Assembly (NCBI GenBank): GCA_032718475.1 | Contig: JAUCBJ010004152.1 | Span: forward strand, 1-40,524 | Source of the DNA: Nemertoderma westbladi | Lineage: Eukaryota > Animalia > Xenacoelomorpha | Direction of reading: 5' to 3' | Length of the DNA stretch: 40,524 bases | In this document: piece by piece, positions 1 to 40,524 of the stretch | Layout: each line of letters starts with the position of its first letter | Position numbering within the stretch: the first letter of the stretch is position 1 | Notes under the pieces: generated by a model | The model's database searches: none | The model's input: only the letters and a program-made list of their open reading frames with translations | What the model was told of the DNA's origin: nothing | Program-made: the position numbers and the translations under genes

Positions 1-219
1 TATATATACGAAAACCGTATTGTGGCACTACATGTGTCGAAAACAGTAATTTATTCTATCCTACTTTATATAATGTAATATATACAGTATGTATGTATAG
101 GGAGGCTATGTAATTGATTCTTTATGCAGTATAATAATAATAAACCATTAATAGAAACGGCGTTTCGGCCGGCTTTAGGCCTCTTCAGCAGTACTGCCAA
201 GTACTTGACACCCCATTTC

Positions 220-2695
220 CTAAGATGTATAGCTGTCACTAGTAGTGGTGATTGTCAAGATACGAGTGGCGATTCTCCTATTATTCTGATTGCTGGCGGA
301 GTCTCCAGGTGGCAGTGGTTGTAGAATCATCAGCCAGGGTGGCAGTGGTAGTAAAGATGACAGCCAGGGTGGCAACGTGGCAGTGGTAGTAGAAACAACA
401 GCCATGATGGCAACGTGGTAGGTAGTGGAAACAACAGCCAGGGTGGCAATGGATGTAGAGTCAACAGCCAGGGTGGCAGTGGTAGTAGAAACAACTACCA
501 GGGTGGCAGTGGTAGTAGAAATGACAGCCAGCACGGCAACGTGGCAGTGGGTGTTTTGCTTGCGCTTTCCAACGTTGATTGTTGCATATGTCAGCTTGTG
601 GGCTTTTCGCAGATTGACTGAAGAATCACAATTAATTCTCTCTGTATCCATCTGATACACCATACGAACATCAGACATCGACACTTTAGCATTTGCTCCT
701 ATTTGAAATACGTCATTCATATAACTCCACTTAAATTCAGGAGGATAAAATATGCCGGTGTTAAATAAGTTATTTCGTGTATTCTTCATGAGGTGATTAT
801 AATCAAACAACGGAATTATATCACAAAGCTCTGGTTCATATATAATCTTTGAGTAAGCATTGACATTAACTGAAAGGCCATCAGTAACAAACACTCGTGG
901 CTGAAACTCGGCCTCTTTTAAATGTTTCACAACTTCCTTGAATTCTTTTATCAACATGTCTCCAGTTAATGTCTCGTAACATGGCACTGACTTGACAATT
1001 ATTCCATTTCCCCCACTTAGAGCTCTTACCATAATATCCAGCATTTATTATATCCACTTTATTATACCCACTTTTGTTACGTGGTAAATAGCTAAAATTA
1101 ACGAGGGGTATTTTAGAGGTATTTTGAGAAACAATAAAGTACGTCGTTGAGATCTTAAGGAAGTAATTCAGTTTTAGATTTTCGGGGGAAATTTCATAAA
1201 TCATAATTCCATCTTCACTTTCAACATCACACCTACACGCATGTACCTCTCTATTCTTAAAAACATCCTCGTCTTCAATCCATTTCTTTATATTTCCCAA
1301 CTGCCACTCCAATTTGTCTTCTTCAAATAATTTTCTATTTTCGAGTAGGTTGTATAGTGTTGGATCAACTTTTCGTTTAGTTGGTGACTTTCGTAGTGGA
1401 GATGTCAATGGCTCAACCAATGTAAATATTGATGGAATTGATTCCTTTTTGAGATTGGAACTTCGAAACTGCAAATTTCTGTTCATCATAAAATTCGGCT
1501 CGAAGTGAACTTTACAAATTCGATCTTTATCGTAATCGAATTCTCGACCTAACGAAAAAATAATCTAAAATAGTTTATATGGCTAGAGTTCCGCCCGTGC
1601 GAGTATTTCTATTTCACATTGCAATGTAAACTAATTACTACTGAATACAAAAACTCGAATCAATAATCAATTAAATGTTCAAAAAATTTGTATTACTACC
1701 TAATTTATAATTTCTAAATAACTATCGGTAGGTAGTATTTAAAAAAATTTTTTTTTAAAATTTGGTATTAAATTTAGTGTTATAAATGTTATAGTTTCAG
1801 GTAGCTAGCAATTTTTAAGATAGCTAGTATTTTTATAACATAGGTGTAGCTTGTGTGACAATTTTTTAAATTAAAATTTTTATTTTTTCGATTTGTATTA
1901 TTGGAAAGTGTTATAGAACATAAGTAGATATGTTGTTTTTATGGTAGCAAGTGTTTTTTTTACGAGCTAGTATCTTTTGAAACTATAAAAATGTTGACAT
2001 ATTTGGCAATAAAATTGTTAAAAGTTGAAATCTGATTTTTTTTTAATTACTAGCTAATTTAAAATTAAAAAATTACTAGCTATATGTTCTAGGTCATTTT
2101 ATTTTTTATTTTATTCTAGAATAGTTAAATAACTTTTATATGGTGTTCTATAACTAATATTGAAGCCATAGTAACAATGATTAAGGATCATACGCATACG
2201 CATGTTTCATACGGATAGCCGTTTTTTTAACTAGCTAGTATTTTTTGAAATTATAAAAAAATGTGAAATCATTGATTCTAGAATGTTTTCCAATATTAAA
2301 AAAACACTAAATAAAATATATTTTTTTTTAATTTTCAAAAATACTAGCTAGTAAAAAAAATACTACTAGATGTCAGAAAAAAATGTCTACTAAGGTTCTA
2401 GAACAATCACCAATGTTCTAGAAATTATAAAATGCAATAAAACCAAATAAAAAGACATACAAATTTTATAAATTTGCTGTACCATGGCAGAATGGCTACA
2501 CACATACTATAGTAGTACCAAATACCGTAGATAACATGTCGTAGAACATTTCATGCATGATATAATAATAAAATCCTTACCTCGCGTATTCAGCCCCTGA
2601 CGAATCGCTTGTTTCCATTCATTGCAAACAGCAACATCAATAGGAAACCGGTGCAAATGGTCTTTTGACTTGCAAACTAAACAAGTACGTGGCAT
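220..2695 (-). pseudogene. THAP-domain P-element-type transposase, spliced, internally deleted/frameshifted
   Basis: Exon 1 (2695-2581, MPRTCLVC..HRFP..W) joins exon 2 (from 1548, ..RICKVHF..LKKESIPSIF) through a phase-1 GT-AG intron to give a complete C2CH THAP domain. After a frame break near 1045, ORF 220-1044 carries P-transposase motifs (VFVTDGLSVN, FDYNHLMKNTRNNL). The C-terminus runs into a minisatellite. Confidence 0.8.
305..550. repeat. ~30-bp minisatellite (CAGCCAGGGTGGCAGTGGTAGTAGAAACAA-like)
   Basis: About 7 degenerate copies read directly from the sequence. Confidence 0.85.
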
Positions 2696-4080
2696 ATGAT
2701 GTAGATACTGTAGTTCACTATGTGTAGCCAGTGAAGTAATGAAGGCCCTACTGTGTAGAGACTAAAGGTTACCGCGATGTAGGCCTACTGGTTAATACTG
2801 TAGTAATCGAAAAATTATCGGTTAAAATATTGTTTTAAAATAGTGCAGCTGTAGCTAGTTGTGGTAATAATAATATTGTTGACAAACCAACGCATCACTT
2901 TTACAACAGCGCAGTTCAAGAATAATGGCAGTACTACTTGTTGCCATAGAAATATATCGCAAATAAGCTTAAATCGCCCCCAACAATGCATTTCTTGTTG
3001 GCAAATTTGAAAACTTTGACGGATTATATCTCGAGAACGCTCCGGTCGAATTTGCTTAAATTTTTTTTCTGAGGTTTCTATGGCATATACTACCACTTTA
3101 TTGAAAAAAATTTCGGGGCCGAAAAAATAACACTAATGCGGTTCCGTGTATATTTAGTATTCCATGGTTTACTCGATTTTAGGATACAAGTTCATTGTGA
3201 ATGTTAGTGAATCTCTTAACCAGTGTATATATTATAGAAAGTTAATCAAAATGCATTAATGTTGTCCTGAAACTGTTGTAAACACTCTGGTAAAGAAAAT
3301 TTCGGAAATTATCTTGCAGTTCGCCAACCCGGCCCTAGTAACCTCCTTAGCAACATATTTATGAAATTTAAATTATTAATTTCATTGTCTCACTTTTTCT
3401 TTTCCGGAGAAAATCAACAAACAGTTTAAAAAATTAAAATGCCATCAGACAACTTAAATAACATCTTGGGAACACATCAAGGGCAATATAAAATCAAATA
3501 GCGTTTAATGTCGCAGACACAGACCAATTATTTGGACCAGAGTAATTTACACAAGTATCAAAATATTAAGTTTACGTGGAGAATTCATGTACCTTTACTC
3601 AACTATTTGCTCCCATATTTGTAATTATATAAAAATAACATTACAGCTCTTTAGCATGGTAATACTTCCCGTCATATTGTACACATTCGGGTGACATTTA
3701 CAGTCCACGTTACCATAGCAACAGACCAAATAAGACAATTTAATAAGAATTCAAATTACAGTATAACATAATGCAGTTTTCACTTACGTAGTTTACCTTA
3801 CCAGAGTTTTGAGATATTATATGAGACACGTCGCATAGCTACTGTATAAACCTTCAACTGTTAGTCAACATCCTATCGTGATTTGGGGAATATTGTTTAA
3901 TACAAATATGAATTTTAAAGTATCTCAGGCGTTCATTGAGGAGACCTACAGTTAATAGTTAACTCACTCTAAATTCTGCTAAGTAATTAGTTTTGCAACA
4001 GGCAGGTATATCACACTATGCACCGTCGAGAAAGGGGTTGGGGAGGGGGGGGGGGGGGGGGGGGCAACAAATCCCATTAC

Positions 4081-4170
4081 GGCGAATTAATATTTTGTCT
4101 CAATGTTAAATTATCAATTTAGGGAAAGGAGCAGTTTACAGTGGCACGTTATTCTAACCAAAACAATAAA
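4081..4170 (+). repeat. Dispersed repeat, copy 1 (partner at 32077-32167)
   Basis: ~90 bp GGCGAATTAATAT...TAGGGAAAGGAGCAG.TTACAGTGGCACGTTATT.TAACCAAAACAATAAAC. Both copies are preceded by a long G run. Confidence 0.8.
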
Positions 4171-4559
4171 CGAAGTAATCGCAGTCGAAGTAATCGGATG
4201 TTATTTGCATCGATTTTCCCATGGAGAGGGATCAATTTTGATTGCATCCCCCCCCCCCCATCTGGCACCATAAATATCGACCTACCTGACAGTAATTTTT
4301 CTTTCACTTTGAGAATCATTTTCACTATCACTTGCATCTGCCTATTATTATTATGACTTGATGGAAATGGATTGTGTCGAACATATTCCTACTCTTAAAA
4401 GGAAAACTTGCCCGAATGTGGTTTGTGAAGAGACATGCATATCATGTGGAGCAAAGAAAGATGAGCGATTAAGAATTGCTTCAGTTGACGGAAATTTAAA
4501 ATTAAAGTTGTTAGCACTACTAGTACTACTCTACTATCGGCATGCTACGTTGAAGCTGC

Positions 4560-6060
4560 ATTATATGTTACATATATGTAGAATTCTGTGCCGGCTTGTC
4601 GACAAAATTGCGCCGCCACAACGTCTGGTCCCTTGACAATTGCTAGATCATCCGTATCTTCAAGACCAGTGTCCTTCATGAGGCGTCTCAAAAAAGTCAT
4701 GGGATGTCCACCATACTTATTCACTTCATGAGGTAGCCAAAGCACACGATTATGCGCTGGTTAGTCCTCACGCCCAAAGCAATGGTCTGCTTTCCTATTG
4801 TCAAGCTAGGAGAGACGATGAAACAGCTCCAATGTGGTATATATTCTGGTTGGAAATGCGTTCATTGTACATAACAAAATGAACCCGGTGCAGCATTCAT
4901 GTGAACGTGCCGTCCAGAGATTTGGTATCCTCTGCAGTTAGAGCCCACCATGGACTCAATATTCAATATATTTTATTTTATCCTCAAACGAACAAGTAAT
5001 ACATATTAGATCAACATTCGCACCCCGGCACCATAGATTCCCATATAAGAGTACTGGTACTACTGCTGCCAGAAATAATTTATTCTGTGGGACTTACAAA
5101 TCCTGGATAGACTATTCAATGCTGCCTATGCCTTCCTCTTACGTATCCGAAGGTCATCACCTGACTTCCAGATCCATGATCCAAAGTAGCAGAAGTCATC
5201 AACATTCTCAAGCAAGCCATCCCTTTAGCTTATTCCCTTACGATCAGACATTTCTTGAGGGATGTCAAGTTTCACTGTCACAATTTTGGACATCTTGGAG
5301 TTTACAAAAAGACAAACACAAGAAGCAACCTGGTCCAATGAACAGATAAGCCTTTGGGCTCCCTCTAGTGAATCTGACAGTACCCCTATATCGTCAGTAA
5401 ATTCTATATTAAATTATTTAATTATATATGCTATGCACTGCTTGTGCCAGTAGGGGGTGTTACCATCACCCCATCTTTATTAAGATGGTCTAAGGACATG
5501 CGTAGAACATAATCAACCACAATTACGAATAAGAATGGTGAAGTGTGTCACCCTAAAGGATTCCGCAAAAGACTTCGAATGGATCTGTGTCATCATCAGC
5601 AGAAGACGCAAATGTGATGGAACCATCGTACAGCGATCTGATAGCTGCAATTATTTCCTCAGGAATCCCATGTGCTTAAAGTATGCTAAACATCCGTGGT
5701 CGGGAGACTGAGTCGAAGGCCTTAAAGAAGTCAACACAAGATAAGCCAGATGTCTGTCTTTCTTTGTTGATAACTTTTTGATTATTCTTCTAAGTACCAG
5801 AATAGGCTTAATGTCCTACACGACGTTTACGGAACCCATTTTGGTTCTTACGTAATAGTCTCTCAACAGGATCCCTGATGCAATTTAATATAATTCTGTT
5901 GTATTGCTTTGCAGCAATCGAGATTAACGAGTTTCCACGAAAAGATTCATAGGTTGTTAGGTTGCCCTTCTTTGGGGCCAACTTTTATATTTTAATTTCT
6001 CGAGGGACTCTCTTTGTCCTATACATGTCTAGAATAATGGAGTGAATGAGCTCTAAGCAC
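4560..6060 (-). pseudogene. Decayed non-LTR retrotransposon (RTE-like LINE) reverse transcriptase, 5'-truncated
   Basis: Minus-strand translation gives RKNQNGFR, CVDFFKAFDSVSRPRMFSIL*AHGIP, PFLFVIVVDYVLR, VDDFCYFGSWI, VPVLLYG and a C-terminal LWLP..GGHP..LMKDTG, with stops and frameshifts. Confidence 0.85.
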
Positions 6061-6324
6061 TCAGGAATTTTAGTAAATAATAATTAATCAAATCTAGCAA
6101 AGAGAAGAAAAGTATTGTTTAACTTTACTTATGAATTTTTTGCGTGAAAATATATATAGTATACACATAAATTACACACGTACAGTAGATAGGCCTACTA
6201 ATAATAATACCGAATAATTACTAATAATATACAGATATACAGATACAAAGCATTATTGAGATACGGATACAGAGCATATTACATCGTTCTCGCTCATAGG
6301 CAAGCAAATAATCCTTATCTAATC

Positions 6325-6605
6325 TCTAATCTAATCTAATCTAATCTAATCTAATCTAATCTAATCTAATCTAATCTAATCTAATCTAATCTAATCTAAT
6401 CTAATCTAATCTAATCTAATCTAATCTAATCTAATCTAATCTAATCTAATCTAATCTAATCTAATCTAATCTAATCTAATCTAATCTAATCTAATCTAAT
6501 CTAATCTAATCTAATCTAATCTAATCTAATCTAATCTAATCTAATCTAATCTAATCTAATCTAATCTAATCTAATCTAATCTAATCTAATCTAATCTAAT
6601 CTAAT
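6325..6605. repeat. (CTAAT)n microsatellite
   Basis: Perfect pentanucleotide array of ~280 bp. Confidence 0.98.
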
Positions 6606-6655
6606 ACATTACTATTACTGTATACTGGTATATAAAAATCATGTATAGCGTATTA

Positions 6656-6715
6656 ACTAGCAGATATCTTGGGTGATAGGGTGTTCTGGCGGCGCAACTT
6701 TGCTGACAAGCTGGC
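6656..6715 (+). mobile_element. Tiny 3'-terminal fragment of a related LINE, interrupted by LTR element A (continues at ~13815)
   Basis: GGCGGCGCAACTTTGCTGACAAGCTGGC(ATAG) (WRRNFADKLA*) matches the reverse complement of 4588-4618 (WRRNFVDKPA). Confidence 0.6.
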
Positions 6716-7261
6716 TGTGACGGGATCTACGGATCCCGGTTTATCCGTTGGGTTTTCTATCTACGCGTCCCCGCCGTGTGTGAAAGGTAAAAGAGTTCTG
6801 ATGTTCGGTTATATGTATAAGGTATAATATAGTTGATATATAGGCTATAGTATAGTATGGCACAGTTACCGGTAGATAAGTATGATGGCGGTAGCGGACG
6901 GTGATAGAAGTCACCGTTCCACCCTACTGAACTAACTGAGTAAACTGAATGAATGATTGCTGTACAGGTAATATGTACTGCACGGGTTTGGCCGTTACAG
7001 TACTTAGTCGATGCTGTCCCCCATTGGCTAATATCCCTGTTGGCACCCTTTGCCCCCCTCTGAAGTGCTTCCCTTCGCCCTTGCTGTTCTCTCTTGGTTA
7101 GGGGTTTGGCCCCTGACCCTTATTGTGTGTGTTTCCTTTGGGGCCTATTGTCCCCGTTTACTGGGGTGACACGAGGTTGATTGGTAATCAACCTCGTGCT
7201 CCCAATATTGCTTTATGGCTCACTCTATGGGTTTGTGTTAGCGGAATTGGATAAGCTAACA
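6716..7261 (-). repeat. 3' LTR of element A
   Basis: Direct repeat of 13263-13809. The only difference noticed is one C in a homopolymer. Confidence 0.95.
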
Positions 7262-7270
7262 CTCCCCCCA
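7262..7270 (-). promoter_or_regulatory. Polypurine tract of element A
   Basis: Minus strand reads TGGGGGGAG immediately before the LTR start TGTTAGC. Confidence 0.8.
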
Positions 7271-7859
7271 TGCTATCTTCCCGGTGAGAAGATAGCATCC
7301 AACTAAAGTGCGCTACAATTCCGCTGGATCCCGATCTAGCATCGGGTGTGGGGTGGGTTATTTTCTTTCTCGGAGTCGGCTTTCCAGGCCGCTCCCTGTG
7401 GGTATGATGTCACTACCCTCTGGCGTCTCGTGTCGGGCCGATCGTGCGCTTCTCTCACACAATTTTTGTTTCCCCAACACTCTCACCACTCTACTCCAAC
7501 TCTCGCATACCCCCGGACCTCCTCGTCCCACACTCTTCCTCTCACTTCTCCTCCCCCACACTTGAATTGCGCCCACGCTCTCTTCGCACTCCGTACTATT
7601 ACTCCATCCCTCCTTGACTACCTTATCCCTTCTGACGAATCTCACCCCCCCCCCCCCCTCCGTGCCGTCGCACTCAGGAAATGTGAAATCATCTGGCGTC
7701 TTGTCCCTAGTGCCATAGTCACTTAGCCCCCCAGTCCCAGTAGCTAATTGAGAAAGGTTGTATGACTATAGTACTTACACCACTATCTCCGCACTCCGCA
7801 CTATCACCTCTCCACTCTCTTGTCACTCCCTAAGGCTTTAATCTCTAATGCTACCCCTG

Positions 7860-9480
7860 TGCTATCATACTATCTACCTACTGCTTACTAACTCTAACTA
7901 TCTAACTAACTCTGCTAACTACTAACTCTTACTACTTCTAGCTCTAACTGAGAGCCTCTAACTTTCTACTGACTCTAACTCTCTACTAAGTCTAACTAAC
8001 TCCTACTAACTTTCTACTTCTACTAACTCTACTTGACTCCTCTGAGTCTACCAACTCTCTAGCCCTTTAACTAGAACTCCCTAACTCCACCCACTCTTCT
8101 AACTACGTGGCGCTTGCGGTGCCCACAACCACTCTACTTTCTGGCACCCTATGTGCCCTACTCAACTACCTCTCTAGCTCTACTAACTAACTAGCTCTAC
8201 TAACTCTACTCCACTCTTCTAACTACGTGGCGCTTGCGGTGCCCACAACCCCTTTACTACTACTTCCTTCTACGTGGCGCTTGCGGTGCCCACAACCACT
8301 CTACTATCTGGCACCCTTTGTGCCCTTCTACTACTCTACTCTATCTCTAACTCTCTAACTCTACTACCTGGCACCCTATGTGCCCTCTCTACTACTCTAC
8401 TCTATCTCTAACTCTCTAACTCTACTACCTGGCACCCTATGTGCCCGTCTACTACTCTACTCTATCTCTAACTTACTTCCTTTACATCTACTCCCTTTAC
8501 GTCTACTCGCCTACACGTGACGCTCTGAATGCCGGCAGAGTGGGTATGTTAATCATGTGAACTACTACTAACTCTTACTAACTCTACTACTAACTCTTAC
8601 TATCTGGCACCCTTCGTGCCCTTCTACTAACTCTTACTATCTGGCACCCTTCGTGCCCTTCTACTAACTCTTACTATCTGGCACCCTTCGTGCCCTTCTA
8701 CTAACTCTTACTATCTAGCACCCTTCGTGCCCTTCTACTCCTCAACTACCTCTCTAACTCTTTTTGTGCCCGGCACCTCTTTTGCCCGGCACCCACCCTA
8801 ATTAACATACCCTGCTCTTACATCAAACACGTCATCACGCCCGTGCCCCACTAAGTTCAACGCATCCCCTACTAACTCTAACTGCGTGGCGCTTCCGGTG
8901 CCCACAACCCTTCTACCGCTACTACTTTCTTTCTAACTCTTACTTTCTCTAACTAACTAGCGGTACTACGTACCCTTTAACTACTTACTCTCTTACTAAC
9001 TATCGGTACTGCGTACCCTTTGACTACTTACTAACTCTAACTCTACTCTTACTAACTGGTACTACGTACCTTCTTACTCTTACTAACTCTCTCTACTCTT
9101 ACTAACCGGTACTACGTACCCTTTATCTCTTACTCTGGCTAACTAGCTAGCGGTACTAAGTACCTTCTAACTAACTAACTCTCTCTACTCTCACTAACCG
9201 GTACTACGTACCCTTTAACTACCTACTCTCTTACGGTACTACATACCTTCTAACTCTTACTCTCTAGCTAGTTAGCGGTACTACGTACCCTCAACCAACT
9301 AACTATCCTAACTCTTACTCTCTAGCTAGTTAGCGGTACTACGTACCCTCAACCAACTAACTATTCTAACTCTTACTAACCAATGGTACTACGTACCCTC
9401 TGACTCTTACTCTCTAGCGGTACTACGTACCACCCTTTAACTAACTAACTAACTAACTAACTCTTACTACCTAACTTCTA
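7860..9480. repeat. Non-coding low-complexity array with recurrent short hairpin motifs (3' UTR of element A)
   Basis: CTAA/CTCT/CTAC linkers punctuated by GGCAC-N5-GTGCC, GGTAC-N3-GTACC and GTGGCGCTTGCGGTGCCCAC. A 37-bp tandem unit x4 lies at ~8588-8737. Confidence 0.85.
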
Positions 9481-9515
9481 CCTCCTCTATTATTTAATTA
9501 TTTTCTTATTTTTAA

Positions 9516-12500
9516 TTAAATAATTATTTTATATTTTGTGCGTGGGAAGGGCGTCTCGCCCTCATTCCCACCCCCCTCAGTCCAAAACTTTGGACGACTA
9601 AAAACTCTCACGTGCCCCTTCTTCCAGTAGGCACTCTCCTGCTGCCCTCCTATACGTCCTCTAACTCTTCGCCACACTCTCTTCGGTGCTACCTTTGCTG
9701 GCCTCCCCCTTCGTGTGTGCGCTGGCATTAGAGCCCTCGACGACCCCCGCTCGTCCCTCGGTATACGCGGTGTCTGCCCGTGCAATGCCCCCTCGCACTG
9801 TGTCCGTCCTGCGTGTGTATGCAACACGCCTCCTTCTACTTTCCCGACTCCCTTATGTTTGCTAATGGGCTTCTCTGCCCCTGGTTTAGTCCTTTCATAT
9901 CCTCTCCCTTTCCAACACTCTCCGGATCTGTGTCCTTTTACCACACATCGATGACATAGTCCGTTTGCGTCTGTGTAGGCTACACGATCTCGTTTGGGCA
10001 ACGCTTGCCAGTACTTGCAACTCCTGGTCTTATGGGTTCCGTCCCGATGTAATTGACATTGGAATCCTGGATTATAGCGTTTCCTGTATAGTCCTTCACG
10101 TATCGCGCTTAGGTTTATATGTACCGATTTAATGTTTCGATTGTCTAGACTCGGCCTACTGGGTATATTGGGATTGTGTTTATTTTTGGTGTTATTTTCT
10201 TCCTGTCCCTGCCACGGTGTGGCCCTACTACCAGCTAACTGTGGACTGGTAGTCCCCTGTATGGCCGCGTGTGGTGGTGACTGTCCGCACGACCTGCTCT
10301 CGTCCAGGGAGTTCGATATTCTTGCTCCTATCGGGGTATATTGTCGATATTGTGATGGGGGAATGTCACCCTGTCCCCCCCCCAGCCGGTATGTTTGGTA
10401 CTGGGGTTGATGTTAATACATTGGGGCCCATACGTCTATCTCCAATAACTCCCCCCTCCCCTGGATATATGTTATGTCCCTGTGTATTATAGTCATGCTG
10501 CTGTACCGATATAGGCCTACCTACCTCTCGCCTACCTACCGGTATGTACTCCGCGACTTCCGGGTTTAATCCCGTCGTTCGCGCTACCCCATCGCCTACT
10601 CTATCTCTCCCAGCATGGCCTATAATAGTATGTGCAGTAAGGCCTACAGTATGTCCTGCAGTCTGCATGTGCCCTTCCGAACCGAAGTTTATTCTTCGCG
10701 AATCTCGAATCTCCCCGCGACTACTGCACTCTCGATCGGCAGCTATATCCCGTCGGGAAGCTTCTCTCCGATCCCCTCTCCTGTTCTCGACTCTGTATTG
10801 GTACGTCTTGTACCCCTCTCTTGGCGTGCGGTGCGTTTCTCCGGGGCGACGGCAATCTCCCGAAGTTCGACCCCACTGGCTCCCTGACTCCATCTCTACT
10901 ATCGACGGTCCGTCATCCGTCCTCGCACTCCTATCGTTCGTGGCGACACCTTTTCTACTATCTCCTCTTCTTCTCTTTTCAGTGCAGTATTCCCGCTCGT
11001 GAGATCTCTCGTCGACCTCCCGGTTAAACTCCACTGTTCTTCTTCTCTCTTCTGATCGGGCTCGACGCTTCGTCTGCCCTCTCGCGACGTCAACCTGCCT
11101 CTCTCTACTCGATCGCACGCCGCTGGGGATACTCGCAATCCCCCTATTACTCTCCGTCGCCGGGTGTTGCGGTTTACCTGATTCGGCCCGCGCATTATCC
11201 GCTGACGGCTGTGGGACACTCTCTGCCCCCCCTCTCTCTCTACTAACTCTCTCGCGGTGGGGTGTCCGTAGCCCCCCCCCCACCCGCCACTTCTAACTTC
11301 ACTATCTCTTACTACACTTCTGCGTCCCTCTTGTGGGGCATTCTCTGCCCCCCCTCTCTCACCACTAATCTTATGTGGTGGGGCGCCGGCAGCCCCCCCC
11401 CCACTCGCCACATCTAACTTCACTATCTCTCACTTCGTCTCTACACCCCTCTCTAGTCGACGCACTGTCTCTACTACGGCTGGGTCTATTCACCCCCGCC
11501 TCTCTCTCTACTACTGCGTGGCCCACCAGGCCCACTTCGGGTTGGCTCAACCCCGCTACCTCCTGCCTACTAACTGCGTGGCCTACCAGGCCGCCGCCTG
11601 CCGGGCTATACACGTCTGACACGCTCATATTAATAGCACCATTCCCAATATTATTTGTTAAATCAATTAAATTATTATTTTCAAAATTTAAATTAATATT
11701 CGAATTATTTGAATTAATGTTATTATTTGAATTTAAATTTAAATTACTACTACCAGGTAAAATATTATTTGCTGCAATAAAGGGATTAGGGTTATCTACT
11801 ACGGTACTATTAATATTAACTATTTCTAACGTACTATTATTACCCCCCCCCCCCCCCCCCCCCGCCCGTACGGCTGGCTACACCAGTTCTGGTTCTCTCG
11901 CCCGGTGCCTGTAGGTGGGGTCTCACTCTCTGACAGTTCCAACCGCACCAGTTCTAGTCGGCGCTGATTCAGTTTGGCTTGATATTGCGCAAGCCTCCCT
12001 AGCACGGCATGCAAATCATCCCGCCTGCACTCACCCTCTATCCCCCACTCTCGCATATTCTGCCCGGCCAACTCTGCCTCTCTCGCAACCATCTCAAGCC
12101 GCCTCGCCGCCTCGCCGGCTCGCTCTCTACTCCCATCTCTCGCTCTCTACACTCCTTGGCTCTCTCTCTACACTCCTCGGCTTGCTCTCTATACTCCCTC
12201 TCCAACTCTCCTAACCTCTCTGAAAATGCGGTTTCCTCTCTCAATTGTCTCTCTAACTCATTCTGCTCTGTCGCAACCATTTCTAATTTATACGCCATGC
12301 GTTCACTCTCTCGCACCCGTCTTTCTTTTACGGAGGATGTAGCAGACTTATCGGTTGCGACGGACTCCCGCCGCCCCTCCGTCCTACTAACTTTCCCCCG
12401 CCTCCCGGAACTTCCTCCGACCGACGAGACCGAATCCTCGGAGTTAACCTCGGATTCGCCCTCCTCAGGTCTCTTCCAACCCACTAATTTTACTCCCCGG

Positions 12501-13132
12501 GCATCGACTAAGTATGGCCCTACGTACACTACGCTAGGTTCCATACCCCCACATTCCCATAGTTCAATCAGTTCGTTGACAACTCCCCTCGCCCTCTCCT
12601 CGGCTAGTTCTCCCTGCCCAGAACGCACTAGGTAATCAAAGTATCTGTTCGACTCACCTAGTCGTCTCCTCAGTCTCACCTCGTCTATCTTCGCCCCTCC
12701 TTTGGCCTCTCTCAGTTGCTCCCGGGTCGCGGCGTAGGCCCGTCGAAGTCGATCAGAAATCCCAACGTCCTCGTCGCCGACCTCTCCTCCATCTCTCTGG
12801 GTCCGACGTCGTACCGACGGCCCCACCGTCGCCGTTCCGGTGGACCGTTCGTCGTCCTCGGCCTGTGGCTGGCCGGCGACATCGGTGCGTCGACCCTCGC
12901 TCCGCGTCGACTCGTCTTCCTCTTCTCCTCCCGACTCGATTTCTCTTTGTAGACGACCCCCCACATCTTGGTTCGCCGGGTCGCTCGTTATCGACGTGGC
13001 GTCAACGTGCGTCGACGTGGTCGGCGTAGCATCGACCGGCGTCGTGGGTTCGTATCGTCTCGCCGTGGCCTCGCGGATCGTTAGATCGTCGTCCGGGGTC
13101 CGCGGCGGTGTCGTTCCTTTCTCTCGACTCAT
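9516..13132 (-). pseudogene. Gag-like polypeptide of element A (~1200 codons, broken by frameshifts at simple-sequence runs)
   Basis: Overlapping minus ORFs 12038-13132, 11826-12092, 11371-11628, 10366-11283 and 9516-10001 can be joined. Coiled-coil N-terminal part. C-terminal CQLH..THKTRSC..R..LCHRCVVKGHRSGEC resembles tandem BEL/Pao Gag knuckles. Confidence 0.7.
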
Positions 13133-13262
13133 CTTCGTCTTTGGTGTCTGGCAGCCACAGTCTGTCTGTTGGTTGGATCCAGTTCTATCACTGTCAGACT
13201 GTCAGGGCAGCTGCTAGGATTCTATCTCTGTCAGGGCAGCTGGGCGGATCTGATTCTATCAC

Positions 13263-13809
13263 TGTGACGGGATCTACGGATCCCGGTTTATCCGTTGGGT
13301 TTTCTATCTACGCGTCCCCGCCGTGTGTGAAAGGTAAAAGAGTTCTGATGTTCGGTTATATGTATAAGGTATAATATAGTTGATATATAGGCTATAGTAT
13401 AGTATGGCACAGTTACCGGTAGATAAGTATGATGGCGGTAGCGGACGGTGATAGAAGTCACCGTTCCACCCTACTGAACTAACTGAGTAAACTGAATGAA
13501 TGATTGCTGTACAGGTAATATGTACTGCACGGGTTTGGCCGTTACAGTACTTAGTCGATGCTGTCCCCCCATTGGCTAATATCCCTGTTGGCACCCTTTG
13601 CCCCCCTCTGAAGTGCTTCCCTTCGCCCTTGCTGTTCTCTCTTGGTTAGGGGTTTGGCCCCTGACCCTTATTGTGTGTGTTTCCTTTGGGGCCTATTGTC
13701 CCCGTTTACTGGGGTGACACGAGGTTGATTGGTAATCAACCTCGTGCTCCCAATATTGCTTTATGGCTCACTCTATGGGTTTGTGTTAGCGGAATTGGAT
13801 AAGCTAACA
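13263..13809 (-). repeat. 5' LTR of element A
   Basis: Direct repeat of 6716-7261. Confidence 0.95.
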
Positions 13810-14157
13810 CTGGCATAGCATTAGCATTCTTAATATATGTACAATAAATATATATATAATGCAGCTGACTTCAATGCAGCATGCCGTTAGTAAGTAGAAC
13901 TGCAGGGACAGGATACGATACGATACGAAGACTGATTTTCGTATTGCAGTATTTTATTCGTAACGAATTTCGTATCGTATCATAAAAATTGACGTCGTAT
14001 CGTATATTACGAATAAATATTTTTCGTATTTTATAGAATTATATTCCCTAAATGCCGTGGATTTTCAAAATTTTATTTTATTCGAATTAACTTTGTAAAG
14101 ATTGCTTTGAGTTCTCATTAGTATTTGTTCTATCATTTGTACGCCTATCGGTCAAGT

Positions 14158-14244
14158 GGTTCAGTAGCTCAGTCGGTAGAGCGTTGGAAATTATATGTGT
14201 AGTAGGTATTGAGTTCGAATCCTAGTAAGTGCGAATTATTTTTT
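14158..14244 (+). ncRNA. tRNA-like Pol III cassette in the 5' LTR
   Basis: A-box/D-arm TAGCTCAGTCGGTAGAGC, B-box GAGTTCGAATCC, followed by T6. Acceptor and anticodon stems do not pair. Confidence 0.6.
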
Positions 14245-14440
14245 GTGCAGAATTTCAACTCATTTAAATTGACCGCTACAAATTAATTGCATTTGTCTGT
14301 ACCAATGAGACTGTAGTTATTTGATTGTAACCAATGTCGTGCAAGTTATACATTAGCTGGACCAATAGCTATCTTTAAAACCTTGTTAGAACCTATAGAA
14401 CAATCGAGAATTTTCTCGATTGATTGCAGCACAAATTTGG

Positions 14441-14583
14441 TATATAAAGGTGCGATTTGTTCATTAGTTATCTCATTACTATACCATAATATATTCTCTC
14501 AGGTATTCAGTTATCTGATATTTGTTTATTCTGTCATTAGTTTTCAGATTACATTGTATTATAATTATATCTTCTGTAATAAA
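14441..14583 (+). promoter_or_regulatory. Putative LTR TATA box (14441-14448), Inr-like TCATT motifs and polyA signal AATAAA (14578-14583)
   Basis: Motifs occur in the U3-R order expected for an LTR. A 10-bp-stem palindrome at 14401-14422 lies just upstream. Confidence 0.5.
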
Positions 14584-16777
14584 GTCAGAATATTCTCTCA
14601 GCTTTTCTATCTGTTTTACTATGATTCACCACGGTGAACCCAGCTAAGGGACAGGATGGCCAGCTAGAGATCGGGCCGCAGCAATGAACGGGAACATCAC
14701 GGGAATGTAGACAAGAGACAACCCGCAATAACATCTTGAGTTATTCGCCCATCGCCTGAAAGGTTAGACAGCGTTCGACGCCTTGCTACCTAAGTATAAG
14801 ACCAAAAGATCAAAAGGTAGAAGTAGTGACACGCTGTGAGCCTAAAATTACATTTAGGGACTGTACTGTCTTGATTCAGGAAAAAACCACAGTAGACCTT
14901 CACATTCCTACGGGGGGGGAGAGCGCAGGCAGAGACACTAGTACGCAGATAGGACGTAGGCACACCGGTACGAAGCATACAAATTGGTAGGGTGCAGCAA
15001 ACTGTACGCCTAACTCTTGCTAAGTACAGGTGCGTGTGCGACTATTTGCAGTACAACGGTGTCCATTGCATTAGAACTTGTAGGCTAGGAGGGTTGTTGT
15101 GTTTTCACCTGAATTGAGATTGTACCGTTCAGGCGGTAGGGCAGTTTACAGCTAGGCGCAAATAAATTGAGGCTATTAGGGATACTAACATCTACCGTGT
15201 CCCCGCCAACGCCCTAATAGGAAGTTACCCAGACTACCTGGGTGACTAAAATTCTAGATAGGACGCCAGGATAGCTATTAGTAACAGTACGCCTACAGTA
15301 GTAAACTAACACATCTCTTCTTAGTATCAGGGACCTGGTACCTAAAATTGCCGAATTCTGGGCGTAGCATTAACCTTATGCCTGAATTTGAGTCCTGGAA
15401 ATACGCAAGAGGGGAAGGAACCTTATCATTCGTGAGTATTGGACCTACAAGTTATAAAATTAGAATATTCGTAAAATGCACACCGTACCCAGTAATTATA
15501 TATGTGAAGGAGCAAAACTGCTTTTGACTGTTTAGAATTGACACACGCGCGTTAGAAATTATTTACACCTCAAAATATATAAAATTAACTTTCGTCCGTA
15601 CTGTGTTTTGCCCGCTAGTTAGACATCTCCAAATCTCTGCCTCTGTACTTAGCTAGCGTCTCTTTGCCCAACCATATAAATCACACCGCGGCAAAGTGTA
15701 CGAGCTTCTTAGTCCGTCAGTGAGTCAGCCTGATTTTAGGATTCGCTGCGCGGGATTTTTGTTTCATCGAAGTTTGTCTGCTCGTAGACTGTTTTCTGCC
15801 TCACCGGTTATAAGAGATCGATACTGCAATATATTCGCTTACTTAGAGTTTACTGTTTTGGTGAGAAGGTCGGATTTATGATTTGATTTACAAACTTTAC
15901 TGTAAGATATTGCAGGTATTGTTACCGTCTCTTCCATATAGTAGGAATAGGCGTATCTCTTCCAATAGTAGGAATGTGTTTTACTGAACTACGGTTCGGT
16001 AGGACTAAAGTTATTTGAAAATTTTGTATTTTGAGGTAAAAATTTGTATTTGATTAGCTAAGTGCTAATTTTTTGAAATAAAATTTGATTTGAACCGCGT
16101 GTAAAATATTTTTGGAATTGAATACCGGTGTTTAAAAAGGGTTTAAATGCCATATTGTACCGGTACAAAATTTTCGTAAAGTAAAACCTAACTCTTTTGT
16201 TTTTTCAGGATTCAGAACTCATTTCTAGACTGTAACGGGAGCAAGACCGTGTTTAGCAAGTTTGGGAGATAGATAACTCAACAACTTTGGTTGGGAAAAT
16301 CGCGCTTCGTCCGCAACGTTAAAAACGGAAAGGTTCACGTCCGGTTTGTATCTGGGAATCTGTTTTTCTGGAGAATTATTGGAGTGGGTGAGTTCGAAAA
16401 GTTGCATAAATAAGTTAGGCATTACCGTATTAGTTAAAATTATTGTGGGTTCCACTGTCTCAAGTATTTATGCATTCCGTATGATTTCTTTGTTCATTGC
16501 TGAATTAGTCCGTATTATTGTATTTAATTTACATTTTGATAACGCATATCGTTATCCGATTTATTTGTTATAAAATTGGCCGCTAGGCTAATTTTATTAT
16601 ATACTTATTCCGTGACATTTATTTGCTGTAAAATTGGCCGTTTAGGCTAATTTTATCCATCTGCTATAAAATCGGCCGGTAGGCTAATTTTATATGACTG
16701 TAATTAGTACCGTTTAGATATAAATACGGTAAACTCGATACTTTGACACTCACTTTACTTGACTTACAACTACCGAA

Positions 16778-19700
16778 ATGAGTGACAAACAAGACTATAC
16801 GAAGAACACACCTACCGACTATGACTCGTGTGACGCGGATAAGTCAGCAGCGGAAGAACAACAGGGGAAGACTCGCGAGCCTACCGAACCTACACCGTGT
16901 GCGTCACCAGTACATCCAACGGGAGTACCGGATGCCGTAGTACGAGGCGACGGCAGGACCGAGGACTTTCTAACTGTTCCGCAACCTAGATACAGGGAAA
17001 TGGAGATGGTAAGTTCAGTAGGAAGCCAGGAGAGCGTAGTTAGAAGCGTCGGCGGTTACATGGCGCATATTACCAGGAGTATTGGAGAAGGCCAACGCAT
17101 ATTAGACGAGTTAACCGCTCCGATGTCTCGGTTCGAGTTCTACACTCTACAGGTGAGAGTACAGAGTAAAGTATATAAGTCCGTAGATAACCTAATTGGT
17201 CTACAAGATCTAGCTAGACAGAGACAGGATATGGACACTCAGCTTAGAATCCTCGAGAAACTAATGATCACTAGAGAGAAACTGATTCAGTTTAAGTCGA
17301 CGATTAGGCAGATACAACAGGAACAAGCGGACCAGTTGTTAGGTGAGTCGGTTTCGGACGAATTATTGCAACCCGAGGAAGAACAGGAACTGTACAGGCT
17401 AGATGGACAATTGAAACACCTGACGGATCACTTACGCATGTGCGGCGAGGACGTCGGAGATTGGGAAACCGTGCCGGAGGCTACGAGGGAAACTTCACTC
17501 GCACAAATCGAACTGGCACCGGGAACACTAAATCAATCACTGGTGAGTATTCGCAGCGAAATTGGCGAGGTGAGTATGGCTACGTCAGAAATTGCTCGAC
17601 AACAGCAGCTCTACAGACAACAACAGGAGATGGAGGAACAAACTGAACTGCTAATGGCACAAGCAGCAGTACAAGAAGAGAAACTACGTGTTGCGAATGT
17701 TGCAAGAATCTCTCATCTGCAAGAACAAGCCGAGTTGGAAGCAGCCGAGATGGAAAGATTAGAGTTGGACATTGCACAACAGGCAGCGGCAGCGGCAGCG
17801 GCAGCGTCCGAGTTAGAGCGAAAAAGGTTAGCTTCAGAAGCGAGAACCGAAATGAAAAAACGGCAAATAAAGGCTCAATCAGCTATACGACAAGCGGAGT
17901 TCGAGGCGCAACAACAACAGACGGAACAACGCGAGAAGGAAGTTAAACTTCATTTCGAACTCGGGAAGAAGGCGAGAGAATTAGCCAACGCGAAGGAAGA
18001 TCTGGATCTACAAGCCCGCGATCGATCGATGAGATCTCGTGACGGACATGATTTGGACCAGTTAAAGGTAAGGCACCGTCAAATTCAGGAACGGAAGAAG
18101 GAAGGAAGCGTAGGAGCACCCGGACGGGAACGACAATTAGTAAAGGACTTGTGTCAACGATTCCCACAGGTAACTCCTATGTTTGCACCAGTTACGATTA
18201 AGGAACCTATTTCGATTGCTGGTAGTAGTAATATTTCTCCTATCCATGGTGCGACGGAACACAGGTTTGTTATTCCGGACAAGTTTACACCGCCAAGAGC
18301 AACGTCGTCGCCTATTCCGAAAGTCAAGGTAAGTAACCCGCCGATTACAGATCGTAGTAGTTTGTTGACCAGACCTGCACTACTGACGACTAAACAGGTG
18401 AGTCCACCTTCGACACCAAAACTCGTTACGCACTACACGTACCCAATGACGTTTAGGCCTACAAAGCCTTTGGATTCAAACGCTGTAGTCCGACCACCGG
18501 TTCAGTTTACATCGCAATCTACGACTTCGAGGAAGACTTGTGAGCCTACCGAACAACGGAGACCAGTGGATACGCGACCGTTCAACCAGTTTACATCGCA
18601 ATCTACGACTTCGAGGAAGACTTGTGAGCCTACCGAACAACGGAGACCAGTGGATACGCGACCGTTCAACCAGTTTACATCGCAATCTACGACTTCGAGG
18701 AAGACTTGTGAGCCTACCGAACAACGGAGACCAGTGGATACGCGACCGTTCAACCAGTTTACATCGCAATCTACGACTTCGAGGAAGACTTGTGAGCCTA
18801 CCGAACAACGGAGAACAGTGGATACGCGACCGGTTCAGTTTACATCGCAATCTACGACTTCGAGGAAGACTTGTGAGCCTACCGAACAACGGAGAACAGT
18901 GGATACGCGACCGTTCAACCAGTTTACATCGCAATCTACGACTTCGAGGAAGACTTGTGAGCCTACCGAACAACGGAGACCAGTGGATACGCGACCGTTC
19001 AACCAATTTACATCGCAATCTACGACTTCGAGGAAGACTTGTGAGCCTACCGAACAACGGAGATCAGTGGACGATGTTCCGAAACGAAACGTGAGAATTC
19101 GTACGACGCAACGGACGCGAGCACGTCGACCACCATATCCAGATGATAGTAGTACTTCGAGCGAATCGGATTACCCGAAACGCGAGGTATTTAGAACAGG
19201 GGCGGCCGATGAATATAAACGCGAGCGTTCAGACAACTCCTTTGTAGACAATCCTCCACAGAATACACCAACACAGAAGGCGTTACAACCAACAGACGCA
19301 ATCAGTACACAACAGTTCGCCGACATTCTGCGACCAGTTGTTAACAAGTTGGCTCAGATCGAGGAACGTCTGGAGGAAGGTTACACCGACAGTTCGAGAA
19401 ATTCCGAATTCGAACACAATAGACACCCGAAGGAACCACAAAGACCGGTACCTTCAAAACATACATCGTATCAGGGAAAAGCGCCAAGAAGGGAGAACAT
19501 CAACCAGGTTACCAACCAAGGACGCGAAACTCTGAACGTTGCCGAGGAGATAGCGAAATTCGCAGCCAGACAAGGATTGCCGGTGCAACAACCACCGAAG
19601 TTTTCCGGTAGCTCAAAACACTGGCACACATTCGTAGACTATATCGAATCCCAGATCGCCGTGTGCGCCTTTACATCACTGGAGAAGTTTAATTACCTGC

Positions 19701-22700
19701 TTCAAACGTTGTCAGGAGAACCTAAACGTTTGGCGGAGACCTTCGTTGGTGTACCGGACGCTTTCGAACTAGCGTACGATCGTTTGACCTCGATCTACGG
19801 AGGCACAGTCAGTATGGCCAGGTCAGTAATAGAGGAACTCTGTAAGGGAGGGGCTATCACTAAACCCGTCGACTTATTAAAACTGGCCGACGAGATAAAG
19901 AACGCTATCACTACTTTAAGATCCATTGGACAACTCGACTACGGGAATACCCCTACAGTCCTATTAAAGATCATAGGACGACTCCACCATCGACTTCGTC
20001 GGGAGTGGAGAAAGATCGAATACCAGCGGGAAGAGCGGGGTGGATTCTTAAAACTAGAGGATGTGTACCTTTTGATATCCAGGGAAGCAGTTGTAGAAAC
20101 ACGATCCAACTACACTGACCAGCACATCGTAGCAGAAGGGATCACCTTGCCATCCTCCAACCGACAAAAACCCCAGACAACATCCACCAAGACGGCCACT
20201 TACGCCACATCGACGGAAACCCGACAATTCTCGGACGGAAGTAGGGTATCTGCGCCCATTGGGACAAAACAGACGAGACAACAACTTAGTACCGACTTCA
20301 GCGGCTGCCAATACTGCGAGCATTTAGGCAAGCGGTATATCGGTCACAAGTTGCGAAGTTGTCGACAGTTTCGCGAGTTGAACTCGGAAGAACGACGGCT
20401 GCAAATACGGCCATTGGACTCTTGTTGGCGGTGTACGCGACACGGACACGTCCGTAAAGATTGCCCAAATACCGACACTTGTCCATCCTGTGGACGCAAC
20501 CACGACGGTCTGCTCCACACAGACAGCCACACGCCGACAAAACGCTTCGCCAGGGAACACCCGGAAGCAGCAGCGAGATGTGATGCGGCCTACAGAAAAC
20601 GAGAATCGAAAACGACTCCAACCTTCGTGACCCATATTGAGGATTGCTTCTCAGAACAATCCGGATCGTCGGACGAAGAATCAGAAGACGACGACGTATA
20701 TTCGGATGGAGATGAACAGCCATCGATCGCGCTTCTGACTACTGACCAACTAAAGGGATTTAGTGTAATTCCGATTAAGGTTACTGGCACAAAGGGGAGT
20801 AAGAGAATCTACGCGATTCTAGATTCAGCCTCATCTCACAGTTACGTGGATGAAAAGATAGCTGACGTCGTGACGGATCTCAGACAAGGTAAGCGCGTCA
20901 GTTATACCGTAAGTAGTATGCACGGACAGCGTGCAATACCAGTGACACGAGTCAAGTTGAACTTAGACTCTCTTCTTCCGAAATCGCAACACAGCGAGAG
21001 GGAGAGGTCTTTGTTACCCTTTAAAGATCTAACCTTTGCGGCCACGAAGGACTTTAGTAACCTACTAGGTCCAGTGCCGGAACAATCTCTAGAGGACCGT
21101 AAGTATTTCAGACACCTTGGTGTACCCGAATGTCCTGTCAATTATAGATCGGTAGCCATGCTGATCGGGACAGACCAATTCAACCTACATCAGGTGTGGG
21201 AAACCAGACCATCGGCAGTTGTAGCGGGAAACGCATACGCCTGCAGAACGCCGATAGGGTGGTATACTCGAGCGCCTGTGCGCACACTAGACGTAAGTGA
21301 CGAGGAAGACGATGTACAAAGTACATGTAGTTTATTAACTACAAATTCAATTCATTCCTTCTCACACGACGTGAACCATACTACACTACAGTCGACAAAA
21401 CGTGACAGATGTGTGACTAGTATGATAAGTCACAAGGAGCAGCTAATTCACCAGGTGCAGAAATCGATACAACATTGGCCTCCGTTATACGACAACAAGT
21501 CTAACACCATCCCTAAGGACGCGGAAATCAAGAAACCAAAAAAGGGGAAGGCAAAGAAAAAGACAACGGCGGCAAAACTCAAGAAAAAACCGAAGGCGAA
21601 ATGGAAAGATATAACTTCAAAGGTCAAGAGAGGAAGACTTGCGAGCCTTTCTACACCAGACATATCGCCAGACGGTCAACCAGACACGTTACTAGACGGT
21701 CAATCAGACATTCTACCAGACATTAGTAACGCATTGACAAACAGTAAAGCCGCAGTTTCTCTGTTGGAGCGGCCTTCTATTGACAAACAACCAGATACGT
21801 TACCAGACGTATCGCCAGACACATTACTAGACAGTCGACTAGACACTAGTAACGTACTGACAAATAGTGAAGCCGCAGTTTCCCTATTGGAGCGGCCTTG
21901 TATTGACAAACTACCAATTTTGACACACTTGAGCAACCATAAGCACGGTGAAACCTCATGTATTACAGATGTGGGTAGTACCTACGCTAATGTAAATACA
22001 GGTGTTACTCTGCGCTCAAGAGACATACCGAACTTGCAACCTACGGTGAGACCTGGGATTAATGTCGGCAGAAAAATAAGTTTACCGAAACCTGCTGACC
22101 CCATAGAGTTCAAACCACCATTAACGATCGACTTACAAAGTACCGACAATCAAGGTAAGAAGACGAAGAAGGACAAATTACTTGTAGACCCGGACGGATC
22201 AACAGTCAACAAGGGAATACTTACCGGCGGACCCGTGGGCCCTTCTAGTAAATCAAAACCTTCCAAAATCTCCATTGACTTACCTGATGACGTCACAAAT
22301 ACTCACGTCGACCGGATTGTAAACTTAACAGACTCTTGGTCAAACGCTTGCCGAAAGTTAGCGTGGATTGTACGTTTTGTACAATACGTTAAAGGCAAAC
22401 GTGACTTTACACGTCGACTTACATTGGCTGAGATTGACAGGTGTGAAATTAAATTAATTCGCCATTACCAACTGCGATATTTCGCACGCGAATTCACATC
22501 TATAAATCAAGGCCTACCAATCAAGTCGTCACCGATACTGAGTTGGAGTCCGATTATTTATAATGGCTTAATTTGTCATAAATCTCGGCTTCAAAACATT
22601 GACTTTAACACAAACTTTAGATACCCAATAATAATACCGCAACACCACGAACTACAACGTGCAATGATACTGGACGCACATTTACATCTGAAACACGCTG

Positions 22701-23815
22701 GAAGACACCACTGTCTTTCCTACTTACGTACAAGATTTGTATTGATTAGACCCAGTAAAGCGTTAAGTTCAGTGACACGTACGTGTATTATTTGTAAAAA
22801 GGTACATTCTAGAATAGGTACCCAAGAAATGAGTGAATTACCACAAGCACGACTTCAAGCATTCAGACCACCTTTTACAGAGACTGGAATTGATTGCTTT
22901 GGTCCCATACATACGAAACGTGGACGTATACTAGTAAAACGCTGGGGACTGATTTTCACATGTATGTCCAGTAGGGCAGTTCACATTGAACGTGTGATGG
23001 ATCTTTCCACCAACGCGTTTATACTAGCACTGCGGCGATTTATCGCTAGACGCGGACTAGTAAAATGCTTGTACTCAGACCAAGGGACAAACTTTGTTGG
23101 TGCTCGGAATGAGATTGCTAGAGCCTTTAAGAAATTAGATCATGATCAAATCTCGAACGAACTACAACCTCACAAGATTGTTTGGAAGTTTAATCCTCCA
23201 GATAGTCCATGGAGAGGCGGAGTCTGGGAGAGATTGATTAGATCTATAAAGACGGCAATGGCAAAAGTCATTCCAGTAAACCACATATTGACAGACGACC
23301 AACTGACAACATTGTTTGTTGAAATCGAGGCAATACTAAATACTAGACCAATAGTATTAGTACCCGATGACAAACAATCTCAATTTGCTTTAACACCGGC
23401 ACACCTGCTAATGCAGGCACCGACCACTTTGACGCCGATTTCTATTCCAATAGAAAGCGATAGCTACGGTAGAAAAGCGTGGAAAATCACGCAACTACTG
23501 GCTAACAAATTCTGGGAAATATGGCAAAACCATTATTTGCCCTCTATTTCTGCCAGAACAAACTGGTACAATAACACCCGCGCATTAAAGCCGGGAGATC
23601 ACGTGCTGTTAGCAGAAGTGAATCTAAAAAGACGCTTCTGGATAACAGGTGTAATTTTAGCCACACATCCATCTATGGATGGAGTGACAAGAACTGTGAC
23701 GGTACGGACAATTGACGGTCGTACAGTAGACAGACCGACTCAACGTCTCGTACTTCTTGAAGAGACTCGTAACGAGTCTGGAGACTACAAATCTCCAACT
23801 AATATTAGTAAATAA
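16778..23815 (+). CDS. BEL/Pao Gag-protease-integrase polyprotein (2345 aa) with no RT/RNase H
   Basis: Gag capsid-like PKFSG..W..F..EKFNYLLQTLSGEP, three Cys/His knuckles, aspartic protease AILDSAS, integrase HHCC (H..HAG..CIIC), DDE core (IDCFGP, SDQGTNF, WERLI) and BEL-type C-terminus (FWEIWQNHYL..W.TGVI..HPSMDGVTRTV). Confidence 0.93.
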   Translation: MSDKQDYTKNTPTDYDSCDADKSAAEEQQGKTREPTEPTPCASPVHPTGVPDAVVRGDGRTEDFLTVPQPRYREMEMVSSVGSQESVVRSVGGYMAHITRSIGEGQRILDELTAPMSRFEFYTLQVRVQSKVYKSVDNLIGLQDLARQRQDMDTQLRILEKLMITREKLIQFKSTIRQIQQEQADQLLGESVSDELLQPEEEQELYRLDGQLKHLTDHLRMCGEDVGDWETVPEATRETSLAQIELAPGTLNQSLVSIRSEIGEVSMATSEIARQQQLYRQQQEMEEQTELLMAQAAVQEEKLRVANVARISHLQEQAELEAAEMERLELDIAQQAAAAAAAASELERKRLASEARTEMKKRQIKAQSAIRQAEFEAQQQQTEQREKEVKLHFELGKKARELANAKEDLDLQARDRSMRSRDGHDLDQLKVRHRQIQERKKEGSVGAPGRERQLVKDLCQRFPQVTPMFAPVTIKEPISIAGSSNISPIHGATEHRFVIPDKFTPPRATSSPIPKVKVSNPPITDRSSLLTRPALLTTKQVSPPSTPKLVTHYTYPMTFRPTKPLDSNAVVRPPVQFTSQSTTSRKTCEPTEQRRPVDTRPFNQFTSQSTTSRKTCEPTEQRRPVDTRPFNQFTSQSTTSRKTCEPTEQRRPVDTRPFNQFTSQSTTSRKTCEPTEQRRTVDTRPVQFTSQSTTSRKTCEPTEQRRTVDTRPFNQFTSQSTTSRKTCEPTEQRRPVDTRPFNQFTSQSTTSRKTCEPTEQRRSVDDVPKRNVRIRTTQRTRARRPPYPDDSSTSSESDYPKREVFRTGAADEYKRERSDNSFVDNPPQNTPTQKALQPTDAISTQQFADILRPVVNKLAQIEERLEEGYTDSSRNSEFEHNRHPKEPQRPVPSKHTSYQGKAPRRENINQVTNQGRETLNVAEEIAKFAARQGLPVQQPPKFSGSSKHWHTFVDYIESQIAVCAFTSLEKFNYLLQTLSGEPKRLAETFVGVPDAFELAYDRLTSIYGGTVSMARSVIEELCKGGAITKPVDLLKLADEIKNAITTLRSIGQLDYGNTPTVLLKIIGRLHHRLRREWRKIEYQREERGGFLKLEDVYLLISREAVVETRSNYTDQHIVAEGITLPSSNRQKPQTTSTKTATYATSTETRQFSDGSRVSAPIGTKQTRQQLSTDFSGCQYCEHLGKRYIGHKLRSCRQFRELNSEERRLQIRPLDSCWRCTRHGHVRKDCPNTDTCPSCGRNHDGLLHTDSHTPTKRFAREHPEAAARCDAAYRKRESKTTPTFVTHIEDCFSEQSGSSDEESEDDDVYSDGDEQPSIALLTTDQLKGFSVIPIKVTGTKGSKRIYAILDSASSHSYVDEKIADVVTDLRQGKRVSYTVSSMHGQRAIPVTRVKLNLDSLLPKSQHSERERSLLPFKDLTFAATKDFSNLLGPVPEQSLEDRKYFRHLGVPECPVNYRSVAMLIGTDQFNLHQVWETRPSAVVAGNAYACRTPIGWYTRAPVRTLDVSDEEDDVQSTCSLLTTNSIHSFSHDVNHTTLQSTKRDRCVTSMISHKEQLIHQVQKSIQHWPPLYDNKSNTIPKDAEIKKPKKGKAKKKTTAAKLKKKPKAKWKDITSKVKRGRLASLSTPDISPDGQPDTLLDGQSDILPDISNALTNSKAAVSLLERPSIDKQPDTLPDVSPDTLLDSRLDTSNVLTNSEAAVSLLERPCIDKLPILTHLSNHKHGETSCITDVGSTYANVNTGVTLRSRDIPNLQPTVRPGINVGRKISLPKPADPIEFKPPLTIDLQSTDNQGKKTKKDKLLVDPDGSTVNKGILTGGPVGPSSKSKPSKISIDLPDDVTNTHVDRIVNLTDSWSNACRKLAWIVRFVQYVKGKRDFTRRLTLAEIDRCEIKLIRHYQLRYFAREFTSINQGLPIKSSPILSWSPIIYNGLICHKSRLQNIDFNTNFRYPIIIPQHHELQRAMILDAHLHLKHAGRHHCLSYLRTRFVLIRPSKALSSVTRTCIICKKVHSRIGTQEMSELPQARLQAFRPPFTETGIDCFGPIHTKRGRILVKRWGLIFTCMSSRAVHIERVMDLSTNAFILALRRFIARRGLVKCLYSDQGTNFVGARNEIARAFKKLDHDQISNELQPHKIVWKFNPPDSPWRGGVWERLIRSIKTAMAKVIPVNHILTDDQLTTLFVEIEAILNTRPIVLVPDDKQSQFALTPAHLLMQAPTTLTPISIPIESDSYGRKAWKITQLLANKFWEIWQNHYLPSISARTNWYNNTRALKPGDHVLLAEVNLKRRFWITGVILATHPSMDGVTRTVTVRTIDGRTVDRPTQRLVLLEETRNESGDYKSPTNISK
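18503..19071 (+). repeat. 84-bp (28-aa) in-frame tandem repeat x7 in gag
   Basis: QFTSQSTTSRKTCEPTEQRRPVDTRPFN repeated. One unit is 81 bp. Confidence 0.97.
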
Positions 23816-24477
23816 TTAGGAGTTTACAAATAGATTTCCACGTACCTGTACACTGTAGTAAGGACAGCGGTAGAATTCCATTGTCTTTATATGTGAACAT
23901 TGAGGGTCCCTTATGTGTCACATAGGAGCGGGATTTGTAGGTATAAGAAATGGAATTCTACTTGGAACTCACAATATTGAGACATTTTCGAAATTTTAGA
24001 CAATCCATTTGGATTTGAAAATTTTTAAAATTTTCTCCAGTAAATAGATTTCAGGGTACAGTCGGGTGGAACTTAAAATTAGAGAAACAAGAGAGGAAGA
24101 CTTGCGAGCCTTTCTTAAAATTGTAATTAAATTTTACACGGTCTTGTTTCAATAAGTTACGTCAATAAATAGACTCCCCTATATTTATTACTAATTCTTG
24201 ACTGCTTATTTTCTGATAATAGTTTGGGATCAAAAAGTGAGTATTTTAGACTCACAGCCAGTTTAGCCCAAATTCGTTTTTTATTTCGGCAAAAAAAAAA
24301 TTTTAGATAAGAAGCAGCGTGTCATTAAAGAAACCTTAGATCTTAGGCTATGGGTAGGAGGTTAGAGCGTTGTCGAAGCCCAAAAGGCAGACGAAACTCT
24401 CACGTCTCCTCACAACTAACTACAAACTCTGTTGTATTCCCTCTAGTAGTAATGATTATGTAACTACACCTCTAATT

Positions 24478-26183
24478 ATGGAGAAAGGGATACAAGGAGA
24501 GCCGAGATGGGGATATGATATCCAAGAGGAAGCGGCAGCTTCATTCGAACGATTTGGAGCAAAAGACTACACTATATTTGGTATAAAGGAATTATCAGAA
24601 AGTACAGCGAAGCTCGCAAAGACAGCAATGCCTTTACTCGAGCAGGATTTAGCATATTTCGAGACGTGTATCTTCGCTGTGCGGGATCTCTTATCGAAAG
24701 ACCATCTATGTTTACATTGTTACCCTATGAAGGAGAACGTATCGTGGAGATTATGGATGAATCACGGCAGACGCGCGCGCCTATCGGTCACCTTGGTGAT
24801 GATTTCGAAGTAACTACTACGATCACTGACGATCCTTTAGAAGAACTTCTTGAGATAGAAAGGAACCTCCCGAAGAAATCTCAGACGGAGATTCGACAAC
24901 TTGAAGCAACAGATGCTATAGTTTGCATACAACCTTCAGAAACCTACCAACCCATAGATCCAGATGATTACGATTATAGTGTGGGAGGAAGCGCTCGACC
25001 GATTGGAGATCTTATATACGAACGAGTGTGGTACCCTGCCAATACGATGTGTAGTAAATGTGGCGTCGCTGGACATCATATGACAAAGTGCAGTGGAAAG
25101 CACATTACTACGACTCAGCTAATCTGTGGATGGTGTGGGGATCAAGGGTCTCATACCTTTTATACTTGCTGGAGATTTATGGCTCAATGTACTTACTGCA
25201 ATATAAAGGGCATCGAGCATCTGAATGCCAACTAAAAGACATACCCTATGAACACGAATCTGTAAAACTCGTGAGAAAATTATTTGATGAGTGGGAAGAT
25301 TTAGCCGACGAACATGTATCGGCACAAAGAAGACGGTTTCCGATGAGGGCGCATCTTGGATTTTGGGCGGTAAATCCCCAGACGATGATGTCGGAAGGAT
25401 ATATCTCCGCTATGCCCCAATATGACGAACTTATTGAGGTTGTCGATATTTTACCCCACGACAGTGGATTCCGAGTAGTGCGCGAGTATCTATTACAAAT
25501 TCACCCGGATAACAAAAACACGTGGAATTTTCAGAAAGTCGTTAATCGCATTACGTATGTATGGTGAATTCGATCGTTTCCGAACTGAAAAGCGGAACAA
25601 AGGAGCTTGGTTAACCGTCGCATGGGCGTACCGAGCCGCGTTTTACCACAAACGTATACGAGCGAGCGTATTCAAGGAAGAGGAGGTCCTAGAGGCGACA
25701 AATATACCAGCCACTCCGGTTGCGCCGTCTGCACGTCACCCTCGGGAGGACGGACAGGGTAGGATCATACGGGTCCAGAAAGTGGGCCAACAATTAAAGA
25801 AAATTATTAATATAGAAGAACGCAAGGGAGCTGAGCCGACCATTCGAGTTACTCGGGATACGGTATCGCTTCCTAGAGAACCAACAGGAGGATCGGGACA
25901 CACCCCAGCTGATGAGAAGGGGGCACAAGCTACTCTTGGGTCTGCGTCGTCCGCTTCTCGCGCGTTCCCAGACGTTCTACCAACTGTAGTGACAACTGAT
26001 CGGTCACGAGGAGTCGGTCGAGGTTTTGGGATGCCAAATAGACGAATTTGCGAGGAAATAGTCGCACCGTCTCTCAACGTCCAAACGAAACCAGTGACTC
26101 GCCCCATTAGTCCCATATCGCGAGCAAAGTCACCTGTGCGCAGTTTTCGAGGACGCGGCAGGGCTCGATCCACTAAGCGATAA
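24478..26183 (+). pseudogene. Accessory ORF2 of element B: triple CCHC zinc-knuckle protein, three frame breaks
   Basis: Overlapping ORFs 24370-24813, 24666-25235, 25058-25567 and 25557-26183. Knuckles CSKCGVAGHHMTKC and CGWCGDQGSHTFYTC, plus CTYCNIKG/HRASEC completed across the frameshift at ~25210. RG-rich basic tail. Confidence 0.75.
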
Positions 26184-26771
26184 AAGGGAGGGCAAGGGTG
26201 GACGGAAGACTCGTGAGCCTTTCTTATGATTTTGTGATTTATTTGAATTTATATTTATATTTGTGTTTATTCCGAACTTATGCAATTTATATTGTTCCGA
26301 ATACTATGCAATTTATATCTTATAAGTAGTATTTGTATTTACAGTGAAATAGAAATTTTCATTTATTTGTATTTGTAATTGTTTGAATTTATGCAATATT
26401 GAAATGCAATAGATTTATATTGGTGAATTTAATTTAGATTTATATTGTACTTACTTAGTAAAGCCTTAAATACGTAAAGTTTGAATTTGTAATTAATTTT
26501 GTATCGAATCATTACGTAGAAAGGAAGTATTGTTTGAAACTTAATTGTAAATATGTAAGTACGCCCTAAGTATTCTATAGTTTGATTGATTATTGGTGAA
26601 AACCGTATATTTTATGCACGATAATATCCTGTTTTCATGGAGCGGTATAGAATTATATTCCCTAAATGCCGTGGATTTTCAAAATTTTATTTTATTCGAA
26701 TTAACTTTGTAAAGATTGCTTTGAGTTCTCATTAGTATTTGTTCTATCATTTGTACGCCTATCGGTCAAGT

Positions 26772-26858
26772 GGTTCAGTAGCTCAGTCGGTAGAGCGTTG
26801 GAAATTATATGTGTAGTAGGTATTGAGTTCGAATCCTAGTAAGTGCGAATTATTTTTT
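26772..26858 (+). ncRNA. tRNA-like Pol III cassette in the 3' LTR
   Basis: Same sequence as 14158-14244. Confidence 0.6.
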
Positions 26859-26941
26859 GTGCAGAATTTCAACTCATTTAAATTGACCGCTACAAATTAA
26901 TTGCATTTGTCTGTACCAATGAGACTGTAGTTATTTGATTG

Positions 26942-27138
26942 AACGCCGACACAAGGGTGGGACAGTAGAGTCAGGAACTCATACCGGTATCATAAACAAT
27001 TTCAAAATCAGTTTGGTTATTTTATATTATTTAATTCCCTTGTATGGTTTAAATTTCCCGCCTTTTGCTCATTTGATAATATAAATTTACTATAGTTTTT
27101 GGTCCTACTGTAAAAAAAAAAAAAAAAAAAAAAAAAAC
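26942..27138 (+). mobile_element. Short polyA-tailed retroposed insertion in the 3' LTR
   Basis: Absent from the 5' LTR. Ends in ~26 A. Flanked by an 11-bp TSD TTATTTGATTG (26931-26941 / 27139-27149). Confidence 0.92.
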
Positions 27139-30037
27139 TTATTTGATTGTAACCAATGTCGTGCAAGTTATACATTAGCTGGACCAATAGCTATCTTTAA
27201 AACCTTGTTAGAACCTATAGAACAATCGAGAATTTTCTCGATTGATTGCAGCACAAATTTGGTATATAAAGGTGCGATTTGTTCATTAGTTATCTCATTA
27301 CTATACCATAATATATTCTCTCAGGTATTCAGTTATCTGATATTTGTTTATTCTGTCATTAGTTTTCAGATTACATTGTATTATAATTATATCTTCTGTA
27401 ATAAAGTCAGAATATTCTCTCAGCTTTTCTATCTGTTTTACTATGATTCACCACGGTGAACCCAGCTAAGGGACAGGATGGCCAGCTAGAGATCGGGCCG
27501 CAGCAATGAACGGGAACATCACGGGAATGTAGACAAGAGACAACCCGCAATAACATCTTGAGTTATTCGCCCATCGCCTGAAAGGTTAGACAGCGTTCGA
27601 CGCCTTGCTACCTAAGTATAAGACCAAAAGATCAAAAGGTAGAAGTAGTGACACGCTGTGAGCCTAAAATTACATCTTATGGACTGTACTGTCTTGATTC
27701 AGGAAAAAACCACAGTAGACCTTCACATTCCTACGGGGGGGGAGAGCGCAGGCAGAGACACTAGTACGCAGATAGGACGTAGGCACACCGGTACGAAGCA
27801 TACAAATTGGTAGGGTGCAGCAAACTGTACGCCTAACTCTTGCTAAGTACAGGTGCGTGTGCGACTATTTGCAGTACAACGGTGTCCATTGCATTAGAAC
27901 TTGTAGGCTAGGAGGGTTGTTGTGTTTTCACCTGAATTGAGATTGTACCGTTCAGGCGGTAGGGCAGTTTACAGCTAGGCGCAAATAAATTGAGGCTATT
28001 AGGGATACTAACATCTACCGTGTCCCCGCCAACGCCCTAATAGGAAGTTACCCAGACTACCTGGGTGACTAAAATTCTAGATAGGACGCCAGGATAGCTA
28101 TTAGTAACAGTACGCCTACAGTAGTAAACTAACACATCTCTTCTTAGTATCAGGGACCTGGTACCTAAAATTGCCGAATTCTGGGCGTAGCATTAACCTT
28201 ATGCCTGAATTTGAGTCCTGGAAATACGCAAGAGGGGAAGGAACCTTATCATTCGTGAGTATTGGACCTACAAGTTATAAAATTAGAATATTCGTAAAAT
28301 GCACACCGTACCTAGTAGTTATATATGTGAAGGAGCAAAACTGCTTTTGACTGTTTAGAATTGACACACGCGCGTTAGAAATTATTTACACCTCAAAATA
28401 TATAAAATTAACTTTCGTCCGTACTGTGTTTTGCCCGCTAGTTAGACATCTCCAAATCTCTGCCTCTGTACTTAGCTAGCGTCTCTTTGCCCAACCATAT
28501 AAATCACACCGCGGCAAAGTGTACGAGCTTCTTAGTCCGTCAGTGAGTCAGCCTGATTTTAGGATTCGCTGCGCGGGATTTTTGTTTCATCGAAGTTTGT
28601 CTGCTCGTAGACTGTTTTCTGCCTCACCGGTTATAAGAGATCGATACTGCAATATATTCGCTTACTTAGAGTTTACTGTTTTGGTGAGAAGGTCGGATTT
28701 ATGATTTGATTTACAAACTTTACTGTAAGATATTGCAGGTATTGTTACCGTCTCTTCCATATAGTAGGAATAGGCGTATCTCTTCCAATATATTTCGTAT
28801 GTTATTATTTTGTGTGAATATTAATGTTTTTAACAGTCAAACCAGAGATCTCATCACTTATTTGTTTACATATTTTTTTCTCAAAATTGGTGTATAAATT
28901 AGGTTACAGCTTACAGTTTTACTATGCCAATAAAATGTGTAAGACAGGAGGATTGTTAACACATTTTAATTAACTGTTTTAGAATAATGATAAAAAGACC
29001 ACTGAAATATAATCTAATATCAGTTATAATAAATTAATTAAATTAACTAATCGCGCCTACAAGGCCTTTGATGATATGATAAGGCATTATAGTGGGATAA
29101 TAAAATAAATAAAACATTATAGCTTTATTCTAGCATTAGTTTAACTTCGAAATTGAAGTTTCGAATTTTATTTCATAGGCCCCCCTACATCAAATTCAAA
29201 ATTTTCCGTAATGGCATATGGCATGGTATTATGGTAACGCCTATTATTGGGCCGCGTTGCATAACGTCCTTATGGATGTTGTAGACAGTGGAGAATTGAT
29301 ACAATATTGCCCGCTGTAGTAGCAAGCCAGGGACTGGTAGCAAGCATACTGGTCTGGAACATTTAAATAAAATACTTGCCAATTATATCGATAATTTATA
29401 TGATTTTCTAAGTGTAATAACACAAAAAATGCAATACATGTTTTTTACCAACTCTTAGACAAAATACGATGCGAAAAAATCTATCTTTAGGTATCCTATC
29501 TTTGATTTTTCGTATCGTATCGTATTTTCACAAAATTGCATTCGTATCGTATCGAATCATTAAAAATTGGTTCGTATCGTATCGTATTTCCGTATCGTAT
29601 CGTATCGTATCCTGTCCCTGAGTAGACGTAGTAATATCAAAAGATATTGTAATGTTATGACCGAGACTGACACAAAGTTACTTCAGGAAATAAACTATCT
29701 TTTTGGAGTTTTTATTGCCCTGGCAAATAAAGAAAACAACGAGCGTTTTATATCAATTAATTTCTGCGTCTAGGCCTCTGCCAGACATCCGCCTCGGACC
29801 GAGGAATTGTGGAGCAATTGGGCGATATCAGGGTCAGAGGTGCCTAGCCTATTTATTACGGAATAAGTAAATAAAACACAGATAAATTATAAGACTTCCA
29901 CCATGAACAATTAGTAAAAATTATTTTTTTATATGCTTTTTTGATAACCATAATAATTTACTAAAATAATTTTATGAAATAATATCTATATAACATAAAA
30001 ACCTACCACCAAACCAGAAAAAGTTAACAATTCAGCA

Positions 30038-31578
30038 TTATGGCTTTCGACCATTGAAATCAATCCACATTTCGGAACCTTGAGCCTTGAAGAAGTTGTA
30101 GCTGGGTCCACCACCGGGTGCCCAGAATATCCCCCATTTCGGAAATTGATCGAATTCCGCACTGTATTTCAAACCATTAAGATTACTGTTGTAGGTGTAC
30201 TTATACCACCATCCACCGCTACCGTAGTAATCAACCAGATGTCCAGACCATTCGTCGCGATCATGGTCCGTAGTGCTGAAACTAATCCCATTTAAAGGTT
30301 TCAAGGCATCATGAGCTGGGTATATGATGGGGCTGTTTGGATTTTTCACACCTTTGTAGGAAGTCGGTGTACTGTAGGTGCCGACATGAAGTCTATAATC
30401 GGATCCGGTGACTGTGAAAGTGGAATAGGATGCGCAGTAGTAATATCCATTATAGTTGATCCTAATACCCAACTCAACCGATCCAAAATCATTGGTTAGC
30501 ATCTTTATGTTGTCTAAGCCCAACCAATAACTTCCCCCAGGATTACCGAATCCTTTAACGTATTCATCCCATCTTCGGTCGAAGCTCAATCTATCGGATG
30601 TCAATTGCATCTGTATCGCTACAACATTCCCTTTGCATCTGACCAACTGCTGCCCCAGAGTATTGAGCCGTGCACATATTCCCTTCAGCTTAGGGCATTT
30701 GCTACTCGTATGTTTCTCGCAAACTTGTTCGGAACGTCGAACAAGGTTTTTAGTTGCAGATGCCATGGTTGTATTGGATGCCTGCAATAAAATTACTTTT
30801 ATCAAATTAAAAATATTTGTACCTTTAGAGAAGCCGTTATTATTATTATTGCTCACACAGTCGACACTAATACATATGCCTTTAAAACAATTAATTATTT
30901 AACATCTAATGTGTTGAATATAAATTGTAAGCCTACACTGTGGTTATGGGATTTATTACTACTGTAATAGGCACTATTAAATTGTTTGCAGATAACTGCA
31001 TGTTTATGGGACAAGACATGCAGTCCTCGAGCATTGTCATTCTGTTCATATTGGGCAAATGGTGCACGTGCATGTCCGTCCATCCGTCTGTTTGGTAAAG
31101 TTTAAACTAATGATAATTTATTTTCAATAGATTTTTCCAGTCATAGCTCAAACTCAAATTTCCATTTTGATGCCTTTAGAGATCATGTTCGGTGGTTAGC
31201 TGCTATTCGGTTATAGACTAACGTATTCATAGTTCAACGTGAAACTAACATTGGAGGGAATTCAAAAGTTGTTACACAGCTAGAAGCTTCCTCCAAATTA
31301 GGTATTGAAAAGTAACAAGACCGAATTCGCTGAACACATAACTTTCCTTGCCGAATTCTCAAGTACATTGGTCTTGCGAAAATCGCCAAAGACAAGTTGT
31401 GTCAAGGTTTGTATTCTATTTTTATTGTTTGGATTCCCATGGTTATCTCCAAGATATAACTATAACTAACCTTGTCTTTCCTTTCAACCATTCTCGGTGA
31501 ATCACCGCTGCTCTCTCCAAGGCACCCAGCGGCTAAAAGAGCCACAAAAGCTAAAAGTGAAATAGCCGTCTTTAACAT
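30038..31578 (-). CDS. Secreted fibrinogen-related domain (FReD) protein; exons 31578-31471 and 30781-30038 (~283 aa)
   Basis: Exon 1 encodes a signal peptide (MLKTAISLLAFVALLAAGCLG). Phase-0 GT-AG intron. FReD motifs FDRRWDEYVKGFG, YWLGLDNI, FSTTDHDRD and GGWWY..SNLNG. The exon-1 linkage is inferred. Confidence 0.85.
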
Positions 31579-32076
31579 TTAAAATTTGTGTAAATAAATT
31601 TATTGCTCACAATAATGTTATATAAAAATTCATTTAGTGAATGAGTTAAAAGTTCACACTTCCTATGTAAATATACAAAGTGTGGGAGTTTCACAAAATG
31701 AAAACACTTAAAGTGTAGAGAGTGGTGTCTCTACACTAAAGTGGTTTCATTTTGTTATTACTGTCCCAATCCAGATGTTTATTATATAGCGGCTGTTACA
31801 TAGTGGATGCTTTGTAGGTTCAATGGTAAGTAGCGATGTAATGACAAACAAGCATTAACCCAGTAAGTGTGCATTAGATACCTGCTGTTACATCTCGACT
31901 TTGTCCACTTATCGCGGTTTTGTTAAAGTACGCGAACAAAAGTCCCATCCCGTGCTAACGGCACGAAGTCAATTTATATTTTACCGTCACATGATTTAGG
32001 CTACTTACTTACTAGCCTATTCTGCATTATTACCCACATGGGGGGGGGGGGGGGAACTCGACGCAAAACCCGCCCT

Positions 32077-32167
32077 GGCGAATTAATATCCCGCCTCAAT
32101 GTTAAATTCTCAATTTAGGGAAAGGAGCAGGTTACAGTGGCACGTTATTTTAACCAAAACAATAAAC
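32077..32167 (+). repeat. Dispersed repeat, copy 2 (partner at 4081-4170)
   Basis: High visible identity to 4081-4170. Confidence 0.8.
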
Positions 32168-33046
32168 TAAACACATATCTGTTAATATGATAAACTTAAA
32201 AATTTCATAACGTTGAGACAGGGTATCCCAATGAAAAGATGACAATAAAAGTTTATGTCAAACTACGAGACGGGGGGGGGGGGGGTCTGCAGTCCGCACT
32301 CGAGTCAAAACCGGTAGATATTAAAGAGTCGAAAGCTGATATAACTAGCCATCGTATAATTACAATTGTTTGTTAAAAGACCCTCCCGCAATATGACTTG
32401 TGTTAATCCCATATACTTGGACAATTATTACGATGGTCACAAAATGTAATTTATTTTCATTGTTGAGCTGAGGCTTCCCCACTACATGGCTCGCACCACA
32501 ATATGAAACGATTAGTGGTACATCGAGACATTATTATCAGAAAAAATGCATCGTAACACGTTATACCGGCGGTTGAGTAAGTTGTGAACGAAGCTCCCAG
32601 TCCAGACCAAATTGAATTACTTTATCGCTTCGCCATAGACAAACCGGTAAAGATAAAATACAATATATCAGTGATTGCATTTGGGCGTCATCTTATATTG
32701 TCACCATAAATCACCATGAGTGTACACACAGCACGTACATTGTCATACGTACATGAATATTACTGAAAATAAATATTTATATAAAATAAAGTGTGAGGGT
32801 ACAGTTCAATTGAGGTCATCAAAATACAATTAAAAAATAATTCAACATAAATAATACAGGGCAGAAACCCAACCCCCCCCCCCCCCCCCCCCATTTTTGG
32901 TAAACTACCACCCACCCATTAATTCTTCCCAATTACTGACGTTATAAACAAGAGTGATAAACTGCTAAAACTAGTTGTCCGAATGTTATTGATATAAGTT
33001 AACTAAATAATTACAATGAGTTACTCTTTGTTACACAATATTTACT

Positions 33047-33522
33047 TTACATCACTTGTACTGCCGCTCTACTCTCACTCACTGCCGTACTACGCCGCTC
33101 ATAGAACGGTCTACATTCCTTTTCAACAGTTTCCTTGGATACAACGATCTTGACGACGTCCGACCCTGGTACGTCATACATACTCTGTAGAAGCAAACGT
33201 TCTAGAATAGCTCGTAAGCTACGCGCCCCGGTCCGTGTTACTATGGCTTTATTGGCGACGGCGGCTAAGGCATCGCTAGTGAACTCCAACTCGACCTGGT
33301 CCTGTATTCGGAACAGCATCCGGTACTGGTTGAGAAGGGCGTCCTTGGGTTGGGTGAGTATCGCGACCAGATGGTCCACAGTCAGCGGGTGCAGTGCCAC
33401 CCGTACCGGTAGGCGACCCATAAACTCAGGGATCAACCCGAAGTCTATAAAGTCTTGAGTTTCGGCTTTCTGAAGGAGAAGATCGCGCTGGTCTTTGTCG
33501 TCTAAATAATCCTGAGATCCGC
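33047..33522 (-). CDS. CLPX: Mitochondrial ClpX-like AAA+ ATPase, last coding exon
   Basis: DFIDFGLIPEFMGRLPV..ILTQPKDALLNQY..TGARSLRAILERLLLQSMYDVPGS. AG acceptor at 33524-33523, phase 1. Confidence 0.92.
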
Positions 33523-33556
33523 CTTAAAGTGAAAATAAATTCGATTTTGTAGTAAA

Positions 33557-33660
33557 GGGGCCGTCCGTAAATTACGTGACGCAGGGTGGGAGGGGGGGGG
33601 GGTGTCAGATATTTTGTGGGGAAGAAGGGGGGGGGGGGTCATTCGTTTTGTGATTGACCA
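33557..33660 (+). mobile_element. Probable MITE terminus remnant in the ClpX intron
   Basis: GGGGCCGTCCGTAAATTACGTGACGC followed by G runs resembles the termini of common invertebrate non-autonomous DNA elements. No partner TIR found. Confidence 0.35.
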
Positions 33661-34681
33661 ATTTATTTAGATGAGTTAAAGGAAGATGAGATACGTCCAC
33701 ATCCATTGTCGATCCCCCCCGTAAGCTCATTTTCGCCTAATTTAATTAACATTTATTTTTTACTCACTTATGTAATTAAATTTGTTTCACTCTCAAATAA
33801 TTTAAACTTATATTTTCCCAATGACCAGTCAGTATATTCGTAACACAGAACGCCACGCCTGCTTTAAATGAATACAGTTTATACAGCCAGTGGCGTTTTA
33901 GTATTAGTATTAGTATTAGTATATACACCAATTGGGCGGACAATAATTATTATTGTGTTTAGATTTAGAACAACGACTAACTATACTACAGGTAGTATTA
34001 TAGTAGTTCCTTGGTTTAGACTTTTATTAATAAATTATCCAAATTAGACAATTAAATAATTTTTGTTGGACGGGTCCGTATTAACGGTCATAATTGACAG
34101 GTGGAAATATATTGTTCGGTCAGATAAAGTTACTGCGGTTCATTATACGTTCCTTAGGATTGCAGTACGACTACACTTAGGTGTTCTCGGTAGTTTTAAA
34201 AATCCCTCTAAGACATAGTCTTGCAGCCTAAATAAAGAAATACCCAACATTTGACTTCTGGTTGACCAAATTTTCAGCCAGTCCAAAGACCTTAAAGTAG
34301 AAGACATTTTTCGTCTGTTAATTCCGCAGTCGCAGTCGACGATAAAATTATTTATCGGCAATAAAATACGGAATTTATTTGTGATAAATCGTAATAAAAA
34401 TAGTAAATGTAGCCAGGGCGTATCTCTGCCTTGCATCCTCCTTAAGTGGTAGCTAAATGAGTACTAGAGTTTCCTCTGGGGAGTAAAGTTCTGGGGGGAC
34501 CGCACTGGAAATAAGTCGTCAGACTTTGTGCGTAATCCCTGGCCTAGTGGCCGAAGAAAATTTACTTTTACTTTTATGTACGGTTGTCATAGTTACGGTT
34601 GTCATAGTTGTTATTATTCTGTTTTTGGTGTGAATTTCTTTATTTATTAAATTGTTTTAGTTTATTTTAAAAATTATCTAC

Positions 34682-34820
34682 CTTTTGATCCAAATCCAAT
34701 ATTTCTCTTATCAATTCTTCTCGCGATAACTTTATCAAGGTCCGAGAAAGCGCCGCTGGCAATAAATAAGATATTCGACGTATCAATGGTAACCTCGCCT
34801 CCAGAACTTCTTCCTGGGAG
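34682..34820 (-). CDS. CLPX: ClpX penultimate exon
   Basis: [39 protein letters not shown]. 139 nt, phase-compatible with the last exon. Upstream ATPase exons not seen in the window. Confidence 0.88.
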
Positions 34821-36051
34821 CTATGGAATGTAAACCAATACCGCTAGGTGGTTCCAACTCCCTGTAATCCCAAGACTCGTGGTCTCCCGCTAAACGGCGC
34901 TGATAAACCTCTCCCACGGTTAGAACTTTCGTTGTGAGTTTCTTGAACGGCCGGCCGCGGTTCCTCTTCTTGAGTAAACCTGAGTAAATGAATTTAAATA
35001 ATAAGTTAATTAATAAGTGAAGCCTTCTTATAGTAAGTCTAGCTCCGTCGTAATTATATACGGGATTATAATAAATAAATTACCTTTCTTGTAATCGTCC
35101 CTGGTCCCGAAACACTTTAATATATTTGATTGCGAACGGCCATTAATTATGGTAATGAAAGAATAGGCCTAATCAACTCAACTAAAATAATTATATACTT
35201 AATGGTGGAGACAGAGCTAGTATATTGTCAGCAGCAGCGGCGCTCTATTACAAAGTTAAAGTAAAAAAAATGTCTGGAACGAATGACCTGTGTCTTTTAA
35301 GTGACTCCAATAATAAGGCGGTCAATCAACTTATAATTATATTAGTTCAGTAGTTGTGGTTAACAAGCAAAGGCAATGTATACAGAGTCGAGCTCAATAG
35401 CAAAGCAATATACAGTATGTCCTTGTGGGTTGATTAGGCCTGGCGCCGGCCTGTTGGTTAGTTTCCATGGAAATATGTTCTAGAATACTAAATGATTTGC
35501 CTTGAGTGAACCAAACCAACCACCCACACAATGCTGAAGCACAGCGCATTGTATCCCAGCCGTCCAGCCCAGCCCGGCTGGCGCCTCGTACAATACAATG
35601 CAAGCAGCTCAGCTCAATATTGCCTGTAAATTCTCTTGTAAATATTTTCCAACTCAATAAATAATTACACTTGAAATGCACTATAGAGGGGTGGGGAGGT
35701 GTTAGCGATGTCGCCAGGCGATTCTGAGTGTTTTTGGTGATCATTTCCTTAAAACCTATTTTTTATGCTCTATCTCGTGGTGTCGGTTAGAACGCGCGAA
35801 AGCGAAAATCGATGGTCATTTTTGAAAAAAATCGGAAGTTATTTGACAAAATTATGGCTAATTTTGGGAAGGGCTTTTGGAATGGCAATTTATTATTTAA
35901 TACAGTTGAATATTTGGCTGATGTTAAGTTCAATAACCCCGGCAATTAAATGTAAATGACAAGTTATTTCGGTAAATTATCGCTAATTTTGGGAAGGGCT
36001 TTTGTGTTGGCAATTAAATTGAAATGAAAGGTGTTCTTACGAGAATTTGAA

Positions 36052-36211
36052 TTAATAACGAGTGCCCTACATAACGGCGCAGTGCACTTAATAACGAGTG
36101 TACTTCATAACGGTGCAGTGCACTTTATAACGGCGCAGTGCACTTCATAAAGGTGTAGTGCACTTCATAAAAGTGGTAGTAGTGCACTTCATAACCATTG
36201 CAGTGCACTTA
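36052..36211. repeat. ~20-bp minisatellite (ATAACGGCGCAGTGCACTTC-like)
   Basis: About 8 degenerate copies. Confidence 0.85.
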
Positions 36212-36229
36212 ATGTTATATGCTGTATTT

Positions 36230-37315
36230 AATGTTATTGGCTATAGTACATGCTATGCTATATGCTATGCTATATGCTATGCTATCTGCTATATATTATA
36301 TGTTATATGTTATATATTATGCTATATGCCATGTTATGCTATATGCTATAGTATATACAATGTTATATGCTATATGTTATGTTATATGATATAGTACATG
36401 CTATGTTATATGCTAGATGCTATATGCTATACGTCATATGCTATATGTTATATGTAATGGTATATGCCATGTTATGCTATATGTTATGGTAAATACAATG
36501 TTATATGCTATATTTTGTAATATGCTATAGTACATGATATGCTATATGCTATGCTATATGATATAGTACAAGCTATGCTATATGCTATATTTTGTAATAT
36601 GCTATAGTACATGATATGCTATATGCTATGCTATATGATATAGTACAAGCTATGCTATATGATATGCTATATGCTATGCTGTATGCTATGCTATATGCTA
36701 TGGTATATACAATATTATATGCTATATTTTATGTTATATGCTATATTTTATGTTATATGCTATAGTACATGCTATGCTATATGCTATGCTATGCTATGCT
36801 ATGCTATGCTATGCTATGCTATATGCTATGCTATATGCTATGCTATATGCTATGCTATATGATATGCTATATGCTATGCTATATGCTATGCTATATGCTG
36901 TGCTATATGCAATGCTATATGCAATGCTATATGCTATGCTACATGCTATGATATGATATGCTATGCTATGCTATGCTATATGCTATGCTACATGCTATGC
37001 TATATGATATGCTATATACAATGTTATATGCTATATGTTGTTATATGATATAGTATATGCTATGCTATATGCTATGATATATGCTATAGTACATGCTATG
37101 CTATATGCTATATGCTATGCTATATGCTATATGCTACATGCTATATGCTATGCTACATGCTATATGCTATGCTATATGCTATATGCTATATGCTATATGC
37201 TATATGCTATATGCTTTATGCTATATGCTATATGCTATATGCTATGCTATATGCTATGCTATATGCTACGCTATATGCTATATGCTATATGTCATATCCT
37301 ATATGCTATATGCTA
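36230..37315. repeat. Compound (ATGCT)n/(ATATGCT)n microsatellite
   Basis: Read directly from the sequence. Confidence 0.95.
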
Positions 37316-40300
37316 TTTTCGAATTGACTCACTTTCGAATTGACATTTTGACATGTCATTATGTCAAATGTCACTTTCGAATTGATATTTTGACATGTCA
37401 TTTTGCCAAAATGTCACTTTCGAATTGACATTTTGACATGTCATTGTGTCAAAATTTCATTTTCAAATTGACATTTTGACATGTCATTTTGCCAAAATGT
37501 CACTTTCAAATTGAAACTTTGACATGTCATTTTGCCAAAATGTCACTCTCAAATTGACATTTTGACATGTCATTTTGCCAAAATGTCACTTTCGAATTGA
37601 CATTTTGACATGTCATTTTGCCAAAATGTCAATGTGTCAATATGTCACTTTCAAATTGACATTTTGACATGTGATTTTGCCAAAATGTCACTTTCAAATT
37701 GACATTTTGACATGTCATTTTGCCAAAATGTCAATGTGTCAATATGTCACTTTCGAATAGACACTTTGACATGTCATTTTGCCAATATGTCACTTTCAAA
37801 TTGACATTTTGACATGTCATTTTGCCAAAATGTCACTTTCGAATTGACATTTTGACATGTCATTTTGCCAAAATGTCACTTTCGAATTGACATTTTGACA
37901 TGTCATTTTGCCAAAATGTCAGTTTCAAATTGACATTTTGACATGTCATTTTGCCAAAATGTCACTTTCAAATTGACATTTTGACATGTCATTTTGCCAA
38001 AATGTCACTTTCAAATTGAAACTTTGACATGTCATTTTGCCAAAATGTCACTCTCAAATTGACATTTTGACATGTCATTTTGCCAAAATGTCACTTTCGA
38101 ATTGACATTTTGACATGTCATTTTGCCAAAATGTCAATGTGTCAATATGTCACTTTCAAATTGACATTTTGACATGTCATTTTGCCAAAATGTCACTTTC
38201 GAATTGACATTTTGACCTGACATGTCATTTTGCCAAAATGTCAGTTTCAAATTGACATTTTGACATGTCATTTTGCCAAAATGTCACTTTCAAATTGACA
38301 TTTTGACATGTCATTTTGCCAAAATGTCACTTTCAAATTGAAACTTTGACATGTCATTTTGCCAAAATGTCACTCTCAAATTGACATTTTGACATGTCAT
38401 TTTGCCAAAATGTCACTTTCGAATTGACATTTTGACATGTCATTTTGCCAAAATGTCAATGTGTCAATATGTCACTTTCAAATTGACATTTTGACATGTG
38501 ATTTTGCCAAAATGTCACTTTCAAATTGACATTTTGACATGTCATTTTGCCAAAATGTCAATGTGTCAAAATGTCACTTTCAAATTGACACTTTGACATC
38601 TCATTTTGCCAAAATGTCACTTTCAAATTGACATTTTGACATGTCATTTTGCCAAAATGTCACTTTCAAATTGACATTTTGACATGTCATTCTGCCAAAA
38701 TGTCACTTTCAAATTGACATTTTGCCAAAAAGTCAGTTTCGAATTGACATTTTGACCTGACATGTCATTTTGCCAAAATGTCAGTTTCAAATTGACATTT
38801 TGACATGTCATTTTGTCAAAATGTCACTTTCAAATTGACACTTTGACATCTCATTTTGCCAAAATGTCACTTTCAAATTGACATTTTGACATGTCATTTT
38901 GCCAAAATGTCACTTTCAAATTGACATTTTGACATGTCATTCTGCCAAAATGTCACTTTCAAATTGACATTTTGACATGTCATTTTGCAAAAATGTAACA
39001 TTGCAATTGACATTTTGACATGTCATTTTGCCATAATGTCATTTTGCCAAAATGTCATTTTCAAATTGACATTTTGACATGTCATTTTGCCAAAATGTCA
39101 CTTTCGAATTGACATTTTGACCTGACATGTCATTTTGCCAAAAAGTCAGTTTCGAATTGACATTTTGACCTGACATGTCATTTTGCCAAAATGTCAGTTT
39201 CAAATTGACATTTTGACATGTCATTTTGCCAAAATGTCACTTTCGAAATGACATTTTGACATGTCATTTTGCCAAAATGTCAATTTGTCAATATGTCACT
39301 TTCAAATTGACATTTTGACATGTCATTTTGCCAAAATGTCACTTTCGAATTGACATTTTGACATGTCATTTTGCCAAAATGTCACTTTCGAATTGACATT
39401 TTGACATGTCATTTTGCCAAAATGTCAGTTTCAAATTGACATTTTGACATGTCATTTTGCCAAAATGTCACTTTCAAATTGACATTTTGACATGTCATTT
39501 TGCCAAAATGTCACTTTCAAATTGAAACTTTGACATGTCATTTTGCCAAAATGTCACTCTCAAATTGACATTTTGACATGTCATTTTGCCAAAATGTCAC
39601 TTTCGAATTGACATTTTGACATGTCATTTTGCCAAAATGTCAATGTGTCAATATGTCACTTTCAAATTGACATTTTGACATGTCATTTTGCCAAAATGTC
39701 ACTTTCGAATTGACATTTTGACCTGACATGTCATTTTGCCAAAATGTCAGTTTCAAATTGACATTTTGACATGTCATTTTGCCAAAATGTCACTTTCAAA
39801 TTGACATTTTGACATGTCATTTTGCCAAAATGTCACTTTCAAATTGAAACTTTGACATGTCATTTTGCCAAAATGTCACTCTCAAATTGACATTTTGACA
39901 TGTCATTTTGCCAAAATGTCACTTTCGAATTGACATTTTGACATGTCATTTTGCCAAAATGTCAATGTGTCAATATGTCACTTTCAAATTGACATTTTGA
40001 CATGTGATTTTGCCAAAATGTCACTTTCAAATTGACATTTTGACATGTCATTTTGCCAAAATGTCAATGTGTCAAAATGTCACTTTCAAATTGACACTTT
40101 GACATCTCATTTTGCCAAAATGTCACTTTCAAATTGACATTTTGACATGTCATTTTGCCAAAATGTCACTTTCAAATTGACATTTTGACATGTCATTCTG
40201 CCAAAATGTCACTTTCAAATTGACATTTTGCCAAAAAGTCAGTTTCGAATTGACATTTTGACCTGACATGTCATTTTGCCAAAATGTCAGTTTCAAATTG

Positions 40301-40524
40301 ACATTTTGACATGTCATTTTGTCAAAATGTCACTTTCAAATTGACACTTTGACATCTCATTTTGCCAAAATGTCACTTTCAAATTGACATTTTGACATGT
40401 CATTTTGCCAAAATGTCACTTTCAAATTGACATTTTGACATGTCATTCTGCCAAAATGTCACTTTCAAATTGACATTTTGACATGTCATTTTGCAAAAAT
40501 GTAACATTGCAATTGACATTTTGA
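37316..40524. repeat. 43-bp palindrome-rich satellite with a 1506-bp higher-order duplication (runs off window)
   Basis: Unit TTGACATTTTGACATGTCATTTTGCCAAAATGTCACTTTC(A/G)AA. Rare variants recur 1506 bp apart. Confidence 0.95.

Follow-up and report, generated by a model that had tools for sequence, protein, structure and literature searches.

In the Tf1/sushi group, for which Tf1, Tf2 and Tj1 are the described cases, no tRNA site follows the 5' LTR and the site just past the LTR is complementary to the LTR RNA of the element itself (accessible parts of PMC7175516, PMC4600332 and bioRxiv 2022.12.06.519325). The available portion of PMC7175516 describes for Tf1 that the first 11 bases pair with this site and that RNase H cuts between bases 11 and 12. 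In plants, self-priming has been predicted for Tcn1 chromoviruses and TAR (Houba/Osr-1) copia elements, based on complementarity of at least 10 nt beginning 0-5 nt after the LTR (PMC6317226, in excerpt), and self-priming entries for fungal elements are found in the accessible parts of PMC6934838 and PMC4600332. The Belpaoviridae (Semotivirus) are assigned an 18-nt site complementary to the 3' end of a host tRNA, and their replication is described as tRNA-primed and poorly understood (ICTV, PMC8742986). Self-priming is known in Tf1/sushi, Tcn1 and TAR, and the ICTV family profile is without it for BEL/Pao. Likewise, no report of BEL/Pao self-priming appears among the literature matches listed, which were judged mostly by their listing and cover sources other than subscription journals, Repbase and supplements. 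The accessible parts of PMC3601003, PMC3286476, PMC554778, PMC13524379 and PMC8220671 contain no such report, and the words "primer", "PBS" and "tRNA" are absent from PMC3118150.

We analysed a 40,524-nt stretch of a Nemertoderma westbladi contig (JAUCBJ010004152.1, positions 1 to 40,524), hereafter the window, which carries two young LTR elements, A and B, whose first internal bases are complementary to their own LTRs. We suggest, with a probability of roughly 0.75, that A primes reverse transcription with its own RNA by folding back, in the manner of Tf1, and not with a host tRNA.

Element A is a likely BEL/Pao derivative

Element A extends over 6716-13809 on the minus strand, with LTRs that are 99.8% identical.

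13263-13809, minus strand: 5' LTR, 547 bp, TG..CA ends
6716-7261, minus strand: 3' LTR, 546 bp, one 1-bp indel relative to the 5' LTR
6711-6715 and 13810-13814, no strand: the two copies of a 5-bp target-site duplication, CTGGC
7262-7269, minus strand: polypurine tract abutting the 3' LTR
9516-10412, minus strand: piece of reading frame with a BEL/Pao-type double zinc knuckle, the sole recognisable coding remnant of A

The knuckle matches the BEL/Pao knuckle profile with an E value of 2.5e-10. Its two units are separated by 20 residues, a spacer identical in all BEL/Pao proteins that fit the pattern (98 of the 121 fetched); the first unit is of the CxxH form and a third is not recognisable. 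Counting against our reading, the link of A to BEL/Pao is one knuckle of 50 residues, compared with a BEL/Pao profile and with no gypsy or copia control. A word-based search with the knuckle returned zero homologues, which is weak evidence, and a search of viral contigs found no relatives. Neither capsid, protease, RT, RNase H nor integrase was found in A, and it holds no long reading frame. We conclude that A is a recent insertion of a non-coding LTR retrotransposon, likely of BEL/Pao origin, and probably a non-autonomous derivative of the family and not a full member. Near-identical LTRs, the lack of pol and internal tandem arrays liken it to the LARD-like and Culex cqUNK non-autonomous elements (PMC3286476, accessible part); unlike cqUNK, whose table rows there carry tRNA sites, A has a gag remnant and a self-complementary site. 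The tandem arrays, several in number, lie within the 3' half of A (7886-9462), and a 56-copy array of a 5-bp unit is found just outside it at 6325-6605.

The primer-binding site of A pairs with its own LTR

13251-13262, minus strand: non-tRNA primer-binding site abutting the LTR end, a 9-nt core (13262-13254) plus 3 nt
13448-13460, minus strand: 3' part of the candidate self-primer, with 9 perfect pairs, a 1-nt bulge and 3 pairs; cut predicted after 13448 by analogy with Tf1
13473-13503, minus strand: cluster of five initiator-like TCA[G/T]T motifs, a candidate transcription start zone
13287-13292, minus strand: GATAAA, non-canonical, the only poly(A)-signal-like hexamer among those scanned downstream of the primer

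Internal bases 13262-13254 of A pair perfectly with LTR bases 13456-13448; after a bulged C at 13457, LTR bases 13460-13458 pair with 13253-13251. A preliminary description of this DNA had reported this geometry (no TGG, nine pairs plus three after a 1-nt bulge, and an offset of 0 at the first base outside the LTR), and on recheck its coordinates, letters and each of these points held. Its chance estimate for the 9-mer, about 2e-3, is close to what we measured: when the LTR was dinucleotide-shuffled 2000 times, a fraction of 0.002 gave an equal match at offset 0, and among 5870 other internal positions the fraction was 0.0024. The TCAGT-like motifs that it had placed upstream of the primer are the five listed above, starting at LTR positions 307-333 (13503-13477).

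Neither A nor B has a TGG in the 0-5 nt next to the LTR end, or the 18-nt host-tRNA site that the ICTV gives for the family. Since A has no TGG at its site, an intact tRNA 3' end is excluded as its primer. No tRNA gene was found in the window or in 49 loci scanned, and an Rfam search of 13100-16100 gave no match. A splice-built primer was sought for A and none was found, and one contig-only RNA run (share 0.18) has zero cover over the primer site. A lacks AATAAA, and upstream of its primer it lacks a TATA-type hexamer; both absences count against self-priming.

A longer duplex and a competing core copy

13465-13491, minus strand: upstream LTR segment, predicted in-register partner of leader 13221-13248
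13221-13248, minus strand: leader segment, predicted partner of the LTR extension 13465-13491
13302-13322, minus strand: second copy of the 7-nt core in the LTR with flanking helix arms, competing for the primer and predicted to mask it in the 3' copy
13183-13228, minus strand: two more repeats resembling the LTR end and primer-binding site, in the leader, with cores at 13226 and 13189
13445-13464, minus strand: local hairpin over the primer segment, minor in longer folds
13268-13285, minus strand: 7-bp hairpin just inside the LTR end, U5-IR-like by position

Pairing in A may extend well beyond the core. An in-register extension, missed by the preliminary description, carries it some 35 nt further upstream and reaches -27.8 kcal/mol with the core removed, a value equalled in 1 of 300 shuffles and in none of 129 other LTR windows. 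The whole duplex (-41.2 kcal/mol) is matched by 0 of 200 shuffles and 2 of 200 pseudo-leaders. Folding models predict that LTR 13491-13448 and leader 13262-13221 form an interrupted duplex of about 45 nt. Against self-priming, the extension is ordinary once its position is left free (core removed, 50 of 200 shuffles are as good), and it has no significant counterpart in B or in three relatives described below (L055, L084 and L008).

The 7-nt core occurs again at 13308, inside the LTR, and at 13226 and 13189 in the leader, where the copy at 13189 is a full 9/9 partner; these copies had also been missed. Four copies within 120 nt amount to local duplication, which shuffles do not model, and they too weigh against the reading of A as self-primed. 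In predicted folds of the 5' RNA, the primer segment prefers the in-LTR copy (0.73) to the primer site (0.27), a further point against it, the two folds lying 0.6 kcal/mol apart. When the RNA start is set at 13460-13456, the preference is 0.92-0.97 versus 0.03-0.08. In the context of the 3' end, with no leader downstream, folding predicts the primer segment to be bound by the in-LTR copy at 0.95. The preliminary description had proposed a local hairpin as a possible switch: its stem exists (13463-13458 with 13451-13446, -12.9 kcal/mol locally), but the favoured alternative fold is the one with the in-LTR core copy. As the main switch the hairpin was rejected, being 3.8 kcal/mol worse than the best fold with an RNA start at 13497.

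These copies raise the question of whether the pairing is a by-product, namely an ordinary LTR stem, with local duplication having carried its 3' arm across the LTR end, while the true primer is something else. The four core copies in 120 nt and the success of the in-LTR copy in the folds would fit such an origin, as would in-LTR core copies of 7-9 nt in A, B and the outside loci L014, L045 and L065 (0-9 of 300 shuffles as good), though the other 18 of 23 loci tested lack one. A decoy copy in the LTR end is accordingly not supported as a general feature, being present in 5 of 23. Yet duplication of a stem arm gives no account of the in-register extension, which has other letters, of the offset-0 register in both A and B, or of the splice-junction matches in relatives, and we regard it as unlikely. 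The reading that A is primed by its own RNA accommodates the in-LTR copy in another role, discussed below.

Element B has the same geometry and belongs to BEL/Pao

14032-15967, plus strand: 5' LTR of B, 1936 bp, TA..TA ends, TATTT duplication
26646-28790, plus strand: 3' LTR of B
14901-14911, plus strand: candidate self-primer of B, 11 nt
15968-15978, plus strand: non-tRNA primer-binding site of B
16778-23815, plus strand: polyprotein of B with BEL/Pao capsid, knuckles, protease and integrase; RT/RNase H not detected

Element B spans 14032-28790 and encodes one frame of 2345 residues whose integrase matches BEL/Pao proteins. No break interrupts the frame between gag, protease and integrase, and low-complexity sequence occupies the place expected for RT/RNase H; B is a pol-deleted element in which particle and integration proteins are still encoded. 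No RT was detected in A or B, and both would need RT from elsewhere. The self-match of B is 11 nt at offset 0, with P 0.001 in both the shuffle and the internal-position tests. Its in-register extension is not significant (166 of 300 shuffles), and a splice-built primer for B was rejected (8 nt, with 5 of 150 pseudo-sites as good).

At the DNA level the two elements are not similar (best E 1.1), and their knuckles match only weakly (E 0.009). The preliminary description had taken their shared geometry, found independently in sequence-unrelated elements, as a shared mechanism, without naming its Tf1/sushi precedent. The mechanism gains support from the relatives described below; "independently" is an overstatement, since both elements look BEL/Pao. 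A bears a BEL/Pao-type knuckle and B is BEL/Pao, so they are likely kin, and the geometry they share probably reflects inheritance and not independent invention.

In B 1056 nt separate primer and site, which pair in the lowest-energy fold only if the RNA begins with the primer. The folds favour an RNA that begins upstream of the primer in A and one that begins with it in B. This distance would suit a primer that comes from the element but acts in trans or from another RNA end (a short LTR transcript, a second packaged RNA or a 3' end lacking poly(A)) and needs no fold-back cut, and complementarity in DNA reads the same in cis and in trans. Set against such a primer are the predicted masking of the 3' copy in A (0.95), the poly(A) signals downstream of the primer in four spliced relatives, and the precedent of Tf1, whose RNA folds back and is itself cut (PMC7175516, accessible part). 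We judge a trans-acting primer distinctly improbable and retain fold-back priming in A.

Several further observations concern B and its surroundings. A stretch of 222 bp (13810-14031) separates A from B, and the two are arranged back to back, with their 5' LTRs recorded as facing outward. The LTR ends of B are TA..TA, with a 5-bp duplication, instead of TG..CA, apparently as in the outside locus L008. A near-copy of the junction between LTR end and primer site is present upstream in the LTR end (15940-15978), its core of 8 nt lying 27 nt short of the end (2 of 300 shuffles), resembling the extra copies in A. A tRNA-like stretch at about 14157-14225 in the B LTR, to which we presumptively assign an A-box and a B-box, has no match with ARAGORN or Rfam and is possibly a SINE remnant. 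The 3' LTR alone holds a 208-bp insertion with terminal poly(A) (about 26931-27138). Past the integrase, frame pieces at 24358-26183 have knuckle-like Cys/His motifs, with no Pfam match in the two pieces scanned, and may belong to an accessory gene. Elsewhere in the window are a ClpX-like exon (33047-33523) whose best matches are bacterial at 45-57%, a fibrinogen-C frame (30038-30898), a weak THAP match (881-1564) and satellites of 12 bp and 43 bp at the window end (36200-40524).

Outside BEL/Pao loci without TGG match their own LTRs

The preliminary description had proposed a genome-wide scan for enrichment of such self-matches over shuffled controls. We ran the check on outside BEL/Pao loci instead of the host genome. 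The B integrase as query yielded 98 loci, 78 from metagenomes and 20 from prokaryote-labelled assemblies (evidently host contigs), and the LTR end is fixed by both LTR copies in 13, which form the tested set. In 8 of these, TGG lies within 0-5 nt of the LTR, and the match to the LTR is at most 5 nt. We take the TGG motif at these eight loci to be a tRNA-Tyr site. In contrast, all five loci without TGG have a self-match of 11-15 nt starting 1-4 nt after the LTR, giving 5/5 versus 0/8, an outcome that favours the preliminary description. Some TGG loci are near-copies (L072/L075 and L009/L015), so the effective sample is about 11.

The match is 12 nt in L017, 15 in L055, 11 in L084 and 11 in L008, in each case across a GT..AG junction and present only after removal of a predicted LTR intron; in L080 it is 11 nt and unspliced. 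As many as 2 of 300 pseudo-sites are as good in L008, and none in the other four. The splice idea came from L017 (with L014), L055 and L008 were tested later, and L080 and L084 were fetched later. The four spliced relatives have a TATA-type box 140-240 nt upstream of the donor, a primer end 6-8 nt beyond the acceptor, and AATAAA or ATTAAA downstream of the primer. The pattern of L017 is repeated in its kin L014 and L020. The letters of the site differ between families and the pairing is kept. An in-register extension is seen in L017 (9 of 300 shuffles, 1 of 133 other windows) and in L080, where shuffles rarely equal it (1 of 300) but 37 of 144 other windows do; in L055, L084 and L008 it is not significant. 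Compared with these five relatives the perfect core of A is shorter, 9 nt, and below the 10-nt cut-off used in the accessible part of PMC6317226, which also speaks against self-priming of A.

Among 14 loci in which the LTR end is not fixed, counted with no null model, a match of 10-13 nt stands at a plausible end in 8, L085 is ambiguous and 5 have none. L065 carries an additional TGG-type site about 80 nt further in. An open scan for matches was not counted, having a lenient null and probable false matches (L001, inside its own reading frame, and L053). In an integrase tree built by a quick method (41 rows, 58 loci left out in all, L097 dropped), the TGG label clusters with 2 changes (0 of 500 shuffles), which does not amount to one origin; B sits on a long branch without placement, which counts against our reading. 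Non-TGG sites like those of L017 and L014 follow an apparent LTR end at the contig starts of L006, L019, L022 and L076, the upstream LTR falling outside the contig. L090 and L097, and likewise L079-L098, are BEL/Pao elements with LTRs in a Wolbachia chromosome record and bacterial MAG records, probably through host contamination or misassembly.

The relatives bear directly on priming by a host tRNA fragment, such as a half-tRNA of the kind known from some copia lineages, or by another host small RNA. Half-tRNA priming exists in Osser, Bryco and Bianca (PMC6317226, accessible part), BEL/Pao is tRNA-primed according to the ICTV (PMC8742986), and AC or AT terminates the candidate primer in A, in B and in most of the matched relatives, an agreement that self-priming leaves unexplained. 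Yet a host fragment predicts no complement in the LTR, and one is present in every non-TGG relative, with different letters, and in no TGG relative. We consider a host small RNA very unlikely as the primer of A. Since 5/5 non-TGG relatives have a site complementary to their own LTR, copying in this group likely begins from a fragment of the element's RNA, and we hold it highly probable that non-TGG relatives use an element-derived primer.

Proposed mechanism

Self-priming of A would take the following course. Extension in register would require transcription to start at or upstream of about 13491, and hence a long 5' fragment of 30-55 nt, not an 11-mer, would serve as primer. Upstream helices would set the register of pairing; this would account for the LTR ending at the first core copy when an equally good one lies 71 nt further in. 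RNase H/RT supplied in trans by an autonomous relative would make the cut after 13448, and extension from that end would run across the LTR end. At the 3' end of A RNA, the in-LTR core copy would mask the primer copy. Splicing may give the spliced relatives a like asymmetry, if the 5' copy alone is spliced. In that case the junction would stay outside the first cDNA, and an unspliced 3' copy would restore the intron, which would explain the survival of an LTR intron.

Comparison with Tf1 brings out what is shared. The Tf1/sushi trait, a non-tRNA site adjacent to the LTR and complementary to it, is found in both elements, with 9+3 nt in A and 11 nt in B. Unlike Tf1/sushi, neither shows the Ty3/gypsy chromovirus descent of that group; the knuckle of A and the integrase of B are BEL/Pao. 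According to the accessible accounts, the Tf1 primer is the first 11 nt and both flanking duplexes come from LTR downstream of it, whereas in A the leader-side duplex comes from LTR upstream of the primer, implying a longer 5' fragment. Nor does a forced fold of A model the three-duplex "pretzel" described for Tf1 (bioRxiv 2022.12.06.519325, accessible part): its leader is predicted to pair upstream and its LTR end to form a local hairpin. Also unlike Tf1, four of the five relatives have the primer across a predicted splice junction. On this reading A works like Tf1 but is outside the Tf1/sushi group. The Tcn1 and TAR elements differ as plant gypsy and copia lineages, against a core of 9 nt in A, and the splice-built primer is absent from their account in the accessible part of PMC6317226.

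Against BEL/Pao the elements are alike in LTRs, purine tract, target duplication and a double gag knuckle with a 20-residue spacer, and in B also in capsid, protease and integrase. They differ in that A has no detectable capsid or pol, B has no RT/RNase H, and neither has a host-tRNA site. On balance we lean slightly towards a broader proposal, that a large part of BEL/Pao has exchanged tRNA priming for a self-priming unlike that of Tf1, in which an internal primer ends a long 5' fragment and every element keeps the 3' twin from competing, mostly through a primer that exists only once an intron in the 5' LTR is spliced out and in A by a decoy helix and the duplex of about 45 nt.

Significance

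If BEL/Pao self-priming is real, it would be a further origin of the process beside Tf1/sushi and TAR, in a third superfamily. The Cer7 element of C. elegans reportedly encodes a primer-like RNA of its own, which was not found in the literature searched. Self-priming would account for BEL/Pao elements that have no findable primer site and are missed by tRNA-based annotation, and the self-match offers a simple test at the level of DNA. Persistence of the pairing in A, which is young and without pol, means that its function would depend on enzymes supplied in trans. The splice-built form would couple reverse transcription to host RNA processing: if a large part of BEL/Pao is self-priming, mostly with such a primer, host splicing would gate reverse transcription.

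Follow-up and report, generated by a model that had tools for sequence, protein, structure and literature searches.

BEL/Pao retrotransposons keep conserved terminal repeats (PMC3601003), and Sinbad, a member of this superfamily, ends in TGT...TCA (PMC554778). The ICTV profile of the Belpaoviridae gives LTRs of 0.2-1.2 kb and elements of 4.2-10 kb (PMC8742986). Ends other than TG...CA are described for the Arabidopsis Copia element AtRE1, which has TA...TA (10.1101/137141), and for further LTR elements, namely TARE1 with TA...CA, AcCOPIA1 with TG...TA, Tos17 and TGTT/AACA (10.1101/137141, PMC5659011). Zam-type errantiviruses carry AGT...TAAYT and ends of the AG...TT/CT type (PMC3601003), and Troyka has CG...CG ends with a 3-bp target-site duplication (PMC12440569). 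The open-access literature yielded neither a BEL element with TA ends nor a self-primed one, and Repbase, subscription journals and supplements may list some; the available parts of PMC3118150, PMC13524379 and PMC6934838 hold no further data on BEL ends.

The window, as we call the whole 40,524-nucleotide stretch of Nemertoderma westbladi DNA that was analyzed, contains a BEL/Pao element of 14.8 kb with LTRs of 1.9 kb, TAT...ATA ends and a perfect TATTT duplication outside them. Direct LTRs, a purine tract and a 5-bp target-site duplication of the BEL/Pao type are all present, and TG...CA termini of that type are absent. Reading its sequence as a whole, we lean toward a recent insertion from a multi-copy BEL/Pao family with TA ends; the copy encodes Gag, protease and integrase, and would borrow both its reverse transcriptase (RT) and its RNase H, be primed by its own RNA and be joined to its target by its own integrase. 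Other copies were sought in public contigs, not raw reads, from five runs (X1 to X5) of four studies; contigs drop rare variants. The features are as follows.

14027-14031, no strand: left copy of the target-site duplication, 5 bp, TATTT (direct reading).
14032-15967, plus strand: 5' LTR, 1936 nt, with TAT...ATA ends (LTR pair alignment; ends common to other copies).
14165-14244, plus strand: tRNA-like segment of U3, with an A box at 14165-14176, a B box at 14211-14222 and a T run (recognized by eye, not called as a tRNA).
14441-14448, plus strand: TATA-box match (motif match only).
14578 and 15161, plus strand: AATAAA matches (motif match only).
14763-16208, plus strand: candidate GT..AG intron (X4 contig joint, splice-site context).
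14889-14911, plus strand: predicted self-primer segment (pairing scan, duplex energies).
15922-15948, plus strand, start approximate: upstream duplicate of the LTR end and of the primer-binding site's first 8 bases (contigs).
15968-15987, plus strand: primer-binding position, adjoining the LTR, not of the TGG/tRNA type, complementary to the element's own LTR (LTR alignment, pairing scan).
16763-23815, plus strand: single frame of 2350 codons, first ATG at 16778 (frame and domain searches).
18412-19155, plus strand: 84-bp tandem repeats within that frame (repeat analysis).
21260-22350, plus strand: open linker of about 364 codons at the place of the relatives' RT/RNase H (shuffles and homology searches).
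22646-23758, plus strand: integrase, with HHCC finger, D2044, D2106, E2156 and DUF5641 C-terminal domain (domain search, alignment, model).
24358-26183, plus strand: extra coding region with a weak zinc knuckle, in four overlapping frames of 151-238 codons (frame and domain searches).
26639-26645, plus strand: short purine-rich tract adjoining the 3' LTR (LTR alignment; identical junction in run X5).
26646-28790, plus strand: 3' LTR, 2145 nt, with TAT...ATA ends (LTR pair alignment).
26931-27138: poly(A)-tailed insertion of 208 nt in the 3' LTR (LTR alignment).
28791-28795, no strand: right copy of the target-site duplication, 5 bp, TATTT (direct reading).

Both LTRs open with TATAGAA and close with TTCCAATA. 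Comparison of the 5' and 3' LTRs allows no extension of the shared repeat across any of its four junctions: the inner neighbors are the purine tract and the G at 15968, the outer ones are the target-site duplication, and the chance of a TATTT at the right flank, calculated from local composition, is 0.0045. A shorter LTR ending at CCA, and so in CA, was rejected; it leaves three shared bases over and has neither a TG start nor a target-site duplication. The strands joined by integrase finish at both ends in ...ATA-3' as against ...ACA-3' in the relatives, with the terminal A kept and the preceding C changed to T. Over 1936 aligned bases the LTRs show three substitutions; they differ further by one indel of 1 nt and by the 208-nt insertion in the 3' LTR, and the copy is therefore young.

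The proportion of sequence words of 14032-23800 present in a run ranged from 0.24 to 0.65, and no RNA run is listed among those containing the element. Contigs aligned to 13860-17400 numbered 6312 in X1, 2607 in X3, 260 in X4 and 12 in X5, figures that are not copy numbers; by these contig counts the family is abundant and varied. At the left end, among the records listed, at least two X4 contigs switch to foreign DNA exactly before 14032, and at least one X5 contig passes at the same point into the same purine tract. At the right end (15880-16030), one contig in X2 and one in X4 leave exactly after 15967, and one in X1 leaves after 15940, which is the upstream duplicate of the LTR end and also finishes in ATA; copies with a third unit of the 15922-15948 repeat exist as well. 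Six further records (three in X2, two in X4 and one in X1) appear, from loose letters, to be variant ends finishing in TA. No T>C change at 15966, which would restore a CA end, stands in the complete five-row variant table of the 15880-16030 contigs at a threshold of 1 in 100, and for the 5'-end region 40 of 210 variant rows are listed. Given that contigs drop rare variants, a small CA minority may exist. The contigs showed no empty target site. One rearranged junction, seen in X1 and X3 at a depth of about 30, has A-A in place of T-A before the primer site. An exact search of metagenome contigs for the LTR start gave 0 matches, and of 41 pattern matches in viral contigs 0 were confirmed.

That the TA ends might be an artefact of assembly or of boundary placement, with true ends of TG...CA, is extremely improbable on the contig evidence, given the agreement of the four junctions, the breaks of independent runs at identical bases and a left end with no TG nearby. 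We consider it very probable that the TA ends are genuine and common to the copies of the family. A preliminary description of this DNA had called the boundary unambiguous and the change symmetric and older than the insertion, and had proposed inspecting the termini of other copies; the two LTRs agree with it, and the ending of contigs from several runs at the same bases, with no CA listed, supports a family trait.

The relatives used for comparison were 79 BEL loci from metagenome contigs, in which the start of the 3' LTR was readable in 57 and unreadable in 22. TG opens 56 of the 57, and TAT opens one, L068, which is represented by one LTR only; a TAT start called by pattern in L072 was rejected, as the LTR pair shows TG. 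Where both U5 ends could be aligned, six loci end in ACA and one, L013, in ATA, although the two LTRs of the latter agree at only 74% and have no matching target-site duplication. Because 56 of 57 starts are TG and six loci end in ACA, TA...TA is exceptional among the relatives, and changes at a single end may recur among them. A neighboring BEL-like element at 6716-13809 has TG...CA ends, BEL-like knuckles and no integrase, and an enzyme of the CA type must therefore have worked in trans in this genome, while the TA-ended family retained an integrase of its own.

The 2350-codon frame leads from a long N-terminal region through the tandem repeats, a BEL Gag (DUF1759, zinc knuckles), a protease and the linker to the integrase, that is, in the order Gag-PR-(RT-RH)-IN with Gag and integrase domains of the BEL type. 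Domain searches gave E 2.5e-11 for DUF1759 and E 1.7e-20 for DUF5641, and profiles of the relatives matched at E 7e-66 for Gag-protease and E 3e-166 for integrase. The RT and RNase H of an autonomous BEL/Pao member are absent. Searching with the RT/RNase H of 120 relatives (about 700 residues; 113 of the proteins carry an RT motif) gave no tblastn match in any frame, and a profile built from 60 segments reached a best E of 3.1 over the whole window, with no remnant. The linker has no in-frame stop, as against a mean of 20 and a minimum of 7 in 5000 shuffles, and contains an internal duplication of its own. Five of the six Gag variants among those listed are silent, too few to weigh. The loss of RT and the retention of integrase, which had been noticed from the sequence at the outset, are both confirmed. 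As judged from its coding sequence, the element is a non-autonomous BEL/Pao derivative, filed on Gag, protease and integrase alone where RT phylogeny is the formal criterion; its RT and RNase H are likely borrowed from another BEL element. It is also conceivable, but rather unlikely, that the loss of RT is peculiar to this copy or to a small subfamily and that an autonomous TA-ended parent supplies everything. The abundance and diversity of the family, with its thousands of X1 contigs on 3.5 kb, would suit such a parent, as would the limited share of the element's words found in the runs, and on the same doubtful premise neither the retained integrase nor the TA ends would need a special explanation. 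Against it stand the 364 open codons, their internal duplication and the missing trace of RT, which are hard to obtain from a single recent deletion.

The sequence after the 5' LTR begins with G-T, and since TGG is missing we judge that it has no site of the 18-nt tRNA 3'-end type. Its first 11 bases, 15968-15978, are the exact complement of 14901-14911 within the LTR. An exact 11-mer from the first post-LTR base arose in 3 of 3000 shuffles, and 14889-14896 can add seven pairs to give an 18-pair duplex; the best primer duplex has an energy of -23.5 kcal/mol as against -14.0 at the next site and was reached in 1 of 200 shuffles. A primer spanning a splice junction was rejected for the window element, with 8 nt reached in 53 of 200 shuffles. 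Self-pairing was also sought in the 11 relatives for which the end of the 5' LTR is defined, the splice test being run without L007, and eight of them pair with themselves, mostly across a splice junction. In L063 and L013 the pairing is contiguous over 11 nt; in L030, L031, L033, L064, L072 and L079 it spans a GT..AG junction whose sites are consensus-like, with a length of 10-12 nt that was reached in 0-1 of 200 shuffles for each locus. The other three are L049 and L007, which have a TGG tRNA-type site and no self-match, and L076, in which the LTR is incomplete. Thus eight of the nine relatives without a TGG site self-pair, with differing letters, although they represent fewer than eight independent cases because several loci are close kin. 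The neighboring BEL-like element has the same design over 9 nt (5 of 3000 shuffles). An unanchored ACA scan of 21 loci, in which at least 9 nt was reached in 5 of 386 as against 144 of 19413, was weak and is not used as evidence. Neither the absence of a tRNA site nor the self-pairing had been remarked on in the preliminary description.

We consider priming by the element's own RNA probable on this pairing evidence. It predicts flush cDNA ends, and the copies that end beside either repeat of the 8-nt core of the primer site, at 15940 or 15967, fit this prediction. Since self-priming in the relatives accompanies TG...CA ends, it is not the cause of the TA ends. If a host RNA were the primer, whether a tRNA fragment or another small RNA, the 11-nt self-match would be due to chance. 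Priming by tRNA-Arg/Gly is described for the Belpaoviridae by the ICTV (PMC8742986), and half-tRNA priming exists in Copia (PMC10886601). In the public contigs G15976A is the majority allele, with 64-69% of summed depth, and would shorten the perfect helix to eight pairs, a length reached by 103 of 3000 shuffles, unless 14903 co-varies; no partner change at 14903 stands among the 40 of 210 variant rows listed. The global fold of 14860-16010 is also without the primer duplex, and local hairpins occupy the primer site and the seven-pair extension. Even so, we think a host primer unlikely, because a self-match at the exact position has a probability of about 0.001 and the relatives without TGG repeat the pairing with different letters.

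The TATA match together with the X4 joint suggests that transcription starts some 430 nt upstream of the primer, which differs from Tf1. The joint for the candidate intron was found in run X4 only, in one contig with a short side of 23 letters; splicing at these sites would excise the segment that serves as primer, along with U5 and the primer-binding site. For the tRNA-like segment of U3, ARAGORN called 0 genes in the LTR, and Rfam gave nothing significant and no tRNA match.

The catalytic triad D2044/D2106/E2156 and the HHCC finger of the integrase are intact in the alignment, and the model (mean pLDDT 65.5) matches the PFV intasome enzyme with E 2.9e-13. Of 120 conserved columns the protein retains 97, among them D, D, E and the counterparts of PFV Gly218 and Arg222, which we take to be positions with base-specific roles. 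It breaks the other 23 along its whole length, where the relatives break a median of 5 and a maximum of 26. The nearest integrases are 34-44% identical and belong to animal records, among them fish, echinoderm and mollusc, and none is closer than 44%; in FastTree trees, built without L070, which was too short, and with no named reference elements, the window integrase stands on a long branch (1.26) and its placement is unsure. Over the active-site loop the alignment of the integrase profile to PFV is free of gaps. At PFV 214-216 the window integrase carries Pro-Trp-Arg, where His occupies 215 in 110 of 120 relatives. This Trp and this Arg each occur in 1 of the 120 nearest proteins, and a Pro-Trp loop in 2 of 120 further proteins. 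In PFV the loop (214-218) acts as a wedge at the DNA end and stacks against the terminal adenine, and the contacts made with bases at the cut end are described as mostly of the van der Waals kind (PMC6784120).

The preliminary description had suggested that a co-adapted integrase could explain why the element keeps IN while discarding RT, and had proposed a comparison of IN residues with those of TG...CA relatives. Taken strictly, this would mean that the integrase switched to TA ends and that helper integrases cannot use them, so that an RT-less family has to keep its own. The integrase is indeed intact in an old-looking frame without RT, its residues at 215-216 are rare, and L068 combines a Pro-Tyr loop with a TAT start; moreover, the integrase-less neighboring element implies that a CA-type integrase was available in trans, and a like argument is published for Rosaceae Copia TG...TT elements (PMC5659011). 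However, the Pro-Trp loop of L055 and the Arg of L017 belong to loci whose LTRs start with TG, L013 has the TA end in both LTRs together with an ordinary Ser-His loop, the divergence is spread over the whole protein, and the van der Waals nature of the PFV contacts argues in the same direction. The comparison thus lent no sequence support to co-adaptation as the reason for keeping IN, and we regard the strict form as doubtful; no special cause is required for the retention of integrase, given that Gag and protease have been retained as well. As a test, the sequence comparison neither demonstrates nor excludes co-adaptation. The change from CA to TA is most plausibly a transition that is tolerated and fixed in a highly divergent lineage of integrases, not a proven switch of specificity, and it is reasonably probable that the element's own integrase does the joining.

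Under our preferred reading of a self-primed element with borrowed RT/RNase H, the unspliced transcript would fold so that 14901-14911 pairs with 15968-15978, the borrowed RNase H would cut after 14911, and the borrowed RT would extend from there, as in Tf1. The cDNA ends would be made flush at ...TA, with little or no trimming, because the primer site and the purine tract adjoin the LTRs without a spacer. The integrase would retain the terminal A with its attacking 3'-OH and tolerate T for C beside it, giving the usual 5-bp duplication. A bolder and improbable extension would have a stable and abundant BEL/Pao lineage parasitize only the RT/RNase H of TG...CA helpers while using its own capsid, protease, RNA primer and TA-reading integrase; its DNA would be insulated from helper integrase and from the tRNA supply, and the removal of a 1.4-kb intron by splicing would separate mRNA from the self-priming genome.

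Taken together, these data point to non-canonical ends that are real and very probably family-wide, in a superfamily where none was found in open-access print, on an element that lacks RT, bears an integrase and has a probable self-primer. Here both reactive ends of an integrase substrate have changed in nature from CA to TA, with many copies, which offers a direct test of the importance of the conserved C to a retrotransposon integrase. Pipelines requiring TG...CA, an RT match or LTRs shorter than about 1.2 kb would overlook this abundant family, and the self-pairing primer site in most relatives examined contradicts the description of the Belpaoviridae as tRNA-primed (PMC8742986).

The element resembles BEL/Pao in the order of Gag (DUF1759, knuckles), protease and integrase (DUF5641) in one frame, in its direct LTRs and purine tract and in its 5-bp target-site duplication, but differs in having TA...TA, no RT/RNase H and no tRNA site, and its LTR length of 1.9 kb and total length of 14.8 kb exceed the ranges given for the Belpaoviridae (PMC8742986). 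The initial statement that non-canonical ends occur mostly in plant Copia elements is overstated, given the published animal exceptions Zam and Troyka. With the plant elements the window element shares fixed non-CA ends and a normal target-site duplication, and the dinucleotides of AtRE1 are identical to its own, but most of those elements are Copia with short LTRs, whereas the window element belongs to BEL/Pao, comes from an animal and combines very long LTRs with a high copy number (10.1101/137141, PMC5659011). Zam and Troyka represent whole animal lineages with ends other than TG...CA, but in other superfamilies and with other end letters (PMC3601003, PMC12440569). The integrase-related DDE enzymes of IS3EU/GingerRoot also act on TA...TA ends, but these are DNA transposons with a 6-bp target-site duplication and neither LTRs nor an HHCC finger (PMC10045372); membership in that group was rejected, as the window element has LTRs, Gag, the HHCC finger and a 5-bp duplication. 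Quinta likewise is coding, keeps Gag and lacks RT, but it has no IN and shares its ends with its helper (PMC11302176), and the Helenus TRIMs have a tRNA-like LTR segment, but are non-coding and tRNA-primed (PMC10886601). The priming arrangement is closest to that of Tf1/sushi, in which 11 nt directly after the 5' LTR are complementary to the element's own LTR and a tRNA site is lacking (PMC7175516, PMC6317226). Membership in this Ty3/Gypsy chromovirus group was rejected on the protein domains, which are those of BEL. Tf1/sushi elements are autonomous and primed by the first 11 nt of their RNA (PMC7175516, PMC6317226), whereas in the window element the primer is seemingly internal and RT/RNase H would be needed in trans.

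Beside the 14.8-kb BEL/Pao retrotransposon that is the main element, the window contains a second LTR element, also young, and several further features, as follows.

881–1564: THAP-domain frame
6716–13809, minus strand: second young LTR element, with 547-nt TG...CA LTRs and a CTGGC duplication
13906–14026: repeated host element, rich in hairpins, into which or next to which the main element inserted
24358–26183: four frames that overlap one another and include a weak zinc knuckle, lying between the integrase and the 3′ LTR of the main element
30038–30898: fibrinogen C-terminal domain gene
33047–33523: ClpX-like fragment
36200–40500: tandem arrays of 12-nt and 43-nt units

The second LTR element contains BEL-like Gag knuckles (E 1.3e-8), and no protease, RT, or integrase was found in it. 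Its own LTR is complementary to the primer position, the bases directly after the 5′ LTR, over 9 nt without mismatch (duplex −27 kcal/mol). Pieces of the hairpin-rich host element also lie near 29500–29620.

Among the BEL relatives recovered from metagenome contigs, six loci (L030, L031, L033, L064, L072, and L079) have a splice junction within the LTR that is complementary to the primer position over 10–12 nt, a pairing reached by 0–1 of 200 shuffles. Another relative, L013, combines a TG start with a TA end in two divergent LTRs (566–911 and 7075–7401), around which a matching TSD is absent. The relative L068 has an intact BEL frame of 1828 codons with Pro-Tyr in the active-site loop, and its 3′ LTR appears to start with TAT at about 5510.

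Contigs of public sequencing runs were aligned to the main element. Run X4 yielded a GT..AG joint at 14763–16208 and one contig over 15182–15796 with 86 differences, those listed being mostly A>G; together these resemble the outcome of splicing and of A-to-I editing, the label of X4 as DNA being a guess. Run X5, labelled as another organism, contains the main element in 25 of 30 bins, mostly at 95–99% identity and at low depth.

Three features lie in the LTRs of the main element or reach just beyond one of them.

14165–14244: tRNA-like A box and B box, then a T run, all in U3 of the 5′ LTR
15922–15978: tandem unit of ~27 nt, comprising the LTR end and the start of the primer site
26931–27138: poly(A)-tailed insertion of 208 nt, in the 3′ LTR only

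The ~27-nt unit is present in two copies in the window and in three in contigs of runs X1 and X2. The 208-nt insertion is accompanied by a 10–11-nt duplication, and no further copy of it was found in the window. The tRNA-like boxes and T run are reminiscent of Helenus-type polymerase III promoters.

What the first reader, a model, noticed from the sequence alone, without database searches (positions are those of the whole stretch)
16778..23815. Intact 7-kb Gag-PR-IN ORF with RT and RNase H cleanly absent in a recently inserted element
Seen: after the protease region (ends ~21290, RTPIGW) comes ~330 aa of Lys/Ser/Asp-rich linker with an internal duplication (~21660-21910). The pre-integrase segment (SWSNACRKLAWIVRF, ~22335) follows. 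There is no YxDD, RxVFD/MPFG or FxDAS motif. The ORF has no stops, the integrase DDE is intact and only a handful of LTR differences were noticed. Known: BEL/Pao order is Gag-PR-RT-RH-IN. Inference: a stable semi-autonomous parasite that builds particles and integrates itself but borrows RT in trans, rather than a one-off deletion.
Basis: partly seen in the sequence, partly recalled or inferred. Interest (0 to 1): 0.8.

Follow-up and report, generated by a model that had tools for sequence, protein, structure and literature searches.

The report
Internally deleted BEL/Pao retrotransposon copy
A young jumping-gene copy lacks its reverse transcriptase and RNase H, likely through one in-frame deletion from an abundant family whose other copies probably still carry them, and nothing here shows that the shortened form has spread.

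Summary
ORF 16778-23815 (2,345 aa) runs Gag-protease-integrase with no RT or RNase H, inside a young 14.8-kb BEL/Pao element (LTRs differ at 3 of 1,936 bases; 5-bp target duplication). The 'linker' does not replace RT. Contigs from four public runs leave the window's sequence at 21457 or join it at 21456, which marks a deletion junction. To its right lies the family's own, unusually long RNase H-integrase spacer. The family is abundant (depth about 1,800-2,900 times single-copy flank, rough) and under purifying selection, and copies that continue past the junction look common. In one probable RNA run, the only contig laid just left of the junction runs on past it. No listed contig bridges the junction, but most were not shown, so a minor RT-less subfamily is not excluded (about 25%). 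Similar RT-less BEL ORFs occur in 7 of 217 homologs; mouse IAP 1Δ1 is a precedent for spread. In passing: there is no tRNA primer site; the primer position pairs with the element's own LTR, as in a second element nearby (candidate Tf1-like self-priming).

The parts
14027..14031 (+). left target-site duplication (TATTT)
   Evidence: same 5 bases at 28791-28795
14032..15967 (+). 5' LTR, 1,936 bases, non-canonical TA...TA ends; TATA-like 14441, AATAAA 14578 and 15161
14890..14911 (+). LTR segment complementary to the primer position (11-bp helix 14901-14911, plus a 7-bp helix upstream of it)
15968..15986 (+). primer-site position: no TGG within about 60 bases; pairs with the element's own LTR (candidate self-priming site)
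16778..23815 (+). single open Gag-protease-integrase ORF, 2,345 aa, no RT or RNase H
18412..19155 (+). 84-base tandem repeat, about 7 copies, in frame in the N-terminal Gag region
19601..20530 (+). Gag core (DUF1759, aa 942-1079) and three Cys/His knuckles starting at aa 1177, 1216, 1235
20765..21262 (+). aspartic protease domain; catalytic Asp at aa 1349 (20822) in an atypical D-S-A-S motif
21263..21457 (+). normal post-protease segment that precedes RT in homologs
   Evidence: profile columns to about 83
21456..21457 (+). deletion junction (RT and RNase H missing here); 2-base overlap between the leaving and joining ends; reading frame kept
   Evidence: table 7 (places and counts), table 8 record 26
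21458..22333 (+). expanded RNase H-integrase spacer, 292 aa, Lys/Leu/Asp/Ser/Pro/Thr-rich, with an 88-base duplication; present at family-wide depth
22334..23812 (+). integrase region: pre-integrase segment, HHCC zinc finger, DDE core, DUF5641
24358..26183 (+). extra 3' reading region in the env position, broken into four overlapping pieces in three frames; one piece has Cys/His knuckle-like motifs; no homolog found for that piece
26646..28790 (+). 3' LTR, preceded by a weak purine-rich tract
26931..27138 (+). 208-base insertion in the 3' LTR (poly(A) tail, about 11-base target duplication), later than the element's own insertion
   Evidence: loose ends at 26941 in X3 and X4
28791..28795 (+). 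right target-site duplication (TATTT)

Best explanation
This is a young BEL/Pao LTR retrotransposon copy whose single open gene encodes Gag, protease and integrase but no reverse transcriptase or RNase H, likely lost in one in-frame deletion at 21456-21457 from an abundant family whose other copies probably keep them. Shown: the missing domains, the junction where other copies leave and join, the family's abundance, and the young LTR pair. Inferred: the missing part is roughly 540 residues (profile columns about 80 to 620); it was lost by a template switch during reverse transcription or by microhomology repair at a 2-base overlap; the sequence that other copies carry beyond the junction is RT and RNase H (inferred from its place in the polyprotein, not identified here). 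The copy keeps its LTRs, primer-site pairing and purine tract, so it could be copied by a sibling's RT if co-packaged, but it is most likely a single or rare derivative.
For:: loose ends at one place in all four runs (behind 21457: 7, 5, 4, 1 contigs; before 21456: 5 in X1, 1 in X4); X4 record 26 is 519 bases, matches 21283-21457 with 8 differences and runs on unlike for the rest; X4 bins 21354-21455 have exactly that contig's depth (887.7), so nothing else was laid there. Only 9-12 contigs per run show the all-depth letter at 21410 and 7-10 at 21415 in X1-X3, so 4-7 leaving contigs are probably a large share (inference); the left side aligns to the pre-RT segment; a W-P pair sits 6 residues after the junction, and in 68 homolog segments W-P follows the RNase H-end G-P-x-F/W-L motif by 4-7 (median 6); median internal depth 1,794 (X1) and 2,871 (X3) times single-copy flank; 26 of 32 listed Gag/PR/IN differences are synonymous against at most 35% expected (P 1e-7). 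Letters not seen, or nearly not seen, in any laid contig (20357, 21410, 21704, 22838, 24042, 25236, 28313) number about the 7.4 expected from LTR divergence, 3 of 4 in the ORF non-synonymous: the copy has been drifting since insertion.
Against: The deletion is in frame (one chance in three) and removes RT and RNase H almost exactly, leaving a 7-kb ORF open. Clean RT/RNase H loss recurs: 7 of 217 homologs with both flanks against 10 partial losses, and 7 of 15 listed members of one cluster share a single junction while differing by 3-5 residues. Contigs drop rare variants and only 32 of 4,618 pieces were shown, so absence of bridging contigs is not proof. The tool warns that summed contig depth is no copy number. 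X4 is taken as RNA only because it holds a spliced host contig (record 23).
Confidence: 0.66

Rival explanations
1. An amplified RT-less subfamily, like mouse IAP 1Δ1: the deletion arose once, and the open Gag-PR-IN protein helps its own RNA into particles in cis while full-length siblings supply RT and RNase H.
For: In-frame, near-exact loss with all cis signals kept; recurring architecture in 7 of 217 homologs and one shared junction in 7 of 15 listed members of the P0031 cluster, with 2 members continuing towards RT; IAP 1Δ1 precedent (PMC6466679, passage).
Against: No bridging piece among 32 shown; X4 holds only the continuing contig left of the junction. The letter at 28472, shared by both LTRs, is absent from all laid contigs of X1, X3 and X4, a weak sign that this copy's haplotype is rare. 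The P0031 members could be alleles of one locus. Two of the 7 RT-less homologs are NCBI gene models that may skip RT as a false intron.
Confidence: 0.25
2. Assembly artefact: a chimeric join inside a high-copy repeat removed RT and RNase H.
For: About a thousand near-identical copies (rough); no listed contig bridges the junction.
Against: Frame kept, both LTRs, target duplication, a private LTR insertion and private substitutions all fit one real locus.
Confidence: 0.05
3. One reading: the whole family is RT-less, a new linker stands in place of RT, and an unrelated helper family supplies RT.
For: The spacer has family-wide depth in X1-X3; no close RT-bearing relative was found in protein collections (best single-stretch identity 43%).
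Against: Contigs about 95% identical up to 21457 continue into other sequence, and others join at 21456; the spacer starts at the position that follows RNase H in homologs.
Confidence: 0.04

Closest known systems
BEL/Pao LTR retrotransposons (Belpaoviridae, Semotivirus; ICTV profile PMC8742986, whole text read)
   Same: LTRs, one continuous gag-pol ORF, Gag-PR-(RT-RH)-IN order, DUF1759 and DUF5641, three Gag knuckles, 5-bp target duplication; all best protein hits have BEL/Pao domain sets.
   Different: RT and RNase H absent in this copy; LTR 1.94 kb and element 14.8 kb against 0.2-1.2 kb and 4.2-10 kb in the profile; no tRNA-type primer site; TA...TA ends; RNase H-integrase spacer 292 aa against a median of 49 (n=63); extra 3' reading region with no homolog found.
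Mouse IAP 1Δ1 (PMC6466679, passage)
   Same: Internal deletion leaving one open gag-pol fusion ORF; non-autonomous; needs proteins from full-length relatives in trans.
   Different: 1Δ1 loses part of gag as well and is proven to be amplified and to act in cis; here Gag and protease are whole and amplification is not shown. That 1Δ1 keeps integrase is recalled, not read.
Other RT/RNase H-less BEL ORFs in public protein sets (P0031 cluster, P0064, P0074, P0152, P0156, P0180, P0198)
   Same: Protease-side segment joined in frame to the segment after RNase H; P0031 breaks at profile columns 76 and 611, close to this copy (about 80 and 620).
   Different: Unrelated families (35-40% integrase identity); short normal spacers; unnamed or gene-model records, no published description found.
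Tf1/Tf2 and Tf1/sushi self-priming elements (PMC7175516 and PMC6317226, passages)
   Same: 11 bases right after the 5' LTR pair perfectly with the element's own LTR; no tRNA site.
   Different: [quoted passage not shown]

Membership tests
BEL/Pao (Belpaoviridae) | Paired LTRs with target-site duplication | tested here: met
   14032-15967 / 26646-28790, TATTT on both sides
BEL/Pao (Belpaoviridae) | BEL-type Gag (DUF1759, triple knuckle) and integrase C-terminus (DUF5641) | tested here: met
BEL/Pao (Belpaoviridae) | Pol order PR-RT-RH-IN with RT and RNase H present | tested here: not met
   PR precedes IN but RT and RNase H are absent from this copy; it is filed as a deletion derivative, not as an autonomous member
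BEL/Pao (Belpaoviridae) | 18-nt primer site complementary to a host tRNA 3' end | tested here: not met
   No TGG within about 60 bases after the 5' LTR; pairing with own LTR instead
BEL/Pao (Belpaoviridae) | Placement in a BEL/Pao lineage by RT phylogeny | not testable with these tools
   No RT in the window; no named reference lineages held; no tree was built
Amplified non-autonomous subfamily (IAP 1Δ1 type) | Open fusion ORF across an internal deletion | tested here: met
Amplified non-autonomous subfamily (IAP 1Δ1 type) | Several insertions with the same junction and different flanks | tested here: inconclusive
   No genome held; 0 of 32 shown pieces bridge the junction, 4,586 not shown; no match in metagenome or viral contigs
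Amplified non-autonomous subfamily (IAP 1Δ1 type) | Full-length helper of the same family | tested here: inconclusive
   Near-identical contigs continue past the junction in four runs; their RT content is inferred from position
Amplified non-autonomous subfamily (IAP 1Δ1 type) | Purifying selection among the deleted copies themselves | not testable with these tools
   The synonymous excess pools all copies of the family
Tf1-type self-priming | Primer position abuts the LTR and pairs with own LTR RNA | tested here: met
   11 bp at offset 0; 4 of 5,000 shuffles; -23.5 kcal/mol, 0 of 150 shuffled probes but 4 of 150 internal probes as strong
Tf1-type self-priming | Partner is the 5' end of the transcript and is cleaved off as primer | not testable with these tools
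   Only contigs were available; they cannot show a start

The most novel reading that the evidence does not exclude
A spreading RT-less BEL/Pao subfamily that makes its own Gag, protease and integrase, primes reverse transcription with its own RNA instead of a tRNA, and borrows both RT and RNase H from full-length siblings; clean RT/RNase H loss would be a recurrent strategy across BEL/Pao families.
Probability: 0.15. Interest if true: 0.6.

Novelty: new member of a known kind. Interest (0 to 1): 0.27.

Why it matters
As a single deleted copy it is ordinary. If the junction proves multi-copy, it would be an invertebrate counterpart of IAP 1Δ1 and a clean natural test of which retrotransposon proteins act in cis (Gag, integrase) and which in trans (RT, RNase H). 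The side finding may matter more: the ICTV profile gives BEL/Pao as tRNA-primed, yet two different elements in this window put self-complementary sequence at the primer position with the same helix layout. My ten paper searches found no description of BEL/Pao self-priming or of an amplified RT-less BEL family, but most subscription papers and Repbase are outside the library.

Tried and rejected
Whole-genome copy count: no genome held. Protein search with the spacer region among shorter proteins: none of 7,998 candidates. Related loci in metagenome contigs (593 pattern matches, none confirmed), viral contigs (3 matches, none confirmed) and an exact 25-base pattern left of the junction (0): nothing. 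No RNA holder listed by the run search; X5 is only a guess and shallow. Highly diverged RT in the spacer: rejected (only 5 aromatic W/F/Y residues in 292). Splicing as the origin of the junction: the window has a donor-like CAG/GT just before and a CAG just after the break, but no 6-base-shorter form is listed table 4, and donor-like words are frequent in this ORF (8 in 7,038 bases); not supported. tRNA gene or Rfam family in the LTR: none, though a tRNA-like stretch near 14150-14230 is visible by eye. Extra 3' ORF piece 24519-25232: no homolog among 133 candidates; the atlas did not answer. Earlier scan notes on this genome or sequence: none. No structure or complex prediction was run. Paper searches gave no amplified RT-less BEL family and no BEL self-priming; Saito 2008 (PMC2413153) was not held; no supplements were opened, and those of PMC3118150 (all BEL/Pao sequences found there) could hold RT-less families.

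Full report
The element. The ORF lies in a 14,759-base LTR element, 14032-28790. The LTRs (14032-15967 and 26646-28790) differ by 3 mismatches in 1,936 bases, one 1-base indel and a 208-base poly(A)-tailed insertion in the 3' LTR; the 5-base target duplication TATTT fixes the ends as TA...TA. The ORF 16778-23815 is open for 2,345 aa with DUF1759, knuckles, a protease, an HHCC finger, DDE and DUF5641. All 120 listed hits carry DUF5641 and BEL/Pao-type domain sets; best single-stretch identities are 43% or less, so no close relative is in the protein collections.

RT and RNase H are absent. Pfam finds neither. A profile of the protease-end-to-integrase segment from 83 of the 120 homologs (those with a 750-850 aa span) matches the window only at columns 5-83 (weakly) and 662-845, in six frames without filters. 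In 200 of 217 homologs that have both flanks the core is complete; 10 have part of it, 7 lack it (47 of 264 hits lacked a flank and were not counted).

The 'linker' is two joined things. Contigs of public runs of the same organism code were laid on 21150-22650. In all four runs contigs leave the window's sequence behind 21457 (7, 5, 4, 1 contigs in X1-X4; X1 and X2 are one sample), and contigs join it before 21456 (5 in X1, 1 in X4). The two ends overlap by 2 bases. Left of this point the protein aligns to the segment that precedes RT in homologs. Six residues to its right is a W-P pair; in 68 homolog segments W-P follows the G-P-x-F/W-L motif at the end of RNase H by 4-7 residues (naming that motif as the RNase H end is my knowledge, supported by its place 588-625 residues after the protease end). 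From the junction to the pre-integrase motif is 292 aa, against a median of 49 in 63 homologs. The spacer has depth like the rest of the element in X1-X3, so the expansion belongs to the family, not to the deleted copy. So RT and RNase H were cut out, about 540 residues by profile columns, not replaced. What the leaving contigs encode was not identified; RT is inferred from position.

The family. Summed contig depth over the internal region is 1,794 (X1) and 2,871 (X3) times the median of four single-copy flank bins. The tool warns that this is no copy number, and overlapping contigs inflate it, so I read it only as 'order of a thousand'. Among the best-supported differences (40 of 572 rows, 40 of 85), 26 of 32 in Gag, protease and integrase are synonymous against at most 35% expected (P 1e-7), and 11 of 22 in the spacer (P 0.11). 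This shows a constrained family, but pools all copies.

Is the deleted form spread? Not shown. Against: in X4, which holds a spliced host contig (skip of 689 with GT-AG ends on the minus strand) and so is probably RNA, the bins 21354-21455 equal the depth of one contig, which matches to 21457 and runs on for 344 unlike bases. In X1-X3 the leaving contigs (4-7) are of the same order as all contigs showing the majority letter at 21410-21415 (7-12). None of 32 shown pieces bridges the junction. The copy has about seven letters unseen or nearly unseen in the runs, as expected from its LTR divergence (7.4), 3 of 4 in the ORF non-synonymous; one more (28472) is shared by both LTRs yet absent from X1, X3 and X4. 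For: the loss is in frame and near exact; 4,586 pieces were not shown and contigs drop rare forms; 7 of 217 homologs show the same architecture, and in the P0031 cluster 7 of 15 listed members (27 in all) share one junction, 2 continue towards RT and 6 do not cover the place. Two of the seven are NCBI gene models and may be false introns; five are ENA or Logan records. I put a private or rare derivative at 0.66 and an amplified subfamily at 0.25.

Mechanism. Established for LTR elements (my knowledge; replication outline in PMC8742986, whole text): RNA is packaged in Gag particles, RT makes DNA, integrase inserts it. Inferred here: a template switch or microhomology repair joined the two points. 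If the loss happened during the reverse transcription that made this copy, a sibling's or parent's RT did the work. The copy could still make Gag, protease and integrase, although its protease motif is atypical (1 of 91 homologs has Ala at that place), and could move again only with RT and RNase H in trans, as IAP 1Δ1 does (PMC6466679, passage).

Primer site. There is no TGG after the 5' LTR. The first 11 bases (15968-15978) are the perfect complement of 14901-14911 (4 of 5,000 shuffles; 13 of 10,662 internal 11-mers do as well), with a further 7-bp helix (-23.5 kcal/mol; 0 of 150 shuffled probes, 4 of 150 internal probes). A second LTR element (6716-13809, minus strand, degenerate Gag-like pieces only, no DNA similarity listed) shows the same layout, 7 bp, a 4-base loop, then 12 bp, with different letters (-27.1; 0 of 300). 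Tf1 primes itself with 11 bases this way (PMC7175516, passage); self-priming is reported for Tf1/sushi, Tcn1 and TAR groups (PMC6317226, passages), while the ICTV profile gives BEL/Pao as tRNA-primed. The transcription start is unmapped, and a TATA/AATAAA pair at 14441/14578 would put the partner in U5, which fits the Tf1 scheme poorly. I found the pairing before reading earlier scan notes, which report the same in other genomes; those are unchecked AI notes, not support.

Other papers seen: PMC3118150, PMC3601003, PMC3286476 (passages), none describing an amplified RT-less BEL family; all others as search listings only.

Verdict. Real observation, ordinary best explanation: an internally deleted copy of an abundant BEL/Pao family. 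New member of a known kind; interest 0.27, carried mostly by the open subfamily question and the primer-site pairing.

Noticed in passing
window 14890-14911 with 15968-15986: No tRNA primer site; the primer position pairs with the element's own LTR (11 bp + 7 bp), a candidate for Tf1-like self-priming in BEL/Pao.
   Followed up: partly
window 6716-13809 (minus strand): Second young LTR element: 547-base LTRs 99.8% alike, TG...CA ends, CTGGC duplication, only broken Gag-like frames with BEL-type knuckles and internal tandem repeats; same primer-site pairing layout with different letters.
   Followed up: partly
window 14032-15967: LTR is unusually long (1.94 kb) with TA...TA ends and a tRNA-like stretch near 14150-14230 that ARAGORN and Rfam do not call.
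   Followed up: partly
window 24358-26183: Extra reading region after integrase, in four overlapping pieces, one with Cys/His knuckle-like motifs; family-wide depth; other copies differ by small indels here; no homolog found.
   Followed up: partly
window 26931-27138: Poly(A)-tailed, SINE-like insertion with an 11-base target duplication in the 3' LTR only.
   Followed up: partly
window 21655-22279: Spacer length varies among copies: joints that go back 48 or 135 bases or skip 69, 118 or 129.
   Followed up: no
window 13903-29620: The element sits inside a short inverted-repeat element whose ends are visible at 13903 and 29620.
   Followed up: no
proteins P0031, P0064, P0074, P0152, P0156, P0180, P0198: Seven unrelated BEL ORFs with clean RT/RNase H loss; the P0031 cluster shares one junction in 7 of 15 listed members.
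   Followed up: partly
window 30038-31642 and 33047-33523 (minus strand): Host fibrinogen-domain gene with a 689-base intron spliced in run X4, and a ClpB C-terminal exon.
   Followed up: no
window 881-1564, 6245-6674, 36200-40524: THAP-like fragment, a 10-base tandem array, and 12- and 43-base satellite arrays.
   Followed up: no

Follow-up and report, generated by a model that had tools for sequence, protein, structure and literature searches.

Element B, a BEL/Pao-type retrotransposon, carries one short motif many times over, and since the copies lie in two reading frames as well as in non-coding DNA, we wondered whether the motif serves as a peptide, as a DNA site or as a structured signal in RNA. 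In the window (the whole stretch of DNA analysed, 40,524 nt), the 17-nt form GGAAGACTYGYGAGCCT occurs without mismatch 11 times, always on the + strand, starting at 16866, 18531, 18615, 18699, 18783, 18864, 18948, 19032, 21632, 24095 and 26204. Shuffled sequence gave a mean of 0.00 matches, none of 100 shuffles reached 11, and the expectation from composition is 2e-6 for the 10.7-kb internal region. An earlier note on this DNA had counted the same 11 copies as dispersed; the count was reproduced in full, but the copies are not independent, since they form five loci, with seven copies belonging to one tandem array. Its claims of a 28-nt identity (exact between 21625-21652 and 24088-24115) and of a differing frame at 21632 (offset 0, whereas 16866 and the array have offset 1 and 24095 and 26204 are non-coding) also held, and the 16866 copy and the array copies have 24 nt in common. 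The motif itself is longer than the 17 nt then given. Its full length is 20 nt (GGNRGACxYGYGx'GCCYNYC), and in this form there are 13 copies at seven loci, all on the sense strand of the element (chance mean 0.01), including two that had been missed (22226-22245 and 24766-24785). The lower arm CTTTC described previously occurs in three of the 11 copies, while the eight gag copies have CTACC instead, in the same pairing register. The 13 copies cover 9.4 kb, mostly coding sequence, and none lies in the 5' leader or in either LTR (Table 1).

Table 1. Features of element B and of its hairpin motif copies, in order of position.
Feature	Position	Strand	Details
Element B	14032..28790	+	BEL/Pao-type LTR retrotransposon without RT-RNase H; 14.8 kb
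5' LTR	14032..15967	+	1936 bp; motif-free
Primer-binding position GTAGGAATGTG	15968..15978	+	exact complement of LTR 14901-14911
ORF1	16763..23815	+	2350 aa stop-to-stop; first ATG 16778
Hairpin copy 1	16866..16885	+	loop CGCG; gag start; peptide GKTREPT
Tandem array, hairpin copies 2-8	18503..19071	+	in-frame; 6.8 units of 84 nt; loop TGTG
RT-RNase H loss site	21452..21481	+	in-frame, ~21456; then RNase H end-motif tail QKSIQHWP
Hairpin copy 9	21632..21651	+	loop TGCG; RNase H-integrase spacer; other frame; peptide GRLASLS
Hairpin copy 10	22226..22245	+	new; loop CGTG
Hairpin copy 11	24095..24114	+	loop TGCG; non-coding, between ORF1 and ORF2; 28 nt identical to copy 9
ORF2 region	24358..26183	+	CCHC zinc-knuckle protein; env position
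Hairpin copy 12	24766..24785	+	new; loop CGCG; within ORF2
Hairpin copy 13	26204..26223	+	loop CGTG; 3' UTR; 20 nt past last ORF2 stop
3' LTR	26646..28790	+	motif-free; ~200-nt poly(A)-tailed insertion

The element that carries these copies is flanked by a 5-bp target duplication (TATTT), ends in TAT...ATA and not in TG...CA, and has LTRs that are 99.8% identical over 1652 nt and 100% identical over 296 nt. ORF1 encodes, in order, a Gag with the BEL capsid domain DUF1759 (E 2.5e-11) and three zinc knuckles (aa 1182-1256, starting at aa 1182, 1221 and 1240, one of them of the classic CWxCxxxGHxxxxC form), a protease (LDSAS), a linker, and an integrase (H2C2, core and DUF5641, the last with E 1.7e-20). 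With its single polyprotein, LTRs and 5-bp duplication this organisation is that of the Belpaoviridae, for which three Gag knuckles are named as a feature in the part of 10.64898/2026.03.22.711591 drawn on here. The element differs from the family in its 1.9-kb LTRs, its TA ends, a second ORF with zinc knuckles at the env position and its lack of RT-RNase H: of the Pol order PR-RT-RH-IN, PR and IN are present in order, but ORF1 contains no YxDD or [YF][VL]DD and matches neither an RT nor a Pao RNase H model in Pfam, whereas [YF][VM]DD is present in 115 of 124 relatives. It also exceeds the range of the ICTV profile (LTRs of 0.2-1.2 kb, genome of 4.2-10 kb; PMC8742986) in both respects. From its sequence, we conclude that element B is a deletion derivative and not an autonomous member of the Belpaoviridae. 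Judged from the sequence after the 5' LTR, which begins GTAGG, without TGG, the 18-nt primer-binding site of the family (tRNA-Arg or tRNA-Gly 3' end) seems to be absent; the 11 nt are instead complementary to the LTR itself, so that the primer site appears not to be of the tRNA type and self-priming is possible. ARAGORN found no tRNA genes. ORF2 is broken here into four overlapping frames (24358-24813, 24519-25235, 25058-25567 and 25479-26183), with two whole knuckles and a third split by a frame break; its matches to zf-CCHC clusters in Atlas (up to 0.86) were taken as a lead only. Splice-acceptor-like sites are present in the 5' UTR and before ORF2, and because 11 of the 13 motif copies lie upstream of those preceding ORF2, a spliced ORF2 mRNA would probably lose these copies. 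The other two would remain in it. Both elements of the window are rich in tandem arrays.

The 20 nt can be drawn as a hairpin in which pairs 0/19, 1/18, 3/16, 4/15, 6/13 and 7/12 are kept at all seven loci and in which A.C at 5/14 and the loop G's are invariant. One of the covariation analyses was partly circular; for a non-circular test of the structure, a profile was built from the sequences of the five known loci only and then used to rank other sites. The top site was 24766 (score 20.4, reached in 0 of 1500 shuffles) and the second was 22226 (score 9.7, reached in 3 of 1500), and both retain all six pairs, which was matched in 1 of 1500 shuffles. Although the flanks of these two copies share just 0-2 nt with other copies, their stems are preserved by paired substitutions: A-U to G-C at pair 3/16 and U-A to C-G at pair 7/12 in copy 10, and U-A to G-C at pair 7/12 in copy 12. 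The compensatory evidence thus consists of three double changes, all Watson-Crick, at two pairs in two copies among seven loci. It supports both the stem register and the nucleic-acid-level signal that the earlier note had proposed without having seen either copy, and it points to a hairpin signal in a single strand and not to a peptide motif. The latter was in any case ruled out, as neither frame nor peptide is constant between sites (KT[RC]EP, RQTRAP, GRLAS and GGPVG, in two frames, plus two non-coding copies). A structure-only scan of both strands of the 40.5 kb returned 14 matches, namely the 13 copies and the mirror of 16866.

Several other candidates were set aside. A perfect 8-bp stem with loop CCAC at 22700 was left uncounted at its noise-level score (E 3.9), the alternative register AGAGAGG/CCUUUCU is the predicted minimum at 21632 and 24095 but fails at the other loci, and base pairing between the motif and the U5 end, at about -19 kcal/mol and ranking 5-30 among 1258 windows, did not stand out enough to be kept. 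Internal polypurine primers were rejected since 22226 and 24766 have no purine run. Rfam covariance models gave, over 14000-30000 at E<=5, a single chance match outside the element.

Which strand would carry the hairpin is suggested by the mirror positions 1/18, 8/11 and 9/10, where variation is only between G-C and G.U, a wobble pattern of the sense strand that favours this strand. The Y-only variation may reflect a bias towards transitions, which made up 347 of the 444 variable places in sequencing run X1; methyl-CpG decay as a source of the motif's Y's was rejected, because the CpG o/e ratio, 1.20 for the element and 0.90 for its flanks, shows no depletion. The predicted energetics point the other way. 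The hairpin of the sense strand has marginal stability (+0.9 to -2.0 kcal/mol); its core pairs have a probability of 0.00-0.20 in all ten copies tested with 20-nt flanks, and in the gag array it is predicted to be mostly sequestered, with the loop paired elsewhere. On the antisense strand, the same core pairs have predicted probabilities of 0.39-1.00 and energies of -3.9 to -8.3, and at all seven loci this fold is predicted to be more stable than the sense one. Compared with shuffles, the native flanks did not significantly favour the fold, with a mean shuffle fraction of 0.36 for the sense and 0.46 for the antisense strand. It is therefore conceivable, but in our judgement improbable, that the functional hairpin lies on the opposite strand, whether in minus-strand cDNA or in an antisense RNA; its stem would then have 5-6 bp, including an invariant G.U pair (the A.C of the sense strand), and its loop would be CRCR. 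The covariation is strand-neutral and the antisense fold is predicted to form in context, but pair 1/18 would turn into A.C at five of seven loci, the alternation between G-C and G.U at the three mirror positions would become meaningless, the fold as DNA is predicted to reach only -0.4 to -1.7 kcal/mol, and the energy model scores any A.C-containing stem better on the other strand.

The reading that we prefer, at a probability of roughly 50%, is that these are dispersed packaging or dimerisation hairpins on the genomic RNA that are read by the Gag zinc knuckles. The motif would fold in genomic RNA into a weak hairpin with a YGYG loop; the knuckles would grip this loop, presumably by taking a G into the knuckle as retroviral NC does, and binding would stabilise the hairpin on the sense RNA at a predicted cost of 1.2-4.5 kcal/mol. 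Loop-loop kissing could be an optional addition, because all YGYG variants are self-complementary with G.U (seven of seven loci). The predicted self-dimers are strong for CGCG and UGCG loops and weak for UGUG and CGUG (-19.7 to -11.2 at five loci, -3.9 and -2.4 at two, against a random 5th percentile of -12.7 and median of -6.3), and the weak self-dimer of the array's UGUG copy (-3.9) argues that kissing is not general. The motif may have multiplied through tandem amplification and through the copying of short patches while the element was reverse-transcribed. Such a spread would be favoured because extra sites would raise avidity for the capsid. The RNA of this RT-less copy would be packed in particles also holding an RT-bearing polyprotein.

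Such a scheme has partial precedents. The retroviral psi hairpins (UGCG in RSV SL-C, GGAG in HIV-1) are likewise short, with a tetraloop that has G at positions 2 and 4 and a labile purine-rich lower stem, and the exact UGCG loop of RSV occurs at two of the seven loci of element B, which encodes CCHC knuckles of its own. The NC of RSV binds G in a UGCG tetraloop (PMC5035970), that of HIV recognises the GGAG loop as well as a labile [UUUU]:[GGAG] helix (PMC7599994), and tetraloop mutations in RSV and HIV did not always lower packaging or Gag selectivity (PMC5035970, PMC7599994). Unlike psi, which is one compact structured region of the 5' leader, element B has a single 20-nt consensus, a candidate binding site, in 13 copies outside the leader. 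Dispersed signals are described in the portion of PMC6281560 on single-stranded RNA viruses (MS2 TR-like; picornaviruses, HBV), where many weak stem-loops with a common recognition motif run through coding RNA; those motifs are sparse and bind capsid protein, whereas the copies in this LTR retrotransposon are near-identical 20-mers amplified by a tandem array. Dimerisation signals (HIV DIS, the kissing SL-C/SL-D of MLV, which pair through two G-C pairs in the account of PMC7599994, and Ty1 PAL1/PAL2) share the pseudo-palindromic hairpin and self-complementary loop, but the loop of element B has four nt, is wobble-rich, and occurs in many copies outside the leader.

Hairpins acting on unspliced RNA as response elements, whether for a host factor or for the zinc-knuckle protein of ORF2, would fit all of the structural evidence equally well. 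As with Rev/RRE or Cer1 CERV, the bound protein would then provide for export, stability or localisation of the genomic RNA, a reading we regard as unlikely, if by no means negligible. ORF2 does encode CCHC knuckles, acceptor-like sites are present in the 5' UTR and before ORF2, and Cer1, which has an element-encoded accessory protein too, requires that protein, made from a spliced mRNA, for gRNA export (PMC10309623, in the part concerned). However, the ORF2 of this copy, a recent insertion, is broken, though it might be supplied in trans, and motif copies flank ORF2 and occur inside it. It is very unlikely that the copies are a neutral by-product, a self-copying template-switch hotspot with no selected function: the 28 nt common to 21632 and 24095, the 24 nt common to 16866 and the array, and the frequency of arrays in both elements would suit this, but the diverged copies retain every pair by compensatory change within flanks that have only 0-2 nt in common with other copies, and the motif persists within protein-coding DNA, in two different frames. 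Less likely still is a double-stranded DNA site bound by an element-encoded or host protein. CCHC knuckles usually bind single strands, a DNA dyad needs no paired change and yet all three double changes are Watson-Crick compensatory, all seven loci have the same orientation, no copy lies in the LTR promoter, and CpG is not depleted. The near-palindrome, the tandem amplification and the accessory ORF do recall VANDAL/VANC anti-silencing, in which the target motifs are also tandem-multiplied (PMC5735166, as excerpted), except that those targets are double-stranded DNA motifs of a plant DNA transposon.

The earlier note had taken the segment around copy 9 for a linker replacing RT and had suggested helper-RT recruitment; the segment instead appears to be an expanded RNase H-integrase spacer that starts with the RNase H motif tail, and as this linker, with its two motif copies, resembles the native spacer, helper-RT recruitment is weakened. 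The note's suggestion of packaging by way of Gag is plausible. Longer copies in the sequencing data have sequence in common on both sides of the deletion point (loose ends), and together with the RNase H tail this makes it likely that the motif is family-wide. Other element copies in the sequencing runs have one more motif in the 3' UTR, preceded by a new spacer (X1, X3 and one X5 contig), as part of a duplicated, non-coding unit. This speaks for the earlier idea that the gag array may exist to amplify an RNA signal, against which stands the predicted sequestration of the sense hairpin in the array. The array units (motif spacings of five times 84 nt and once 81) are 97% alike, so that selection cannot be shown from them. 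No variable place fell within the motif in a comparison in which just 40 of 560 variable places were shown, and three substitution places in 291 nt also lay outside it, with length variants all beginning at 26227 at least.

Among distant relatives, we saw no sign of the motif, at low power. Integrase relatives numbered 1403 of 6653 candidates at E<=1e-20 (the best 120 at 34-41% identity, all 120 with DUF5641), Gag-PR relatives four of 4870 (23-24% identity), and the N-terminal 900 aa had none among 7989; peptides that the motif could encode were not enriched in 124 relatives (5 matches versus a shuffled mean of 5.6). The 20-nt pattern had no matches in viral contigs, a search of viral contigs for BEL loci gave 108 pattern matches with none confirmed, and no BEL loci were found in phages. 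The 26 metagenome-contig loci with the pattern (25 with one descriptor match, one with two) were taken as chance, as none was element-related by tblastn or blastn. Such a motif was unreported in the literature searched, a weak negative with subscription journals outside the search.

BEL/Pao replication is described as poorly understood (ICTV profile, PMC8742986), and how LTR retrotransposons choose their RNA is unclear even for Ty1, in the words of the relevant part of PMC8396678. We tentatively suggest, as something less than probable, that in this BEL/Pao lineage the single 5' psi known from retroviruses was replaced by a modular 20-nt RNA tag, self-copied around the genome and tandem-amplified in the 3' UTR and within gag, with the result that members of the family compete for the capsid through their number of tags; if true, the Belpaoviridae would have a packaging signal defined by its sequence, in an element that would also prime its reverse transcription without tRNA. 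With its natural compensatory variants, the motif is a small, ready substrate for testing the specificity of Gag or ORF2, and should the ORF2 or antisense reading be the true one, it would still be an undescribed cis element. If the packaging reading is true, the dispersed-signal model of single-stranded RNA viruses would extend to an LTR retrotransposon, a coding tandem repeat may be selected for its RNA and not its peptide, and the motif would serve as a portable tag by which RNA could be loaded into Gag particles.

Element B, a BEL/Pao-type LTR retrotransposon on the plus strand (14032-28790), carries a covarying hairpin motif in 13 copies, all of them internal. An earlier note had described a 17-nt motif repeated 11 times, and all 11 exact plus-strand copies were found where it had placed them, a count matched by none of 100 shuffled sequences; the 28-nt identity between the stretches at 21625 and 24088 also proved exact. 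The number of such 17-mers expected from the composition of the internal region is 2e-6. Since seven of the 11 copies lie inside one tandem array (6.8 units of 84 nt), they represent five independent loci. Alignment of these loci lengthened the motif to 20 nt, in which mirror pairs 0/19 to 7/12 (numbered by position within the motif) flank a YGYG loop. The best new sense-strand matches to a sequence-only profile of the five loci were at 24766 (score 20.4) and 22226 (score 9.7). When the internal region was dinucleotide-shuffled 1500 times, no shuffle reached 20.4, three had a second match at 9.7, and in one shuffle both top matches kept six pairs, as the real 24766 and 22226 do. Scanning both strands of the 40.5 kb with only the six pairs and the YGYG loop required returned 14 sites; 13 are the copies themselves and the remaining one mirrors that at 16866. 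A relaxed pattern matched 13 times, where chance gives 0.01 on average. The observation is real, larger than first reported and structurally supported, and we infer a function for the motif. A covariance model search added no further copy to the 13, and the LTRs and element A, the second LTR element of the window, contained none. At 22700-22719, within the integrase zinc-binding region, a CCAC loop is closed by a perfect 8-bp stem in the same register; the covariance-model score of this hairpin is at noise level.

The copies occupy two reading frames and two non-coding sites, and flank identity between loci is 0-7 nt. The encoded peptides are unrelated, and a peptide motif is excluded. Across the seven loci, pairs 0/19, 4/15 and 6/13 are invariant, 3/16 and 7/12 show only Watson-Crick to Watson-Crick changes, and 1/18, 8/11 and 9/10 alternate only between G-C and G.U; 5/14 is A.C at every locus and 2/17 is free. 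Copy 22226 has A-U replaced by G-C at 3/16 and U-A by C-G at 7/12, and copy 24766 has U-A replaced by G-C at 7/12. These three double changes were equalled in one of 500 shuffles, with slid controls lower, a count with some circularity, since these rows had served to refine the pattern. As both copies covary internally, each stem finds its partner within itself or in its twin on another RNA molecule, and not in other copies.

The features of the two elements and of their surroundings are collected in the table. Element B ends in TAT...ATA and not TG...CA, with a clean 5-bp target site duplication TATTT (14032 and 28790), which together with the near-identical LTRs indicates a recent insertion. 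Its LTRs, at 1.9 kb, are long by BEL/Pao standards, and its integrase is 34-41% identical to BEL/Pao polyproteins (best 120 of 1403 matches). No RT or RNase H was found in ORF1. The RNase H region closes with W..GP.[FW]L-x(4-8)-WP in 97 of 124 relatives (x6 in 95). Directly after 21456 the matching tail QKSIQHWP is kept, and 293 aa then follow before the next conserved block; among the 17 relatives with both ends placeable, the median is 52 aa. RT-RNase H was therefore lost in frame, and what had been called an RT-replacing linker is instead an expanded RNase H-integrase spacer that starts with this tail. Compared with the ICTV profile of the Belpaoviridae (PMC8742986), Gag and integrase agree, whereas the missing RT-RNase H, the LTR size and the missing tRNA primer site do not; the element is thus not filed as a regular member, and works like a non-autonomous BEL/Pao derivative. 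An insertion of ~200 nt (26942-27138) is present in the 3' LTR alone; it has a poly(A) tail of 26 nt and a target duplication of 11 nt. Both LTRs hold, by eye, a tRNA-like stretch with A-box and B-box look-alikes (~14157-14235 and ~26771-26849), in which ARAGORN detected no tRNA, a candidate SINE remnant or Pol III promoter.

Features of elements A and B and of the host context
Feature	Position	Strand	Remarks
Weak THAP match	881-1564	-	
TCTAA microsatellite	6325-6605		
Element A	6716-13809	-	second LTR element, apparently gag-only; 547-bp LTRs, TG...CA, TSD CTGGC
Element A BEL-like knuckles	9516-10412		
Element B 5' LTR and 3' LTR	14032-15967; 26646-28790	+	identity 99.8% over 1652 nt, 100% over 296 nt
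ORF1	16763-23815	+	2350 aa; DUF1759 Gag, three zinc knuckles, protease motif, integrase H2C2, DUF5641
ORF2 region	24358-26183	+	CCHC knuckles; split into four frames in this copy
Fibrinogen-C exon	30038-30898	-	E 8e-24
ORF, presumably ClpX-like	33047-33523	-	by eye
43-bp and 12-bp satellites	36250-40524		

The element B stretch was present in five of nine listed sequencing runs, from four studies, and many divergent run contigs map onto it, so the family is multi-copy. At 21456-21457 contigs of runs X1, X3 and X4 depart from the window sequence, one for at least 255 letters, and one X4 contig joins the window there from other sequence; longer copies, probably RT-bearing, would share both flanks of the deletion point. 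Length variation starts at 26227, just past the last motif copy (26204-26223), and the 3' UTR at 26227-26400 is structurally variable among family copies, with skips, back-joints and an extra motif-bearing unit. Contigs of X1 and X3 lead from 26400 through 18 nt of new spacer to a motif copy, and one contig of run X5 has a copy ahead of 26356; in some family copies, therefore, a duplicated 3'-UTR unit of ~90 nt contributes one more motif. Over 291 nt just three substitution places were listed, all outside the motif, which is too few for a conservation test. No DNA of more distant relatives turned up among viral contigs, metagenome contigs or phages, and motif-compatible peptides were not enriched among 124 distant BEL/Pao proteins.

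We put the probability that Gag reads the motif for packaging or dimerisation at roughly 0.5. Zinc knuckles would capture each weak hairpin on genomic RNA via its loop G's, the motif being a candidate to work like a psi or DIS hairpin. Of the 13 copies, 11 precede the acceptor-like sites in front of ORF2 and would thus mark unspliced RNA. Every loop is self-complementary if G.U is counted, so kissing is allowed, and predicted dimers are weak at two of seven loci. The shared flanks and the array suggest that the motif spread by short-patch copying in reverse transcription and by tandem amplification. For RSV, PMC5035970 describes NC binding to the G in a UGCG tetraloop; mutating the loop removes high-affinity binding by NC but, in that study, not Gag selectivity. 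Sections of PMC7599994 describe HIV NC binding two G's of a GGAG loop and a labile GGAG:UUUU helix, HIV packaging not much affected by loop substitution, and MLV hairpins that kiss via two G-C pairs. Many weak sites along a genome form the packaging-signal model for ssRNA viruses, as outlined in part of PMC6281560. According to 10.64898/2026.03.22.711591, a nematode belpaovirus capsid protein that lacks NC shows no sequence preference in the nucleic acid it packages, and specificity is thus left to NC. The motif matched no Rfam family, and no published report of such a motif was found in the openly accessible literature searched. In the 5' leader just before gag (16572-16705), where a classical psi or dimer signal would lie, a stable AT-rich hairpin (-11.4 to -13.8 kcal/mol) occurs three times.

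The choice of strand is the main weakness of the hairpin reading. In the motif register the sense strand folds at +0.9 to -2.0 kcal/mol, and the antisense minimum, with A.C turned into G.U, is -3.9 to -8.3 kcal/mol; with 20-nt flanks (10 of 13 copies tested) the core-pair probability is 0.00-0.20 for sense versus 0.39-1.00 for antisense. Longer flanks gave a good sense fold at 24095 only, forcing the sense fold costs 1.2-4.5 kcal/mol, and on neither strand did native flanks give a significantly better fold than their shuffled versions (mean shuffle fraction 0.36 sense, 0.46 antisense; seven loci, 120 shuffles each). Counted for the sense strand are three mirror positions with G opposite C or U only, wobble-neutral on sense and mismatched on antisense, the sense RNA as obligatory intermediate, and the exposed loop G's that knuckles would bind by analogy. 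The C/U pattern could stem from transition bias, transitions making up 347 of 444 variable places in run X1; CpG decay as its source is ruled out (CpG o/e 1.20). We consider it likely that the hairpin acts on the sense strand, and a hairpin in antisense RNA or cDNA is quite improbable. An export or localisation element read by ORF2 or by the host, for which part of PMC10309623 offers a precedent in Cer1 CERV, is possible, if rather doubtful. Set beside the double changes, a plain double-stranded site and a neutral repeat are both unlikely; we give a neutral repeat very little weight, and slightly less to a DNA site of the kind that portions of PMC5735166 describe for VANDAL/VANC.

A tRNA-type primer site is absent from both LTR elements. 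Beside the 5' LTR of element B, 15968-15978 is the exact 11-nt complement of LTR 14901-14911, and in element A 13254-13262 is the exact 9-nt complement of LTR ~13448-13456; the fractions of internal k-mers with such an LTR complement are 0.0015 and 0.0025. This geometry fits a possible tRNA-free self-priming like that of Tf1, as part of PMC4600332 sets it out. A TATA box at 14441 and an AATAAA at 14578 in the element B LTR suggest a transcript start upstream of the primer stretch, a caveat to self-priming; a further AATAAA is located at 15161. The LTR end and primer site of element B are locally duplicated (15931-15976), and the element A primer-site sequence occurs three times within 13180-13262. 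The non-coding 3' region of element A has arrays of multiplied hairpins of its own, of three types (3, 8 and 9-11 copies; 8100-9440) unrelated to the element B motif, which suggests that hairpin amplification is a shared habit of both elements.
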